From: an uncultured Acidobacteriota bacterium
GTDB taxonomy: Bacteria; Acidobacteriota; Thermoanaerobaculia; Multivoradales; UBA5704
Assembly (NCBI GenBank): GCA_963757335.1
Contig: CAVWRJ010000011.1
Location: 71,700-135,699, forward strand
Direction: 5' to 3'
Length of the DNA stretch: 64,000 bases
The notes under the pieces were generated by a model that worked only from the letters and a program-made list of their open reading frames with translations, had not been told where the DNA came from and did no database searches. A program made the position numbers and the translations under genes. Of this stretch, positions 1 to 64,000 are shown in pieces. How positions within the stretch are numbered: the stretch's first letter is position 1; each line of letters begins with the position of its first letter.

Positions 1-120
1 GCTCAAGGCGAGGAGAGCGCCGGTAAGCGTGACCGCCCAGCCCTTGAGCAAAAATGAGTTGCCGGCCATACGATTGACAGTCGCTTGGATGAATTCGAGG
101 TGCTTGAGTTTCTCTTCCAT
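1..120 (-). CDS. partial ORF (N-terminus only; gene runs off window start): MEEKLKHLEFIQATVNRMAGNSFLLKGWAVTLTGALLALS..., hydrophobic segment suggests a membrane protein
   Basis: Reverse-complement translation of 1-120 gives an ATG-initiated open frame with an amphipathic/TM-like N-terminus and no stop before the window edge. Not in the ORF track because truncated. Confidence 0.3.
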   Translation of the reverse strand, partial: MEEKLKHLEFIQATVNRMAGNSFLLKGWAVTLTGALLALS

Positions 121-154
121 GGGGGTAGGTGTTCTTTCGGGTAATACGAGTGCG

Positions 155-436
155 CTAGGCTACGGGAAGCCCTTGCCAAGCGACTCCGTTGGTTAGACTA
201 GTAAGCACGGCAAAGGATCGGCCTGTTGTGGCCGCAGCATTTGCTGCTGCCGTACGGGCGCCGTCCAGGGTCCAGTCCGCAACAGCGCAATATTCCGCCC
301 AGGGAAGATGGTATATCGGGCCATCACCGCTCGCGATGGTCCGAAAATAGCCTACTCGTGCCATGGCTGCATGGAGGTTATCGTAGTCCGCCTCGCTTGC
401 GTAGTGAAGCTCGATTCGTGTGATGAATGTGTTCAT
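155..436 (-). CDS. hypothetical protein (93 aa), last gene of the lexA-DUF2188 operon
   Basis: ORF track; tightly spaced downstream of the DUF2188 gene on the same strand; no recognisable motif. Confidence 0.45.
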   Translation of the reverse strand: MNTFITRIELHYASEADYDNLHAAMARVGYFRTIASGDGPIYHLPWAEYCAVADWTLDGARTAAANAAATTGRSFAVLTSLTNGVAWQGLPVA

Positions 437-440
437 GGCG

Positions 441-674
441 TTAGTGCTTTCCGTCCTTAGGCGGATTCGGATCGTTACCGTAGGAGTCCTTGTCGACGAT
501 CCTGTTATCGCGGCCGTGGATCACTAGTTCCGAATGGTTGGCCTTGGCGAGTGGCCGGGCTGCATCGAGCGCGGCGCCCTGGGTGCGGTGACGACTGGAG
601 GCCCGGGAATCGCCTTCCCCGATTACCGCCCAGCTACCCCCCTTCCGATGCGTGACGTGAATGTTCTTACCCAT
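441..674 (-). CDS. DUF2188 family protein
   Basis: 77-aa protein MGKNIHVTHRKGGSWAVIGEG...ELVIHGRDNRIVDKDSYGNDPNPP matches the characteristic DUF2188 pattern (NIHV..GGWAV...HGRDGRI..RDSYGNDP). Its start overlaps the lexA stop. Confidence 0.75.
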   Translation of the reverse strand: MGKNIHVTHRKGGSWAVIGEGDSRASSRHRTQGAALDAARPLAKANHSELVIHGRDNRIVDKDSYGNDPNPPKDGKH

Positions 675-1347
675 GATCGTCTCCTTTGTCGTTGAGAATT
701 TGTGCGCCTTTCTTTATGACCTTCGTCACGACGCCCTGGATCGAAAAGCCGGGGCCGACGAGGATCGGGCGGTAGTGGGACTGGGAAGATTCCGGCTTCA
801 AGACCCAATAGTCCGGGAGGCGAGCCAGCTTCTTCACGGTCGCCTCGCCATCCACATGGGCGACGACGATTGCTCCGGGATCGGCTACGGTCTGTTGGCG
901 TACTAGGACAAGATCCCCGTCCTCGATCCGCTCCCCGGCAACTACGGCCCGGTCCATAGATTGGCCGTGGACACGGAGGAGGAAGAACTGGCCCGACTTC
1001 GGGGAGAGGTCCTCTACGGGAAGTTGGAGCCAGCCGTCGTAGCGCTGTTCGGCGAGGTCGAGTCCGCCGGCGGTAACGCGACCCAGGACCGGTACCGGGC
1101 GGGTCTCTGGCCCGCCAGAGGGCCGGCGGAGCACCTGGATGCCCCGAGCGCCGGGAGCGCGGCGGATGAAGCCGCCGTCTTCGAGCTCCTGGAGGTAGCG
1201 GAGGACGGTGCGGCTCGAACCAACGCCGAGGGCCTGGCGGAACTCCTCGATGGTCGGCGCTCTGCCATGCTGGATCGCATAGCGCTCCAGGGCGGCGAGG
1301 ATCTGTTCGGGTTGGTAGGTTCGTTGTCTGCCCATACGATTAGCCAT
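667..1347 (-). CDS. lexA: LexA-type transcriptional repressor (S24 peptidase, autocleaving)
   Basis: N-terminal wHTH (ILAALERYAIQHGRAPTIEEFRQALGVGSSRTVLRYLQELEDGGFIRR), catalytic Ser in GQSM and Lys in VKKL typical of LexA/S24. ORF track frame extends to 1374; likely start is MANR (1347) or MGRQ (1335). Confidence 0.85.
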   Translation of the reverse strand: MANRMGRQRTYQPEQILAALERYAIQHGRAPTIEEFRQALGVGSSRTVLRYLQELEDGGFIRRAPGARGIQVLRRPSGGPETRPVPVLGRVTAGGLDLAEQRYDGWLQLPVEDLSPKSGQFFLLRVHGQSMDRAVVAGERIEDGDLVLVRQQTVADPGAIVVAHVDGEATVKKLARLPDYWVLKPESSQSHYRPILVGPGFSIQGVVTKVIKKGAQILNDKGDDHG

Positions 1348-1646
1348 ATGACCATGGATTTGTACCACAGGCATGGTCTATTCTAGAGCACACTTCTCCC
1401 CTCGTCAAGAGACGGGAGCCGTTGTCTGTCTTGGCTGAACCGAGGATCACCTCTCCTCAAAGCATGGAAGGAGAGTCAGAGGAAGACGGTTCTAGCTGCC
1501 GCCTTGACAGCGGGCCTTTCTCCACGAAGTTCGAACCTTTTTGGCTGATACGGAGTCAGAAGAAAAGCTAGGAAAGATACGGCAATTGATGGAGGGTAGT
1601 CAAAGGAGACCAGGAAGTCGGAATCAGGGCAAGGCGGCGTGAGCTG

Positions 1647-1874
1647 CTAGAAGAGCGCCTTGAACTCGTCCTCTGTCATCCCGCTCTGGCGGATGATGGC
1701 TCGCACGGTGCCGCGGGGCAGGTCGCCATGGTGCATGGGAACCACGGTGCGGAGCTTCCGCTCGGGATGGACGAGGAGGAGGTGGCTCGTGCGGTGCTGG
1801 CGGTGTTCGATGAAGCCAGCTTGCTTCAGCGCCTTGACTATTTGCTTCGCGGTGAGGCTCCTGAGGTGCTCCAT
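1647..1874 (-). CDS. hicA: type II toxin-antitoxin system HicA family toxin
   Basis: MEHLRSLTAKQIVKALKQAGF...RQHRTSHLLLVHPERKLRTVVPMHHGDLPRGTVRAIIRQSGM matches the HicA/YcfA signature (GSHH..HP...VP.H..L..GT...I..Q.G). The upstream extension of the ORF-track frame is non-coding-like. Confidence 0.8.
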   Translation of the reverse strand: MEHLRSLTAKQIVKALKQAGFIEHRQHRTSHLLLVHPERKLRTVVPMHHGDLPRGTVRAIIRQSGMTEDEFKALF

Positions 1875-2107
1875 GCTGCCGGGGCTTGGATTTGGACAAA
1901 AGCATCGGCAGAGAGGGTGTCCTCGGGGATGGGCAGGCCGTCGTCGGCCAGGGAAGATAGGTAGAGCTCGATGGCTTCGTGGGCCATCTGGACAGAGTGC
2001 TCGTAGTCGCGGCCCCAGGTAACGCAACCCTGGAGGGCGGGAACGGTCACGGTATATCCCCCTTCGGGCTCGGGGGTAAGATGGATACGATAGGTGAGGG
2101 TGTTCAT
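1838..2107 (-). CDS. hicB: type II toxin-antitoxin system HicB family antitoxin (UPF0150)
   Basis: MNTLTYRIHLTPEPEGGYTVTVPALQGCVTWGRDYEHSVQMAHEAIELYL is classic HicB/UPF0150 N-terminal fold; 3' end overlaps the hicA start. Confidence 0.8.
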   Translation of the reverse strand: MNTLTYRIHLTPEPEGGYTVTVPALQGCVTWGRDYEHSVQMAHEAIELYLSSLADDGLPIPEDTLSADAFVQIQAPAAWSTSGASPRSK

Positions 2108-2473
2108 TGCATTCTTATTCTACCCTTCGGAGATGAAGGGTCAAGGAAGAGACGACTCTTGACGGTTTCGATAGCTTCAGCCGTTCAAAGCGAGGTACCT
2201 GCTCGCACCGCGCCATCAGGCTCGCGGGTACTCTTCAAGGGTCGAAGCCTATCGTGCGCCTGAGACTCGCCGCCCCATCTTCCCTAACAGGCTGCTGAAG
2301 ACTCAGTGCATCTCCATTACTCGATGCCAGATTGTCTCCCCAAGCACCTGCTTGTCGGACTGGCCCGACTCGGACGTGAATGCGAGTTTTCAGCAGCCTG
2401 CGACACCAAGTGTCCGGCGTCGAAAAAAGTAACAACTTATACTCACCGGCGACGCTGGCTTGGCCACCGATTA

Positions 2474-3607
2474 TCAACCTGGCTCGCCAAGAAAGAATAT
2501 CTTCGCCACCTCGCCCAAAGTCTGGTTGCACCTCCATGCATCACTAACTGGCGATGCCCCGGTTTCGAGTCGGCTTCCCGGTGCCAATCTCATTGGAACA
2601 CCACCATAGTCGCTATGAACCTTGTCGAGGCCGAGCTTGTAGATCCCGATGTTGTTAATCGCAGCACCTACGAAGTTCGCATATACACCTGGTCGAGTGT
2701 TCGTCGTCACCTCTGATAGAGGTCGAGGTTCAGAAGCGCCTCTTGCCATATCAGGAGATGAGATCCTCCCTAAAAGCACCAAAGCCGAACGATATTGTCT
2801 TACAAAGATGGATTCTGAAGCAAGTTGCACATTCGGACCTATCAAATTCGTACCTGGATGAACAGCCTTAGAGCCAAAGTCTCCGAACGCTTCATAGGCA
2901 TCAAGGTTAGCCCGAAACTTTTCGAACCGGCTGGCACTGATTAGTTCAAGCATAGATGTAAGAGCGCTGGTAACGTCCTTGGTCGTCATCTTACCGCTAA
3001 TGGAAGCACGCAGGGGGCTTTCATTTTTGACCAACTTACTTCCTTTCACGCCAACAGGCGGTGGAAGCACCCCAAGAGGAGAGCCGAGGTCAACCAGCGA
3101 CGGATTAAGATCAGTAATGCTAGCCCCAATCGGGGAAAAGATCGGTTCTGGCTTGGTCGTGGAGCTGGCTAGCCTAAGCTCAAACCCAACCTCATAGGAC
3201 ATCTTGGATTCGAGCGGAGAGACTGTGGCTCGTACTACCGAACCGTATGAAGGGCTCAGTGGATCAAGGTCTCGCAGTCGCACGTCCCAGCTTCCATCGA
3301 TGGTCCCCTCTGGATTAAATTCCTCACGACCTTCGAGGCAGATTGGGATAGAACTCTTATTGGTATTCTCGTCTCCCAAAGCAAAGAGATAGCGGAACAC
3401 TTGGTTGCTGCGAGGCTGTAGGTGATCCTTTGCACAGATATGCTCCACTCTGCTACCAGATAGTGTCACACCGTACCCGCCAACGGGTTGGCTGGAACGA
3501 TAGACTTCGATTCGATAGTAAGGATCTCCCCTCCTGAGATCAGTTACGTCTAGCTGAGATACGTTGCCATCGTTGCAGACGCTAATACCGACTTGACCAA
3601 GTCCCAT
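2474..3607 (-). CDS. hypothetical protein (377 aa), lower-GC orphan gene inside mobile element
   Basis: Long ORF in a visibly AT-richer island (about 2.3-3.7 kb); no recognisable catalytic motifs; Ser/Gly/Pro-rich. Confidence 0.55.
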   Translation of the reverse strand: MGLGQVGISVCNDGNVSQLDVTDLRRGDPYYRIEVYRSSQPVGGYGVTLSGSRVEHICAKDHLQPRSNQVFRYLFALGDENTNKSSIPICLEGREEFNPEGTIDGSWDVRLRDLDPLSPSYGSVVRATVSPLESKMSYEVGFELRLASSTTKPEPIFSPIGASITDLNPSLVDLGSPLGVLPPPVGVKGSKLVKNESPLRASISGKMTTKDVTSALTSMLELISASRFEKFRANLDAYEAFGDFGSKAVHPGTNLIGPNVQLASESIFVRQYRSALVLLGRISSPDMARGASEPRPLSEVTTNTRPGVYANFVGAAINNIGIYKLGLDKVHSDYGGVPMRLAPGSRLETGASPVSDAWRCNQTLGEVAKIFFLGEPG

Positions 3608-3814
3608 AGTGTCCTCCTTCGCCTAAGCGTTTCTCTGGCAAGGCACGATTGCCAGCCATACGTCATCACATCATTGCAACAAGTGCAACTCTAACATTCC
3701 AATATGAGCATGTGTGCCTGTCGGTTACGCCTGGCAGATTGTCTGACGTATTGAAATAAGAGGACTATGCTCCAACAAGAAAACATAGTGTTAGCATCGC
3801 TTGTTAGTTACCTG

Positions 3815-4825
3815 CTAAGGCGAAAAATCGCGGATCGAAACTGCGAGGTGAGATGGAAGTGGCTCAGGAATAAGGCGCATCTCCTCACCCCGTCCATTCA
3901 CCCACTCGTGCGCCAGGAGGTCCCCGCGGCCAAGTCTTTCCTCGTCTGTGAAGAGAAAGAGGCGCGAGCCGACGCCGAGTGACCGGCACGCCTCGACCAG
4001 GTGCCCCACCCGCTCCTTCGTCGTCGTGACTGTCAAGATCCGGAAGTTCGGGATACCGAGGTGCGTCTTGTGGAGCCCTTGCCGCCAGGTCTCCCGGTAC
4101 GCGAGGAGCTTGCGGAGGAAAGAAGTCTGCTCAAGCCCCCTCCGCGCTACCGGCATCGTACCCCGGTCCGCTTCGAGGAAGAAGAATGCCCGATTCCTGT
4201 TCTCCGGCTGCCCATCGAATCGTAGCCCGAAGACCCGATCCGGCTCCACGCCCAAGCGGTGGGTCTTTTCGTCCCTACGCACATCGACCTGCCAGCGGAA
4301 GAGAAGCTGAAGACGTTGGGTCGTTTCCGGCACCCCGGCGAGCACTTCCTCGGCCTGGATTATCCGCACCCCCTCGCGCCTCCTGCAAGCTACCTCAAGG
4401 GCCACCATGACCTGGGCGACCGCGAGCGTGTGATGGAGGAAGACGCGGGAGAGGTTCCGGTTCTTCGTGTCCCAGCGGACGCCGCCCCGGCTCACCCGGG
4501 CCTCGGGCGCGAGAATCTCCGCGCCCCGGTTTCCGAGCGCATAGACCATGGGCTCCGAGCCCCGGGCATACCAGTCTAGCTGCATCGGCGGGCGATCGAG
4601 GTAGCCATGGTGAAAGAGGAGCTGCAAGCGGCGGAGCGTCGTTTGAGGACTCCCTCCCGCAAGAGCGACGAGATGCGTGGAGCGCAGAAGCCGATGCCGG
4701 TAGACGGCGCGAAGGATATCGATGTCGCGGAGCGTAAGGACGATGCCGCGCACCGGAGCGCGCTTGAAGCGCGGCTGGCGATTCTGGAGGTGAGCCATCG
4801 GATGAGCGTACGCGCCACCCGACAC
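3815..4825 (-). CDS. replication-relaxation family protein (Replic_Relax, N-terminal wHTH)
   Basis: LTLRDIDILRAVYRHRLLRSTHLVALAGGSPQTTLRRLQLLFHHGYLDR matches the Replic_Relax N-terminal pattern (LT.RD..IL..v..hR.l...ql..L......a.rRL..L...GlldR). Sits directly downstream of the HerA/TraD-like ATPase, as in actinomycete-type integrative elements. Confidence 0.7.
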   Translation of the reverse strand: MSGGAYAHPMAHLQNRQPRFKRAPVRGIVLTLRDIDILRAVYRHRLLRSTHLVALAGGSPQTTLRRLQLLFHHGYLDRPPMQLDWYARGSEPMVYALGNRGAEILAPEARVSRGGVRWDTKNRNLSRVFLHHTLAVAQVMVALEVACRRREGVRIIQAEEVLAGVPETTQRLQLLFRWQVDVRRDEKTHRLGVEPDRVFGLRFDGQPENRNRAFFFLEADRGTMPVARRGLEQTSFLRKLLAYRETWRQGLHKTHLGIPNFRILTVTTTKERVGHLVEACRSLGVGSRLFLFTDEERLGRGDLLAHEWVNGRGEEMRLIPEPLPSHLAVSIRDFSP

Positions 4826-4843
4826 TCCAGAAAGGCGGCGGCG

Positions 4844-6124
4844 TCAGCCGCCCATCCATCTCATGATCCTCCCTTCCACCTCCTCCCTCGGCCGGCCATA
4901 CCGCTCCCTTGATTGCCGCATCACGGCCTCCTGCCGTCCCGTACTCATACCCCGGACGGGCGCGAGTGTCGTTCCCCGGAACGGCTCCATCGCCCGGCCA
5001 TGTTCGAGGATCCGCGCATAGATCTCGTGCTTCCCCAAGGAGACAAGGTTCCCCATCTTCACGTCGCCGCCGAGCTCGTCTTCCAAGAGGCGGGCGTCGG
5101 ACTGCCCCACCCGGAAGGCGATGAGGTTGCCGACATTGCCGAATACGCTTTGCCGGATCTCGTCGGTCAGCTGATCCAGGTACTGGTGGGCGAGGACGAG
5201 GGCAAGGCCGTATTTCCGGGCCTCCGCAAGGATCGAGGTCAGGGCCTCGGTCGCGAAGCTTTGGAACTCGTCTATATATAGATAGAAGGGGGTGCGGGGT
5301 GCCGCTGTCGGATTTGCCCGTTGCATTGCCGCCCATTGAAACTGCGAGAGAAGAAGGGCTCCGAGGAGCCGCGAATGGTCTTCGCCCACGACCCCTTTCG
5401 CGAGATCGGCAATCATGATCCGGCTATGGTCCATGAGGAAGCCCGCGTCGAAGCGGTTCCTCGCCTGGCCGAAGACGTTCCGGATCGGCGCATTCGCGAG
5501 GAGCCGCCCGATCTTGTTTTGGATCGGGGCGATGGCTTCGAGGCGGAAGCGGCGCTCGTAGCGCGCGTATTCCTCCCTCCAAAAAGCGCGGACGACTGGG
5601 TCCTTGATCCTGGCCGTTACGCGCTCCCGGAAGGCGTCGTCCGCGAGAAGCCGGGGCAGGGCGAGGATCGTGAGCCCGCCGTGGTCCATGAGTGCCGCGA
5701 GGGCATGCCCCAGGATGTATTCCATCCGGGGTCCCCAGCTTCCGCCCCAGATCCCGCGGAATGCGGAGAGCACGCCGGCTACGACGAGGTGCTCGTGGTC
5801 CCGCGGCACCTTGGGCAAGAGGTTCAGGCCCACGGGATGCGCGAGATCGCCCGGATTGAAGTACAAGACCTCGTTCGTCCGCGAGCGGGGTACGAAGTCC
5901 AGGATCTCCCGGGCGAGGTCGCCGTGCGGATCGAGGAGTCCCACTCCGCGCCCGGCATAGAGGTCCTGGAGGATGAGGTTCCGGAGAAGCGTGCTCTTGC
6001 CGAGGCCGGTTTTCCCCACGATATACAAGTGCTGCGCCCGGTCCTCGGGCGCGAGGAGAACGAGCTTCTCCTCGGGAGAGACCCAGTACGTGCGGGTGCC
6101 GAGCGCAATGGGAGTGTGGTCCAT
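4844..6124 (-). CDS. HerA/FtsK-superfamily (TraD/type IV coupling protein-like) DNA-translocase ATPase
   Basis: Walker A GKTGLGKSTLL, LDPHGDL motif, Walker B FYLYIDEFQ, LALVLAHQYLDQL and NLIAFRVGQSDA motifs; paralogous to the ATPase at 23509-26496. Likely start MDHT (ORF-track frame extends to 6184). Confidence 0.75.
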   Translation of the reverse strand: MDHTPIALGTRTYWVSPEEKLVLLAPEDRAQHLYIVGKTGLGKSTLLRNLILQDLYAGRGVGLLDPHGDLAREILDFVPRSRTNEVLYFNPGDLAHPVGLNLLPKVPRDHEHLVVAGVLSAFRGIWGGSWGPRMEYILGHALAALMDHGGLTILALPRLLADDAFRERVTARIKDPVVRAFWREEYARYERRFRLEAIAPIQNKIGRLLANAPIRNVFGQARNRFDAGFLMDHSRIMIADLAKGVVGEDHSRLLGALLLSQFQWAAMQRANPTAAPRTPFYLYIDEFQSFATEALTSILAEARKYGLALVLAHQYLDQLTDEIRQSVFGNVGNLIAFRVGQSDARLLEDELGGDVKMGNLVSLGKHEIYARILEHGRAMEPFRGTTLAPVRGMSTGRQEAVMRQSRERYGRPREEVEGRIMRWMGG

Positions 6125-6667
6125 GTGAGTGGTAGTTGCGCCCTGCCTCTCTTCCCCTCCCCGTGGGGAGCCAGTCCTCCCCAAGCGGGGAGGAACCGCA
6201 GAGGCCCCTGTCCTGGCGGCCGGCGGTTACGCCCGCATCAAGGAGTTGGTGACCGAGCGGGCGCGGTAAGAGAGGTGGGCGCGGGAGAGTGTGGCGCGTT
6301 TTGACCTCACGGCAAAGGCGGAGAAGTTCGACGCCGTGGCAGTAGTGGCGCCTGCGGCGCCGACCCTTCGTTTGCCAGTCCCCACCGCTGTTGGGCAGGC
6401 CGAATTTCGGCCGGTGGGCCCGACTCGCGCGCTTTGGTCGAAGGGTCCTGCGATAGCGGAAAGACCCGAGACCCGTTAGCCGTCAGGAAAACGCGCGAGT
6501 CGGGCGCAGCCCGGCAGCGGTGGGGAGCCAGTTTATGAAGCCCCGTATGGGGATTCGGCCGTCCGCCTTTGGCGGAGCCCCTACATACCTTGTATGTACC
6601 AGGGTATGTACTTGCGTGAGTGCCGTTTCCTTGAAGGATCACAACAAAGACTTGCATTTTTGTCTTG

Positions 6668-7630
6668 CTACTTAGCGTTCTTCCGCCTTGGGTTTTTTAT
6701 GTGAGGAGTCAATGTGCGGATGTAGTCCTCGACATTAGCGGCGTTTTCCTTGAGCTTGATGGGTGGTGCAATGGGTGCCTCGCTCACCCACTTACTGAAT
6801 TCCGGTATAGAAAGGTCCACCATGGCGCGGAAGGAATCCCGGTACTCACGGTAGGCGGGCAGGCTTAGCCGGTAAAAAATTACAAAAGCTGCAATCCCGA
6901 AGAGTGCGATCTGAAAGGCAAGCTTCGCACTCTCCGCCGGAATGAGCCACACATGCTCTAAGCAGCGGCCCCTAATCACATTGAATAGGAGAACCAAGAA
7001 GGCAACGATAGCGATACCAGCGCCCGCAGCGGAGCTCAAGAGTATTGATTCAGCGATGCTAGATTTCTCATCAACTTCAGCCCGGCTTTCCTCAGAAGCC
7101 AAGAAAATCAGATGGTTCCAGAAAAAAATTGTATCAATTCCGTAGATATTTTTAGGATATAGCTCATAGCTTGCGATGAGATTTCCAAGCCGAGTTGGCC
7201 TCTCCGCCTCAAAAATATAGGTGTCGCCATCGGCTCGGTAGGGAAAATCAGCGAGATAGCTCTGAATGCGTTCTACCTCGGGACTTTTTTGCTTGCCTTG
7301 GTTGTATAGTTCGCGCATTCTCTCCTGACGCAACCTTACTTGCCGAGAGTTCCAAGCCTTAGCTGGAAGAGTAAGCCAAGATAGACGAAAGCCTTCGTAA
7401 ACATAGAAAATAGGCCTCGCTGCGCTTGAGATAAGGAAACCAAACAGGATTACCTCGATCAGGAAAACGACATTCTGATCAAGGTCTATAGGCTTAGTGA
7501 ACGCAGCGACAATAGCGAGAGGCTTGTAGGAGTGAAGACCAACGGCAGCTACTAGGCCAGGCAAGAACATACGCCGCAGTTGCGCACCGCTGAATCCGGC
7601 GGAGGTACTAACTCCTTCACTTTCGGCCAC
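6668..7630 (-). CDS. hypothetical membrane protein (about 4 TM helices: 2 TM, soluble region, 2 TM), lower GC
   Basis: Hydrophobic segments LPGLVAAVGL / VVFLIEVILFGFLISSAA / AGAGIAIVAFLVLLF / LAFQIALFGIAAFVIFY; AT-richer than surroundings; last gene of a 3-gene operon. Confidence 0.55.
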   Translation of the reverse strand: MAESEGVSTSAGFSGAQLRRMFLPGLVAAVGLHSYKPLAIVAAFTKPIDLDQNVVFLIEVILFGFLISSAARPIFYVYEGFRLSWLTLPAKAWNSRQVRLRQERMRELYNQGKQKSPEVERIQSYLADFPYRADGDTYIFEAERPTRLGNLIASYELYPKNIYGIDTIFFWNHLIFLASEESRAEVDEKSSIAESILLSSAAGAGIAIVAFLVLLFNVIRGRCLEHVWLIPAESAKLAFQIALFGIAAFVIFYRLSLPAYREYRDSFRAMVDLSIPEFSKWVSEAPIAPPIKLKENAANVEDYIRTLTPHIKNPRRKNAK

Positions 7631-7976
7631 GGGTTCCCCCCGAAGACCCGGACGTCTTTTTTCCTCTCGTAGGAGTAGATCCTCCAGAAGGCACTGGCCC
7701 CTTAGCTCCTGGAGGTTTGGAAGGAGGTTCCGAAGGTCGCTTCGGGCCTGCGGCAGCTATAGCGGGAGCCCTTAGGGTCTGTCTCTCCCCTAGAGCCTTC
7801 GAAACAGGCTTTCTGGTTCGAGCCGGTACTACGATTTTTTCCACATCGCTTTTGGAAGGAACTGGTGATCGCTTCTCGGTCGTTCTCTTTCTTTTCAATT
7901 TTTTTCTAATAGTGCTTAGGTGATCGCGTCGCTTAGGCGAAGTAGTGTCCGGCGACACTTCCGAGTCGCTAGCCAT
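7617..7976 (-). CDS. hypothetical lysine/arginine-rich low-complexity (histone H1-like, probably disordered) protein
   Basis: 119-aa ORF rich in K/R/P/S/T (KKLKRKRTTEKRSPVPSKSD...GKKTSGSSGGTRGRK); 3' end overlaps the downstream membrane-protein gene by 14 nt; could also be an out-of-frame artefact. Confidence 0.35.
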   Translation of the reverse strand: MASDSEVSPDTTSPKRRDHLSTIRKKLKRKRTTEKRSPVPSKSDVEKIVVPARTRKPVSKALGERQTLRAPAIAAAGPKRPSEPPSKPPGAKGPVPSGGSTPTRGKKTSGSSGGTRGRK

Positions 7977-8260
7977 TAAGTATGCTGAAGGGCTATCACG
8001 GGAATTCCCGTTGCCTTTGAGATCTCGCTGGGACTCCGAAATTTGAGGAGTCCGTACGGGTCGCTCTCCACCTTGCGAAAGAATTTCTCCAAGTTCTTGT
8101 GCACTTTACGCAAATGAGACAAGAGGGCTAGGAACTCGTCCGCGCTAATGGTGCCGGACTGAGTCTGGCCAACTGCTAACTGCGGTCTTCCATCTTCAGG
8201 CATGGTCAAATCCTTTCGACGCTTCGTCGAAATCATAATAATTCCTGCGGGAATGCGCAA
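7976..8260 (-). CDS. hypothetical small protein, first gene of the low-GC 3-gene operon (start may be internal Met at about 8236 or 8203)
   Basis: ORF track; AGGA-type RBS before internal ATGs; stop abuts the start of the next gene. Confidence 0.4.
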   Translation of the reverse strand: MRIPAGIIMISTKRRKDLTMPEDGRPQLAVGQTQSGTISADEFLALLSHLRKVHKNLEKFFRKVESDPYGLLKFRSPSEISKATGIPVIALQHT

Positions 8261-8397
8261 CCATATACGCCCTCTCCAACATGAGGATATTTACATTACG
8301 CACAAGGCAGCCCTCTGCACCGCCTTTTGTCGCTCCTTCTCCCCCGTACTCTGAGATCCGGTCCTTCAAAACCCATTTCAGAGAAAGGAAGAGTGCG

Positions 8398-8706
8398 ATG
8401 CAGATAGTGATACCCCGGTTCCGGGTGGGATGGCTCGTCATGACACCCGCCGCGCTTTTGGCGCTCCTTGAGGCAGAAGAAGATCCAAAGACCTTCGTCG
8501 CCCGCCACCTCGCAGGCGATTGGGGCGATGTCGGCCCCGAGGAGTGGGCGAGGAATGAGTACGCCGCGACCCACGGCGAGCGGATCGTCTCGGTCTTCCA
8601 CACCCGCCACGGCCGTGAGCTCTCCCTCGTGACTGAGGGCAACCGGTACGCCACAACGATGCTCATGCCCGAGCCTGAACCTCTGGAGCGAAAGGAGAAC
8701 CCATGA
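8398..8706 (+). CDS. hypothetical small acidic Trp/Gly-rich protein (conjugative-element leading-region type)
   Basis: MQIVIPRF...MTPAALLALLEAEEDPKTFVARHLAGDWGDVGPEEWARNEYAATHGERIVSVFHTRHGRELSLVTEGNRYATTMLMPE; stop overlaps the next ORF start (ATGA); ORF-track frame opens at 8281. Confidence 0.5.
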   Translation: MQIVIPRFRVGWLVMTPAALLALLEAEEDPKTFVARHLAGDWGDVGPEEWARNEYAATHGERIVSVFHTRHGRELSLVTEGNRYATTMLMPEPEPLERKENP

Positions 8707-8951
8707 AGCCTGCGACCCGCGAAGAAGCGAACCACGAAGCCTCGAAGCTCGACAGTCTCGCGGAGACCTGCGGCCTCTCGGTCACCTCGTTCATCGAGGA
8801 GTATGCCCTCGAAGACGTAGTACCCGGGATCTGCATGAACCCGCACTGCGACTTCACGGCCGAGTACGAGCCCGACCAGCGCGAGGGCTGGTGCGAGGAG
8901 TGCGGGACCGGAAGCGTCCGGAGCGGCATCTCCCTTGCCGGCCTCATCTAG
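8703..8951 (+). CDS. hypothetical zinc-ribbon protein (CxxxxC ... CxxC)
   Basis: 82 aa with CMNPHC and CEEC pairs; translationally coupled to the upstream ORF. Confidence 0.5.
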   Translation: MKPATREEANHEASKLDSLAETCGLSVTSFIEEYALEDVVPGICMNPHCDFTAEYEPDQREGWCEECGTGSVRSGISLAGLI

Positions 8952-9002
8952 GCCCCACCCTCTCCCCCACTTCCAACCCAAGAGACAAAAGGAGGTCCGC
9001 CT

Positions 9003-9902
9003 ATGGCGACCATAGAAGCTCGTGCCGTGGCCCGCGAGAGGGTCACCGCTATCGCCCATGACATCCTCGCCGCCTTCGAGTCCGGGGAGCTGCCCCAGGC
9101 ACTCGCAAAGCTCTTCATCCACCGGAAGATCGAAGTGCCCTCGAAGCACTGGACCTGGACGAATCGCTTGATCGGCATCCGGAAGGGCCACATCTATGCC
9201 GCCGGCTTCAGGCAGTGGCAGGAGATCGGGAGGAAGGTGCGGAAGGGCCAGCACGCCTTCCATATCCTCGCCCCGAAGATCCTGAGGGCAAAACAGGACG
9301 ACGAGGAACGCGGGGTGAAGGAGGGCGACCTCCTCTGCCTCCGGTTCCTCGCAGTCCCCGTCTTCGGCTATCTCCAGACCGAGGGTGAGCCCCTGCCCGG
9401 AGCGGAAGACGAGCCGGAGTTCGTGGGTCAGCTGCCCCTCGTCGAGGTCGCCCGCTCCTGGAACCTCGCAGTCGAGGTCTACTCCCAGCCCGATGCTCCC
9501 GACCGCCTGGGCTTCTTTGCCGCCGGCCGGGGCATAGGGCTCGGGGTCCGGAACCTCCAGACCTGGACGCACGAGCTCGTGCACGCCGCCGACCATCGGC
9601 TCGGGTGCCACCCGCGGCCGGGCCTCGACGCGGAGGTGGTCGCCGAGTTAGGCGGGGCGATCCTCCTCGAATGCCTGGGGGAGACGGTCGAGAGCGACCG
9701 CGGCGGCGCCTATGAGTATCTCCGGCGGCACTGCGAAAAGGAGAAGCGGAACCTCCTCGGGGCCTGTACCGAGCTTCTCGACCGCACCTGTGCCTGCGTC
9801 ACGCTCATCCTCCAGACCGCGGATGCCCTCACGGGAGAAGCAGTCGGGCCGGAGACACCACCTCCGGCCGCGGTGCCTGCCGTGGCCGCACTCTCTGCCT
9901 AA
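9003..9902 (+). CDS. ardC: ArdC-like anti-restriction protein (ssDNA-binding ArdC-N domain plus HExxH zincin-like metallopeptidase domain)
   Basis: N-terminal KHWTWTNRLIGIRKGHIYAAGFRQWQEIGRKVRKGQHAFHI resembles the ArdC/DUF1738 ssDNA-binding domain; C-terminal HELVHAADH is an HExxH metalloprotease motif. Confidence 0.75.
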   Translation: MATIEARAVARERVTAIAHDILAAFESGELPQALAKLFIHRKIEVPSKHWTWTNRLIGIRKGHIYAAGFRQWQEIGRKVRKGQHAFHILAPKILRAKQDDEERGVKEGDLLCLRFLAVPVFGYLQTEGEPLPGAEDEPEFVGQLPLVEVARSWNLAVEVYSQPDAPDRLGFFAAGRGIGLGVRNLQTWTHELVHAADHRLGCHPRPGLDAEVVAELGGAILLECLGETVESDRGGAYEYLRRHCEKEKRNLLGACTELLDRTCACVTLILQTADALTGEAVGPETPPPAAVPAVAALSA

Positions 9903-10045
9903 AGTACCTTTCTCGCATCTCCAGCGAATCACATCTACTCCCCCAGGATCTTTCCTGGGGGTTTTCTTTTGGGAAAGCTCGCTGCCACCTGGGAAGGAAG
10001 CCTTTGCCTCTCTCGATCGGTACCCGAAAAGTGCTCGGTCCTAGG

Positions 10046-12721
10046 CTAGAACGAGAGGCGCACGCCGACCTCGTAGCTTCGGGGCTGCGTGAAGCCAATC
10101 GCGCCGCCCCAGGGTATCTCGCCGCAACCCGAGACGTTCTCGCAGACGCTTGTGACCTGCTCGGTACCGAGTAGATTCAGGACGGTAGCGATAAGCGAGC
10201 TCTTCACCGTGCCGAGCGCGAAGCCTTTGCGAATCTCGATGTTCGCGCTGTACGTGCCACTTCCGTGGAAGCTACCGCGCGGCGCGAGGTACTCGAGGTC
10301 GCCCAACGCCGGCGTCACCTTGCTGTATGGGAAGGGCGAAGAGTAGGTGCTCTGGATGCCGAGACTCCAGTCGTGCGGCAGGCGCACGTAGCCATCGAGG
10401 CGAACGCGGTGCCTCCGGTCGTCCGAGAGGTAGCCGTAGCGGTTCACGAAGAGGGTCGGATAAACGTCGAAGTCGGGGCCAGCGTTCTGGGTGTATTCGA
10501 TGCTGCCGCGCGACGTGGAATAGACGTAGGAGGCGCGGAGGTCGAGCCAGTCCGCAGGGTGGCTCACGAGAGTGAGGAGCACGCCCTCATAGTCGCGCTT
10601 TGCGGCTGGGAGGTTCGCGACCTCGAAGATCGGGCAGTTCGTTCCGTTCGGATCGGGGGTCGGACTCGGGACGTTCTCCGCGCAGGTATCCTCGAAGATG
10701 TTGTTGGTTTTCTTGTGGATGTATGACACCTCGACCGAGGTGCGGTTCCCGAGCTCACGCTCGATGCCCACCGTGTACTCGGTCGTGGTCGTGGGCTTCA
10801 GGCCAGGCTGGATGATCTCCGGAGACGATCCCATCTCGTTATATTCAAAGTATCCCAAGGGATCGCGGTGCAGCGGGTCGCTCGCGAGGTAGCCCGCCGC
10901 GCCGAAAGGGCCACCCGCCCTGCACGCGGCCGCATTCGGGAAGAAGGCCGAGCACGGCAGGTAGGTGAAGACCGGCGCGCTGTTCGTCCGGGTGTAGAAC
11001 GGCAAGGAAAGTCCGTTCGGCGACATGAAGATGCCGTAGCTCCCCCGGAGCGCGGTCTTCGCATCGCCCGTGAGGTCGAGGGCAAAGCCGAGACGGGGCG
11101 CGAGGACATGCTGACGCGCAATCTGAACTCTGGCGTCGTTCCGGAAGCTGACTTCGTCGTAGCGCATGCCGAGCTGGAGCGTGAGGGGCGCGAGCGGCCG
11201 CCAGGCATCCTGCACATAGGCGGAGTCGAGCGTGCCTGCAAAACTCGCGAAGCCGCGCGGCTCCTGGAGCATGAGAAACGCACGTTTGTCGATCGGCCCG
11301 TTGAAATCTTGATATGTCGTGCCGCCCGCAAGGTCGTTTTCCACGCGGAAGCGCAGGTTGCTCCTTCCGGCGCCGAGCTTCCATTCATGGCTCCCGGCGA
11401 GTTCCGCAACGAAACCGCTGAGGCTTGCGTGTACCTCGTCGCGGTCGCGCTGCGAGAACTGGACGTTCGCGTAATTCACCGAGGTGACACCCGTCGCCTG
11501 GTCGGCGATCCCCGGGGTCGCAAGGTCGCCGCTCTGCGGGAATCGGTTTATCGGATCGCGCTTCGCGCCGGCGAGAAGCTCCGCGAGGAGCCCCGGCCCG
11601 AGGAGGCCCGAGACCTCGGCCTGGCGGATCGGGCCGCCCTGCTCTTGGATGGCCGCCGCGGCTGGTTCGACGAATCGGTTGGCGTTGTAGTTACGGACCT
11701 CCGCCGGGTCGGCGGCGTACTTCATGACGGCGTGCCAGCGCGGATCGATTTGCCAGTTCAACTTCGCGAGCTCGTTCCGGCCCCTCGTCGTCTTCGTAAT
11801 CACCGAGCCGGTCGGCGTCGACTTGCTGCTTGCGAGGTCAAGCGCGCCGAAAAACCATAGCCGGTCGCGCAGGATCGGACCGCCAAGAGTCGCGGTCGGC
11901 TTCAGAAACGCTGTTTCGTTCGCGTCGCGATTGAAGTGGGCGCCGTTCTCATTGAATTGGCTCGCGTTGTATCGCGTGTCAAGCGTGCCGGAGAACTCAT
12001 TGCCGCCCGACTTCGTAACGATGTTTATGACACCCCCTGAAGCGTGCCCGAACTCCGCGGCGAAGCCGGCGGTCTCAAAGGAGATCTCGGCGATGGCGTC
12101 GAAATTCACGGTGGCAGAGAAGGTTGCGGTTACGGGGTCCGTGGTCTCCATGCCGTCTATGTAGTAGGCGTTCTCGCCCGCGGTCGAACCGAAGATCCGC
12201 GGATCGCCCGTGCCGTTGTCGGCGCCCGCCGCGCGGCCTACGACCGAGAGGTAGTTACGGCTCTGGGTGCCGACCGAGGTACGGTCGAGGTATTCGCCCG
12301 AGTAGACGCTGCTCATCCCGGCACGTGTGACATCGACGACCGGCGGGCCGGTCGTAACCGTTATCGATTCGGCAAGCCGGCCGAGTGCGAGGGTCGGCAG
12401 GACTTCGGTCGCACGGTCGAGGGCAACCGCGACCGCGGTGAAGTCCTTGGTCTCGAAACCCGCGAGTTCGAAGCGCACGTCGTAGGCGCCGGGAGGGAGG
12501 TGAGGGAAGGAGAAGGTGCCATCGGGTCTTGTCCGGGTCGTCTGCGGGCCGCCAATAAGGGCAGGTGAAGCGATGGCGACGGCCACGCCGGAGAGGGCGC
12601 TTCCCTCCGCGTCCCTCACCGTGCCGATGAGGCGGCCAGTCGTGCCCTGAGCCAAGACCGGGGCTACCGTCTGGAGCGCAAGCGCGGCGGCGAGAGTACC
12701 AAGGAGCAGCCAGGCTTTCAT
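10046..12721 (-). CDS. TonB-dependent outer-membrane receptor with N-terminal carboxypeptidase-regulatory-like domain
   Basis: Signal peptide MKAWLLLGTLAAALALQTVAPVLAQG, then GRLIGTVRDAEGSALSGVAV (CarboxypepD_reg-like), plug/barrel region, C-terminal aromatic (...VRLSF). Confidence 0.85.
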   Translation of the reverse strand: MKAWLLLGTLAAALALQTVAPVLAQGTTGRLIGTVRDAEGSALSGVAVAIASPALIGGPQTTRTRPDGTFSFPHLPPGAYDVRFELAGFETKDFTAVAVALDRATEVLPTLALGRLAESITVTTGPPVVDVTRAGMSSVYSGEYLDRTSVGTQSRNYLSVVGRAAGADNGTGDPRIFGSTAGENAYYIDGMETTDPVTATFSATVNFDAIAEISFETAGFAAEFGHASGGVINIVTKSGGNEFSGTLDTRYNASQFNENGAHFNRDANETAFLKPTATLGGPILRDRLWFFGALDLASSKSTPTGSVITKTTRGRNELAKLNWQIDPRWHAVMKYAADPAEVRNYNANRFVEPAAAAIQEQGGPIRQAEVSGLLGPGLLAELLAGAKRDPINRFPQSGDLATPGIADQATGVTSVNYANVQFSQRDRDEVHASLSGFVAELAGSHEWKLGAGRSNLRFRVENDLAGGTTYQDFNGPIDKRAFLMLQEPRGFASFAGTLDSAYVQDAWRPLAPLTLQLGMRYDEVSFRNDARVQIARQHVLAPRLGFALDLTGDAKTALRGSYGIFMSPNGLSLPFYTRTNSAPVFTYLPCSAFFPNAAACRAGGPFGAAGYLASDPLHRDPLGYFEYNEMGSSPEIIQPGLKPTTTTEYTVGIERELGNRTSVEVSYIHKKTNNIFEDTCAENVPSPTPDPNGTNCPIFEVANLPAAKRDYEGVLLTLVSHPADWLDLRASYVYSTSRGSIEYTQNAGPDFDVYPTLFVNRYGYLSDDRRHRVRLDGYVRLPHDWSLGIQSTYSSPFPYSKVTPALGDLEYLAPRGSFHGSGTYSANIEIRKGFALGTVKSSLIATVLNLLGTEQVTSVCENVSGCGEIPWGGAIGFTQPRSYEVGVRLSF

Positions 12722-12937
12722 GGGCTTTGCACCTCCGAGGATTGCGCTTTGACTCGCCGGGCCGACGGTCTATGAATTCTCCTCCACATTGGCGATAGGG
12801 CACGGTGTGATCGCCCCGGCACGATGCAGGCAAGTCGTATGCGCACGATTGAAGAAGAGTCTACGGAAAGGGATCTTGCTGGTCAATTGAGGGTTCGGGC
12901 GGGCATGGGACGAGACGGCCAGTGACAACACGCTTAT

Positions 12938-15697
12938 GTGCATGATTGCCTACAACTCAGGAGGTCTTTGCCCAAGCCGATCTTCAGGGATATATACTTC
13001 TATCCTCATTCTTTGGCGTGTGGCGAGCTTCCGGTGACAGAGCCTCGTGAAACAGAGTCAGTAGGACCCCTCACTGGTCCGCCTCCCGGCGGAAGATGGT
13101 CCCCAGGGCGGCTCGTCGCGGATCGCTACGAGGTCCGGAAGTATCTCGGACGCGGCGGCTTTGCGACTGTCTACCGCGCCTATGACCGCCTCGTGAAGAT
13201 CGAGGTGGCCCTCAAAGTCGTCCACCCGGAGCGGGACCCGGAACGAGCACTCGTCCGGCTTGCCCGGGAAGTGGAGATCGCGCGGCAGAGCCTCGACCCT
13301 CATCTCGTTCGGGTCTTTGATCTCGGGAGAACAAGCGAGGACATCTTCCTCACGATGGAGTTACTCCAGGGCGGGTCACTTCGAGAACGACTCGCCCATG
13401 GGCCGCTTCCGGTTCCTGAGGCCCTCCGTATCGCGGAGGCCGTGCTCCAGGGCCTCGCCGCGCTCCACGCGAGAGGCGCAGTGCATAGGGACGTGACCCC
13501 GGGGAACATCCTATTCTCGGAGACGGGCGAGGTGAAGCTCGCTGACTTTGGGCTTGCGAGGTATCTCGCGCGCGAGGAAACCCAGCTCACCTCCCTCGGC
13601 GCCGTCCTCGGGACCGCCGGCTATCGCTCGCCGGAGCAGGCCCTCGGGCGAGACATTGACCCACGGAGCGACCTCTATGCCCTGGGGGTCGTGCTCTTTG
13701 AGATGCTCGCGGGCCGCCTGCCGCACGAGGCGACCTCCGAGTTCGGGCGGCGACTTTCAGTCCTCGAACGGGCTCCAGATGTACGGAGCTACCGGAAGGA
13801 CGTTCCTCCGTGGGCGGCGAAGATCGTGGCCCGCCTCCTTGAGGTCCGGCCCGCCGATCGCTACCGCACCGCCGAGGAGGTTCTCGGGGACCTAAGGCGA
13901 GGCAGGAGCCCGCGGCGCGTGCGCTTCCGGCGGCGTCTTTTCCGCTCGATCGCGGTCCTCCTCTTTTGCTTGCCACAGGTCGGAGTGCTCGTCACGCGAG
14001 CGCGCCATGCTGCTTTTTCTCATCTTGTCCCCGCTGGCGAGACGGGCGTGAAGGCCGTAAGCGTCTCCGGCGAGACGCTCTGGACGGTCCCCGGAGTAAA
14101 TCCGGAGATCGTGAACCGCGGAGCGCTCGCGCGGATCACGCCCGGCGGCCCCCGCCTCCTCGCGATCGTCCTTTCCCGGGCGGGCGACTGGTCGATGACG
14201 GCCGTTTCGACGCTCTCCTTCCTCGATCCGGACTCCGGCCGGGTCGTGAAGGAGGTAAAGCTTCCGAGCGGTGCGGAGTCCTTCCCGAACGACCCGCCAC
14301 GGTTTTTCGCTTCCTCGGTGAAGGCCGTCGATCTCTTCCACGATGGCGTGGACGAGGTGGTCGTAAATTGCAGCCATGTTCCGGAGGCGCCCTTCTATGC
14401 CGTCCTCTACGCGCCTCGCTACGACCTGGCCCGGATCGTCTTCTACTCCCGCGGCGGACAGGACTTCCAGGGAGCCACGGACCTCGACGGCGACGGCGTC
14501 AAAGAACTCCTCTTTGCGGGGATCAATAACGGGTGGAACTGGGTAAACATCGTCGCGGCGGTGCGGCTCGATCCGCGCTCCTTCACGGAGGGAGACCGGA
14601 TGGCGACTCCCGCCGCGCCGGACACGGTAGCCACGCCCGCGCAGGGGCGCGCGCTCCTCTGGTACGCCGTCGTTCCGCGCGGCCAACTTGAGGAATTCTC
14701 CCGGCTCAGCGTTGACGAGAAGCGGCGGGAGCTCACGGTCCACTACCTCTCGGGGAAGACCTGGGTCTTGGGGTTCGACGGCTTCCCTCCGGATGCCGCG
14801 CACCCGGACAATACCCTGCGCCAAGCCGACCGGCGGGCGGTCTACGATCATCTCTGGGAAGCGGAGCGTCTCCGGCGGGCCGGCATGCTCGACCTCGCGA
14901 TGACCGAAGCGGAAGCCGCGCTCGCATCGGCAAAGCGTGCCCGGGAGACGTGGCTCGGAGAGTACGCCGAGCGGCTCGAAGCAAAGATCCTCACAGCCCA
15001 AGGGAAGACCATAGAGGCCGAGCGCCGCTTTACCTCGCTCGTTCTCCGCGCCGAGGACGCTCCCGAGGTGGCCTATGACGCCGGTGTCGCCTTTCACCTC
15101 CAGGGCGACCTCACCCGGGCCGTCGCCTGGTACGAACGGGGCATCGGCCGCGAGTCCGCGATTGGCGCCGGGAAGAGCAAACACGAATTCCTGAAGGGCG
15201 AAGTCTTGGCACTCGTCGAGGAGAAGCGGTACGAGGAAGCGCTCGCGGCGGTGGCGCGTTTCGGGGCTACCTATCCGTCCGCCGAGGGCCGCATGTGGCT
15301 CTTCCGCGAGTATGTCCGCTGGCGAGCGGGCGAGCGGCCAGAGGCGGACCCTGCCGGAGTGCGGCAAAACTGGACGGACCTCGATCGGTATTGGGCGCTG
15401 GAGTTCGCCTTCGCCGCGGGCGCCAAACCGGAGCCCCTCTTGAAGCAAGTGGATCTCTTCATCGCCGAGCGGCCGGAGACGCAAGCGGAGGCGCTCTCGC
15501 TCCGGGCCGAACTTCTTGCCCGCCTGGGGCGCAGGACGGAGGCCGCAGGAACGGCGCAGTCTGCGTTGGAGCTGGTGCGGGTAGAAAAGCCCAGGAGTAT
15601 CATCGCGCACGGCCATGAAGAACTCCTCGGCGAGCGAGCTCGCCGCCTCCGAATCGAGGGAACAGCTATGACGCCGCGCGGTCATTCCGCCCCCTAA
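12938..15697 (+). CDS. Hanks-type serine/threonine protein kinase with C-terminal beta-propeller/FG-GAP-like and TPR-like regions
   Basis: LGRGGFATVYRA (Gly loop), ALKVVHPE (beta3 Lys), HRDVTPGNILF (catalytic loop, note T in place of Lys), KLADFGLAR (DFG), SPEQ (APE); DLDGDGVKELLFAGINNGW FG-GAP-like; C-terminal helical repeats. Alternative in-frame GTG start at 13034. Confidence 0.85.
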   Translation: MHDCLQLRRSLPKPIFRDIYFYPHSLACGELPVTEPRETESVGPLTGPPPGGRWSPGRLVADRYEVRKYLGRGGFATVYRAYDRLVKIEVALKVVHPERDPERALVRLAREVEIARQSLDPHLVRVFDLGRTSEDIFLTMELLQGGSLRERLAHGPLPVPEALRIAEAVLQGLAALHARGAVHRDVTPGNILFSETGEVKLADFGLARYLAREETQLTSLGAVLGTAGYRSPEQALGRDIDPRSDLYALGVVLFEMLAGRLPHEATSEFGRRLSVLERAPDVRSYRKDVPPWAAKIVARLLEVRPADRYRTAEEVLGDLRRGRSPRRVRFRRRLFRSIAVLLFCLPQVGVLVTRARHAAFSHLVPAGETGVKAVSVSGETLWTVPGVNPEIVNRGALARITPGGPRLLAIVLSRAGDWSMTAVSTLSFLDPDSGRVVKEVKLPSGAESFPNDPPRFFASSVKAVDLFHDGVDEVVVNCSHVPEAPFYAVLYAPRYDLARIVFYSRGGQDFQGATDLDGDGVKELLFAGINNGWNWVNIVAAVRLDPRSFTEGDRMATPAAPDTVATPAQGRALLWYAVVPRGQLEEFSRLSVDEKRRELTVHYLSGKTWVLGFDGFPPDAAHPDNTLRQADRRAVYDHLWEAERLRRAGMLDLAMTEAEAALASAKRARETWLGEYAERLEAKILTAQGKTIEAERRFTSLVLRAEDAPEVAYDAGVAFHLQGDLTRAVAWYERGIGRESAIGAGKSKHEFLKGEVLALVEEKRYEEALAAVARFGATYPSAEGRMWLFREYVRWRAGERPEADPAGVRQNWTDLDRYWALEFAFAAGAKPEPLLKQVDLFIAERPETQAEALSLRAELLARLGRRTEAAGTAQSALELVRVEKPRSIIAHGHEELLGERARRLRIEGTAMTPRGHSAP

Positions 15698-15706
15698 GGA
15701 GTCCCC

Positions 15707-16630
15707 ATGCTTCGTATTCTGATCTCTCACGGTTACGAGGAGCGGGTCTTCCCTCTTCCCGAGGGTGAAGCCTTCCTTGGGAGTGCGCCCGAAAACGATA
15801 TCGTCCTGCATGTCCGCGGCGTCTCCCGTAGCCACGCGCTTTTGCGGCGATGCCCTGAGGGAGTCGAGGTCATCGACCAGGGCTCCAAAAACAAGCTCTT
15901 TGTCGGCGCTGGTCAGGTGGAACGCGCTATCCTCACGACGGGGCTTCGGGTTCAGATCGGGACCGCTTGGCTGGAGGTCGAAGAGGTCTCCTCGTCCGAG
16001 CAAGCGCTTGCTCTCCTCGTTCAGACTTCCTCGGAAGAGACAATGCCGCGATCGCTTCGTACCGAGATGGTCGGGCCGAGGAAAGACTCGCGAGACCTTT
16101 CGCCTGCCGATGGCGCTTTGGCCCTCGCCTACCATATCGCCGAGAGAGGAGCCGGCATCCCAGGGCAGCGAAATGACCTCCTCTTGAGGATCAAGGAGGC
16201 TCTTGGAGCAGAGACTTTTGGAACCTTCGATCGGCGGCTACGCGGGGGGCTCCGCCTCTGGGAGAGCGAGGGGCAGTTTCTTCCGGAGGATGTTAGGGCC
16301 TTCGGAACGCTCGCCGCCGATATACGAGGGAGCCAAGTGGTTCTGAAGCGTGCAGAGCGCCTGCTCATCGCCGGAAGAGAATCATGGTTCCTTGGGGCAA
16401 AATTCGGAGAGGATTCTCTTGCCCATGAGGGGTGGCGGAAAGACCTCCTTCGCTTCCTCGCAAGTCAGCTCTTCAAGCCGGCGCAGAGCCTCGACGAACT
16501 CGATGCGGGGGAGGCGCAGCGCGTGCTCGCCTTAAACCGTGGGAACAAGTCGAAGACCGCAAAGCTTCTCGACCGGACTCGCGGTACGCTCGACAAGCTG
16601 CTGGCAGGCGCGAACCCGGCTAAACGCTGA
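15707..16630 (+). CDS. FHA-domain protein with C-terminal Fis-type helix-turn-helix
   Basis: N-terminal FHA pattern (LPEGEAFLGSAPENDIVLHVRGVSRSHALL...NGSKNKLFV); C-terminal AQRVLALNRGNKSKTAKLLDRTRGTLDKLL resembles HTH_8/Fis; 10 bp downstream of the kinase gene. Confidence 0.8.
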   Translation: MLRILISHGYEERVFPLPEGEAFLGSAPENDIVLHVRGVSRSHALLRRCPEGVEVIDQGSKNKLFVGAGQVERAILTTGLRVQIGTAWLEVEEVSSSEQALALLVQTSSEETMPRSLRTEMVGPRKDSRDLSPADGALALAYHIAERGAGIPGQRNDLLLRIKEALGAETFGTFDRRLRGGLRLWESEGQFLPEDVRAFGTLAADIRGSQVVLKRAERLLIAGRESWFLGAKFGEDSLAHEGWRKDLLRFLASQLFKPAQSLDELDAGEAQRVLALNRGNKSKTAKLLDRTRGTLDKLLAGANPAKR

Positions 16631-16850
16631 CTTGCCCTTTCCATAGGCCACGCTCTCCGTCCCTCCTGAACAAGTTCTTAGGACCTATTGTGTCCTTCGA
16701 CGTCGAAAGTTGCTCAAAAAATAGACTGTTTTGACAGCCCGCCGATGACGCGGCACAATAAGATTAGAGGGCTGAGTAATACGCTATTGAGTTCCTCCAT
16801 CTGAGGATGTGCGGACAAAGATGGCTATGCAAGCCTCAAGGAGAATACCT

Positions 16851-17795
16851 ATGCCCATAAAAGACAGAATCATATTTTTTCTTCGCAGCCCAGGAGTGAT
16901 CGTTGCGGCTGTAGTTCTGCTACTCGTATGCGCTTCAGCCAGCCTCTTCGCGCAGCAGAAGGCTCCCCCTATCGCTCCGCCATCTTCCCTTGAAACAGCA
17001 ACGTCTTCTGATGAGATTTCTCTGCTGCCTCTCATAAAGAAGGCTTCCGAAAACACTCCTTTGCCTTCTGGCGTAATGTTGAGAAGCGCGCCAGCAAGGC
17101 CCGGCGACCTTCCGCCGAGCCCCGATGAGTTCAAGATGCTGTACGGCTACCGAGGAAGGTATTACAACGTCTCGAATCTCGATGGCCAGGTCACCGTGAT
17201 CCAAGAGTCAATCTATGCCTGGCCGACATCTACCTGGAAAGCCTCCGGACTCGTGCGGAATCAAACGCACTCTGCGATTCATATCTCAAGCCTTACTGCA
17301 CGCCTCCTCGGAGCCGGCGGAACGGTACTCGCAACTACAACCGTGACCATCCCGGTCGCTGATTTGCGGCCCGGCGAACCCGGCCCCTTCATGATCGAGG
17401 CGCCTGTCGCGAGCAGTGAAGTGAAGGCAGTGGAGTGGCACATCGACTCTGTGCCGGCCCCGCCTCAGACTCGGCCGCTCATCGTGGAGCCCGACTATGG
17501 ACCAGTCAACGTTCCGAACGAACCGAAATACTGGCTAATTGGAGAACTCCGGAATCAAGCCACGACGACGCTCCGCGATGTGCGAGTTGTAGTGGCCTGG
17601 TTGGATGACGAAAAACGGGTGCGCTACGTCGCTGCGCCCGCCTTTCGCCCCTTTCTGGATCGCCCGGCGACCGTCCCCACCATCGACCTACCAGCCGGCG
17701 GATATGTATTCTTTACGTACGAGCCGCGAGAGCCTTGGCTCGTGTCACTTTTTGAAAATACCTACGACCTTGCAACCTGGGGGATATCCAATTGA
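16851..17795 (+). CDS. hypothetical secreted protein
   Basis: AAGGAGA RBS 7 nt before ATG at 16851; signal-peptide-like MPIKDRIIFFLRSPGVIVAAVVLLLVCASASLFAQ; stop overlaps the start of the giant gene (ATGA); ORF-track frame opens at 16809. Confidence 0.6.
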   Translation: MPIKDRIIFFLRSPGVIVAAVVLLLVCASASLFAQQKAPPIAPPSSLETATSSDEISLLPLIKKASENTPLPSGVMLRSAPARPGDLPPSPDEFKMLYGYRGRYYNVSNLDGQVTVIQESIYAWPTSTWKASGLVRNQTHSAIHISSLTARLLGAGGTVLATTTVTIPVADLRPGEPGPFMIEAPVASSEVKAVEWHIDSVPAPPQTRPLIVEPDYGPVNVPNEPKYWLIGELRNQATTTLRDVRVVVAWLDDEKRVRYVAAPAFRPFLDRPATVPTIDLPAGGYVFFTYEPREPWLVSLFENTYDLATWGISN

Positions 17796-20700
17796 GAGCA
17801 AAGCGAATTCCTCCTTTGGTACTCATTCTTCTTATCGCCCAAGAGACTGGCGCCATGGCGCAAAAATTTGGTCACCTTCCTTTTGTGGACGCTATCGAGA
17901 GTGCTGCCATGAAGAACGGCAGCCGCGACCACTGCACACTCACCCCTCGCAAGCTGATGGCATACCTGCTCGCGCCCACTTGGTCGGAAGTAGCCAACAG
18001 TGACCGCACTTTAACCCCCTCGCCAATGGCACTGGGCAGAGGCGACAAAGATCTTCATTTCTTCATGGCGGGTCAAGATCAAATTGGCGCGCCCTACCAC
18101 CGCGCCTTTTGGCATCCCGGAATCGGCCTCTGGCAGCTGGATGATGGGGGGTTTGCGATGGGTCTCGGTGTGGAGAGATTCCACGCCGTGAACGCTGCGG
18201 ATAGCGCCGCCAAAATGATTGCGGATCTCTATTGCAACTGTACCGACCCAGACTCAGCACAGTGCGCCGCGATCATTTTTGGGCCGAGCACATGGGTCAG
18301 TTGTGGCAGCGATGGCAGTATCTGCTGGCAGACCTTCCAGGCTATCTATAACCCGAACGGCCCACCTCTGATCGCTGATGACTACTCCACTGATAGCCTG
18401 GGTGGCTCGGAGTACCATGTCTGCACCATCGCCGGGGCCCCAGAGAGATTTCACTGCCTTTATGTGGATACGACGCGGGTCGAGGGATATTCTCATTGGA
18501 CAACTTTCCCTGATCCGGGTGGACTATGGCCATTAGCTCAACCGTTCTATGTATATAACTATCCGCCGCTTGGCGCTGCGACATCTGAGATCCGATACTG
18601 GATGGCCGTGGACGGACCCATTGAAACCGGCCCCTTTCCCACGGACATCAGCGCAATGCGAACGTTAGGCATTAATTCGCGAGATGGTCTTATTTGGAAG
18701 CTACCTTCGGCGCCCAACGGCGACGGCCTCTGTGATCTAACTCGTCCCCATGGGGACGCATGTCTTGGCCAATATCGATCAAATGGAACGACGCCGATCG
18801 TGGTTGGCAGCGAAACGGATGAGAGTGCAGTCAAATTTCGTGCACTCATGAGCGATCCGAACGGGCAGTCAAGCAGATTAGAGATCGAACTCCGGCAGCT
18901 TAAGGAGAATAGCGGAGCCTTCAGCGATTCGCCAACGCAGACAAGCCCCATGGTCACCGCAGGTAACGTTGCCGAGGCGACGGCGAACGGCCTTATCAAA
19001 GGCTATTACCACTGGCAGGCAAGGACAGTAAACGCTACGGGGCAGAAGAGTCCATGGCAGTCGTTTGGTGGCAATCCTGACGGTGTAACGGATTTCACTG
19101 TCGGGCATGGCGGTACGCTTCAGGTCAGGGCAACCGTAGACGGCTCTCCTTATTCAGGCTTCGTTTCATATTCGGTATCAGGTCCCACATCCTTCGTCGG
19201 TACGAGCGCGGATATTTACCGCAATCTTCCTGAGGGCAACTACACGGTTCTTTATCTCTCCGGTGGCCCAGCCAATACCAATTACCACAATATTACTCCC
19301 GGCCCGAGTCAGTACGTCTCCGCAGGAAGTCCAATTTCGTGGACTCTTGCGCTCACGACAGATCAAGGGCAGTTCTGCTCGGCAAACTCCGGCGCCGACG
19401 CGCAATCAGCTTTATACACGACTTGTGGCGGCAGGCTATCCGTAATCCTTGCCGGCACCGGCAGCGGGCGCATACTGAGCAGTCCCGTCGGCATTGACTG
19501 CCCCGGAAGCTGCTCGACAAGCTTTCCGACAGCGTCGCAGGTGACCCTTTCTCCAAGTCCCTCACCGGGATCAACATTCAGCGGTTGGACGGGCGATTCG
19601 GACTGCTTCGATGGCGTGGTCACGATAAATGGCGATCGGACATGTACCGCGACATTCACGGCCACTGCTACCGCGTATCCGCTCTCCATTGCAACCTCCG
19701 GCTCGGGCACGGTAAGCAGCATCGACGGGGGCATCAACTGCGGCGCGACCTGCACTCACACCTACGTCTCTGACACTCCGGTAACGCTCACCGCATCAGC
19801 GGCTTCAGGCTGGTCATTTTCCAGCTGGTCAGGGAACTGCTCCGGAGGGCCGTCGATCCAGGTCACGATGACGAGTAGCCGCAACTGTACGGCGACCTTC
19901 GTGCAGACCGCAGGTACCACTCCCGAAACGACGACGGGGATGGCGCCGAATCCCGGCGCGACGAGCGCAACGCTGAATGGCACGGTGAATCCTCATGGGC
20001 TCGCTACCACTGCCTTCTTCGAGTACGGCCCCGACCCATTCCTTGGCTATGCGACTCCCGGAGTGGGCTTTGGCAACGGCAACTCCCCCCTGTCGTTTAG
20101 CCAACCCGTCACGGGACTCGCATGCGCGACGACCTACCGTTTCCGCACCGTGGGAGTAAGCGCCGCTGGCGAATATCGTTCGAGCAACAACACCTTTCAG
20201 ACGGCGGCCTGTCCCCCTGCCCCCTGTAACGTCCTGACGCTCACCCAAAACGGCGACGGCGCGGTGCCGGTAGCTACGCCAGCGCAGTCTTCGGGCTGTC
20301 CTTTCAGCCAGTACCATGCGGGCGAGCACATCACCCTCACGGCCTCCGCCGGAGACGGCAACATCGTGACCGGCTGGGGCGGGACGGATAACAACGCGAG
20401 CACGGCGACCGTGAACACGATGACCATGCCTGCCTCTAACTGGACGGCGTTCGCCTCTTATGGGCATATCTGCTACCACCTGAGCCTTGGATATACCGGA
20501 CAGGGCGCGGCACCCGTCGCGACGAATCCCGTGGCATCGTGTCCCGCTGACTACTTCCCCTGGGGCTACGAAGTGCGTGTGGAGTCAAGTCCCGCAACAG
20601 GATGGAGGATCGGGGGCTGGAGCGGAACGAGCAACGATGCGACCATGAGTCCCTTCAATTTTATCGTGATGCCGATCGGGAATACCACAGCGCTTGTGCA

Positions 20701-22726
20701 ATACATCCCGCTTCAATATCTGGTGCAAATTTCCAAAGGTGGGAATGGCGAAGGAACTGTCGCGAGCGACCTGCCGGGCATCAACTGCGGCCCGACATGC
20801 ACCGCCTCTTATCCCTACGGCACGACGGTGACCTTCACGGCGACCGCAGCTACGGGATCGAGTTTCGGAGGTTGGAGCGATCAGTGCGCGGGGGGCGTGG
20901 TGACGATTGATGGCGTCGGTACGAGTAAGAACTGCACGGCAACATTCGTCACCGATCCTCTTCAGGAGTGGGCGGTTGAACGCGCGGGAGGGAAGACCCT
21001 CCTTGGTGTCTATTTCTTGGACGAGAACGAAGGATGGGCGGTCGGCGGAGGGGGCACCATCCTCCATACCACGAACGGCGGTACCACATGGGAGCAGCAA
21101 ATAAGTCCTTCGCCTTATTATCAATACAATGCAGTTTACTTCGCCGATCACGGCATGGGCTGGGCTGCCGGGCTTGGTGGGGGCGATGGTAACGGCGGGG
21201 TGATCGTCCACACGACAGACGGTGGCGCCACGTGGTCGGTTCAGTACGATGGCGGCAGCAGTACGAGCAGCAGAATCTGGTGGCTTGCCGGAGTCGATCA
21301 GAATCGGCTCTGGGCGGCAGCGAGCTCCGGCTTGCTCTGGAGCACCGATGGTGGGATGAACTGGCAGCTAAGACCTATGAGCCCACTCTGGCGAGTCAGA
21401 TTTGCCGATGTCTCGAAAGGATGGGCTACCACCCAGAGCGGTGAGATCCTGAAGTCAGGGGACGGCGGGGCGACGTGGGAAACTGCCTATACCCCTCCGA
21501 ATGGAGGAGTCGTTATCGATCTGGGACTTGCCGGATCAAAGGTGTGGGGAGTTGGCTCTCTTTCCAATTTAAAAATCGTGGATACGCTCGACGGTGTGCA
21601 GTGGCAAGAGCAGTCAAGCGGGACGACGGACATTCTCCGCAGCAGCAGTTTTCTTGATGCCTGCACCGGCTGGGCTGTCGGCGGTGGGGGCACAATCCTG
21701 AAGACGCTAGATGGGGGAACGAACTGGACGGGGAGCATTCTCTCTTCATCCTTGTACGACGTATTCTTTACCCGTCGCGGAGGATGGGCAGTCGGACAGG
21801 GTGGGGTCATCCTCAAGTACATGAAGCCTATATCCCCTGGTCCTTCGCTTGCCTTCAGAAACAACCAGTTTGGTAGTTCCGGCGGCGATGGAACCATCGA
21901 TGTCACAACGCCTGCCGGGTGTGGCTGGGGTGTAGTGAGCGAGAACCCTGATTTCATTACGATCACTTCCGGAACTACAGGAGTAGGCAATGCCCGCGTC
22001 ACCTACCACGTAGCGCCGAATAGTGGGCTCCCCCGGCATGGGACTATCGATGTGGCTGGGGTGAAATTCTCGATAGAACAGGCAGGTGCTTCGTGCAATG
22101 CAGTCCTCAGTCCAATGACACAGTCGTTCGGTATCACCGGCGGCACGGGTACGTTTTCGATTTCGACTCAATCTGGATGCTCCTGGACTGCGGCGACAGA
22201 CGCTCAGTGGATAGTCGTCACTCAGAGTTCGGGCACAGGGAGCGGTACCATGTCGTTCACCCTCCAGGGTAATCCAGATTCCAGACCTCGAAGCGCGACA
22301 ATAGGCGTAAATGGATCGGTGTTTACGGTGTATCAGGCCGGTCCCGCGGTGGCGGGTGAAGCACTGAAGTTCTTTACCATAACTCCTTGTCGCGTGTACG
22401 ACACGCGGCCGGTTTCGCAGCTGGTCTCGGGCGCAAAGCGATATGTCCAGGTCACGGGGATCTGTGGAGTTCCTTCAACCGCGAAAGCGATATCAGCGAA
22501 CGTATCCATAACAGGTCCGACGGGTGGCGGATACCTTACGATCTGGCCATCCGATCTTGGAACACCGGGAACGAGCATCATCAACTTCTCCGGAGGCCAG
22601 ACCCGGACGAATAACGCGATCCTGCCCTTGGCTACCGATGGAGTCGGAGATTTGGCAGGACTCGCAAGCGTGCTGAACTCAGGCAATGTCCACCTAATCC
22701 TCGATGTCAATGGCTATTTCCAGTAG
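17792..22726 (+). CDS. giant secreted multidomain protein (1644 aa)
   Basis: Signal peptide MRAKRIPPLVLILLIAQETGAMA, then a lysozyme-like N-terminal region, InlB-B-like repeats (GTV.S.P.GI.CG..C...Y..GT.VTLTA.P..GS.F.GWSG.C), BNR/Ycf48-like repeats (GGGGTILHTTNGGTTWE) and BACON-like domains (WIVVTQSSGTGSGTMSFTLQGN); C-terminal ~125-aa domain shared with the protein at 46744-51558; GC lower than surroundings. Confidence 0.85.
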   Translation: MRAKRIPPLVLILLIAQETGAMAQKFGHLPFVDAIESAAMKNGSRDHCTLTPRKLMAYLLAPTWSEVANSDRTLTPSPMALGRGDKDLHFFMAGQDQIGAPYHRAFWHPGIGLWQLDDGGFAMGLGVERFHAVNAADSAAKMIADLYCNCTDPDSAQCAAIIFGPSTWVSCGSDGSICWQTFQAIYNPNGPPLIADDYSTDSLGGSEYHVCTIAGAPERFHCLYVDTTRVEGYSHWTTFPDPGGLWPLAQPFYVYNYPPLGAATSEIRYWMAVDGPIETGPFPTDISAMRTLGINSRDGLIWKLPSAPNGDGLCDLTRPHGDACLGQYRSNGTTPIVVGSETDESAVKFRALMSDPNGQSSRLEIELRQLKENSGAFSDSPTQTSPMVTAGNVAEATANGLIKGYYHWQARTVNATGQKSPWQSFGGNPDGVTDFTVGHGGTLQVRATVDGSPYSGFVSYSVSGPTSFVGTSADIYRNLPEGNYTVLYLSGGPANTNYHNITPGPSQYVSAGSPISWTLALTTDQGQFCSANSGADAQSALYTTCGGRLSVILAGTGSGRILSSPVGIDCPGSCSTSFPTASQVTLSPSPSPGSTFSGWTGDSDCFDGVVTINGDRTCTATFTATATAYPLSIATSGSGTVSSIDGGINCGATCTHTYVSDTPVTLTASAASGWSFSSWSGNCSGGPSIQVTMTSSRNCTATFVQTAGTTPETTTGMAPNPGATSATLNGTVNPHGLATTAFFEYGPDPFLGYATPGVGFGNGNSPLSFSQPVTGLACATTYRFRTVGVSAAGEYRSSNNTFQTAACPPAPCNVLTLTQNGDGAVPVATPAQSSGCPFSQYHAGEHITLTASAGDGNIVTGWGGTDNNASTATVNTMTMPASNWTAFASYGHICYHLSLGYTGQGAAPVATNPVASCPADYFPWGYEVRVESSPATGWRIGGWSGTSNDATMSPFNFIVMPIGNTTALVQYIPLQYLVQISKGGNGEGTVASDLPGINCGPTCTASYPYGTTVTFTATAATGSSFGGWSDQCAGGVVTIDGVGTSKNCTATFVTDPLQEWAVERAGGKTLLGVYFLDENEGWAVGGGGTILHTTNGGTTWEQQISPSPYYQYNAVYFADHGMGWAAGLGGGDGNGGVIVHTTDGGATWSVQYDGGSSTSSRIWWLAGVDQNRLWAAASSGLLWSTDGGMNWQLRPMSPLWRVRFADVSKGWATTQSGEILKSGDGGATWETAYTPPNGGVVIDLGLAGSKVWGVGSLSNLKIVDTLDGVQWQEQSSGTTDILRSSSFLDACTGWAVGGGGTILKTLDGGTNWTGSILSSSLYDVFFTRRGGWAVGQGGVILKYMKPISPGPSLAFRNNQFGSSGGDGTIDVTTPAGCGWGVVSENPDFITITSGTTGVGNARVTYHVAPNSGLPRHGTIDVAGVKFSIEQAGASCNAVLSPMTQSFGITGGTGTFSISTQSGCSWTAATDAQWIVVTQSSGTGSGTMSFTLQGNPDSRPRSATIGVNGSVFTVYQAGPAVAGEALKFFTITPCRVYDTRPVSQLVSGAKRYVQVTGICGVPSTAKAISANVSITGPTGGGYLTIWPSDLGTPGTSIINFSGGQTRTNNAILPLATDGVGDLAGLASVLNSGNVHLILDVNGYFQ

Positions 22727-22822
22727 CTGCTCGACGAGGTGACGCCGGTCGGCGGGCGCGTCGCTTGATTCGGTCAAATACGTGGTGGATGTAAACCTCC
22801 GAACGACGATGTGGAGATATTC

Positions 22823-23491
22823 ATGCCCAAACTTCCTGAAGTCGAAGGCCACTGGCACTCTTTGATCGAGGGCTTCGCGACCTCCTCCCTCGACTTCTAT
22901 ACCCTCGTCCAGGCGAATCTCGCCCGCCGCGAGATCCCCGATCTCCTCATCTATTCAGTGAAGTGGAAAGAGAGCGGCGTGGCCTCCGGGAAGCGCATCT
23001 ACCTCCGCATAAGCCGCGAGCACTTGAACTTCGACATCTGCGCCGCGCCCTTCGGCACCGGATTCTTCTTCTCCTGGTGGCTCGCGCGAATTCGGCGGAT
23101 CTTCCTTGACTTCCTCTGCCTGCTCCTTGGCCTTCTCTGCGGAGGCTTCATCGGATACGTCATCGTAAATGAAAGCCCGAATAGCACGGGACATGGCGCA
23201 GCCTTCGGCTCCCTCATCTTCTTCGGCACGCTCTTCGGCATTGGCCTCATCGTGCGCCATGCGAACCTCGGGCTCGAACCTACGGTCATCTCCATGCCCG
23301 TCACGGGTTTCCTCTACCGGTTCGTCTTCCGGCCGACGACGTACTTCAATGAGGATACCGCCCTCATGTTCCGGGAAGCGGTCCACAAGGCGGTGGTCGA
23401 GGCGATCGATACGGTGACCTCGGCGCAGGGGGTTCGCGGCCTCTCCGAGGAGGCGCGGAGGGTCACCTTCACTCCGGGCAAAGGGACGTGA
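22823..23491 (+). CDS. hypothetical membrane protein (2-3 TM)
   Basis: Hydrophobic segments FFFSWWLARIRRIFLDFLCLLLGLLCGGFIGYVIV and AAFGSLIFFGTLFGIGLIV; immediately upstream of the HerA-like fusion gene; ORF-track frame opens at 22811. Confidence 0.5.
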   Translation: MPKLPEVEGHWHSLIEGFATSSLDFYTLVQANLARREIPDLLIYSVKWKESGVASGKRIYLRISREHLNFDICAAPFGTGFFFSWWLARIRRIFLDFLCLLLGLLCGGFIGYVIVNESPNSTGHGAAFGSLIFFGTLFGIGLIVRHANLGLEPTVISMPVTGFLYRFVFRPTTYFNEDTALMFREAVHKAVVEAIDTVTSAQGVRGLSEEARRVTFTPGKGT

Positions 23492-23508
23492 CTGTGGGCT
23501 CGTAGGAG

Positions 23509-26496
23509 ATGGGTCAACCTACCCTCCCCAAGCGCCTGACTGAGCAGTTCTACGCCTTCGAACTCCGGGGCCGGGGCTACGAGGAGTTCCCCTATCCGGT
23601 AGAACTCGAACCGCCCTTCCGGCCCTTCCCCGGATACTCGCTTCCCCGCGTCGAGGACGACGGCCACCGGCCGACCATCCTCAGCCGTCTCTTCAGGCCT
23701 TCCCGCCGGAGGGTTGAAGCGCCCGAGACCCAAGAGCCAGAGCCCACGCCCTTCGAGGTCGAGGAGCCGATCACCGAGTGCGTGGTCTCCCTCCCCGAGG
23801 ACAAGGTGGTCTCCCGGGAACTCGCAGAGCGCTTCCTGCTTTCGGTCGCGGGCGCGGAGCTGCCGCTCGCCTTCGAGATCCTGGGACTCCCCGAGCGCCT
23901 TGAAGCACGGATCGCTTCCCGGGCGCCGGACACCTCCCTTCTCGCGAACGAACTCCGCGCCTTCTTCCCCGAGGTCTCGATCGGAGAAGAAGACGGCGGG
24001 CTCCGGAGCGCGTGGACAAGGGGTAAGGGCGAGACCGTCTGCCTCCACTTCGGCCTGGCCCGCGAGTTCATGCTGCCGCTCGTCTCCTTCCGCTCCCTCG
24101 ATCCCGATCCCCTTCTCCCGCTCCTTGGGGCACTCTCCGAGCTCGATCCCGGGGAGGCGGGCCTCGTCCAGGTCCTCTTCGAGCGGGTCAGGGAGCCGTG
24201 GGCCGAGAGCGTCATGCGGGCGGTCGTGACCGGGAAGGGCGAGCCCTTCTTCGCCGACTTCCCGGAACTCACAAAGCTCGCCAAGGAGAAGATTGCGAGC
24301 CCCCTCTATGCCGTCTGCCTGCGACTTGCGGCGAAGAGCAGAACCCTCGCCGGGGCCTGGCGCATCCTTCGCGATCTCGCGGGGAGCTTGACCCACTTCG
24401 GGAACCCCGTGGGAAACGAACTTCTCCCCTTGGCCTCCGAGGAGGGCGAGGAAGCCGCTACGGAGATCTTCCGCCGCACGAGCCGCCGCCCGGGGATGCT
24501 CCTCGGGCTCGACGAACTCACGGGGCTCGTCCATCTCCCGAGCGCCTCGGTAAAGATCCCGAAGCTCGTCCGCGAGGTGCGGCGGACAAAAGCAGCGCCG
24601 ATGCTCGCGGGAGGCATCCTCCTCGGGGAGAACTTGCATCACGGAAGGACCGTCCCTGTCCGACTGCCCGAGGAGCTTCGCCTCCGGCACCTGCATGTCG
24701 TCGGGGGCTCCGGGACCGGCAAGTCCACCCTCCTCCTCGACCTTATCTCGCAGGACATCGAAGCCGGCCGGGGCGTCGCCGTCCTCGATCCGCATGGCGA
24801 TCTTGTGGACGAGGTTCTCGGCCGCATCCCCGAACAGCGACTCGCGGACGTGATCCTCTTCGACCCGGCGGATACAGAGCACCCCCTCGCCTGGAACATC
24901 CTCGAAGCCCACTCCGAACTCGAACGCACCCTCCTCGCCTCGGATCTCGTGGGGCTCTTCCGCCGCTTCTCGACCTCCTGGGGCGATCAGATGACCTCGG
25001 TCCTCGGGAATGCCGTCCTCGCCCTCCTCGACTGCCCTGGTTCCACCCTCCTTGACCTCCGCGAGTTCCTCGTAGACCGCGCGTCCCGGGAGAAGCTCCT
25101 CAAGGCCGTAGAGGACCCGTACCTGCTCTCATACTTCCGGCAGGAGTTCTCTCTTGCAGCCGGGAAGAGCGTGGGGGCGATCCTCACGAGGCTCGACGGC
25201 TTCCTCCGGAGCCGGACGGTACGCGCGATCGTGGGCGCGCGCGAAAGCCGGCTCGACCTTCGGGCAGTCATGGACCGGGGGCAGATCTTCCTCGCGCGGC
25301 TCTCAGAGGGGGCGATCGGGGAGGAGAACGCCGCACTCCTCGGGAGCCTCCTCGTCTCGAAGTTCCACCAGGTAGCCATGAGCCGCCAAGAGATCCGGCG
25401 GGAGGAGCGGCGGCCCTTCTTCCTCTACGCCGACGAGTGCCAGGAGGTCGCGACCCCCTCCATGGCTCTCCTCCTTTCGGGTGGCCGGAAGTATGGCCTC
25501 GGCCTCACCCTCGCGCACCAGGATCTCCGCCAGCTCGATACCAAAGCTCCCGAAGTCGCCTCGGCGCTTATGGCGAACGCGGGGACAGGCGTTGTCTTCC
25601 GGGTCGGTGAGCGGGACGCGAAGGCGCTCGCCGAGGGCCTCTCCTACTTCGGCGCCGCCGATCTCCTGGGGCTGCGGGTCGGTGAGGCCGTGGCCCGGAT
25701 CGAAAACGCACGGGGCGATTGCAACCTCCGAACGCGGCTTCTGTCTCCTGTTCCCTCAGACATCGCCCTCCATCGCCGGGAGGCGGTCACTCTGCACTCG
25801 CGGGAGCGCTACGCCACCCGGGTCGAGGCGGTGGAAGCGCGGAGGAGAGAGGAGATACCGCCTCGCCCGGAGACAAAGGACGTGCCGGAAGTCACCGCGC
25901 CTGCCCGGGAGCCGGAAGAGCGCTCCACGACGCCGCTGCCGCCGAAGCGGGCAGCGCGGTCCCCAGTTCCCCCTCCACCCCTCGGTCGGGGCGGGCCGGA
26001 GCATCAGTACCTTCAGGAACTCGTGAAGCGCTGGGGAGAGTCCCATGGCTACCGCGCCGTGATCGAAGAAGAGATCCCGGACGGCAAGGGCAGCGTCGAT
26101 GTGTCTCTTCGGAGCGACGATTTTTCGATCGCGTGCGAGATCTCCGTCACCTCGACCGTGGCACAGGAGGTTGGGAACGCAAAGAAGTGCCTCGAAGCCG
26201 GTTTTGATGAGGTCGCGATCCTCGCCCTCGCGCGTCCGCGCCTCGCAAAAATCGAGGCGGCTCTCAAGGCAAAGCTCACAGCTGCCGACCTCGCCCGCGT
26301 GCATGTGGTCTCCTCGGAAGAACTCTTCTCCCTGCTCTCCATGAGGCCCGTGACTACGGAGACCGTGGTCGGTGGATACAAGGTGAAAGTGCGCAGGAAG
26401 ACCGTTGAGACGAGTGAAGAGGCCATCCGCTACCGCGCCCTCACCGAGGTCATCGCAAAGAGCGTGCGCCGCCTGGAGGGCAAGGAAAAGCCATAG
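23509..26496 (+). CDS. HerA/FtsK-superfamily (TraD-like) ATPase fused to ~370-aa N-terminal unknown domain and C-terminal PD-(D/E)xK-like tail
   Basis: HLHVVGGSGTGKSTLL (Walker A), LDPHGDL, FFLYADECQ (Walker B), GLGLTLAHQDLRQL and GVVFRVGERDAKAL match the ATPase at 4844-6124; C-terminal GSVDVSL...IACEISVTS...NAKK is reminiscent of restriction-endonuclease-fold residues. Confidence 0.7.
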   Translation: MGQPTLPKRLTEQFYAFELRGRGYEEFPYPVELEPPFRPFPGYSLPRVEDDGHRPTILSRLFRPSRRRVEAPETQEPEPTPFEVEEPITECVVSLPEDKVVSRELAERFLLSVAGAELPLAFEILGLPERLEARIASRAPDTSLLANELRAFFPEVSIGEEDGGLRSAWTRGKGETVCLHFGLAREFMLPLVSFRSLDPDPLLPLLGALSELDPGEAGLVQVLFERVREPWAESVMRAVVTGKGEPFFADFPELTKLAKEKIASPLYAVCLRLAAKSRTLAGAWRILRDLAGSLTHFGNPVGNELLPLASEEGEEAATEIFRRTSRRPGMLLGLDELTGLVHLPSASVKIPKLVREVRRTKAAPMLAGGILLGENLHHGRTVPVRLPEELRLRHLHVVGGSGTGKSTLLLDLISQDIEAGRGVAVLDPHGDLVDEVLGRIPEQRLADVILFDPADTEHPLAWNILEAHSELERTLLASDLVGLFRRFSTSWGDQMTSVLGNAVLALLDCPGSTLLDLREFLVDRASREKLLKAVEDPYLLSYFRQEFSLAAGKSVGAILTRLDGFLRSRTVRAIVGARESRLDLRAVMDRGQIFLARLSEGAIGEENAALLGSLLVSKFHQVAMSRQEIRREERRPFFLYADECQEVATPSMALLLSGGRKYGLGLTLAHQDLRQLDTKAPEVASALMANAGTGVVFRVGERDAKALAEGLSYFGAADLLGLRVGEAVARIENARGDCNLRTRLLSPVPSDIALHRREAVTLHSRERYATRVEAVEARRREEIPPRPETKDVPEVTAPAREPEERSTTPLPPKRAARSPVPPPPLGRGGPEHQYLQELVKRWGESHGYRAVIEEEIPDGKGSVDVSLRSDDFSIACEISVTSTVAQEVGNAKKCLEAGFDEVAILALARPRLAKIEAALKAKLTAADLARVHVVSSEELFSLLSMRPVTTETVVGGYKVKVRRKTVETSEEAIRYRALTEVIAKSVRRLEGKEKP

Positions 26497-26600
26497 TGGC
26501 AAAGGGTGCGGATTCTGCCGCCTTCCCTCCTGCGGCCGCAGTGTCCATCATGGTCGAAGTCCCTTTAGAACTCCACCCTCAAGCACCCAAAGGAGGAAAC

Positions 26601-28355
26601 CCTATGGACCGCGCCAAAGACTCGGAGGCGAAGCCCGTCGGCATCTGGATTCGGGTTTCGACCGAAGACCAGGCCAGGGGCGAGAGTCCCAAGTACCACG
26701 AGATGCGCGCAGAGAGCTACGCCGAGTCCCGGAGATGGAAGGTGATTGAGGTCTATCACCTCGAAGGCGTGTCGGGGAAGTCGGTTATGGAGCACCCCGA
26801 GACGAAGCGGATGATGGCCGACGTGCGCAAGGAGCGCATCGCGGGCCTCATCTTTTCGAAGCTCGCCCGGCTCGCGCGGAACACGAAGGAACTCCTGGAG
26901 TTCGCCGAGTACTTCCGCGAGCACGGGGCGGATCTCGTCTCCCTTCAGGAGTCGATTGATACCTCAACCCCTCACGGTCGCCTCTTCTACACCATGATCG
27001 CTGCGATGGCCGAGTGGGAGCGCGAGGAGATCGCCTCCCGGGTGGCGGCATCGATCCCCATCCGGGCAAAGCTCGGGAAGCCGATCGGCGCCCCGCCCCT
27101 CGGGTACCGCTGGCACGAGAAGCGGATGGAGATCAATCCAGACGAGGCCCCGATCCGGCGTCTCATCTACGAACTCTTCAAGGAGCACGGACGCCTCAAA
27201 ACCGTCGCCGAACTCCTGACTGCCGCCGGCTATCGCGGCCGTAAGGGCAAGCCCTTCCGGGACATGACCGTGGAGCAGATCCTCACCGACCCCTCCGCCA
27301 AGGGCCTCCGCCGCGCGAACTATACGAAGCTCGTCAAAGGGAAGAGAGTCCTGAAGCCAGAATCGGAATGGGTCTTCGTGCCGTGCCCCTCGATCGTCTC
27401 CGAGGAACTCTGGGAGGAGTGCAACGCGCTCCTTCTGCGGCGGAAGGCGTCCCACAAGCCCGTCGCGAAGCGGGCGGTCTATGTCTTCGCGGGATTCGTA
27501 TACTGCGCCTGCGGGGAGAAGATGTACGTACGCTCGAACACCCCGAAGTACGTCTGCATGGCCTGCCGGACGAAGATCCCAATCGTAGACCTCGACCAGA
27601 TCTTCCAGAACCAACTAGAGGAGTGCACTCTCAGCCCGGATGCCATCGCGGCCTACCTGACCCAAGGGAACGAGGTCAGGACCCAGAAGGAGGAACTCTT
27701 GGCCACACTTTTTCGCGAGCGGGATCGACTCATCAAGGAAGCCGACAAGCTCTACCGTCTCTACCAGGAAGATGGCCTCACGGTCGACGGGTTCCGCAAC
27801 CGCCACCGACCCCTCGAAGCTCGCCTCGCGGGGTTGGGCACCGAGATCCCCCGCCTCCAGGGCGAGATCGACTTCCTCAAAGTCCGCACGGTCATGGAAG
27901 GCGAGATCGTCGGCCGCACCCGGGGCCTCGCCCTTGAGTGGCTCCGGATGGACCTCCCAGAGAAGCGGGCCGTCGTCGAGAGCCTCGTCGAGCGGATCAC
28001 GATCGAGAAGGACACCGTGACGATCGACCTCATGGCCCTCCCGCCTCTCTCGGAGATCATGGCAAAAGGGCCACCCAGGGAGAGAGTTGCTTGGCGCTGT
28101 CGACCCGCAGGAGCAGGTGATAGTGGTTGGACAGGAAGGCGAAGGCAAAATTTTCATCTCAAAGAGACGTTGAGCCCGGCCGAGAGTACCGACGACGATC
28201 TCGTTAAGCGCCGGGCTGGGGCAAAGAAGAAGGCGGCTTTGGACGGTGCGGGTCGAGACTTCGACCAGGGTCTGGGATTCGGGGATGAAGCGGAGAGGTC
28301 GGCTCATGGAAGGGAGAGACGTAAAAAGTCCTCCCATCTTGCAAACTTCCTTTAA
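26601..28355 (+). CDS. large serine recombinase (resolvase/invertase N-terminal domain, recombinase domain, zinc ribbon)
   Basis: VGIWIRVSTEDQ catalytic-Ser motif, IAGLIFSKLARLARN, zinc ribbon CACGEKMY...CMAC, coiled-coil region. ORF frame opens at 26496 (overlapping the upstream stop); likely start MDRAKD at 26601. C-terminal end uncertain because the tail enters the repeat-rich region. Confidence 0.8.
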   Translation, partial: PMDRAKDSEAKPVGIWIRVSTEDQARGESPKYHEMRAESYAESRRWKVIEVYHLEGVSGKSVMEHPETKRMMADVRKERIAGLIFSKLARLARNTKELLEFAEYFREHGADLVSLQESIDTSTPHGRLFYTMIAAMAEWEREEIASRVAASIPIRAKLGKPIGAPPLGYRWHEKRMEINPDEAPIRRLIYELFKEHGRLKTVAELLTAAGYRGRKGKPFRDMTVEQILTDPSAKGLRRANYTKLVKGKRVLKPESEWVFVPCPSIVSEELWEECNALLLRRKASHKPVAKRAVYVFAGFVYCACGEKMYVRSNTPKYVCMACRTKIPIVDLDQIFQNQLEECTLSPDAIAAYLTQGNEVRTQKEELLATLFRERDRLIKEADKLYRLYQEDGLTVDGFRNRHRPLEARLAGLGTEIPRLQGEIDFLKVRTVMEGEIVGRTRGLALEWLRMDLPEKRAVVESLVERITIEKDTVTIDLMALPPLSEIMAKGPPRERVAWRCRPAGAGDSGWTGRRRQNFHLKETLSPAESTDDDLVKRRAGAKKKAALDGAGRDFDQGLGFGDEAERSAHGRERRKKSSHLANFL

Positions 28356-28459
28356 CTTACTTGGAATGAAGCAGATAGACTCTGAGCCGACGCAAATGAA
28401 ACTGGACGGCTGGCGAATGAAAAACGGCTGGCACTTGGAAGGGCCGGGGAGGTGGACAA

Positions 28460-29240
28460 TGCTCTGAGTGCCGCTACCTCGGCTCTCGGCACCGAGACTC
28501 GAAGACAAAGACCGGGACACTGCCTTCAACCGCCGCCATCTCGGGTCGCGGTACCGCGACTCGAAGACAGAGTCCCCGGACAATGCTTCCGGGGACCGCT
28601 CTCTCGGCTCTCGGTACCGAAACTTGACGACAGAGACTTGGACCAAGCCTTGGCTGCCGCTATTGCGGGTCTCGGGACCGGGACTCGATGACGGAGCGCC
28701 GGGACTTGGGTTCAGGGTCCCGGGACTTCGGTCCTCCGCCAGGGAGAAAGACCGTCGTCCCGCGACTCTGGGTCGTGGTCCCCGGACTCGACGTCGCAAT
28801 CCCGGGACGAAGAATCGCCGTCCCCCGGCCGAGGGTCGCGGTCCCGGGATGGCGGTCGGGGTCGCGGGACTCGGAGTCTCCGGCCCGCTACGTTGAGTCG
28901 CGGTACCGGGACTTGAGAGCGCAGCCCCGGGACGGCGGTCTTAAACCCTGGAGGCCAACCGTGGTGACGGGACGGCGACTCGTCGTCCCCGGACTACGAC
29001 TCTCCGTCCCGAGACTTCGAGTCTCGGTCCCGGGACTCGACATCGACGGTGCGGCACCGGAGACGGAGTCCAGGCAGCGAAGACGTCGTCTCCTTACCTG
29101 GCTATCGAGTCCGGGGAACGCGGAACAGAGTCCCGGGACATTGCCACTAAGTTTTGGCAGCGGTAGTAAAACCGGGGGACATCGGAACGGAGTTTGCGGA
29201 CGGCGACTCTCGGTGCGGGGACAACAAGCGTTTCGGCGAG
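28460..29240. repeat. array of about 12 degenerate tandem repeats with about 62-bp period, each containing short palindromes (e.g. TCGCGGTACCGCGA, TCTCGGCACCGAGA, GGTCCCGGGACTCG)
   Basis: Direct reading: recurring CTCGG(T/C)ACCG(A/G)GACT(C/T)GA(A/C)GACAGAG..CCGGGACA units; fills the convergent intergenic region between the recombinase and the SDR gene; overlapping ORFs in all frames. Confidence 0.75.
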
Positions 29241-29248
29241 TCGATACC

Positions 29249-29941
29249 TCAAAACCCCGGCACCGTCACGCTCTTGCCATTGTCCGCCACCCCCAGGCCA
29301 AGGAGGAACGGCGCGGCGCGGAGCGCCCAGCGGTCGGGGCCGGGGTAGGTCTGGGCGGCGCGGCCGAAGCAGCTCTCGAGCATGGCGGTGTTGATGAGGC
29401 CGGGGTTGACCGCGACCGCCGCCAGGCCGAGCGGCAGCTCCTGGGCGAGGGATCGGGTCAGCCCCTCGATCGCCCACTTGGCGGCGCAGTAGGGGGCGAC
29501 CTCGGGGGCCGCCGAACGCCCCCAGGCGGAGCTGACGTTGACCACCACCCCGCTGCCGCGCGCCACCATCAGGGGGAGGAAGGCCCGCGACACGTGGAAG
29601 GTGCCCGCCACGCAGCTGTCGAGCACCGCCTGAAACTCCGCCACCGGCACCTCCCAGAGCGGGGCGTTGGCGTTGATCTGCCCGGCGTTGTTGATCACGA
29701 GGTCGGGCGGCAGGTGGACGGCGAGGAGCCGGACCGCCCAGGCGTGGACGGCCGCGGGGTCGGCGACATCGACCGCGGCGACATCGTGCGGCTCGCCCAA
29801 GAGCGCCGCAAGCTCGGCGACCGCTTCGGGCGAGCGGCCGCAGGCGAGGACGGTGTTCCCCAGCTCCGCCAGGCGAAGGGCGAGCGAGCGCCCGAGACCG
29901 CGGGTCGCCCCGGTGAGAACGACGATCTTGCCCTGGCTCAA
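29249..29941 (-). CDS. SDR family oxidoreductase (short-chain dehydrogenase/reductase)
   Basis: TGATRGLGRS Rossmann motif, NNAG, YCAAK catalytic Tyr/Lys. Confidence 0.8.
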   Translation of the reverse strand: MSQGKIVVLTGATRGLGRSLALRLAELGNTVLACGRSPEAVAELAALLGEPHDVAAVDVADPAAVHAWAVRLLAVHLPPDLVINNAGQINANAPLWEVPVAEFQAVLDSCVAGTFHVSRAFLPLMVARGSGVVVNVSSAWGRSAAPEVAPYCAAKWAIEGLTRSLAQELPLGLAAVAVNPGLINTAMLESCFGRAAQTYPGPDRWALRAAPFLLGLGVADNGKSVTVPGF

Positions 29942-29960
29942 CGGCGGAGTCCCATGGCGG

Positions 29961-31801
29961 TCATTCTGCGCCGAGCGGTGCCAGGAGCGGCAGCTCCTCG
30001 TCAGTCGGCTGGAAAAGGACGGCGCCGACGGTGCCGGGCCCGGCGTGGGTCCCCACCACCGGCCCCATCTCGGTGACCAGCAGCTCGCGGATGTCGAAGG
30101 CCCCGGCGAGGAGCTCGCGGAGGCGGTCGGCCCAGACCGGCGCCTTGGCGTGGGCGACCCCGGCGAGCACCGGCCGGTCCGCGGCGACCCGCTCCCGGAA
30201 GAGCTCCAGGAGGCGCGGGTGCGCCGCCCGGCCGCCCCGCACCCGGTCGACCGCTACCACCTCCCCTCCCACGACGCCGAGGATCGGTTTGATCCCCAGG
30301 AGGTTGCCGAACACCGCCCGCGCCCGGCCGATGCGGCCGCCGCGCGCCAGGTACTCCAGGGTGTCGACGACGAAGAGGACGTGCAGCCGAGGGCGGATGG
30401 TGGCGAGCCGGTCGGCGATCTCCGCCGCCGGCACCCCGCGCCGGGCGAGCCGGGCGGCGAAGAGGGCGAGAAGGCCGAGACCGAGGCTCACCGAACCGCT
30501 GTCGACCACCCGCGGCGAGGTATGCCCCACCTCGTGCCCCGCGCACCCCTCGTGCTCAGAGCCGGCACCCAGGCCGTCCGCGGCGGCCCGGGCATGGACG
30601 ACGGTCTGCGACAGCTTCTCCGAGAGGTGAACCGAGATCAGCTCGCCGCGGCCGGCGAGCCCCTGGTAGGCGGCGGCGAGCTCCTCTGGCGACGGGGGCC
30701 GGGTGCTCGGCGGCAGGGGGCCGTGCTCCAGGCGTTGGTAGAACTCGCGGGGGGTGAGGTCGATCCCGTCCCGGAGGTCCTCCTCGCCGAACAGGACGTG
30801 GATGGGCACCACCTCGATGCCGTGGGCGCGGGCCAGCTCGGCCGGCAGGTCGGCGGCCGAATCGGTGACGACGCCGACCGGCGTCCGCGGCTCCTCGAAG
30901 ACGACGAGCCCACGGTCGTGGAAAGCCAGGAGGTCGCGGAGGATCTCGCCGTCGGTGCCGGGGAGGGTGTCCAGGAGGTGGCCGACGCTCGGCCCGTCGG
31001 CGAGGACTCCCAGAAGTCGCCGCTCGGAGAGGGAGAACGGGGTGGCGAAGTAGCCGGGACCGGTCGACAGGTGGACCCGGACCGCCGGCCCCGGGGCGCC
31101 GTGGACGACGTCCTCGATGGCGAGGATGAGGAGCGCGGAGAGGTCGCTCTCGATCTCTCTCCCCATCTCCTTAGTCCCCTGGCTCACCTCGGGGCCGGCG
31201 GGGAGGAGATGGAACGGACCGGCCTCCTTCCTGGCGAGGCGGAGGAAGGCCTTCTCGCCGCGCACCCCCGCCGCCGTCGTCACCCGCGCGGCGACCACCT
31301 CGCCCGCCGCGAGGGCGACCTCCCCCCCTCCAGCACGACGGACCCGGAGACCTGGGCCCGGTTCAAGGCCCGCAGCAGCTCGAGCAGGGGGAAGAGGGCC
31401 AGGTCGCCGACCAGGGTCTCCAGGCGGGCGTCGGGCTCGACCCCGATCTCGCTCCCCAGGAGGACCAGCCGCACCCGCCGCACGAGATCGTCCCCGGCGA
31501 GCCCGCGGGCGACGAGGAAGAGGACCTCCGCTGGCAGCTCGCGAGCCTCCTCCTCGCTCCGGCCGAGGAGGAGGAGGGTGCGCGCCGACCCGGGGCCGGC
31601 GGCGAAACCCGCCCAGTCGGTGATCCCGGGGAGGTCGGCGGCCGCCACCACGACGGCGGGGCCGAGGCTGGCGGCGAAGCGCCGCCCCTCGGCGGCGTCG
31701 ACCGCCGGCACCACCTCGTAGCCGAAGCCGGACAGGCCGCGGGCGAGCTCCCGCCGGCGGGAGCTGTCCGGGTCGACCACCAGCAGGGCGGGACGGGCCA
31801 T
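29961..31801 (-). CDS. receiver (REC)-DUF4388-DegV fusion protein, interrupted by an apparent frameshift at a G7 run (about 31326-31332)
   Basis: 31801-31280 frame: MARPALLVVDPD...AADLPG (CheY-like receiver) then LVGDLALFPLLELLRALNRAQVSGSVVLEGG (DUF4388 start). It continues in another frame as EVALAAGEVVAARVTTAAGVRGEKAFLRLARKEAGPFHLLP (DUF4388 core). C-terminal DegV (VGVVTDSAADLP...GIEVVPIHV...). Adding one G to the C7/G7 homopolymer restores a single frame. Confidence 0.55.
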
Positions 31802-31979
31802 CGTGCCTCTCTCGAAGAAGCTCGCGCGTTGTACTTCGGGCAGCCAAGCATAGACCGAACCCCGCCGAAAGTCCCGAGGCGGGCGCTTCTGCTATTCTTG
31901 AGGCGGTCAGACTCAGCATAGACATCAACACGACGCCCGAGGCCGGTGGTCCGGAAGGGTGGCGCAAAGGAGGCGAACC

Positions 31980-32600
31980 TTGAGAGGAAAGGTGACGGCG
32001 ACCCTGACGGTGGCGGCATGCCTGCTGCTGCTCGGCAACCCCGTGCACGCACAGGACCGCGCGGACGACGATCGGTCCGACGCCCAGGAACACCGGGGGA
32101 AGGAGAGCTTCGCCCTGGCGGTCGGCGCCGGCTTGGCCGACGTCAACAGTGTGGCCGAGCCCTACCTGACGGCGGCTCTCCGCATCCGCATCGGCGGGCG
32201 GCGCCAGGAAGAGGAGGCCCCCGACTGGCGCGGCCGGGCGCCGGAGGGCGGGATGCGCGGCTATCTGGAGCCCGAGATCGGCTACTGGAAGGCGAGCGGC
32301 AACAACGGCAACGGCAGCGACCTCCTCCTGGGGGTCAATCTGGTGGGGGTCGTGCCCGTGGGCGCGGTCGACACCTACATCGGCGCCGGCCTCGGCGCCC
32401 ACCGCTTGGACGCCGACCTGCTGAGCGCCCCGACCAGCACCAGCAAGCAGACCAAGCTCGGGGTCAACGCCCAGTTCGGGCTCGACGTCTACGTCACCCA
32501 CTCGGTGAGCCTCTTTGGGACCGGCCGCTTCGACATCGTGCAGGATGCCAGAAAAAGCGTCCAGGCCAAGGCCTATCTGGGCCTCCGCGCCCGCTTCTGA
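31980..32600 (+). CDS. outer-membrane beta-barrel protein (OmpW/OmpA-like small barrel)
   Basis: AAGGAGG RBS 6 nt before TTG at 31980; signal peptide LRGKVTATLTVAACLLLLGNPVHAQ; alternating amphipathic beta-strands; C-terminal ...LGLRARF aromatic terminus. Confidence 0.6.
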   Translation: MRGKVTATLTVAACLLLLGNPVHAQDRADDDRSDAQEHRGKESFALAVGAGLADVNSVAEPYLTAALRIRIGGRRQEEEAPDWRGRAPEGGMRGYLEPEIGYWKASGNNGNGSDLLLGVNLVGVVPVGAVDTYIGAGLGAHRLDADLLSAPTSTSKQTKLGVNAQFGLDVYVTHSVSLFGTGRFDIVQDARKSVQAKAYLGLRARF

Positions 32601-32655
32601 TCCGCCCGCGGCTCACCCGGTGGCGCGCCGTCCCAGCGCGCCACCGGGAGGGTCG

Positions 32656-33399
32656 TCACCCCAACTGAAATTCCGCGATCACCGGCAGATGGTCGCTCGC
32701 CACCCGTGAGACCTGCAGGCGGCAGGAGCGGACGCTCGCGAGCGCCAGCGGCCCGCGGTAGTAGATCCGGTCGAGGCCGCCCTGGGGCGAGAACGAGGGA
32801 TAGGTGCGCAGAGCCCCCGCCGAGCCCTTCTTGCGGTCGGTCGCGCAGCGGAAGCCGAAGACCTCGGTGAAGATGGGGCGCAGCAGCGAGCGCCAGTCGT
32901 TGAAATCGCCCCCTACGAGGAGCGGGACGTCCGGCCCGACGCGGCGGAACTCCGCCGAGTTGACGAGCAGGCCGATCTGCTTCTCGCGCTCACGCGCCGA
33001 GAGCCCGAGGTGGAGGTTGAAGGCCTCCAGGGTGCCGCCCTCGGGGAGTGCCAGGGTGGTGTGCTGGCAGCCACGCCGGATGAGACTGCCGATCGCCGAG
33101 GAGTCGATGGTGAGATCGATGTTGGTCTCGCGGAGGATGGGGAACCGCGAGAGGGTGGCGTTGCCGTAGCGCCCCTTCCTCAGGGTGACGTTGTGGCCCA
33201 CCGCGAAGTGGGGGTAGCCGAGGGTGCGGGCGAGCTCCCTGGCGAGGTCGAGCTCGCGCGAGCGCGGAGCCCCCTCGTCCACCTCCTGGAGGAGGACCAC
33301 GTCAGCGCCGTAGTGGCCGAGGATGGTGGCGATCCGCTCCGGGCGGAAGCGGCGATCGACGCCGATCGCCCGGTGAATGTTGTAGGTGATGATTCGCAT
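32656..33399 (-). CDS. endonuclease/exonuclease/phosphatase (EEP) family protein
   Basis: MRIITYNIH...VVLLQEV...GGDFNDW...SDHLPVIAEF are classic EEP motifs. Confidence 0.8.
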   Translation of the reverse strand: MRIITYNIHRAIGVDRRFRPERIATILGHYGADVVLLQEVDEGAPRSRELDLARELARTLGYPHFAVGHNVTLRKGRYGNATLSRFPILRETNIDLTIDSSAIGSLIRRGCQHTTLALPEGGTLEAFNLHLGLSAREREKQIGLLVNSAEFRRVGPDVPLLVGGDFNDWRSLLRPIFTEVFGFRCATDRKKGSAGALRTYPSFSPQGGLDRIYYRGPLALASVRSCRLQVSRVASDHLPVIAEFQLG

Positions 33400-33606
33400 G
33401 CGCACGCTTCGAGCCGATCTCCGTTCCTTCCTGGGGTGAGCTTTAGGAGGACTATAGTAGATGGAGCATGTCTCCCGGCATCGAAAGCCTCCCCATCTAC
33501 ACCCTCGGTCACTCGACCCGCACAACCCCTGGACCGTCGCCGCCCCGGGTTGCCACCGGGCCGGCGTTTCTCTAGCATCGGGGGCTCAACTGTATCGGAG
33601 GTGAGA

Positions 33607-34113
33607 ATGAGCGTCGCCCAGATGTTGCTCCCCGAGTTCGACAACGAGATGAAGACCACCCGCCGCGTCCTGGAGCGGGTTCCCGAGGATAAGTTGGACT
33701 GGCAGCCCCATACCAAGTCGATGACCCTGGGCCGCCTGGCGAGCCACCTGGCCGAGCTGGCGGGCTGGGGGGAGTACACCCTGGCCAACGACTCCCTGAA
33801 CCTCTCTCCTCCGGGCGGCCCCCCCTTTACGCCCTTCGATTCGCGGTCGCGCCAGGAGATTCTGGAAACCTTCGACGCCAACGTCCAGAAGACCCGCGCC
33901 GCCCTCGAACAGGCGACCGACGACGCCGCCTTCGCCAAGCCCTGGACGCTCGAGTTCGGGGAGCGCGTGATCTTCACCATGCCGCGCGCCGCCGTGCTCC
34001 GCGGCACGATGTTCAGCCACATCGTCCACCACCGCGGGCAGCTTTCCGTCTATCTGAGACTCAACGACGTGCCGGTGCCGTCGATCTACGGCCCCTCCGC
34101 CGACGAGCAGTAG
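33607..34113 (+). CDS. DinB/YfiT-like (DinB_2) four-helix-bundle protein
   Basis: KLDWQPHTKSMTLGRLASHLAE...MFSHIVHHRGQLSVYLRLNDVPVPSIYGPS is the typical DinB_2 signature (His triad). Confidence 0.8.
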   Translation: MSVAQMLLPEFDNEMKTTRRVLERVPEDKLDWQPHTKSMTLGRLASHLAELAGWGEYTLANDSLNLSPPGGPPFTPFDSRSRQEILETFDANVQKTRAALEQATDDAAFAKPWTLEFGERVIFTMPRAAVLRGTMFSHIVHHRGQLSVYLRLNDVPVPSIYGPSADEQ

Positions 34114-34141
34114 GAGAAAAGAGCCCGGGCCGGCCTCGCCG

Positions 34142-35284
34142 CTACGCCTTCAGCACCTCGCGGCGCACGGCGAGGGCCGCCACCCGCTCGACGTCGACCG
34201 CCACCCCCATCCCGGGGCGGTCGAAGGGGACGGTCACGTACCCCTCGGCATCCATCGTCCACTCGGGATCGACGATGTCCCGCTCCCAGTAGCGCCGGCT
34301 GGGCGAGAGGTCGCCGGGGAGGGTGAAGTTGGGGAGTGAGGCGAGCGCCACGTTGTGCGCCCGGCCGACCCCGCTCTCGAGCATCCCCCCGCACCAGACC
34401 GGCAGGCCGTGCCGGGCGCAGACGTCGTGGACGGCCTTCGCCTGGCGGAAGCCGCCCACCCGGCCGGCCTTGATGTTGACGATCCGGCCGCTGCCGAGGG
34501 CGATGGCGTCCTCGGCGCGGTCGGCGCTGGTGATCGACTCGTCGAGGCAGATCGGGGTCTTGAGCGCCTTCTGGAGGGTGGCATGGCGGAGGAGGTCGTC
34601 CCAGGCGAGCGGCTGCTCGATCATCAGGAAGCCGAGCTCGTCCAACGCCTGGAGCTGCGGCAGGTCGGCCAGGGTGTAGGCGTTGTTGGCGTCGGCCATG
34701 AGCGGCGCGGCCGCCCCCAGCGCCTCGCGCACCGGCCGCACGTAGTCGAGATCGGCCCCCGGCTCGATCTTCATCTTGAGCTTGCGATAGCCCTCGGCAA
34801 GGCAGCGCCGCGCCTTCTCGACCAGCGCCTCCGGGCTCGCCTGGATGCCGATCGAGATCCCCACCGGGATGCGCCGCTGGGTGCCGCCCAAAAGAGACGC
34901 CAGGGAGACGCCGCGGAGACGCGCCGCAAGCTCCCAGGCGCCCATCTCGAGCGCCGCCTTGGCCATGTTGTGACCGCGGAAGTTGACGTCCAGATGGGGC
35001 TGGATCTCTTCCGGGCCGTCGAAGCGGCGGCCGAGGACCCGCGGGGCGACCCACTCGCGGAGAGCGAGCCAGGCGGTGTCGGTCGTCTCCGAGCTGTAGT
35101 TGGGGCCCTCGCCGGCCACGCATTCGCCCCACCCCTCCGCCCCCTCGGCCGAGAAGAGATGAAGGAGCAGAATGCGCCGGGTCGTCACCACCCCCGAGGA
35201 GATGCGGAACGGCTCGACCAGGGGGAGGGAGATCTCGGTAAGCTCGATGCGGTCGATTCTCAGCATGGTCTCCTCAAGACTCAT
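34142..35284 (-). CDS. menC: enolase-superfamily o-succinylbenzoate synthase / N-succinylamino-acid racemase (OSBS/NSAR)
   Basis: KLKMKIEP (KxK), DANNAY, MIEQPL, CLDESI, NIKAGRVGG metal-ligand and catalytic Lys motifs of the MR/MLE/OSBS subgroup; alternative start MLRIDRI at 35266. Confidence 0.8.
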   Translation of the reverse strand: MSLEETMLRIDRIELTEISLPLVEPFRISSGVVTTRRILLLHLFSAEGAEGWGECVAGEGPNYSSETTDTAWLALREWVAPRVLGRRFDGPEEIQPHLDVNFRGHNMAKAALEMGAWELAARLRGVSLASLLGGTQRRIPVGISIGIQASPEALVEKARRCLAEGYRKLKMKIEPGADLDYVRPVREALGAAAPLMADANNAYTLADLPQLQALDELGFLMIEQPLAWDDLLRHATLQKALKTPICLDESITSADRAEDAIALGSGRIVNIKAGRVGGFRQAKAVHDVCARHGLPVWCGGMLESGVGRAHNVALASLPNFTLPGDLSPSRRYWERDIVDPEWTMDAEGYVTVPFDRPGMGVAVDVERVAALAVRREVLKA

Positions 35285-36118
35285 CCGGCGTCTTCGCCGC
35301 CATGACCCCGTAGAAACACCGGCCGGTCTCCCGGTCGCGGTAGAACGCCGTCACTTTGTAGCCGGCGCCCAGGTAGTGCTCGAAGGCCCGGCGGGTGAGG
35401 GCGCGCCAGGCGGCCGCTTCGTCGGGGTGCTCCGCCTTCACCTCTTGAATGCTCGCCGGCACCTCGATCCGTACCCGCTCTGCCTCGGGGAGGGGGTCGG
35501 CGACGCTCTGGAGCCCCACGACCCCCCTCCCCCCACGATCGGCGCCGTCGCGAAGCCCTCCCCACCCCCACCGAGCTCCCCGGCGAGCGCCCGGCGCACC
35601 CGTTCGCCACCGATCCGCCAGTCGACGATGAAGCGGTCGGTGCCGATCCCCTCCGCGAGCTCGCTCCCCATCTCTCCGGCGTACATGTCCTCCACGTACT
35701 CGGCGACCTTCGCCCCGAGGCGGTTGAGGTTCAAATGAGCGTTCCGCGCCTCCAGGGGGTCGTAGGTCCAGAGCACCGACTCGATCCCCAGGGGGAGCAG
35801 CAGGTCGCGCTGGAAGCGCTTGAGACGGGCGCCGATGCCGAGGTCCCGCGCGCCGGGCGCCACCGCCAGCATGTGCGACCAGTGGGCGAGACGGCCGCCG
35901 CGCACCCCGGTGAGGCCGAAAACGAAGCCGAGGAGCCGCCCTTCCGGATCGAAGGCCCCGGCCGCCACCCCCCCCACCTTCTGGCAGATCTTGAGGATGC
36001 TCCCCGGCACCGCCTCGGCGAAGCCCTGCCCCCAGGTGGCGCGCTGGAGCTCGACGCAGGCGGCGTAGTCCGCCGTCGAGCTGAGCGGGCGCAGCTCGAC
36101 GGCCGGCAGGGACCCCAC
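35274..36118 (-). CDS. GNAT-fold acyltransferase (candidate N-succinyltransferase partner of NSAR), interrupted by an apparent frameshift at a G6-A-G6 run (about 35522-35536)
   Basis: 36118-35540 frame: VGSLPAVELRPLSSTADYAACVELQRATWG...LAHWSHMLAVAPGARDLGIGARLKRFQRDLL (GNAT acyl-CoA motif region). The 3' part continues in a -1 frame (VRIEVPASIQEVKAEHPDEAAAWRALTRRAFEHYLGAGYKVTAFYRDRETGRCFYGV). GTG start overlaps the stop of the upstream gene (TAGGCGTG). Confidence 0.5.
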
Positions 36119-36120
36119 GC

Positions 36121-36714
36121 CTAGCGGCCTGCCTGGCCCTGGCTCCACGGCGGCACGACGCCGTTCGAGCGGGCGTAGGCGATCGACTGCCCGAGGTGCT
36201 CGTGCATATGGTTGGCGATGACGAACATCGCCTCCCGCACCGTCCCCTCGTGGCCGAAGATCTTGATCGTCCGGTCGAGGTCGGAGTCGGGCGTCGAGTC
36301 GACCACCCGGCGGATGTGGGCGAACGACTGCTGCAGGGCCTCGGCCACTTTGGCCTTGTCGCCCCCCTGCTTCTCCAGATTGGGCACGTCGATGTCCGCC
36401 GGCGGCTTGACGCCCCAGAGCGTCGGCAGGAAGAAGTTGGCGCTCGCGAGATGCATGTAGACCTCCCCCACCGAGCGCACGCCCGGGGCCGGGCGCCAGG
36501 AGTACTTGTCGGCGGGCACCGCCGCGGCCAGGCTCAGGACCTTCTTCTGCACGTCGTCCAGCTGGTGGAGGAACTCGGCGCGGAAGCCGGTCTGCACCTG
36601 CGGCTTCTGGACCGGCGTGACGCTCTTCTGTTGCGGCGTCTGCGCGATAGCCGCGGCGGCGCAGAGGAGAGCGGCGGCGACGGTGGCGAGGGCGGTCTGC
36701 GACTTTATCCTCAT
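36121..36714 (-). CDS. secreted DinB_2-family protein
   Basis: Signal peptide MRIKSQTALATVAAALLCAAAAIAQ; MHLASANFF...NHMHEHLGQSIAYAR His-rich DinB_2 motifs. Confidence 0.75.
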   Translation of the reverse strand: MRIKSQTALATVAAALLCAAAAIAQTPQQKSVTPVQKPQVQTGFRAEFLHQLDDVQKKVLSLAAAVPADKYSWRPAPGVRSVGEVYMHLASANFFLPTLWGVKPPADIDVPNLEKQGGDKAKVAEALQQSFAHIRRVVDSTPDSDLDRTIKIFGHEGTVREAMFVIANHMHEHLGQSIAYARSNGVVPPWSQGQAGR

Positions 36715-36904
36715 GACGGATTCCTCCAATGGGTAGCGATCGGCTGCGGATTCTAGCAGCCCTGGCGGTACTGGGTTCGTTTAAATCCGAGGACGGACGA
36801 CTGGCTGCGCGGAGCGCCCGAAGGAGACCGCCCGCAGGTTCAAACGGGCCCAGGACCGCCCGGCCGTCCTGAGCGCCGCCGCACACCTGTACTAGAATCA
36901 GGAG

Positions 36905-38194
36905 GTGCATCTGACCCTGGCCCTCCTGGCGAGCCTCGGCGCCGCTGGGCTGCTGATCGCCCTCGTCCTGACGCTCGGCCGCGCCGCCTTTCTCGTCCGC
37001 CAGCTCACCTTCCCGCTCTACGTCGCGGCGGCGGCGGCCGGCGTCTACGTCTTCACCCTCTTCCCAGCGGGGCGGAGCCCGGAGGCCGGGCGCGCCCTCG
37101 CCTGGATGCTCCTCTTCCTCGCCGCGGCGGTCGTCCTCCGCCTCCTCGGTCTGTTCGTCTTCGACGTCCACCTGCAGAGCCGCAAGGGGGTGCGCCTGCC
37201 GCCGCTCCTGCCGGCGGTGTCGATGCTCGTCGTCTACCTGCTGGCGGCCCTCATCACCCTGCGGGTGAGCTTCCCGCAGCTCGACATCGCGCCGCTCCTG
37301 GCGACCAGCGCGGTCACCTCGCTCGTTCTCGGCCTCGCCCTCCAGCCGATCCTCGGCAACTTCTTCGCCGGCATCGTCATCACCCTCGAAAAGCCGTTCC
37401 GCTTGAACGACTGGATCAAGGTCGGCGACCACGAGGGGCGGGTGGTGGCGATCAACTGGCGGACCACCCACCTGCGGACGCGCGACAACGACAACATCGT
37501 CATCCCCAACGGCAGGATCGCCGACGACCGGGTCCTCAACTACTACTATCCGCACCCCATGCACCTGGAGAAGGTGCGGGTGGGGATCTCCTACGACACG
37601 CCGCCCTACCGCGCCCGGCGGGCCCTCCTCGAATGTCCCCCGGGGATCGCCGGCGTCCTCGACAAGCCGACCCCCGAGGTCTACGTCGCGAGCTTCGACG
37701 ACAGCGCCGTCCTCTACGAACTGCGGGTCTGGATCGAGGACGTCGCCCAGTCCAACCGGATCGCGAGCGACCTCCGGGCGCGGATCTGGGAGGAGCTGAC
37801 CCGGGCGGGGATCGCCATCCCCTACCCCACCCGCACCGTGAAGCTCGCCCGCCGCGAGCGGCCGGTCCAGCAGGAGCTCCCGAGCGGCGCGCCGCGGCCG
37901 GCCCGGCTCTACGTCGCCGAGGGGGCCGAGCGCGGCCGTACGGTCGAGCTCGACGGCCAAGCGATAATCGTCGGCCGCTCCCGCTCCTCCCACCTCGCCC
38001 TCGCCGACGCCAATGCCAGCAAGGAGCACCTGCGCATCGAATGGACCCCGGAAGGCTACGTCCTGACCGACCTCGGCAGCAGCTTCGGGACCCGGGTCAA
38101 CGGCCAGGCGGCGAGCCGGGTGGTTCTCCACCCCCTCGACCGGATCGCCATCGGCGATACCCTGCTCATCTTCGAAAGTGAAACCCATGCCTGA
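36905..38194 (+). CDS. mechanosensitive ion channel (MscS family) with C-terminal FHA domain
   Basis: Three N-terminal TM helices, MscS core (SLVLGLALQPILGNFFAGIVITLEKPFRLNDWIKVGDHEGRVVAINWRTTHLRT), C-terminal FHA (GRTVELDGQAIIVGRSRSSHLAL...NGTRVNGQ). Confidence 0.85.
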   Translation: MHLTLALLASLGAAGLLIALVLTLGRAAFLVRQLTFPLYVAAAAAGVYVFTLFPAGRSPEAGRALAWMLLFLAAAVVLRLLGLFVFDVHLQSRKGVRLPPLLPAVSMLVVYLLAALITLRVSFPQLDIAPLLATSAVTSLVLGLALQPILGNFFAGIVITLEKPFRLNDWIKVGDHEGRVVAINWRTTHLRTRDNDNIVIPNGRIADDRVLNYYYPHPMHLEKVRVGISYDTPPYRARRALLECPPGIAGVLDKPTPEVYVASFDDSAVLYELRVWIEDVAQSNRIASDLRARIWEELTRAGIAIPYPTRTVKLARRERPVQQELPSGAPRPARLYVAEGAERGRTVELDGQAIIVGRSRSSHLALADANASKEHLRIEWTPEGYVLTDLGSSFGTRVNGQAASRVVLHPLDRIAIGDTLLIFESETHA

Positions 38195-39158
38195 CGAGAC
38201 CTTCCCTGCCACCCTCGGTCCCTACCGCCTCGGCGGCCTCGCCGGCCGCGAGGGTCGCCGCCACTCCGCGACCGCCTATCAGGCGACCGCCCCGGACGGC
38301 CGGGCGGTGGTGGTCGAGGTGATGTCGCGCGCGCTCGCCGCCGACCCGGCGGCGGTCGAGCGCTTCAACCGCGAGGTCGAGAAGCTCGCCGCCATCGAGC
38401 ACCCCAACCTCCTCCGGGTCTTTTCGAGCAGCGAGGACGCCGGCCGGGTCTACCTGGTGCGCGAGGCCTGGGACTGCCCGGCGCTCGGCGACCTCCTCCG
38501 CGAGCGGCGCCCCACGGTCCCGGAGTCGCTCGCGGCGTTCAAGGGGATCTTGAAAGGCTTGGGCCAGCTCCATCAACGGGGGATCGTGCACCGCGACTTG
38601 AACCCCACGACCGTCTTCGTCTCCCACGACCTCTCCCAGGTCAAGCTCGCCGGCTACGGCCTCGGCAAGGCCGACGCCTTGAGTGGGACGACGGGGACCC
38701 TCTCGACCGGCGAGGTGAGCCTCGCCAACATCTACTATCTGGCGCCGGAGCAGGCCGAGGGGAAGCCCTCCGACGCCCGCTCGGACCTCTACTCGGCCGG
38801 GGTCCTCTTCCATCAGCTCTTGACCGGCCGCGCCCCGAGCGCCAAGTTCGGCCTGCCGAGCCAGCTCAACCCGGAGCTGCCGCCCGAGGTCGACAGCCTC
38901 GTCCTGAAGTGTCTGGCCCGCCGGCCGGAGGACCGCTACTCGAACGTCCCCCACCTCCTGGGCGACCTCCTCCAGCTGGAGGAGACCCTCCGCCTGCGCC
39001 TCCTCTCCCAGATCCAGGGGATCTCCCGCTCGACCTCCCGCCTGCTCGGCCAGGAGGAGGGGGGAACGACGAAAAAGAACCCCGCCCTCCTCTGGGTGGG
39101 GATCGGGGTGGTCGTCGTCCTCGTGGCGGCGGTGGCGTTCTTCCTGCTTCACCACTGA
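38178..39158 (+). CDS. membrane-anchored Hanks-type pseudokinase
   Basis: Kinase fold retained (ERFNREVEKLAAIEHPNL, YLAPEQ, DLYSAGV, RPEDRY) but beta3 Lys absent (VVVEVM), catalytic loop HRDLNPTT (Lys to Asn, Asn to Thr), DFG replaced by GYG; C-terminal TM LLWVGIGVVVVLVAAVAFFLL; start overlaps the mscS-FHA gene by 17 nt. Confidence 0.8.
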   Translation: MKPMPDETFPATLGPYRLGGLAGREGRRHSATAYQATAPDGRAVVVEVMSRALAADPAAVERFNREVEKLAAIEHPNLLRVFSSSEDAGRVYLVREAWDCPALGDLLRERRPTVPESLAAFKGILKGLGQLHQRGIVHRDLNPTTVFVSHDLSQVKLAGYGLGKADALSGTTGTLSTGEVSLANIYYLAPEQAEGKPSDARSDLYSAGVLFHQLLTGRAPSAKFGLPSQLNPELPPEVDSLVLKCLARRPEDRYSNVPHLLGDLLQLEETLRLRLLSQIQGISRSTSRLLGQEEGGTTKKNPALLWVGIGVVVVLVAAVAFFLLHH

Positions 39159-39271
39159 GGGCCTGCAAGACGCATATCCATGGGTTGCTATTCCTCTATC
39201 TTCGCGGTAAGGTCAGATTTCGCTCGGCCCGCCTCGGCGGGCTACCCACTGACTGAGAAAAGGAGTTCACC

Positions 39272-39538
39272 ATGGAGCGAGCCAATATCGCCTCAAACCG
39301 CACCTCGAAGTTCCGCCTTGCCATCGCCTTGACCGGAGTCCTCGGGGCCGGCAGTCTCGCGTTCGCCGCTACCGCCCCAGCCGCGACCCCGGCCGCCAGG
39401 TGCGTCCCCAACCCGAACCCCATCTGCTACCAGATCTACAAGCCGGTGATCTGCAGCAACGGCAAGGTGTACACCAACCAGTGCTACGCCGACGCGGATT
39501 GCGCGAAGAACTGCGTGCCCTACACTCCCCCGGCGTAG
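39272..39538 (+). CDS. small secreted Cys-rich protein with Kazal-like protease-inhibitor motif
   Basis: Signal peptide, then C..NP.C.....PVICSNGKVYTNQCYADADCAKNC matching the Kazal core (C-x-[ST]-[DN]-G-x-[TV]-Y-x-N-x-C ... C). Confidence 0.55.
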   Translation: MERANIASNRTSKFRLAIALTGVLGAGSLAFAATAPAATPAARCVPNPNPICYQIYKPVICSNGKVYTNQCYADADCAKNCVPYTPPA

Positions 39539-39613
39539 CGTCGTAGCTCGATTGTCCGGGACCCCGGGAGCCGGGGTCCCGGCCTTCCCCCACCTTCGGC
39601 TAGACTACCCCGC

Positions 39614-40435
39614 ATGGCAGACCTCAAAGGCAAGACCCTGTTCATCACCGGCGGCAGCCGCGGCATCGGCCTCGCGATCGCGCTCCGCGCCGCTGCCGAC
39701 GGCGCCAACGTCGCCATCGCCGCCAAGACCGCCGAGCCCAATCCGAAGCTCCCGGGGACGATCCACACCGCCGCCCGGGAGGTCGAGGCGGCGGGCGGCA
39801 GGGCCCTGCCACTCCAGATCGACATCCGCGACGAGGAGCAGGTGCGGGCCGGGATCGAGAAGACGGTCGAGACCTTCGGCGGGCTCGACATCCTGGTCAA
39901 CAACGCGAGCGCCATCTTCCTCGCCGGGACGCTCGAAACCCCCATGAAGCGCTTCGACCTCATGTGGTCGGTCAACGGGCGCGGCACCTTCGCCTGCTCG
40001 CAGGCCGCGATCCCCCACTTGAAGCGCTCGGCCAACCCCCACATCCTCAGCCTCTCGCCGCCGCTCAACCTGAACCCCAAGTGGTTCGCCAACCACTGCG
40101 CCTACACCATGGCGAAGTACGGCATGAGCCTCGCCGTCCTCGGAATGGCGGCGGAGTGGAAGGACGACGGCATCGCCGTCAACGCCCTCTGGCCGCGCAC
40201 CGCCATCGCCACCGCCGCCCTCGCCATGCTGGGGGGGATGGTCAAGCCCGAGAACTGCCGGAAGCCCGAGATCGTCGCCGACGCCGCGCACGTCGTCCTC
40301 ACCCGGGACAGCCGCTGCTGCACGGGGAACTTCTACATCGACGACGAGGTGCTGGCGTCGGCGGGGGTCAAAGATCTCGATCGCTACGCCGTCCAGCCGG
40401 GAACCCCGCTCTTCAACGACTTCTTCGTCGACTAG
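39614..40435 (+). CDS. SDR family NAD(P)-dependent oxidoreductase
   Basis: TGGSRGIG, NNAS, YTMAK catalytic motif. Confidence 0.85.
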   Translation: MADLKGKTLFITGGSRGIGLAIALRAAADGANVAIAAKTAEPNPKLPGTIHTAAREVEAAGGRALPLQIDIRDEEQVRAGIEKTVETFGGLDILVNNASAIFLAGTLETPMKRFDLMWSVNGRGTFACSQAAIPHLKRSANPHILSLSPPLNLNPKWFANHCAYTMAKYGMSLAVLGMAAEWKDDGIAVNALWPRTAIATAALAMLGGMVKPENCRKPEIVADAAHVVLTRDSRCCTGNFYIDDEVLASAGVKDLDRYAVQPGTPLFNDFFVD

Positions 40436-40615
40436 CGCTGACCGGCGCTTCTGGGGGGGGAGGAGCTTCCCCGGGAAGCCATAAAGATGTCGTAAAGACT
40501 CGCATAGCTCTATATCAATACGCACCCGATCGGAGCTACAGTAGGTTCCAGCCAATCCGCCGTAGTACTTAAGGATGCCCGCGGGAGATCCCGTGGGATT
40601 TTGGAGGGAGAACCT

Positions 40616-41146
40616 ATGTGGACCCGGGTGAGGGACCGCCAGCGGGGTTTCACCTTGATCGAGCTGCTGATCGTCGTCGCCATCATCGGGATCATCGCCG
40701 CCCTGCTCATTCCGAACTTCCTGGACGCGCTCCAGAAGGCGAAGCAGAAGCGGACGGTGGCCGACATGCGAAACGCCGGTACCGCCATGTTCTCCTGGCT
40801 GACCGACCAGGTCGGCGCCGCCGCCGCGGGCGCCGCCGCCACCACGGTCGACCTGACGAGCTACGGCACGGTGACGGACGGCAGCAACCTGCTCTCGGTC
40901 CTCGTCCCGCAGTATCTCCAGGCGGTGCCCGAGGTGGACGGCTGGAAGACCAACTACGACTACTACATGAAGACCGCCACCCCGCTCGATCCGCAGGTCA
41001 TGGCCATCCACAGCTACGGCCGCGACAAGAAAAAGCAGCTGACGACCGCGATCAACGTCACCTCCTTCGATCCCACCGACTACGACCAGGACATCCTCTG
41101 GGCCGACGGCTTCTTCGTCCGCTGGCCGCAGAAGGTCACCCCCTGA
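40616..41146 (+). CDS. type II secretion / type IV pilus pseudopilin (prepilin-type N-terminal cleavage/methylation domain)
   Basis: GGAGGGAG RBS; MWTRVRDRQRGFTLIELLIVVAIIGIIAALLIPNF is a class III signal peptide; ORF-track frame opens at 40601. Confidence 0.8.
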   Translation: MWTRVRDRQRGFTLIELLIVVAIIGIIAALLIPNFLDALQKAKQKRTVADMRNAGTAMFSWLTDQVGAAAAGAAATTVDLTSYGTVTDGSNLLSVLVPQYLQAVPEVDGWKTNYDYYMKTATPLDPQVMAIHSYGRDKKKQLTTAINVTSFDPTDYDQDILWADGFFVRWPQKVTP

Positions 41147-41147
41147 T

Positions 41148-41390
41148 TTAAGGCCTGAACGCCGCGACAGACAGGGCGCCCCGCGACGCCTCGACAGGCA
41201 CCTCCACAGACGCTGGCCTCGGCCGCGCTCCGTCCAGCTTCACCAGCTGGGTGGGCGGCCGCAGGCCCGCGGGCGAGACATGCCCCGGGACCACGAAGTG
41301 CCAGAGCCCGGCCACGACCAACGCCAGGATCAGAGTCCCGCAGCCGAACGGGATTCCACAGCAGCAACCACGTACCTGGACGTTCGACAT
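41148..41390 (-). CDS. hypothetical small membrane protein (Cys cluster CCCGIPFGCG)
   Basis: ORF track only; TM-like LILALVVAGLWHFVV. Confidence 0.25.
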   Translation of the reverse strand: MSNVQVRGCCCGIPFGCGTLILALVVAGLWHFVVPGHVSPAGLRPPTQLVKLDGARPRPASVEVPVEASRGALSVAAFRP

Positions 41391-41470
41391 GGCGGGAGAG
41401 CTCCTTCCTCAAAGAGGCCGTACCGCTACGGCCGCCGAGATCCGATGCAAGAGCAGCTCCACGCCCCCCC

Positions 41471-41550
41471 CGATGTCGACGATGTCGGACTCTGTCGGAC
41501 GATGTCGGGAGGTGTCGAACGGTGTCGGTTTATGTCGATTATGTCGGTCA
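41471..41550 (+). promoter_or_regulatory. eight direct repeats of NNTGTCG(G/A)NN at 9-10 bp (helical) spacing, candidate transcription-factor/enhancer binding array
   Basis: cgATGTCGac gATGTCGgac tcTGTCGgac gaTGTCGgga ggTGTCGaac ggTGTCGgtt taTGTCGatt aTGTCGgtca, followed by inverted repeat CTGCCGG-N13-CCGGCAG. Confidence 0.6.
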
Positions 41551-41598
41551 CTGCCGGTTTTTCACCGACGCCGGCAGGCGCCCCCCGCGGAGCCAGCC

Positions 41599-41614
41599 GG
41601 GCACGGCCCTTGCT
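41599..41614 (+). promoter_or_regulatory. candidate sigma-54 (-24/-12) promoter GGGCACG-N4-TTGCT
   Basis: Matches TGGCACG-N4-TTGCW with correct GG/GC spacing; about 85 bp upstream of ATG 41700 and 50-130 bp downstream of the TGTCG repeat array. Confidence 0.45.
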
Positions 41615-41699
41615 TTTTCAGCTTTTCGATTCGTTGTTCCATCTCTGTCGTAAGTGTTACTGAGAGACCATTCTCAGAATCGAAAGGAAGGGGTGCACC

Positions 41700-42929
41700 A
41701 TGAAGATTCGTTTCGCTGTGTTGGTATTGACCGTCGCGGCGAGCTCGCTCTGGCTCGCCGGGAGCGGTGGTTCGCAGCCGGTGCTCGCCGCGACCGCCGG
41801 GAGGGTCGCCGCGCCGGCCGCCTGCCAGTTTCCGCTCGGCTGGGTGGGTACGCCGGCGGAGACCGCCTGGCGGCTCTTCGTCGCGACGAACTGCCCGGCT
41901 GGCGGCACTCAGCTCGTCTGGGAGACCTGGATCGAGCAGGACGCCCTCTATCCCGCGAGCGGATCGGCAGCGCAGAAGGGCGCCAAGGCCAAGCGCCTCC
42001 ACGGGAGCCCGCTGTTCAAGGCTTTGATGGCCCGGAAGAACGGCATGACGGCCGAGCTCTCCCCGGCCACGGAGTGCAACAAGATGGGGAGCCCGCCGTC
42101 AAACGTCGTCCCCAACGCCACGGTCTGCGAGGAGGTGCGGCTCAACCCCTCGGCCCGGACGTTCGTCCAGACCAAGGGCTACCAGGTGCGCTCCGGCCAG
42201 ATCAAGGCCGCCCAGTCCGGCACCAACATCCAGTTCCCGACCGCCGGGATCGAGGTCAAGGTGGACTGGATTCCCGCCACCGACTTCGCGACGCCTTTCA
42301 CCTGCGCCAACCCGCCCCAGGGCGTGCACGTCGAGACGATCGACGGCGCCTGCTACGCCATGGCCGGCATGCACCTGATCTCGAAGATCGCGCCGAACTG
42401 GATCTGGGCGACCTTCGAGCCCCAGAGCATGGAAACCAACCCCAATCGCTGCATCACGTTCGGAGCGTGCAACGACCCCTGGGGCTCGGTCCCGCCGACG
42501 AGCAGCGGCGGCGCCGGCGGCTTCACTCAGCTGACCCCCGCTCTCCAGGCCCTCATGAAGAGCGCCAACCTCGCGCCGGAATTCCTCAACTACCGCCTGG
42601 ACGGCGTCCAGACCCAGTTCGGCACCGCCGCCAACCCGACCCTCCTCGGCAACTCGATCATCGAGGGCGAGAACGTCGGCATGACGACCGGCACGGCGTC
42701 CTGCATCACCTGCCACTCGGTCTCCACCGTCAAGACCGACGGCACGGACGGGATCACCATTCTGGGGAGCTTGCCGACGCCGCCGGTCGGGCCGGAGTAC
42801 GTCGTCCCCCAGGGCTGGATCGCGCGGGACTTCGTCTGGTCGCTGGCGCTCGCCTGCCCCGGTGGGATCCAGAACTGCTCGTCGTCCGTAGCGGCGGCGA
42901 AACCGGCGAAGAAAACGAAGACGAAGTAA
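41700..42929 (+). CDS. secreted protein with a single CxxCH heme-binding motif (putative c-type cytochrome domain), Lys-rich C-terminus
   Basis: GGAAGGGG RBS; signal peptide MKIRFAVLVLTVAASSLWLAGSGG; ASCITCHSV (CxxCH); many conserved Cys. Confidence 0.6.
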   Translation: MKIRFAVLVLTVAASSLWLAGSGGSQPVLAATAGRVAAPAACQFPLGWVGTPAETAWRLFVATNCPAGGTQLVWETWIEQDALYPASGSAAQKGAKAKRLHGSPLFKALMARKNGMTAELSPATECNKMGSPPSNVVPNATVCEEVRLNPSARTFVQTKGYQVRSGQIKAAQSGTNIQFPTAGIEVKVDWIPATDFATPFTCANPPQGVHVETIDGACYAMAGMHLISKIAPNWIWATFEPQSMETNPNRCITFGACNDPWGSVPPTSSGGAGGFTQLTPALQALMKSANLAPEFLNYRLDGVQTQFGTAANPTLLGNSIIEGENVGMTTGTASCITCHSVSTVKTDGTDGITILGSLPTPPVGPEYVVPQGWIARDFVWSLALACPGGIQNCSSSVAAAKPAKKTKTK

Positions 42930-42939
42930 CGATGGACGT

Positions 42940-43420
42940 CCGGGCGGGATCGGCGGTGCCGGTCCCGCTGCCACGGCGCGAGACACGAACGGCTCCAGCG
43001 AGACACTAGCGACCCTCCACGAGACACGAAGCGTCGACGGCGAGACACGATGTGTTGGCGGTGGGACGCGAAGTTCCGACGGTGGGACACGAAGCGTCGG
43101 CGGTGGGACACGAAGCTTCGGCGGTGGGACACGCGCGTCCTGCCGCGAGACACAGCCGGCCGGCAGCGAGACACAGCCGGCCGGCAGCGAGACACAGCCG
43201 GCCGGCAGCGAGACACAGCCGGCCGGCACGCCGTGGCCCGCGGCAGGCGCGTGGTGACTCGCAGCAGGCGCGTAGTGACTCGCGGCAGGCACGTAGTGAC
43301 TCGCGGCAGGCGCGTCGTGACTCGCGGCAGGCGCGTCGTGGCCCGCGGCAGGCGCGTGGTGGCCCGCGGCAGGCATCTGGTGTCTCGGTCCAACCGAGGG
43401 GTCTTACCTGCCGCGCTCGC
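42940..43420. repeat. about 23 tandem 21-bp repeats in three sub-families: GCGAGACACAGCCGGCCGGCA x4 (perfect), GGTGGGACACGAAGCGTCGGC-like x4, CGCGGCAGGCGCGTNGTGACT-like x7
   Basis: Direct reading; occupies the convergent intergenic region between the CxxCH-protein gene and etfA; stop-free in several frames, producing artefactual heptad-repeat ORFs. Confidence 0.8.
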
Positions 43421-43507
43421 GACAACCCTTCCTACCGTCATCCTGAGAGGAGCCCTAGCGACCGAAGGACCTGGGCGGGGGAGAAGGTGCGCCCAGGCCG
43501 CGCTGCA

Positions 43508-44494
43508 CTATCCCTTGGCTTCCTTGATCGCCGCGGTGAGCGCCGGCAGGATCTCGTGCAGGTCGCCGACGATGCCGTAGTCGGCGACGGTGAAGATCGG
43601 GGCGCCGGGGTCCTTGTTGATGGCGACGATGGTCGTCGAGCCCTTCATCCCCACCAGGTGCTGGATGGCGCCGGAGATCCCCGCCGCCAAGTAGAGCTTG
43701 GGGGCCACGGTCTGACCGGAGGAGCCGATCTGGCGGTCGCGCGGCAGCCAGCCGTTGTCGATCACCGGCCGGCTGGCGCCGATCTCGGCCCCGAGGGCCT
43801 TGGCGAGCTCCTCGATCACCCCCATCTTGTCGGCCCCGCCCACCCCGCGGCCCACGGCGACGATGATCTCCGCCTTGGTGAGGTCGATCTTCTCCCCCCC
43901 CACCTGCTCGACACCGAGGACCTCGCGATCGGGCTTGACCGCCGAGAGGTCGACCGCGAGCGGTTGAATCGGCGCTGGAGCCGCCCCTAAAGCCGCGCCC
44001 CCCTGGAAGGCGCCGGACTGGACCGAGACGAGAACCGTGCCAGGACCCTTGACCCGCACCTTCGCCTGCATCTTGCCGCCGAGGATGGGCCGACTCCAGA
44101 GCAGATCATCCGCCCCTCCGGAGAAGCCGGTCACCTCGGGGAGGAGCCCCGCCCCCACCTCCTGCGCCAGCCGGGGGACGTAGTCGACCGACTGGTAGCT
44201 GTGGGGGAAGACGACGAAATCGGGCGCCGCCGCCCGGATCGCCGGGGCGAGGGCCGCCACGTAGGCGCCAGGGGTGTAGGTGCCGAGCGCCGGGGCGTCC
44301 GCCAGGTGGACGGCGGCGAGATCGCGCTTCGCCACCTCCGCCGCGGCGCCCTCCAGACCCGCTCCGAGGAGCACCGCCTCGGCCTTCCCGCCGCCGAGCT
44401 CCGCCGCCAGCTTCTGAGCGGCGGCGATCGCCTCCCAGGACATCCGCGCGATCTGGCCCTCGCGCTGCTGCAAGACCACCCAGATCTTCGCCAT
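43508..44494 (-). CDS. etfA: electron transfer flavoprotein subunit alpha
   Basis: Full-length match to EtfA including the FAD-binding C-terminal domain ([37 protein letters not shown]). Confidence 0.9.
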
Positions 44495-45289
44495 CTAGAA
44501 AATCCTCGCTTCGGTGCGCAGTTTCTGGACGAGGGCCGCCGCCTGCTGCTTCGGGTCGCCCTCGAGCATCTGGGCCCCGGTGCCGCTGTCGGGCAGGGCC
44601 ACGGAGACGATCTCCAGCCGCGAGCCGGCCGCCCCCAGCTGACCGGGGTCGAGCCCGAGATCGCCGGGGGACACCTCGGCGATCTCCTTTTTCTTCGCCG
44701 CCATGATCCCCTTGAGCGAGGCGTAGCGCGGATGGTTGATGCCAGCCTGGATTTCGAGCACCGCCGGGAGCTGGATACGGACGATCTCGTTCATCCCGCT
44801 CTCCATCTCCCGGGTCACCCTGGCGCTCTTGCCGTCCGCTTCGAGCTCGACCCCCATGACCAGCCAGACATGGGGCCAGCCCAGCTCGCCGGCTAAAACC
44901 GAGCCGGTCCCGGCGTAGCCGACATCGTCCGACTGCGAGCCGGTGAGGACGAGGTCGAAGCTCTCCCGCTTCATGGCGGCGGCCAGGGCCCGGCCGGTCG
45001 CCAGGGCGTCGCCACCGAGGAAAGCCGGATCTTTGAGGTGGATCGCCCGCGCCGCGCCGACGGCGAGGCCCTTGCGGATCGCCTCCCGGACCCGCTCCGG
45101 ACCGAGGCTCACGAGGACCACCTCGCCGCCGGTCTTCTCGGCCAGGGCGAGCCCCTCCTCCAGGGCATACTCGTCGCTCTCGTTGATGACGAAGGGCAGG
45201 TCCTCCTCCTCCAGCCACCGCCCGTCGCGGCTGACGCGGAGCCGCGCCTCGGTGTCGGGGACCTGTTTGATGCAGACCGCGATCCTCAT
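44495..45289 (-). CDS. etfB: electron transfer flavoprotein subunit beta
   Basis: MRIAVCIKQVPDTEARLRV... canonical EtfB N-terminus; adjacent to etfA. Confidence 0.9.
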   Translation of the reverse strand: MRIAVCIKQVPDTEARLRVSRDGRWLEEEDLPFVINESDEYALEEGLALAEKTGGEVVLVSLGPERVREAIRKGLAVGAARAIHLKDPAFLGGDALATGRALAAAMKRESFDLVLTGSQSDDVGYAGTGSVLAGELGWPHVWLVMGVELEADGKSARVTREMESGMNEIVRIQLPAVLEIQAGINHPRYASLKGIMAAKKKEIAEVSPGDLGLDPGQLGAAGSRLEIVSVALPDSGTGAQMLEGDPKQQAAALVQKLRTEARIF

Positions 45290-45339
45290 GGGAACCTCTC
45301 CTCGGAACGAAAGGGAACGGCGGCAAGCCCGCCTCTAGC

Positions 45340-45846
45340 TCAGGATATCAGCGCCTGGCCGTCGAGGAGACGGCGGAGCAGCGGCGGGTCGGGGTTGAAG
45401 GCCCACAAGCGGTCGTCGAAGAGCAGGGTGGGGATCACCCGCCGGCCGCCGCTCCGTTCGAGGACCGTGGCCTCGGCCCGCGGATCGCGGTCGATATCGA
45501 CCTCGTCGTAGGAGGTGTCGGCCTCGTCGAGGACCCGCTTGGCGCGCCGGCAGTCGGGGCACCAGGCGGCGCTGTAGACCACCCGGCGCGAGGTGGGGAA
45601 TCCCGCGCCGCCGGCGAGCCGCGCCGCCTCCTCGGGGGAGAGGCGCAGGCCCACCACCCGGATCTTGCCGCCGGGCTCGCGGAGCAGCACCGCCGGCAGG
45701 TCGTGACGGGGGGAGATCCCGAGCTTGATCAGCTGATGGGCCGCCGCCGGATCGGCGGCGACGTCGACCGGCTCGCCACAGGGGACGAGGGGCGCCTCCT
45801 GCTCCGTCGAGTTGAAATAGACCTTGCAATCGAGATTCTGGTACAT
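45340..45846 (-). CDS. glutaredoxin-like (thioredoxin-fold, CPDC active site) protein with N-terminal extension
   Basis: VVYSAAWCPDCRRAKRVLDEADTSYDEVDIDRD...VIPTLLFDD glutaredoxin/NrdH-like pattern; start MYQNLD. Confidence 0.6.
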   Translation of the reverse strand: MYQNLDCKVYFNSTEQEAPLVPCGEPVDVAADPAAAHQLIKLGISPRHDLPAVLLREPGGKIRVVGLRLSPEEAARLAGGAGFPTSRRVVYSAAWCPDCRRAKRVLDEADTSYDEVDIDRDPRAEATVLERSGGRRVIPTLLFDDRLWAFNPDPPLLRRLLDGQALIS

Positions 45847-45854
45847 GGCCCTCG

Positions 45855-46553
45855 TCAGAGACCCGGACCCGGCACGCGGACGGCAGCGCCGTTGACGGCG
45901 GCCGAGGCGGGGGTCGTCAAGTAGTGGATGATCTCCGCCACGGCCGCGGTCGACACCCACTTCGCGGGGTCGGCTTCAGGCATGCCGGCGCGGTTCGCGG
46001 GGGTGTCCATGGTGCCGGGGAGGACGGCGTTGGCGCGGGCACCGAAGGGCGCGAGCTCGCGGGCGAAGGATTCGATCAGGCGGAGCATCCCGGCCTTGGT
46101 GGCGGCGTAGCCCCCCACCCCGGCCTCGCCGAGGAGGCCGGCGGGCGCCGCCACGGCAACCAGGACCCCGGCCCTGGCGCGCTCGAAGGCACGGGCGCTC
46201 TCGCGGAAGACCCGGAAGGTGGTTTCGAGGTTGACCGAGACGAGGAAGCTCCAGTCGCGGTCGCTCATCTCGGCGAGCCGGGCGTAGCGGAAGCCGCCCA
46301 CCAGATGGACGACGGCCGGAAACACCCCCGAGGCCGCCTCGGCGTCGGCGAAGAGCCGCGCCACCTCGCTGCTGTCGGTCAAGTCGACGCGGCGGAGCGA
46401 AAGGGCGTCCGACGGGGCGAGCGGCGTCAGCTCGGCGAGCGCCGCCTCGTCGGTCCCCACCGCCAGCACCCGCTCGCCCGCGGCGAGGAATCGGGCGACG
46501 ACGCTCTGCCCCAGGGCGCCCGAGGCGCCGGTGATGAGGACGCGCCCGTTCAT
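45855..46553 (-). CDS. SDR family oxidoreductase
   Basis: MNGRVLITGASGALGQSV Rossmann motif, YAATKAG catalytic pair. Confidence 0.75.
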   Translation of the reverse strand: MNGRVLITGASGALGQSVVARFLAAGERVLAVGTDEAALAELTPLAPSDALSLRRVDLTDSSEVARLFADAEAASGVFPAVVHLVGGFRYARLAEMSDRDWSFLVSVNLETTFRVFRESARAFERARAGVLVAVAAPAGLLGEAGVGGYAATKAGMLRLIESFARELAPFGARANAVLPGTMDTPANRAGMPEADPAKWVSTAAVAEIIHYLTTPASAAVNGAAVRVPGPGL

Positions 46554-46659
46554 CGAGGTTGGGCCGAACGAAGGGGATCGGGGTAGCGCATCGGAGAGGC
46601 CCGCATACCGCAACTGGTGCGGCAGCCGAGCGCGCGCGAGACTATCACGGCGGGTGGGT

Positions 46660-46694
46660 TCCCTCCCCCAGGCGGGGGCGGTTGGGGCAGGGGT
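46660..46694 (+). repeat. copy A of an about 35-bp direct repeat (ccctcccccaGGCGGgGGCGGTTGGGGCAGGGG) flanking the giant gene
   Basis: Near-identical copy at 51697-51736 in the same orientation. Confidence 0.6.
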
Positions 46695-46743
46695 TGCCCG
46701 TCGCCCCGAGCGTGAAAGGTCCGGTCTGCTCAGGCGGCACGTC

Positions 46744-49700
46744 CTAGAGCTTGAAGGAGTAGGTGCCAACGAAGTCGTTACTGGGGCTCCCCACGGTCAG
46801 GCTATAGGTGCCGCCCTTGGTGAGGGTGATGTTCCCGACGTCCCCTTCGAACGGAGCGCTGAAAACCTGCTGACCGCTGTCGTCGGTCAACGTCCAGCTG
46901 ATCCGGAAGGTGCCGCCGGCCAGGTAGTCGAAGTAGACCGTCTGCCCCGCAGCCGCGGTGAACGTGTAGACGTCCATCGTCCCCGGAGTCTCGATCCGCC
47001 CTGCCCCCGCGACCGGCACCCCGTCCGCGACCGTGTCGCCGATCGAGATCGCGAAGGTCTGCGGCGGCGGCACGTCCCAGAGCTTGAAGGAGTAGGTGCC
47101 AGAGAAGTCGTTACCGGGGCTCCCCACGGTCAGGCTATAGGTGCCGCCCTTGGTGAGGGTGATGTTCCCGACGTCGCCTTCGAACGGAGCGCTGAAGACC
47201 TGATGTCCGCTGTCGTCGGTCAAGATCCAGCTGATACGGAAGGTGCCGCCGGCCAGGTAGTCGAAGTAGACCGTCTGCCCCGGGGCGGCGGTGAACGTGT
47301 AGACGTCCATCGTCCCCGGAGTCTCGATCCGCCCCGCCCCCGCGGCCGGCACCCCGTCCGCGACCGTGTCGCCGATCGAGATCGCGAAGGTCTGCGGCGG
47401 CGGCACGTTCCAGAGCTTGAAGGAGTAGGTGCCCGTGAAGGCATTGTTAGGGCTCCCCACGATCAGGGTATAGGTGCCGCCCTTGGCGAGGGTGATGTTG
47501 CCGACATCGCCTTCGAACGGAGCGCTGAAGACCTGCTGCCCGGTATCGTCGGTCAATATCCAGGCGATCCGGAAGGTGCCGCCGGCCAGGTACTCGAAAT
47601 AGACCGTCTGCCCCGCGGCGGCGCTGAAGGTATAGGCGTCCATCGTCCCCGGAGTCTCGATCCGCCCCGCGCCCGCAGCCGGCATCCCGTCCGCGACCGT
47701 GTCGCCGATCGAGATGGCGAAGGTCCGCGGCGGCGGCACGTCCCAGAGCTTGAAGGAGTAGGTGCCCGTGAAGGCATTGTTAGGGCTCCCCACGGTCAGG
47801 GTATAGGTGCCGCCCTTGGCGAGGGTGAAATTCCCGACGTCGCCTTCGAACGGAGCGCTGAAGACCTGCTGCCCGGTATCGTCGGTCAATGTCCAGGCGA
47901 TCCGGAAGGTGCCGCCGGCCAGGTACTGGAAGTAGACCGTCTGCCCCGCGGCGGCGCTGAAGGTATAGGCGTCCATCGTCCCCGGAGTCTCGATCCGCCC
48001 CGCCCCCGCAGCCGGCATCCCGTCCGCGACGGTGTCGCCGATCGAGATGGCGAAGGTCCGCGGCGGCGGCACGTCCCAGAGCTTGAAGGAGTAGGTGCCC
48101 GTGAAGGCGTTGTTGGGGCTCCCCACGGTCAGGGTATAGGTGCCGCCCTTGGCGAGGGTGAAATTCCCGACGTCGCCTTCGAACGGAGCGCTGAAGACCT
48201 GCTGCCCGGTATCGTCGGTCAATGTCCAGGCGATCCGGAAGGTGCCGCCGGCCAGGTACTGGAAGTAGACCGTCTGCCCCGCGGCGGCGGTGAAGGTATA
48301 GGCGTCCATCGTCCCCGGAGTCTCGATCCGCCCCGCCCCCGCGGCCGGCACCCCGTCCGCGACGGTGTCGCCGATCGCGATCGCGAAGGTCTGCGGCGGC
48401 GGCACGTCCCAGAGCTTGAAGGAGTAGGTGCCGACGAAGCCGCTGCTGGAGCTCCCTACGGTCAGGGTATAGGTGCCGCCCTTCCTGAGGGTGATGTTGC
48501 CGACGTCGCCTTCGAACGGAGCGCTGAAGACCTGCTGCCCGCTGTCGTCGGTCAACGTCCAGGCGATCCGGAAGGTGCCGCCGGCCAGGTACTGGAAGTA
48601 GACCGTCTGCCCCGCGGCGGCGGTGAACGAATAGCGATCGATTTCCCCGGCGACGGCGATCGCGGCGTCGATCTCCTGGCCGATCGCGATGTTGCGGCCC
48701 AGGGGATCGGTCCCCTGGGCGACCTCGGTGCCGTCGTTCACCCCGTCGCCGTCGGTGTCGGGGTTGTGCGGGTCGGTACCCAGGATCGTCTCGGCCACGT
48801 CCGGCAGGCCGTCGCCGTCGCTGTCGAGCGGATCGGGATCGCCCAGGTGAGCCTTCGGCAGCTCCATGCTCGTGCCGTTCGCTCCGGCGAGGAAGTAGGT
48901 AGTCGCGACCTGGAGCGGCTGCGTCTGGAGGTACGAAACCCGGTAGAACGTGGTCGGCTGGAGGACCATGGTGTCGAAAACTCCGGTCCCCCCCAGCCGG
49001 CCGCGCTGCACGGTGGTGCCGTTGACCGGCGCGAGCGCGTAGTAGAAACGGGTGGGGGCGGGCATCAGAGCGGTCAGGTCGCCGATGAACTGGGGCCCCT
49101 TGATATAGCCGTCCCAGGCGCTCTGCCAACCGCGGCGCGCCAGCTCGGCGCTGGTGTCGGACAGGTTCTGACCGGCGGTCACGATGGCGTCGTAGTCGGC
49201 CTGCGGCAGCTGGCTCGCGGCGATCTGGTTCATCCGATCGACCAGGGCGGAGACGTCGGCCGACGTGAGCGTCGCCGGCAGGGGCACGGCGAGGAGGGTT
49301 GCCCGCTCGGCCGTGGTGATCTGGCGGCCCCCGGGGCTCGCGGGTGCGAGAGCCTGCCCGAGGGCAGCGACGAACGGATCGAGCTCGGGGGTCATGGCCT
49401 TCCGCCACTTCGGCGAGCCGTTGACGGTGTCGAACAGCGTGGCGAGCGCGGCATTGAGAGCGTCCTGCTCCGAGAACGGATCGGCGGCGACCGTCGCCTG
49501 CACCCGTGGCTGGAGGCGCTCGCGGACCCGGTGGATGCCGGAGCAGGACTGGTCGACGCAGCTCTGGAAGGTATTGATGGGTCCGGCGACGTCCATGGCG
49601 CAGTCCACGGCATCCATCACGCTGGTGATCGCGATCCCCAACGGGCCGGAGAGGGGGACGCATCCCAGGCCGGAACTGCCGACATTCCAAGCGATCGAGC

Positions 49701-51558
49701 CCCAGCCGCAACCCTCCGCGGACCGGCACTGCGCCGCGATGGAGCCGATTCCGTTGCCGACGCTCAGCGCACAGCCGATCCCTGGAATGCTCCTCGCGAG
49801 GCTCTTCCCCACCGCGTCCTCGACACGCGAGATGACTAGCGAGGAGGAGCAATCCCCGAAGCCCCGGAAAATATCCAGCGCTTTCGGGACACAGCCCGGG
49901 CAAGGGCCGCTGCCGTCGCCCGCCCCACCGCCGTTCGCGCTGCTGCCCGGCTGCGCGGCGTGCCAGCCCGGGGTCAGGATGCCGTAGCCCGGGTCCGAGC
50001 AGACGAGAGTGCCGTCGGCAGAGATGGTCATGGGGCCCACGACCTCCCAGCGGCCGGCCGCGTGGTTGAAGCTCCAGAGGGCGCTCTTGGCGCCGGCCGC
50101 CAGAGTCTGGCCGGTCTTGGGATCGGGTAGATTGGGGAAGCATACCGGGGCCGGGGCGTCGAAGTTCGAGGGCCCGTCGGTCTGGACGGTGATGACGAGC
50201 GGGAAGGTGAGGCCGGGCGGCAGCTTGCCGGGCAGACGGTCGGGCGGCACCGGCGCGATCCCCGCCTGGCCGCCGTGGGTGCCGTCGTTGGCGAAGAGCG
50301 AGCCTGCCGGCACGGTCAGCTGCACGCTCGCAAACTGCGGATACTGGGCGAGGATCGAGGGCGCGAAGTGGAGCACCGTGGGCGCCGTGTTGCTCACCGG
50401 CTGCAGGGTGCCGGGGACGATCAGCGGCAGGTAGGAGGTGCCGATGTTCGTCGACTGTCCGGGGACCGGGTCCCAGGCCTTGCCCACGTAGGGATAGTAG
50501 GCCCCCGGAGGCACCCCGTTGGTCGCCGTCCGGCCGTCGACGTGGACGAAGAACCGCTGGCCCGGTGCCGGGTCGAGGCAGAAGTTGCCGTCGGCACCGG
50601 TCGTGGCCCGGAGGGTCGCCTCGGCGCCGTCGACCGTGATCGTCGCGCCCTGAAGCGGGTTGTCGACCGAGTTGCCGCTGCCGTCGACCGCGAGCTCGGA
50701 GGCCACCACCCGGCCGCAGACCGAGGTGCCGGGGACGACGGTCAAGTCCAGGGTGCGGAAGGAGAGGACGCGAGTGCCCCCCGGAGCGCCGTCGGCGTCG
50801 GCGTCGACCGGGCGGCCACGGCGGTCGCGCAACTGGCTGCCATCGATCGTGACATCGACCTCCGCCGCGGTAGGGAGGAGGTCGTGGTAGAAGAGGGTGA
50901 CGCTCTTGGCGTCGGTCGAGATGTAGAGCCGGGCCGGCAGGTCGGTCCCTCCCGAGCGGGCGTGGATCGCGGCGGTGGTGACGCTCGTGGGATCGAGGGT
51001 GCCGTTGAAGTGAAGGATCGTCTCTCGCGTCATCGCCACGTCGGCCTCGGAGTCGGTCGGGCTGCTGGTGGCGAGGGTGACCAGGGGCTCGGGGGCGAAG
51101 TAGCCGTAGATGTCGAAGACGAGATGGACCGTCCCCGCCCCGGTGACGACCGGGTAGGCCTGCACGGTGCCGGAGCCATCGGCCGCGAGCGGCAGGATGG
51201 CGTTGTTGGTGCGCGTCAGGCCCCGCTTGAGGTTGATGGAGCTGGCGAGCGGACGGGTCCCGTCGCCCGGGAAAAGGGTGATGAAGCCGTCGCCGCTGGG
51301 AGAGACCACGGCGAGGTTCGCCACCACGGCGGTAGCGTCGGCGGGGACCCCGCATCGGCCGGTGACGGTGAAATTGCGCGGGATACCCGAGATCAGGGCA
51401 GGGCCACCGAAAGGCCCGTCCACGTAGCGGGTGTCGAGAAGCCGACAGGGGGAAACGGTATAGAGGGAGACACCGCCATCCGCCTTCGCCCAGTCAGCGA
51501 GCCCCATCCAGTGCAGAAAAGCCAGCGCAAAGACGACCGCCCAACGACGTCCCGCCAT
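46744..51558 (-). CDS. giant secreted repeat protein (1604 aa): N-terminal ~125-aa domain shared with the 17792-22726 protein, acidic Ca-binding (thrombospondin-type-3-like) repeats, about 7 C-terminal tandem PPC-like (pre-peptidase C-terminal) domains
   Basis: Signal peptide MAGRRWAVVFALAFLHWMGLADWAKA; DSDGDGLPD...DTDGDGVNDGTE; repeated GRIETPGTMDAYTFTAAAGQTVYFQYLAGGTFRIAWTLTDDTGQQVFSAPFEGDVGN..LAKGGTYTLTVGSPNNAFTGTYSFKLWD units. Confidence 0.85.
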   Translation of the reverse strand: MAGRRWAVVFALAFLHWMGLADWAKADGGVSLYTVSPCRLLDTRYVDGPFGGPALISGIPRNFTVTGRCGVPADATAVVANLAVVSPSGDGFITLFPGDGTRPLASSINLKRGLTRTNNAILPLAADGSGTVQAYPVVTGAGTVHLVFDIYGYFAPEPLVTLATSSPTDSEADVAMTRETILHFNGTLDPTSVTTAAIHARSGGTDLPARLYISTDAKSVTLFYHDLLPTAAEVDVTIDGSQLRDRRGRPVDADADGAPGGTRVLSFRTLDLTVVPGTSVCGRVVASELAVDGSGNSVDNPLQGATITVDGAEATLRATTGADGNFCLDPAPGQRFFVHVDGRTATNGVPPGAYYPYVGKAWDPVPGQSTNIGTSYLPLIVPGTLQPVSNTAPTVLHFAPSILAQYPQFASVQLTVPAGSLFANDGTHGGQAGIAPVPPDRLPGKLPPGLTFPLVITVQTDGPSNFDAPAPVCFPNLPDPKTGQTLAAGAKSALWSFNHAAGRWEVVGPMTISADGTLVCSDPGYGILTPGWHAAQPGSSANGGGAGDGSGPCPGCVPKALDIFRGFGDCSSSLVISRVEDAVGKSLARSIPGIGCALSVGNGIGSIAAQCRSAEGCGWGSIAWNVGSSGLGCVPLSGPLGIAITSVMDAVDCAMDVAGPINTFQSCVDQSCSGIHRVRERLQPRVQATVAADPFSEQDALNAALATLFDTVNGSPKWRKAMTPELDPFVAALGQALAPASPGGRQITTAERATLLAVPLPATLTSADVSALVDRMNQIAASQLPQADYDAIVTAGQNLSDTSAELARRGWQSAWDGYIKGPQFIGDLTALMPAPTRFYYALAPVNGTTVQRGRLGGTGVFDTMVLQPTTFYRVSYLQTQPLQVATTYFLAGANGTSMELPKAHLGDPDPLDSDGDGLPDVAETILGTDPHNPDTDGDGVNDGTEVAQGTDPLGRNIAIGQEIDAAIAVAGEIDRYSFTAAAGQTVYFQYLAGGTFRIAWTLTDDSGQQVFSAPFEGDVGNITLRKGGTYTLTVGSSSSGFVGTYSFKLWDVPPPQTFAIAIGDTVADGVPAAGAGRIETPGTMDAYTFTAAAGQTVYFQYLAGGTFRIAWTLTDDTGQQVFSAPFEGDVGNFTLAKGGTYTLTVGSPNNAFTGTYSFKLWDVPPPRTFAISIGDTVADGMPAAGAGRIETPGTMDAYTFSAAAGQTVYFQYLAGGTFRIAWTLTDDTGQQVFSAPFEGDVGNFTLAKGGTYTLTVGSPNNAFTGTYSFKLWDVPPPRTFAISIGDTVADGMPAAGAGRIETPGTMDAYTFSAAAGQTVYFEYLAGGTFRIAWILTDDTGQQVFSAPFEGDVGNITLAKGGTYTLIVGSPNNAFTGTYSFKLWNVPPPQTFAISIGDTVADGVPAAGAGRIETPGTMDVYTFTAAPGQTVYFDYLAGGTFRISWILTDDSGHQVFSAPFEGDVGNITLTKGGTYSLTVGSPGNDFSGTYSFKLWDVPPPQTFAISIGDTVADGVPVAGAGRIETPGTMDVYTFTAAAGQTVYFDYLAGGTFRISWTLTDDSGQQVFSAPFEGDVGNITLTKGGTYSLTVGSPSNDFVGTYSFKL
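47000..48650. repeat. about 5-6 near-identical (over 90%) 330-bp tandem DNA repeats within the giant gene, encoding the PPC-like domains
   Basis: Visible long exact matches, e.g. ccagagcttgaaggagtaggtgcc...gatccgccccgcccccgc recurring every about 330 bp. Confidence 0.8.
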
Positions 51559-51696
51559 TCCTTATCTCCTCTTCTTGCGTGCCTCTAGGAGAATCCATCC
51601 AGCCGGGCTTGCCCGGCGATCCAACGGTCTTCACTCAACCCAGACCTCTAACTTAGAATCCGAAAACGGACTGTAGATTAGCATCGATTTAGCCGA

Positions 51697-51736
51697 TCCC
51701 CCTCCCCCTGGGCGGAGGCGGTTGGGGCAGGGGGGA
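51697..51736 (+). repeat. copy B of the about 35-bp direct repeat (cccctccccctGGGCGGaGGCGGTTGGGGCAGGGGgg) upstream of the giant gene
   Basis: Shares the 17-nt core GGCGGTTGGGGCAGGGG plus C-rich leader with 46660-46694. Confidence 0.6.
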
Positions 51737-51782
51737 GGTTAGGAGATTTAGGAAGGGGGGTGCCTCGCTGAACCGCCGACCT

Positions 51783-52160
51783 TCAGCTGGCGCGGGCCCG
51801 GCTGGAGCGCTCCTCGGCCTGGCTGCGGGCGATGAGCGAGGAGAGGAGCTCGCGGTCCGACGGGTGGAGGCGGAGGAACTCGACCCCCACCTGATGCACC
51901 TGGTGCTCCCGCTCCTTCTTGGGGACCTCGTAGGCGACCCGGGCGTCGGCCCGGATGACCCGCCCCTCGACGGAGATCAGGAGCTCCATCAGCGAGCCGT
52001 AGCCGAGCGACTCCCGGTTGACGAACATGCAGCCGCCGAGCCCGATCACCCGGGTCTTGGCGAACCCCTCGAAGTGCGGCCCACCGAGCAGCCGGACCAT
52101 CACCGCATGCTCCGCCGGGATGCGAGGAAACCGCCGATCCTTCCGGTACCCCTGGCCCAT
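51783..52160 (-). CDS. PilZ-domain (c-di-GMP-binding) protein
   Basis: RKDRRFPRI (RxxxR) and RVIGLGGCMF (D/NxSxxG-like) PilZ motifs; ORF-track frame opens at 52178. Confidence 0.65.
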   Translation of the reverse strand: MGQGYRKDRRFPRIPAEHAVMVRLLGGPHFEGFAKTRVIGLGGCMFVNRESLGYGSLMELLISVEGRVIRADARVAYEVPKKEREHQVHQVGVEFLRLHPSDRELLSSLIARSQAEERSSRARAS

Positions 52161-52298
52161 GGGCCCCTCCGATCTCAATCTATCGACAAGAGTCTATAGC
52201 TAACTGTACACCCGCCGGGAGCCGCCGTCGAGAGGCAACGGGTACCGGCCCCACCGAGGGCGGTTGACGGCCGCGGCCCGCTGGTGTCTATTGCCGGG

Positions 52299-53504
52299 AT
52301 GGACTTCACGATTCCCCCCAGGGCCCGAGAGGCCGCCGACGCCGCCCGCGCCTTCCTCGATGCCTTCGTTCTGCCGGTCGAGCGCACCTTCCTGGAGCAC
52401 GGCTTCGCTGCCGTCCTTGGCGATTTGGATCGCCTGCGCCAGAGGGCGCGCGACCAGGGGCTCGCCGCCCTCCACATGCCGCGCGACCTCGGGGGCGCCG
52501 GGCTGCCGCTCGCCGAGTTCGCCCATGTCGGCGAGGTCCTCGGCCGGAGCCCCCTCGGACACTATGTCTTCAACTGCCAGGCGCCCGACGCCGGCAACAT
52601 GGAGCTCCTCCTCCACCACGGCTCGGCCGAACAGCGGGAGCGCTGGCTCGCCCCCCTCGTCCGCGGCGAGCTGCGGAGCTGCTTCGCCATGACCGAGCCC
52701 GAGTTCCCCGGCTCGAACCCGGTACTCCTGGCGACCACCGCCCGCGCCGAGGGCGACGACTATGTCTTAGACGGGCACAAGTGGTTCACCTCCGCGGCCG
52801 ACGGCGCCGCCTTCGCCATCGTCATGGCGGTCACCGACCCCCACGCCGCCCTCCATGCTCGGGCGAGCCAGATCCTCGTCCCCACCGACACCCCGGGCTT
52901 CACCGTCGTCCAGAACCTCTCGGTCATGGGCGAGCGCGGCTCCGGCTGGGCGAGCCACGCCGAGGTGCGCCTCGCAGGCGTGCGGGTGCCAAAGACGAAC
53001 CGCATCGGCCCCGAGGGAGCGGGCTTCGCCCTCGCCCAGGAGCGCCTCGGCCCCGGGCGTATCCACCACTGCATGCGCTGGATCGGCATCTGCGAGCGCG
53101 CTTTCGACCTCCTCTGCCAGCGCGCCGCCTCGCGCCTCCTCGCCCCCGGCGAGCTTTTGGGGAGCCGCCAGCTCGTCCAGGCCTGGATCGCCGAGAGCCG
53201 GGCCGAGATCGACGCCGCCCGGCTCCTCGTCCTTCACACCGCCTGGCGGATCGACCACGAGGGGGCGCGGGCGGCCAGGAACGACATCTCGCTGATCAAG
53301 TTTCACGTCGCCGGGGTGCTCCAGCAGGTGCTCGACCGCGCCATCCAGGCCCATGGCGCCCTCGGGATCACCGACGCCACCCCCCTGGCCTTCTGGTGGC
53401 GGCACGAGCGCGGGGCGAGGATCTACGACGGGCCGGACGAGGTCCACAAGACGAGCGTCGCCCGCCACATCCTCCAGGGCTACGGGATGGAGAAGCTGCG
53501 GTGA
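52299..53504 (+). CDS. acyl-CoA dehydrogenase
   Basis: MDFTIPPRAREAADAARAF..., conserved ACAD middle domain, catalytic Glu region IYDGPDEVHKTSVARHI; ORF-track frame opens at 52284. Confidence 0.85.
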   Translation: MDFTIPPRAREAADAARAFLDAFVLPVERTFLEHGFAAVLGDLDRLRQRARDQGLAALHMPRDLGGAGLPLAEFAHVGEVLGRSPLGHYVFNCQAPDAGNMELLLHHGSAEQRERWLAPLVRGELRSCFAMTEPEFPGSNPVLLATTARAEGDDYVLDGHKWFTSAADGAAFAIVMAVTDPHAALHARASQILVPTDTPGFTVVQNLSVMGERGSGWASHAEVRLAGVRVPKTNRIGPEGAGFALAQERLGPGRIHHCMRWIGICERAFDLLCQRAASRLLAPGELLGSRQLVQAWIAESRAEIDAARLLVLHTAWRIDHEGARAARNDISLIKFHVAGVLQQVLDRAIQAHGALGITDATPLAFWWRHERGARIYDGPDEVHKTSVARHILQGYGMEKLR

Positions 53505-54658
53505 GCGCTTCCGGGGCGTTCCAGGATCGGGCGCGGCCGGTGCGCCCGGGCGAGGAGGTGGACCCCGAACGGCTCGCCGCCTGGCTCGCCGACCACCTGT
53601 GGGACGCCGCCCCGCCGGCCGGCACCCCGCTCACCCCGCTCGCCCCTCTCTCCCCGCTAGATATCGAGCAGTTCCCCGGCGGGCACTCGAACCTCACCTA
53701 TCTGGTCCGCTGGGGCGACCGCGAGCTGGTCCTCCGCCGGCCACCGGTCGGCTCGGCGGTCAAGACCGCCCACGACATGGGCCGGGAGTACCGGGTGCTG
53801 TCGCGCCTCGGTCCTCACTACCCCCAGGCGCCACGGGCGCTCGCCGCCTGCGACGACCCGGCGGTTTTGGGGGCCCCGTTCTACGTCATGGAGCGGGTGC
53901 GCGGGGTGATCCTCCGCCACCCTGCCCTGCCGCCCGGCCTCGACCTCCCGCCGGAGCGGATGCGGCGCTTGAGCGAGGCCGCGGTCGACGGCCTGGCCGC
54001 GCTCCACGCCGTCGACTACCGGGCCGCCGGGCTCGCCGACTTCGGACATCCGGCCGGGTACGTGGAGCGCCAGGTCGGCGGCTGGAGCGAGCGCTGGCGA
54101 AAGGCGAGGACCGACGACGTCCCCGACCTCGACCGCGCCGCGGCCTGGCTCACCGAGCACCTCCCCAGCGACCCGGGAGACTCGGGCGACCGCGGAGAGG
54201 CCGGAGCGACGCTCCTCCACAACGACTACAAGTACGACAACCTGGTCTTGGCGCCCGACGACTTGACCCGCATCGTCGCCGTCCTCGACTGGGAGATGGC
54301 GACCGTCGGCGATCCCCTGATGGATCTCGGCACCAGCCTCGGCTACTGGATCGACCCCGACGATCCCCCCGCCGCTCGCCACCTTCCCACCGGCCCCACC
54401 ACCCAGCCCGGGAACCTCTCCCGCGCCGAGCTGGTCGAGCGCTACGCGCAGGTGACCGGCCGCGACGTCGCTCAAATCCTTTTCTATTATGTCTACGGTG
54501 TTTTCAAGATCGCGGTCATCGCCCAGCAGATCTACTACCGCTACCGGCAGGGCCTGACGAAAGACGAGCGTTTCGCGGCCCTCGGCGGCGCCGTCCGCCT
54601 CCTCGGCTGGACGGCGGCGCGGGCGATCGAGGTGGGACGGATCGATCGGCTGGGGTAG
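53501..54658 (+). CDS. phosphotransferase-family (APH/choline-kinase-like) protein coupled to the acyl-CoA dehydrogenase
   Basis: GTG start overlapping the ACAD stop (GTGA); HSNLTYLV, LLHNDYKYDNLVL (Brenner motif), DWEMATVGDPLMDLG; ORF-track frame opens further upstream at 52781. Confidence 0.8.
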   Translation: MSASGAFQDRARPVRPGEEVDPERLAAWLADHLWDAAPPAGTPLTPLAPLSPLDIEQFPGGHSNLTYLVRWGDRELVLRRPPVGSAVKTAHDMGREYRVLSRLGPHYPQAPRALAACDDPAVLGAPFYVMERVRGVILRHPALPPGLDLPPERMRRLSEAAVDGLAALHAVDYRAAGLADFGHPAGYVERQVGGWSERWRKARTDDVPDLDRAAAWLTEHLPSDPGDSGDRGEAGATLLHNDYKYDNLVLAPDDLTRIVAVLDWEMATVGDPLMDLGTSLGYWIDPDDPPAARHLPTGPTTQPGNLSRAELVERYAQVTGRDVAQILFYYVYGVFKIAVIAQQIYYRYRQGLTKDERFAALGGAVRLLGWTAARAIEVGRIDRLG

Positions 54659-54739
54659 GCGTTCGACTATACTTGACGTCTGCCGTGACATCGATGCCGT
54701 AATAAGCCGTCAGACGCCTATCCTCAAAAAGGAGACGGA

Positions 54740-55138
54740 ATGTTCTGTCCCAGCTGCGGGTCCGAGTACCGCGAGGGTTTCTCGCGCTGTGCCGACTGCG
54801 AGGTGTCCTTGGTCGACACTCTTCCCTCACCGGCAGAGGCCCATCCGGATCCCGGTGATGTCGAGACCGTCTTCGCCACCGGCGATCCGGTCCTTCTCAT
54901 GACGGCGACGTCCCTCCTCGACGCCGCCGGCATCCCCTACTTCACTCGCGGCGAGGGCACCCAGGACCTCCTGGGCCTGGGCCGCCTGGGCACCGGCTTC
55001 AGCATCCTTGCCGGCCCCATGGAGATCCGGGTCGGCGCCCGGCGCTCCCAGGAAGCCGCGGACCTCCTGCGCGAGGCCGAGATCGAGCCCGCGGAGGTCG
55101 ACGGGGACCAGGAATCGGATGGCCTGGAAGAAGAATAA
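54740..55138 (+). CDS. zinc-ribbon plus DUF2007-like small protein
   Basis: MFCPSCGSEYREGFSRCADCE zinc ribbon; C-terminal acidic tail. Confidence 0.55.
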   Translation: MFCPSCGSEYREGFSRCADCEVSLVDTLPSPAEAHPDPGDVETVFATGDPVLLMTATSLLDAAGIPYFTRGEGTQDLLGLGRLGTGFSILAGPMEIRVGARRSQEAADLLREAEIEPAEVDGDQESDGLEEE

Positions 55139-55163
55139 TAGAACCCGAACCGCGCCGGTCTCT

Positions 55164-56093
55164 ATGTCCGAGGAGAGCGAAGAAGGCGTGATGTTCTGTC
55201 CGGGCTGCGGCGGCGAGTACCGCGCCGGCTTCTCGCGCTGCGTCGACTGCGAGCTCGACCTCATCCCCGAGCGCCCGCTCCCACCCGAGCCGGTCGAAGC
55301 CGGTCTGGCGCCTTTTGAGCAGGGGGCTGGAGAAGAGGATTGGGACGACGAAGAAGAGCTGGAAGAGGCCGCTGTCGCTGCCGCGCCGTACCCGCACCCC
55401 GTTCCGCGGGACCTCCCCGAAAATCGGCTGCGCGCCTGGGAGCTGGCGCTGGTCCTCCTCGTCGCCTTCAGCTCCTCCCTCTTTTCCTCGACCCGGGATT
55501 GGTGGACCGGCAGGACCGGGGCCGGGGAACTGACCGTCCTCGGTGCCCTCTATGGAATTCAGAAGCAGCTGGTCTGCCTGGGCCTCCTGGCCTACGTTCT
55601 CTCGCGCCGCAAACGCGGCTTCCGGGACCTCGGCCTCGACTTTCGCCCGGCCGACATCCCGGCGGGGGTCCTGCTGACAGTGGCGGTTTTCCTCGCGCGA
55701 CTCCTCGCCTTTCGCGGGATGCACTGGGTCGCGATCGTGTTCACCGGTCATCCGGCGGTCGCGCACAGCCACCGGGCCGAGCCGATCCCGGGGCTGATGT
55801 TCGGCTCGCTCAATCTTCTCTACAGCGTGATCGATCCCATCTACGAAGAGATGATTGCCCGCGCCTTCGTCATGACCGAGGTCGAAGCTCTGACCGGCAG
55901 CACGGGCATTGCCATCCTGGCGAGCGTCGCCCTCCAAACCTCCTACCATTTGTACCAGGGAACCACGAGCGCCCTCTCCGCGGGAGCGATGTTCCTGGTC
56001 TATGCCTGTTTCTACGCGCGGTTCCGCCGCATCACGCCGGTGATTCTTTCTCACATCTGCTGGGACCTCGTGCTGACTTTGAAGCAGCTCTGA
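55164..56093 (+). CDS. zinc-ribbon-fused CPBP-family intramembrane glutamic endopeptidase (CAAX protease / Abi-like)
   Basis: N-terminal MFCPGCGGEYRAGFSRCVDCE (paralogous to the upstream gene); TM core with EEMIARAF (EExxxR), SYHLYQG (FxxxH-like) and HICWD motifs; ORF-track frame opens at 55008. Confidence 0.7.
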   Translation: MSEESEEGVMFCPGCGGEYRAGFSRCVDCELDLIPERPLPPEPVEAGLAPFEQGAGEEDWDDEEELEEAAVAAAPYPHPVPRDLPENRLRAWELALVLLVAFSSSLFSSTRDWWTGRTGAGELTVLGALYGIQKQLVCLGLLAYVLSRRKRGFRDLGLDFRPADIPAGVLLTVAVFLARLLAFRGMHWVAIVFTGHPAVAHSHRAEPIPGLMFGSLNLLYSVIDPIYEEMIARAFVMTEVEALTGSTGIAILASVALQTSYHLYQGTTSALSAGAMFLVYACFYARFRRITPVILSHICWDLVLTLKQL

Positions 56094-56113
56094 CTGGAAC
56101 CGCTTTCCTGCCC

Positions 56114-56485
56114 CTACCGCGACTGGATCAGCACGAAACCATTGCCGTCGGGGTCCTTGAACTGCGCGAGCTTCATCCCCCAGGGCTGGAGTTGGGGCGG
56201 CTGGGTGAACTCGACGCCCTTGGCGGTCAGGTCGCGGTAGGTTCCCTCGATGTCGTCGCAGTCGAAGACGAGGCCGGAAAAGGTTCCGATCTTGTCCTCG
56301 GAGCCCCGCGGGGTGAAAGGAACGAGGACCGTCTCGGCGCCCGGCGGCGCGAGCTCGATCCAGCGGCCTTCCGGTCCCATGGGCTCGTCGCGACGCTTCT
56401 CGAAGCCGAGCTTGCCGACGTAGAAGTCGACCGCCTGCTGCTGGTCGCGGACGAATAAAGTGATCGATCGGGCACAGGTAATCAT
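56114..56485 (-). CDS. VOC-family (glyoxalase/bleomycin-resistance fold) protein
   Basis: ITLFVRDQQQAVDFYVGKLGFEKR...FKDPDGNGFVLIQ. Confidence 0.8.
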   Translation of the reverse strand: MITCARSITLFVRDQQQAVDFYVGKLGFEKRRDEPMGPEGRWIELAPPGAETVLVPFTPRGSEDKIGTFSGLVFDCDDIEGTYRDLTAKGVEFTQPPQLQPWGMKLAQFKDPDGNGFVLIQSR

Positions 56486-56739
56486 GGTGATCCTCCCTCT
56501 TGAGTCATCTCAGGCCGAGGCCGCCTCGGCAGCGTCCAAGCTCCGTCAGCCGTCGATCAGGCCCGGAGCCTTCGACTCTATTGTATCGTAATTCAGGCGG
56601 AAGTCCGCGCTCCGCGAATGCCCTCGCCTGTCGGGTGCCGCCGCGTCCTAGAGGGCGACGAGGATATCGACCTCGCTCGGGATCCGTAACATCGCCACCT
56701 CTACGGCGTAGGCAAGGGAGACGTTACCGAGGAGACCCC

Positions 56740-58230
56740 ATGGCCCAGCGCCCGCTCCCCCCGATCGCGAAGCTCGCCCTCGTCGCCCTCCTCCTGCTGG
56801 CCGCCACCGTCCGGGCGCAAGCGCCCGTGGTGCCGCCCGCCGTGCCGATGCCGGCTTCTCGCTGGCAGGGCAAGCTCTCTCCCTGTCCCCTGCCGGGCGG
56901 AGCGGGAGAGGCGCTCTGCGGGACGTATGAGGTCTTCGAGAACCGGGAGGCCCGTTCCGGGCGGAAGATCCCCCTGCGGATCGTCCTCCTCCCGGCGCCG
57001 GGTCCCGACCGGGCACCCGACCCCGTCTTCTTCCTCGCCGGAGGGCCCGGCCAGGGGGAGACGCCGGAGGCGCCGGATCTCGCCCACTTCCCCCGGGGGC
57101 GGCGCGACCTCGTCCTCGTCGACACCCGCGGCACGGGCGGTTCGAATCCCCTCTCCTGCCGTCTTTGGGGCGACGGCACCCGGCTCGACCACCTTTTTCC
57201 CCTCGACGCCGTCACCGCCTGCCGGAATGAGTTGGAGAAGAAGGCCGACCTGACGCGCTACACGACCGCCGCCGCCATGGACGACCTCGACGAGGTGCGG
57301 CGCTACCTGGGGTACGGGGCGGTAAACCTGGTGGGCGTCTCCTATGGCACCTACGCCGCGCAAATTTTCCTCGTCCGGCATCCTCAGGCGGTGCGGAGCG
57401 TCGTCCTCTCCGGAGTGGTGAAGCCGGGCGATCCGTCCCCCCTCTACCACGCCCGCAACGCTCAGCACGCCCTCACGCTTCTCGCCCGCGACTGCACGGC
57501 CGAGCCGGCCTGCCATGCCGCCTTCCCCCGCTTTGAGGAAGAGGTCTCGGCCGCGCTCGGCCGGCTGGCCCGGAAACCGGTCCGGGTGAAGTTGACTCAC
57601 CCCGAGACTGGCAAGCCGGTGGAAGTCGAGCTCACCCGCTCCGCCGCGGCGGACGCCCTCCGCTGGGCCCTCTACAATCCGCAAGAAGCGAGAGCGGTAC
57701 CCCTCTTCATCCACCAGGCGGCAGAGGGGGACTATCGGGAGCTCGCCCGCGGTGCGATCCAGAGCCGGGCCGGGCTCCAGGAGGGGCTCGCGCTCGGGCT
57801 CCTCTTCTCGGTCACCTGCGCCGAGGACCTGTCGCGGATCGACCCCAAGGAGATCCCCGCCGCCACGAAAGGGACCTTCTACGGCGACGACCGGGTCCGC
57901 GATCAGCTCGCCGTCTGCGGCATCTGGCCGCACGCGCCGCTGCCGCCGGGCTCGGGCGATCTCGTCCACTCGAACGTCCCCGTCCTCCTCCTCTCCGGCG
58001 AGCGCGACCCGGTCACCCCGCCCGCAGACGCCGCCGAGGTCGCCAAGGGCTTTCCGCATGGCCTCTGGGTCCAGATCCCGCACGGATCTCATGGCGGCGG
58101 CGGCGATTGCGCGAACCGGGTGATCGCGGATTTCATCGAGCGGGGGTCGATCCAGGGACTGGACGTCGGCTGCCTCAAGACCTCGCAGGCGGTGCCGTTC
58201 GTCACCAAGGCGGCGAAAGGAGAGAACTGA
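56740..58230 (+). CDS. secreted alpha/beta-hydrolase, peptidase S33-like (TAP-type aminopeptidase)
   Basis: Signal peptide MAQRPLPPIAKLALVALLLLAATVRAQA; nucleophile elbow GVSYGT; C-terminal TAP-like region; ORF-track frame opens at 56500. Confidence 0.8.
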   Translation: MAQRPLPPIAKLALVALLLLAATVRAQAPVVPPAVPMPASRWQGKLSPCPLPGGAGEALCGTYEVFENREARSGRKIPLRIVLLPAPGPDRAPDPVFFLAGGPGQGETPEAPDLAHFPRGRRDLVLVDTRGTGGSNPLSCRLWGDGTRLDHLFPLDAVTACRNELEKKADLTRYTTAAAMDDLDEVRRYLGYGAVNLVGVSYGTYAAQIFLVRHPQAVRSVVLSGVVKPGDPSPLYHARNAQHALTLLARDCTAEPACHAAFPRFEEEVSAALGRLARKPVRVKLTHPETGKPVEVELTRSAAADALRWALYNPQEARAVPLFIHQAAEGDYRELARGAIQSRAGLQEGLALGLLFSVTCAEDLSRIDPKEIPAATKGTFYGDDRVRDQLAVCGIWPHAPLPPGSGDLVHSNVPVLLLSGERDPVTPPADAAEVAKGFPHGLWVQIPHGSHGGGGDCANRVIADFIERGSIQGLDVGCLKTSQAVPFVTKAAKGEN

Positions 58231-58329
58231 GAAGAATGGAGTCTAGATGGATCGCTGCCGGCTGGGGAATAAACCCTCAGCCGGCGCCGAAGATCCGTTC
58301 GTACACGGACCTAAAGCCGCGGAAACTCG

Positions 58330-58575
58330 TCAGGCCGGAGGAAGCTTGGCGAGCTCCTCGTCCAAGAAGGCGAGACCCAGCTCCAGGGAGGTCCTGCGAA
58401 CCGGCGACCGCGCCGCCTCGATGTCCTGGAGGACCCGTCGCCGAGATAGCTCCAAACTCTCCCGTTTGTGCCGGACCTCGCGCTCCTCGGGTGTGAGCAG
58501 CCCGCTCTGCTCCCTCCCGGCGGCTCGATCCTCGATCTGGGATTCGACCGATTTGCTCTCCCAACCACGCGCCAT
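58330..58575 (-). CDS. hypothetical small charged protein
   Basis: ORF track only; coiled-coil-like. Confidence 0.3.
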   Translation of the reverse strand: MARGWESKSVESQIEDRAAGREQSGLLTPEEREVRHKRESLELSRRRVLQDIEAARSPVRRTSLELGLAFLDEELAKLPPA

Positions 58576-58695
58576 GGTCCGACCTCCTTCTTACTTCCCA
58601 ACCCTCCACAGTCCGAGAAGATTCCTCGAAAGCCGGCCGGGAGATCTCGGGAGTATCATGGCCCGCGCACCTCCTCACCTGCTACGGAGTGAAAA

Positions 58696-59925
58696 ATGAC
58701 GAACAGATCCCGAAGCATCGTACTCGCAGCGATCCTCCTCGCCCTCCTGACCGCCGGGGCGGCTGCCGCCGTCCCCTACCAGATCACCGGCTCCCACCAG
58801 AGCCGGGAGGGCAGCCTCGTCCGCACCGACTTCGTCGTACAGGCCGGCCCGAGCCCGCTCGATCGTTTCAAGATGGTCCGGCTGACCCGGGACGTCCCCG
58901 CGTCCCACTTGCGCGGCTCGATCCTCTTTCTCCCCCCGCTGGGGACGACCTTCGCCTTCTACGAGCAGCGCGACCCGAGCGGCGCTCCCGGCTCTTCGAT
59001 CGCCGAATACTTCGCGCTCCGCGACTTCGACGTCTACGGCTATTCGCCGCGCTACGAGGCGATCCCCGCCGGCTCGTGTGAATCCCACGTTCTCGATTGC
59101 TCGGTAATGGCCGGCTGGAACCTCGCCTCGATGGTGGACGACATCACCTTCGTCCGCTCGCGAATCGCGGTCCTCCACCCCGGCGGCAAAGTCGTCACCG
59201 GCGGCAACTCCCTGGGCGGCATTCTCGCTCTCGCCGTGGCCAACGCCCATCCCACCGACTACGCCGGGATCATCCCCTGGGAGGGCATGCTCTTCAGCAA
59301 CGACTCCCAGGTGCGGAGCTTGAACCAGGGCTACTGCGCCGCCGAGGAGGCGCAGATCGCCGCCGGCGTCGTCTACGACGGTCTGATGTCGAACGTCTTC
59401 AAGGACGTCACCAAGTTCGCCAAGACCGCGCCGGACGGGCTCAACATCATCCCCCTCTTCCCGTCCACGTTGACCAGCCACCAGCTCTTCGTCACCCTGC
59501 TCTCGGTGACCGCGCCGGGGCCGATCAGCATGCCGGTGCCCAACTACATCCTGATGAACGGCAGTCCCGCCCAAGACCGGCTCTTCTTCGCCTCCGAGCG
59601 GCGGGCGTTCGAGAGCTTCCTCGCCACTTTCAACAGCTACGTTCCGACGGTGATCGAACGCGACGTGAGCTGCTCGCTCGCAGGGAGCGAGAACCGTTAC
59701 TTCAATCACGCCGGAGCCTTCAAGGGCTCGGTCCTCGCGATCGGCGGCAGTCGCGGTTTCGGCCCCTACATGTCCGATCACCTGGCCCTCCTGGGCTCGA
59801 CGGACAAGACCTTCCTCCTGGAACCCGACTTCGGGCACATCGACCACTTCATGACGCCCCATCACCGGGATTTCGTGGAACGGCCGATCTTCGAGTGGGC
59901 GCTTCGGGTGTTCGGCGAACGGTAG
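58696..59925 (+). CDS. secreted alpha/beta-hydrolase (lipase/esterase-like)
   Basis: Signal peptide MTNRSRSIVLAAILLALLTAGAAAA; GNSLGG nucleophile elbow. Confidence 0.75.
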   Translation: MTNRSRSIVLAAILLALLTAGAAAAVPYQITGSHQSREGSLVRTDFVVQAGPSPLDRFKMVRLTRDVPASHLRGSILFLPPLGTTFAFYEQRDPSGAPGSSIAEYFALRDFDVYGYSPRYEAIPAGSCESHVLDCSVMAGWNLASMVDDITFVRSRIAVLHPGGKVVTGGNSLGGILALAVANAHPTDYAGIIPWEGMLFSNDSQVRSLNQGYCAAEEAQIAAGVVYDGLMSNVFKDVTKFAKTAPDGLNIIPLFPSTLTSHQLFVTLLSVTAPGPISMPVPNYILMNGSPAQDRLFFASERRAFESFLATFNSYVPTVIERDVSCSLAGSENRYFNHAGAFKGSVLAIGGSRGFGPYMSDHLALLGSTDKTFLLEPDFGHIDHFMTPHHRDFVERPIFEWALRVFGER

Positions 59926-60047
59926 GAGGGGGATTGCCGAGAGCTGGCGGTCACCGCCGGACTGCCGGCGACGACCGCCAGGCTCCCGGCGAAGGCCGCC
60001 GGTAGCCCGGCGAAGATCCCCAGAACTGCCTTTTCTCCCTGGGACCG

Positions 60048-60077
60048 CCGGCGTCCCCGCCGGCTCTTCTGCTTTTT
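60048..60077 (+). terminator. candidate intrinsic terminator (CCGGCG-TCCC-CGCCGG hairpin followed by CTCTTCTGCTTTTTC)
   Basis: GC hairpin plus T-rich tract about 120 bp after the hydrolase gene stop. Confidence 0.4.
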
Positions 60078-60259
60078 CAGTCCGACCCCGCCGCGTCGGT
60101 CCCTACGATCAGGCTTGTTGTTGAATATTCTTTCAATTTGTTGTACATTAGATTTGATTAAGCGCCGGCTTGAGACCGGCCCGGCTCCGACAGCTGCCTC
60201 ACCAGCTGTGGCGGTAGCTGCCGAGTTGCCGATCCAAGGTAACCGACAGGAGAATCAAC

Positions 60260-60844
60260 ATGCGACAGACTCGCCTTTTCCTCCTCGTGACAGTGCTTCT
60301 TCTCGCCGCTGTTCCTAGCTTCGGTACCACCACCTGCATCTCTCGTACGAGCGGAATTTACTCCTGGTACGAATGCATCAGCAATGGCGATTTCTCCAGT
60401 GGTACGACGAGCTGGAGCGTGTCTCCGTCGGGCAACGTCGACACTACCCATAGCGGGCAGCATATGTGCGGTAGCGGTTGGACCAGCTACGCCAAGTCGA
60501 CCGGCGCTTACGGCTTCGCCGATATCTCTCAGTCGTTCACGACCGACAGCGGCGCGAAGTCGGCGTTCGACATCACTCTGACGATTGACCTGCTCCACTC
60601 TCACTCCTCCTCTGCGAACCGGCTGGGGGTGATCGTTTACAACCTCACAGACAATACCTCGGAGACCCTCGCCACGATTGACGGCTCTGGAGGCGATATC
60701 TGCAGCACCACCTATTCCTACTCCGTCTCCAGGCCGGCGTGGAAGGGGAAGAACATGAAGCTCTTGATCACCGAAGACTTCTGGGATTCCGATGCGCAGT
60801 TCAACGTCTCTGCGGTCTCGTTCATCCAAAATATCTTCCCCTGA
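60260..60844 (+). CDS. hypothetical secreted Ser/Thr-rich protein in an AT-richer islet
   Basis: Signal peptide MRQTRLFLLVTVLLLAAVPSFG; local GC clearly below neighbours. Confidence 0.55.
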   Translation: MRQTRLFLLVTVLLLAAVPSFGTTTCISRTSGIYSWYECISNGDFSSGTTSWSVSPSGNVDTTHSGQHMCGSGWTSYAKSTGAYGFADISQSFTTDSGAKSAFDITLTIDLLHSHSSSANRLGVIVYNLTDNTSETLATIDGSGGDICSTTYSYSVSRPAWKGKNMKLLITEDFWDSDAQFNVSAVSFIQNIFP

Positions 60845-60982
60845 GATCTCAGTCGGTAAGCGTGGGCTAGTGTAGCGCGTCTAACAAATGGGATCTTATC
60901 CACCCTAAGAGCTCTTTTCTCATGGATACTTCTCCAACTGCCTCGAGACGACGAAGCTGGGGAGCTAGTCGCACATCTCCGA

Positions 60983-61549
60983 TCAGCCGTCGCCGAAGAC
61001 CCGCTCGTAGACGGCGGCCAAGGATAGCTCGCAGCCGATTGAGGGCAAGGGCAGGTGGTCTTCGAGCCGCTTTGCCTCGGAGAGCAGCCAGTCGCCGTTC
61101 GGTTGGCGCGAGAAGCGTTCGACGTCGATGCGATCTTGGGAAACGAGGACCACCTCCTGGAGTGTCTCGATGGTCCGGTAATGCCCGAACTTCTTGCCGC
61201 GGTCGTAGGCCTCGGTCGAGGGGGACAAGACCTCGATGATCAGGATGGGGTTGAGCAGCGTGTCGAGCTCGGCGAACCGGCGTTCCCCGCAGGCGACGAC
61301 GATGTCCGGGTAGGTATAAAGGCCCGTCGCGGTGACCCGGAGCCGCATGTCAGCGATCGAGGCCCGGCAGGGGCGACCGCGTAGCTGGGCATGCAGGATA
61401 GCCGCGATATTCCAGACGATGTCGTTGTGCTCGGCACTGGCGCCAGACATCGCGAACATCTCACCGTCTAAAAACTCGTGCTTCTCTTCCGACTGGCGCT
61501 CCAGGGCCAGGTACTCCTCGGCGGTTATTTTGCGCTGAGGCTCTGACAT
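60983..61549 (-). CDS. Uma2-family (DUF820, PD-(D/E)xK-like) endonuclease
   Basis: ITAEEYLALERQSEEKHEFLDGEMFAMSGASAEHNDIVWNIAAILHAQLRGRPCRA... matches the Uma2 family pattern. Confidence 0.8.
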   Translation of the reverse strand: MSEPQRKITAEEYLALERQSEEKHEFLDGEMFAMSGASAEHNDIVWNIAAILHAQLRGRPCRASIADMRLRVTATGLYTYPDIVVACGERRFAELDTLLNPILIIEVLSPSTEAYDRGKKFGHYRTIETLQEVVLVSQDRIDVERFSRQPNGDWLLSEAKRLEDHLPLPSIGCELSLAAVYERVFGDG

Positions 61550-61609
61550 GGGGTCAGGGTACCACGGCTCAATCGGTGCCGTTGGTCGGACCTGGGAAGG
61601 TGCCTTTCT

Positions 61610-63481
61610 TCATTCGACCTTCTCCACCTCTACCGGTTCCGGGATCGGCCCCGAGTTGGTCAGAGGCTGAATCTCGGCCTCCTCCCCCGCCCGCAACTGC
61701 TCGAACACCTTCCTCCCCATCCCCGGACCCAGCGCCGCCTGCAGCTCTTCGAGCGGCGCTTCCTTCACTCCGGTCACGCTGCCGAAGCGCTGGAGCAACA
61801 GCTTCCGTCGCCGCGGGCCGATCCCGGCGAGCTCGTCGAGTTTGCTGTGGAGGGTCCGTACCGATCTCCGGGCCCGGTGTTTGGAGACGGCGAAGCGGTG
61901 GGACTCGTCGCGGATCTGCTGGAGGAGCCTCAAGCCCGCATCCTCCCTGGAGAGCCGCAGGGGCTCGGGGAGACCGGGGACGTAGACCTCCTCCTCCCGC
62001 TTGGCGAGCGAGATGATCGGCGTCTCCTCCACTCCCAGATTCGCCAGTGCATCCATGGCGGCATTCAGCTGGCCGCGGCCGCCGTCGATCAGGATCAGGT
62101 CGGGCATGGCTCCCAGCTCTTCGAGGCGCCTCTTGTAGCGGCGGGCGACCGCTTCGTGCATGGAGGCGAAGTCGTCCGGCATGCCCTCGGCGATCTTGAT
62201 GTTGAAGCTCCGATACTCGGACTTCCGCATCTTCCCCTCCTCCCAGACGACGAGCGAGGCCACGGTCTCGCCGCCCTGGAAGTGGGAGATGTCGAAGCCC
62301 TCGATCCGGCGCGGCGGCTCGGAGAGGTCGAGATGGCGTTCCAGGGCGATGGCGCCGGGCGACTCGACGGCGTCGGCGCGGAAACGGCGGTGGTGGGCGA
62401 GTTGGGCGTTGTGGTGGGCGAGGGCCACCCGGTCGGCCTTGTCGCCGCGCGACGGCATGCGGACGTAGACCCGCTCCCCCTTCTTCTCGCAGAGCCATTC
62501 GAGGAGCGCCTCCTCCCCCTCGATCGGCACCGGCAGGTGGATCTCCTTGGGGATGAAGGTCGTGCGGTCGTAGAGCTGGGGCAGAAGCTCGGAGAGGAGC
62601 TGCTCGGGGGTGATCTCCCCCACCGCTTCCCAGAAGAGCTCGCGCCGGTCGAGCACCTGGCCGCCCCGCATGACGAGCACCGCCACCGCGGCGTTGCCGC
62701 CGGAGACGTAGGCGCCGAAAACGTCGACGTCCTCGCCGCCGACGGAGGAGAGCTTGCGGCGCTGGCTGATCGACTCGATCTCGGCCAGAGTGTCTCTCAG
62801 CTGCGCCGCCTTCTCATAGTCGGTCGCCTCGGCGGCTTCCCACATTTGCCGCTTGAGATCTTTCACCAGCGGCTCGTTTTTCCCCGCCAGGAAGAGCTTG
62901 GCCTGGTGCACCGACCGGTCGTAGGCCTCTTTCGTCGTCAGGCGCTCGACGCAGGGGCCGAGGCAACGGTGCATGTCGTAGTAGAGGCAGGGGCGCGGCA
63001 GACTGCCGTCGATCTCGATGTGGCAGACCCGGATCCCGAAGAGCTTCTGCACCAGCTTGATCGCCTTGCGCGCCAGGCCGCCGGGGAGGAAGGGGCCGAA
63101 GTAGTCGGCGCGGTCCTCCCGGATACGGCGGGTGAAGGCGATGCGCGGGAACTCCTCGCGGGTGAGCTTTAAATACGGGTAGGTCTTATCGTCCTTCAAG
63201 AGGACGTTGTAGCGCGGCTTCTTTTTCTTGATCCAGTTGTTTTCTAGGAGGAGCGCCTCGGACTCGGTGTCGGTCGCCACGAACTCCAGATCCGCCGCCT
63301 CGGCGACCATCGCCGCCAGCCGCGGCTCGTGATCGCGCACCAGGTAGGAGGAGGCGCGCTTCTTGAGCGATTTCGACTTGCCGACGTAGAGGACCTTCCC
63401 CTCCGCATCCTTGAAGATGTAGATGCCCGGGCGGTCGGGAAGGTCGCGGATGCGCTGGACTAAGAGGTCGGCGTACGGCAT
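61610..63481 (-). CDS. uvrC: excinuclease ABC subunit C
   Basis: N-terminal GIY-YIG (PGIYIFKD...LYVGKSKSLKKR), UvrBC-interaction, RNase H-like endonuclease and C-terminal HhH domains. Confidence 0.9.
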   Translation of the reverse strand: MPYADLLVQRIRDLPDRPGIYIFKDAEGKVLYVGKSKSLKKRASSYLVRDHEPRLAAMVAEAADLEFVATDTESEALLLENNWIKKKKPRYNVLLKDDKTYPYLKLTREEFPRIAFTRRIREDRADYFGPFLPGGLARKAIKLVQKLFGIRVCHIEIDGSLPRPCLYYDMHRCLGPCVERLTTKEAYDRSVHQAKLFLAGKNEPLVKDLKRQMWEAAEATDYEKAAQLRDTLAEIESISQRRKLSSVGGEDVDVFGAYVSGGNAAVAVLVMRGGQVLDRRELFWEAVGEITPEQLLSELLPQLYDRTTFIPKEIHLPVPIEGEEALLEWLCEKKGERVYVRMPSRGDKADRVALAHHNAQLAHHRRFRADAVESPGAIALERHLDLSEPPRRIEGFDISHFQGGETVASLVVWEEGKMRKSEYRSFNIKIAEGMPDDFASMHEAVARRYKRRLEELGAMPDLILIDGGRGQLNAAMDALANLGVEETPIISLAKREEEVYVPGLPEPLRLSREDAGLRLLQQIRDESHRFAVSKHRARRSVRTLHSKLDELAGIGPRRRKLLLQRFGSVTGVKEAPLEELQAALGPGMGRKVFEQLRAGEEAEIQPLTNSGPIPEPVEVEKVE

Positions 63482-63972
63482 GGGTCAGATGATAACGGCC
63501 GGCGGTGGTGGTTGGGAGACCTTCCCGGTGCCTGAACGTGTCCTGCCGCGGTTCTCAGGTCGAGCTTCAGCCTCCCTCTCTCGACCACATGCTCGCGCGT
63601 CGAGTCGGTCACCCGGATGTTGCCACGCCCGAGACGGACGCCGATGCGCTCGAGCTCGCCCACCGGCACGCGAGCCAGGGCGGCGCCGTCCAGGTCCGTG
63701 AACCAGCCGTGTTGCTCGATGCGGTAGCGCAGCGTCGGGACTGGCTCGAGGTCGAAGTCGACGTGCGTCTCGAGCCGGCTCGTCGGCAGGCCAAACCCGT
63801 GCAGCTCGCCGGTGACCGAAAGCTCGGTTGCCGGCGCATCGACGACCACGATCTCGACGTTCGCCGTACGCGCCGTGATTTCAAAGGCTCGCGGTGCGCG
63901 CGGCAACGAGGAGAGCGGGATGTTCGCCGTGAGCTCGGTGCCGTGAGGAGTCGCGAACAGGGCGAGGAGCAC
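63460..63972 (-). CDS. hypothetical protein, possibly secreted beta-strand-repeat (DUF4097-like), may extend beyond the window
   Basis: ORF track; N-terminal hydrophobic segment; 3' end overlaps the uvrC start. Confidence 0.35.
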   Translation of the reverse strand: MLLALFATPHGTELTANIPLSSLPRAPRAFEITARTANVEIVVVDAPATELSVTGELHGFGLPTSRLETHVDFDLEPVPTLRYRIEQHGWFTDLDGAALARVPVGELERIGVRLGRGNIRVTDSTREHVVERGRLKLDLRTAAGHVQAPGRSPNHHRRPLSSDPCRTPTS

Positions 63973-64000
63973 GACCGCTCCGCCGAGCGCAGCAGCCGCC

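Follow-up and report, generated by a model that had tools for sequence, protein, structure and literature searches.

The repeat array lies in a 578-bp gap of the window, by which we mean the whole 64,000-nucleotide stretch of DNA analyzed. Two genes converge on this gap, one encoding a predicted secreted protein of 409 aa and the other, etfA, encoding electron transfer flavoprotein alpha (Table 1), and the original prediction of a convergent intergenic location was therefore correct. ETF-alpha homologues assign the window to Acidobacteriota, class Thermoanaerobaculia, and a protein 100% identical to its ETF-alpha is encoded on a 299-kb MAG contig. ORFs were assigned as genes from codon-position GC. 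The 409-aa protein matched no Pfam family, and orthologues of 412–421 aa are called in the relatives L045 and L265. The neighborhood is chromosomal, with genes for an MscS-FHA protein, a Ser/Thr kinase, an SDR, a pilin-like protein, etfAB, a glutaredoxin and a second SDR. Each of the two converging genes is followed by its own terminator-like hairpin outside the array. The hairpin of the 409-aa gene appeared in both the minimum-free-energy and the centroid RNA structures, and that of etfA is conserved in L043 and L044. Both lack a U tract, and the terminator scan of the array region returned 0 U-tract (canonical) sites, whereas an intrinsic bidirectional terminator consists of a GC-rich hairpin with a U tract right after the gene. 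In addition, no sigma-70-like promoter was found at the array region.

Table 1. Features of the main array, its flanking genes and the second array, in window positions
Feature	Position	Strand	Details
Y1/HUH transposase-like (RAYT-like) remnant	28069–28307	-	About 80 codons, frameshifted; located by tblastn to the 309-aa gene of L264; adjoins sister array
Sister array	28460–29240	.	Degenerate, about 780 bp; GGGAC/GAGAC cores on both strands at 21, 42 and 62-bp spacings
Gene for 409-aa predicted secreted protein	41700–42929	+	Complete ORF, GC3 0.92; converges on array
Terminator-like hairpin	42943–42969	+	12-bp stem; 14 nt past the stop of the 409-aa gene
Left-arm block 1	42977–43059	+	4 heterogeneous units, core CGAGACAC; first unit 20 bp
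Left-arm block 2	43060–43143	+	4 units GGTGGGAC(A/G)CGAAG..., i.e. GGTGGGACACGAAG-type
Left-arm block 3	43144–43227	+	4 perfect copies of GCGAGACACAGCCGGCCGGCA (TRF)
Right arm	43228–43389	-	8 inverted units: CGCGAGTCAC, CGCGGGCCAC or ACCGAGACAC, then ..GCGCCTGC spacer
Terminator-like hairpin	43468–43499	-	Directly after the etfA stop codon
etfA, electron transfer flavoprotein alpha	43508–44494	-	Pfam ETF_alpha 1.4e-35, ETF 6.2e-31; converges on array
etfB	44495–45289		Adjoins etfA

Laid out in register, the array proper comprises 20 head-to-tail units at 42977–43389 (about 413 bp), and the 21-bp register is strict: the step between units is 20 bp once and 21 bp everywhere else. The unit length corresponds to two helical turns. 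On the plus strand, 12 of the 20 units (42977–43227) carry the core CGAGACAC/TGGGACAC, also written CGAGACAC or TGGGAC(A/G)C, and the other eight are inverted units of the same kind, reading GTGACTCG, GTGGCCCG and GTGTCTCG. The consensus unit consists of a GC-n-GCGRGNCAC core, in which G.G.CAC is nearly invariant, followed by a free spacer of 9–11 nt. The units are arranged as three consecutive blocks and then an inverted arm, which is the reverse complement of the left-arm unit type (about 14–15 of 21 positions identical), so that the whole array forms an imperfect palindrome. Tandem Repeats Finder (TRF) reported period-21 arrays at 42978–43050, 43023–43133, 43145–43228 and 43220–43374. That at 43145–43228 has 4.0 copies of GCGAGACACAGCCGGCCGGCA with a 100% match, confirming the four perfect copies noted earlier. 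Moreover, the window contains nine matches to three successive CGRGNCAC cores at a 21-bp period. Every match lies in the array, those to the right arm on the minus strand, and shuffled sequence would give 0.00. The original prediction had described about 480 bp of three interleaved 21-bp families. The period holds, but the extent is shorter, the families follow one another as blocks with no interleaving, and the third is inverted. The array is present in five independent assemblies and is therefore not an assembly artefact.

The coding capacity of the array was then evaluated. Every reading frame had been expected to be open; instead, three of the six frames are stop-free, two contain one stop and one contains six stops. 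A search of 5.8 billion protein clusters with the ATG-initiated translation across the array gave no homologue at E ≤ 0.001, and the array ORFs gave no Pfam match above cut-off, only sub-threshold low-complexity matches. A conserved repeat protein, the finding that the original prediction had set against itself, was thus looked for by homologue and Pfam searches and not found. Since, furthermore, both flanking genes are complete and are followed by their own hairpins, the array is non-coding.

Copy number was compared among close alleles obtained via protein-cluster members; the ETF-alpha metagenome scan gave no close relative among the matches listed, the best being 83% identical. With units counted as etfA-proximal arm plus distal arm, and identity measured on etfBA DNA against the window, the window allele has 8+12 units (20), L268 about 16+6 (about 22; 96.9%), L043 and L044 11+5 (16; 95.7%) and L265 5+8 (13; 95.9%). 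The array thus occupies the same junction in five independent assemblies of close relatives (95.7–96.9%), and L043 and L044, which come from two datasets, are identical over 335 bp. It was absent in the relatives at or below 89.5% identity (L045, L046, L047 and L266), which have other genes at the junction. Because close relatives differ in unit number at a single junction and more distant ones have no array, it is a true hypervariable minisatellite, as had been suggested, and by definition a VNTR, its copy number being polymorphic among close relatives. The same absence indicates that the array is dispensable for the neighboring genes.

The alleles also indicated which parts of the array are old. 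The outer three or four units are recognizably alike in all alleles, and the inner blocks differ. Block 1, whose units recur at the distal edge of L043, L265 and L268, is the old outer edge and is kept in all four alleles. Block 2 is an expansion specific to the window genome: among the alleles compared, the GGTGGGACACGAAG block was found in the window only, with a single copy in L268. Block 3 is a recent expansion, as GCGAGACACAGCCGGCCGGCA has four perfect copies in the window, one or two in L268 and diverged copies in L043 and L265. Conversely, CGCGAGTCACGACGCGCCTGC is present in seven perfect copies in L268 and in one at that place in the window.

The junction itself is a plasticity hot spot, since relatives carry other genes, islands and MITE-like insertions there. 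L045 has the four-gene ETF block in the opposite orientation, and its junction is taken up by genes for HipA and GmrSD plus a different 20/21/41-bp array. In L048 (85.7%), an unrelated eight-unit 21-bp array directly follows etfA and precedes a tyrosine-recombinase fragment (Pfam Phage_integrase) whose C-terminus looks like that of an integron integrase. In L265 and L268, MITE-like insertions lie between etfA and the array.

The distribution of changes within units was analyzed using units taken by register alone from the four alleles (n = 69, 52 distinct), with changes counted on a minimum spanning tree. The 8-nt core (positions 3–10) received 22 of 126 changes versus 48 expected (P = 4e-7), and the six positions C3, G4, G6, C8, A9 and C10 received nine versus 36 expected (P = 2e-9). 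G4 and C8 are invariant, and spacer positions vary in up to 62% of units. When the units of the window and L043 were paired by order, 0 of 33 differences fell at the six core positions. Moreover, although the spacer has diverged by about 50%, the units stay in the 21-bp register for 19 steps in a row. Homogenization of whole units cannot yield this core-sparing pattern, which needs either selection on the core or core-dependent amplification. A CRP-type GTG-N8-CAC palindrome and a DnaA box were considered as identities of the core and rejected on inspection, since the partner half-site that they require is missing. Within the window, sequence outside the arrays shows no enrichment of the core, which was therefore also rejected as a dispersed oligomer of the Chi, KOPS or uptake-sequence type.

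Related arrays were sought by a pattern scan covering one genome per species. As the pattern fixed six of the eight core positions, only two free positions test core sharing; with that reading, the core CGGGACAC was shared by four of five Thermoanaerobaculia arrays and by seven of 70 other period-21 arrays among the matches listed (binomial P about 5e-4). These five listed Thermoanaerobaculia arrays belong to species other than that of the window and are made of heterogeneous 21-bp units; the array of L123, for example, comprises 37 units that keep strict register and form three blocks whose orientation alternates. Most of the matches listed were 7-bp repeats and coding repeats, including many (CGAGNCA)n heptamer arrays. 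A higher-order repeat of a heptamer was rejected as the origin of the 21-bp unit: lag-7 identity is 0.23–0.45 in four-unit blocks of the related Thermoanaerobaculia arrays, and in the window units heptamers 2 and 3 are, by eye, unlike heptamer 1. The related arrays lie 5' or 3' of unrelated housekeeping genes, in either orientation, which suggests action at the DNA level rather than in a strand-specific manner. A conserved neighbor gene for the family was rejected, the neighbors being unrelated housekeeping genes such as ffh and those for PBP1A and SNase.

Long non-coding arrays were also located in related contigs without reference to sequence, and their periods were all 21, 42, about 62 or 10 bp. 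Those with a period of 21 or 42 bp and different cores were found in L048, L045, L264 (19 units) and L254 (42 bp), and the cores GGATCTC (L048), GGGAAAGCTTTCCC (L045) and TCCGGAC (L264) are unrelated to that of the window array. The two-turn period thus characterizes the lineage more broadly than does the core of the window array, and the window array belongs to a lineage-wide set of intergenic 21-bp arrays in Thermoanaerobaculia. Because other arrays of the lineage have unrelated cores, the shared period may reflect something besides one specific protein. Beyond the lineage, phage contigs bear GGGACAC arrays with a 21-bp period beside AT-rich DNA. Among the matches listed, Nocardioidaceae (Mumia and Aeromicrobium) carry direct-then-inverted 21-bp arrays at several loci per genome. 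These are likewise intergenic and consist of CGGGTCAC or CGAGTCAC units followed by inverted GTGACCCG or GTGACTCG, but they occur in another phylum, have near-equal arms, and overlap with their outer ends the stop codons of converging genes. Common descent with the Nocardioidaceae arrays is not implied, because the search pattern imposed the core.

The kinship with a second array of the window, at 28460–29240, that had been claimed from a shared core was supported. GRGACWCGAAG occurs six times in the window versus 0.23 expected, five of the six occurrences falling within the two arrays, and a single 500-bp bin of the sister array contains 21 GRGAC/GTCYC cores, compared with a mean of 2.8 for the window; distances of 21 and 42 bp occur between these cores. 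The sister array also includes GTCCCGGGAC palindromes. L264, which shares a 596-kb contig with L265 and matches window 29248–42182 at 95–96% identity, has no sister array at the syntenic position: in the window the array occupies about 800 bp between an SDR gene and a fragment of a Y1/HUH transposase-like gene, and L264 has 56 bp there. In L264, an intact 309-aa gene of this type directly follows the SDR gene, and its product scored 31 bits against Pfam Y1_Tnp (cut-off 23) and 45 bits against NCBIfam REP_Tyr_transpos, below the cut-off of 80. The window copy is truncated where an element has inserted; genes for a large serine recombinase and a type IV coupling protein form the end of this element, and DNA homology between the window and L264 stops at 28082. 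A location of the sister array between converging genes was considered and rejected, because the 3' part of the 619-aa recombinase ORF overlaps the transposase-like fragment on the opposite strand. The Y1/HUH (RAYT-like) homologue is a candidate partner protein of the arrays. The link is suggestive, since REP elements flank their RAYT genes, but weak, as the intact L264 gene has no array and no inverted repeats on either side.

Taken together, these results point to a non-coding, fast-evolving VNTR of a lineage-wide 21-bp family, REP/BIME-like, composed of helically phased, predicted protein-recognition sites and turned over by slippage, a reading to which we give about an even chance. The core would be recognized by a protein that binds or nicks DNA sequence-specifically, and the array would be a row of docking sites along one helix face, with one site per two turns. 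Whole units are gained and lost rapidly, most likely by replication slippage or unequal recombination, while the outer units remain in place and the core is protected from change. Turnover by slippage, or possibly by site-specific nicking and rejoining, would keep the period. The array would thus act at the DNA level, like REP/BIME clusters or iteron and centromere arrays, and not as RNA or protein, with the Y1/HUH (RAYT-like) homologue beside the sister array as a weakly linked candidate partner. The suggestion that this is a protein-binding array accordingly gained indirect support from the strict register, the avoidance of the 8-nt core by variation and the recurrence of the core in other Thermoanaerobaculia. 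Several observations speak against this explanation. Besides the unrelated cores of other 21-bp arrays in the lineage, the unflanked L264 gene with its NCBIfam score below cut-off, and the two free positions on which core sharing is tested, the units have none of the GTAG-plus-hairpin anatomy of REPs, and in relatives the array stretch tolerates MITE-like elements and islands, as expected for weakly constrained DNA.

The strongest rival is a neutral or selfish minisatellite that arose by tandem duplication in a permissive intergenic spot and drifts by slippage, with no protein reader and no function. Variation of unit number in every close relative, absence of the array at or below 89.5% identity, the MITE-like insertions and genomic islands in the same gap, nearby arrays of the same period with unrelated cores, and the missing sister array in a 95–96% identical genome are all consistent with such drift. 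Drift and homogenization of whole units, however, leave unexplained why changes avoid eight contiguous positions (P = 4e-7), and G.G.CAC is kept across both arms, three sub-families and four alleles. Moreover, CGGGACAC is common to the listed arrays of other Thermoanaerobaculia species in four cases out of five, and the register survives 19 steps of a spacer that has diverged by about half. We therefore regard neutrality as rather unlikely, though it deserves to be taken seriously.

A bolder form of the protein-recognition reading is that the arrays constitute an undescribed repeat system, in Thermoanaerobaculia and, convergently, in Nocardioidaceae, in which a putative dedicated protein reads the protected core, CG(R)G(N)CAC, of strictly 21-bp, phased units. 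No description of such arrays was found in the literature searched. One possibility for the dedicated protein is a domesticated transposase of the Y1/HUH type with nicking and rejoining activity at the core; another is a chromosome-organizing protein. Either would drive the gain and loss of units and account for the fixed period, making the system a tandem-array counterpart of REP/RAYT. We put this forward as a speculative proposal that is unlikely to hold in full.

An RNA element was also evaluated, in which the arms are transcribed from the converging genes and form a long hairpin serving as a bidirectional terminator, a 3'-end stabilizer or a source of small RNA. For either strand, the predicted RNA fold joins the right and left arms in a single long, imperfect hairpin (z = -3.9 and -4.4). 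In each arm, the sense strand of the neighboring gene carries the core as CGRGNCAC, and the direct-then-inverted arrays of Nocardioidaceae start at the stop codons of converging genes. Nevertheless, a hairpin already lies between each stop codon and the array, and neither a U-tract terminator nor a promoter was found at the array. Core positions 5 and 7 differ between the arms with no compensatory change, and arm length is neither equal within an allele nor correlated across alleles (8+12, 16+6, 11+5, 5+8). Related arrays also lie upstream of genes and antisense to them. Rfam 15 gave nothing at gathering scores for the whole window and nothing at E ≤ 1 for 42850–43560, and no tRNA or tmRNA genes were found; a known RNA family was rejected on these grounds. 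The small-RNA locus proposed earlier thus found no support in Rfam, in promoter- or terminator-like sites, or in the placement of the arrays, and an RNA function appears improbable.

We consider equally improbable a relic of a mobile or extrachromosomal element, whether the iterons or partition centromere of an integrated plasmid or a MITE with multi-site inverted ends. Direct followed by inverted repeats at a two-turn period do recall iteron or centromere arrays as well as transposon ends with multiple sites; beside the sister array lie a transposase-like gene and an integrated element with a serine recombinase and a type IV coupling protein; the region is an insertion hot spot; and the phage arrays mentioned above have the same period. 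On the other hand, no rep, par or transposase gene lies within 10 kb of the main array, no AT-rich unwinding region is present (GC 0.68–0.71), and neither a target-site duplication nor defined termini were seen. Fast change in unit number and arms of up to 16 units are unlike fixed transposon ends. A plasmid or phage origin of the array sequence was rejected, as blastn in distant mode gave no match among 72,556 plasmids and 50,697 phages.

Finally, translation of the array as a heptad-repeat protein is effectively excluded: the unit length is a multiple of three, half of the frames are stop-free and ORFs of 139–283 aa span the array, but beyond the empty homology searches, translation of the inverted arm would give a peptide repeat of an unrelated kind, the array ORFs overlap the real flanking genes antisense, and no gene is called across the array in L043, L265 or L268.

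If the core is a protein-recognition site, as the preferred reading of a phased, protein-recognized VNTR predicts, the arrays would represent a new repeat–protein pair in a large uncultured soil lineage. Independently of that, the array is a ready strain-typing marker (VNTR) for the clade. It explains the breaks of short-read contigs at this place, and gene callers may emit spurious heptad-repeat ORFs from it. It also sits at a junction where relatives took up islands, MITE-like elements and toxin or defense genes, and such arrays may flag plasticity hot spots.

The array was also compared with known systems. CRISPR loci have unique spacers between repeats and cas genes or a leader, whereas here the units are contiguous, with no spacers, and no cas domains were found; the array does not belong to the CRISPR type. 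Mycobacterial MIRUs are likewise intergenic tandem repeats whose copy number differs among close strains. MIRUs are 40–100 bp long, lie inside operons, are partly translated and do not form two inverted arms, and we know of no protected sub-unit core described for them.

Iteron and centromere arrays (the 22-bp iterons of R6K, the 20-bp parC repeats of pSK41, R1 parC and F sopC) resemble the array in architecture, with a helical-turn period, a core plus spacer, and head-to-tail repeats that sometimes form two oppositely oriented sets. By analogy, this likeness would imply that a single protein binds cooperatively along one DNA face. Iterons, however, need a rep gene, an AT-rich element and DnaA boxes, none of which adjoins the GC-rich array in its chromosomal housekeeping setting, and a partition centromere needs parA/parB or parM/parR, whereas the ORFs from 29 kb to 52 kb contain no such Pfam family. 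The copy number of the array is also hypervariable, unlike that of iteron and centromere arrays. Lacking rep and par genes as well as an AT-rich region, the array is neither an iteron origin nor a centromere.

REP/BIME elements of Enterobacteria and Pseudomonas, which form an intergenic dispersed family, also share features with the array: a short conserved motif with a variable remainder, copies clustered in both orientations, frequent placement at the 3' ends of genes, and presence or absence that varies between close relatives. A fragment of a Y1_Tnp-like gene adjoins the sister array. BIMEs bind host proteins (IHF, gyrase and Pol I) and influence termination and mRNA decay. REPs are imperfect palindromes of 20–40 nt with a 5' GTAG, in alternating orientation with linkers, whereas the array consists of contiguous head-to-tail 21-mers with the core GCGRGNCAC, no GTAG and no hairpin common to the three sub-families. 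Because it has no GTAG and no hairpin inside the unit, the array is not a member of REP/BIME, and its strict two-turn phasing with direct and inverted arms is an anatomy unlike theirs. In a RAYT system, a single-copy gene is flanked by its cognate repeats; here, a fragment lies beside the sister array, and the intact L264 gene, scoring 45 bits against a cut-off of 80, is unflanked. REPs have many dispersed intergenic copies; here, two arrays with a shared motif lie within 64 kb, and the same core occurs in four other listed Thermoanaerobaculia genomes.

Arrays with a 21-bp period were found at further loci of Thermoanaerobaculia. On the contig of one relative carrying the main array at the etfA junction, a second locus (L264) holds 19 units in strict register, with TCCGGACG cores first, followed by TCCGGAAC..GTGGAAAGTCT. 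Alternation among the first ten units produces a 42-bp higher-order repeat, and the 81-aa ORF within the array is output of the gene caller. The longer array of L123, a locus from the core-pattern scan, is flanked on both sides by copies (n = 2) of a ~150-bp palindromic element, whose arms contain TAGGAC/GGGAC repeats ~10 bp apart. The window itself holds a further small array with the main array's period of 21 bp, and a 10/20-bp repeat of the ATGTCGGA / TGTCGGTTGC type (5–6 copies), which keeps its position among relatives with identities as low as 89% and may have a regulatory role as an array. Coordinates of these and other features are collected in the table.

Repeats and neighboring features in the window and at related loci
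Feature	Coordinates	Details
19-unit array, strict 21-bp register	L264 19163-19560	flanked by ABC-2 permease and Ham1-like genes, which converge on it
37-unit 21-bp array	L123 2141-3190	three blocks, orientation alternating
21-bp unit ACCGCCGGACTCCCGGCGAAG, three copies	window 59953-60016	directly 3' of gene 58696-59925
10/20-bp tandem repeat	window 41471-41548; L045 2530-2584; L264 630-689	upstream of 409-aa gene
21-bp array unrelated to main array	L048 11083-11600	directly 3' of etfA; GGATCTC/GGAGCTC..TGAGCTTC
MITE-like insertions	L265 6997-7400; L268 3625-4110	between etfA stop codon and main-type array
Integrated element	window 23509-28355	ends in type IV coupling protein (995 aa) and large serine recombinase
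Second mobile-element-like module	window 667-9611	GC lower, 0.50-0.66
Surface-protein-like gene, 1604 aa	window 46744-51558	TSP3, Ig-like, PPC domains
Phage contig repeats	L037 2100-2450	six or seven GGGGACAC units, 21-bp spacing, variable spacers

The etfA side of the junction carries insertions in two of the relatives with the main array (L265 and L268). These MITE-like sequences have G/C-rich terminal inverted repeats (CCCCCCTGGGAGGGGG...) and share their left end but differ in their interiors. In the more distant L048, the unrelated 21-bp array is followed downstream by a 97-aa C-terminal fragment of a tyrosine recombinase (Pfam Phage_integrase), which by eye looks like an integron integrase. 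Several small ORFs, all on the same strand, lie beyond this fragment and may be gene cassettes.

The serine recombinase of the integrated element contains Resolvase and Recombinase domains. The element appears to have inserted into the Y1/RAYT-like transposase gene, of which a fragment remains at 28069-28307; homology between this fragment and the intact L264 gene ends at 28082. Where the 619-aa recombinase ORF truly stops is uncertain, since its 3' part and the fragment overlap on opposite strands. The second module encodes a LexA/S24-like repressor, a HicA toxin, a Replic_Relax protein and a TraG/TrwB-like ATPase. The surface-protein-like gene, with a 333-bp coding repeat (5.7 copies, 46733-48634), is flanked by the SDR and PilZ genes, direct neighbors of each other in L265 (95.9% identical), and is therefore an inserted or lost gene.

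Outside this phylum, intergenic arrays occur at several loci per genome in Mumia, Aeromicrobium and one other member of Actinomycetota (L084, L085, L093, L114, L122, L130, L151, L175 and L182). Each comprises 3–7 units of CGGGTCAC or CGAGTCAC at 21-bp spacing, then a similar number inverted, and extends at both outer ends into the stop codons of converging genes. Heptamer tandem repeats, (CGAGCCA)n, (CGGGCCA)n, (CGAGTCA)n and (CGAGACA)n, were present in many unrelated phyla among the genome-scan matches listed (L064-L183), some building 21-bp higher-order repeats (L099 and L161). The phage-contig units are intergenic and adjoin an AT-rich stretch; their likeness to the main-array core may be coincidental, and the region resembles an iteron-containing phage origin.
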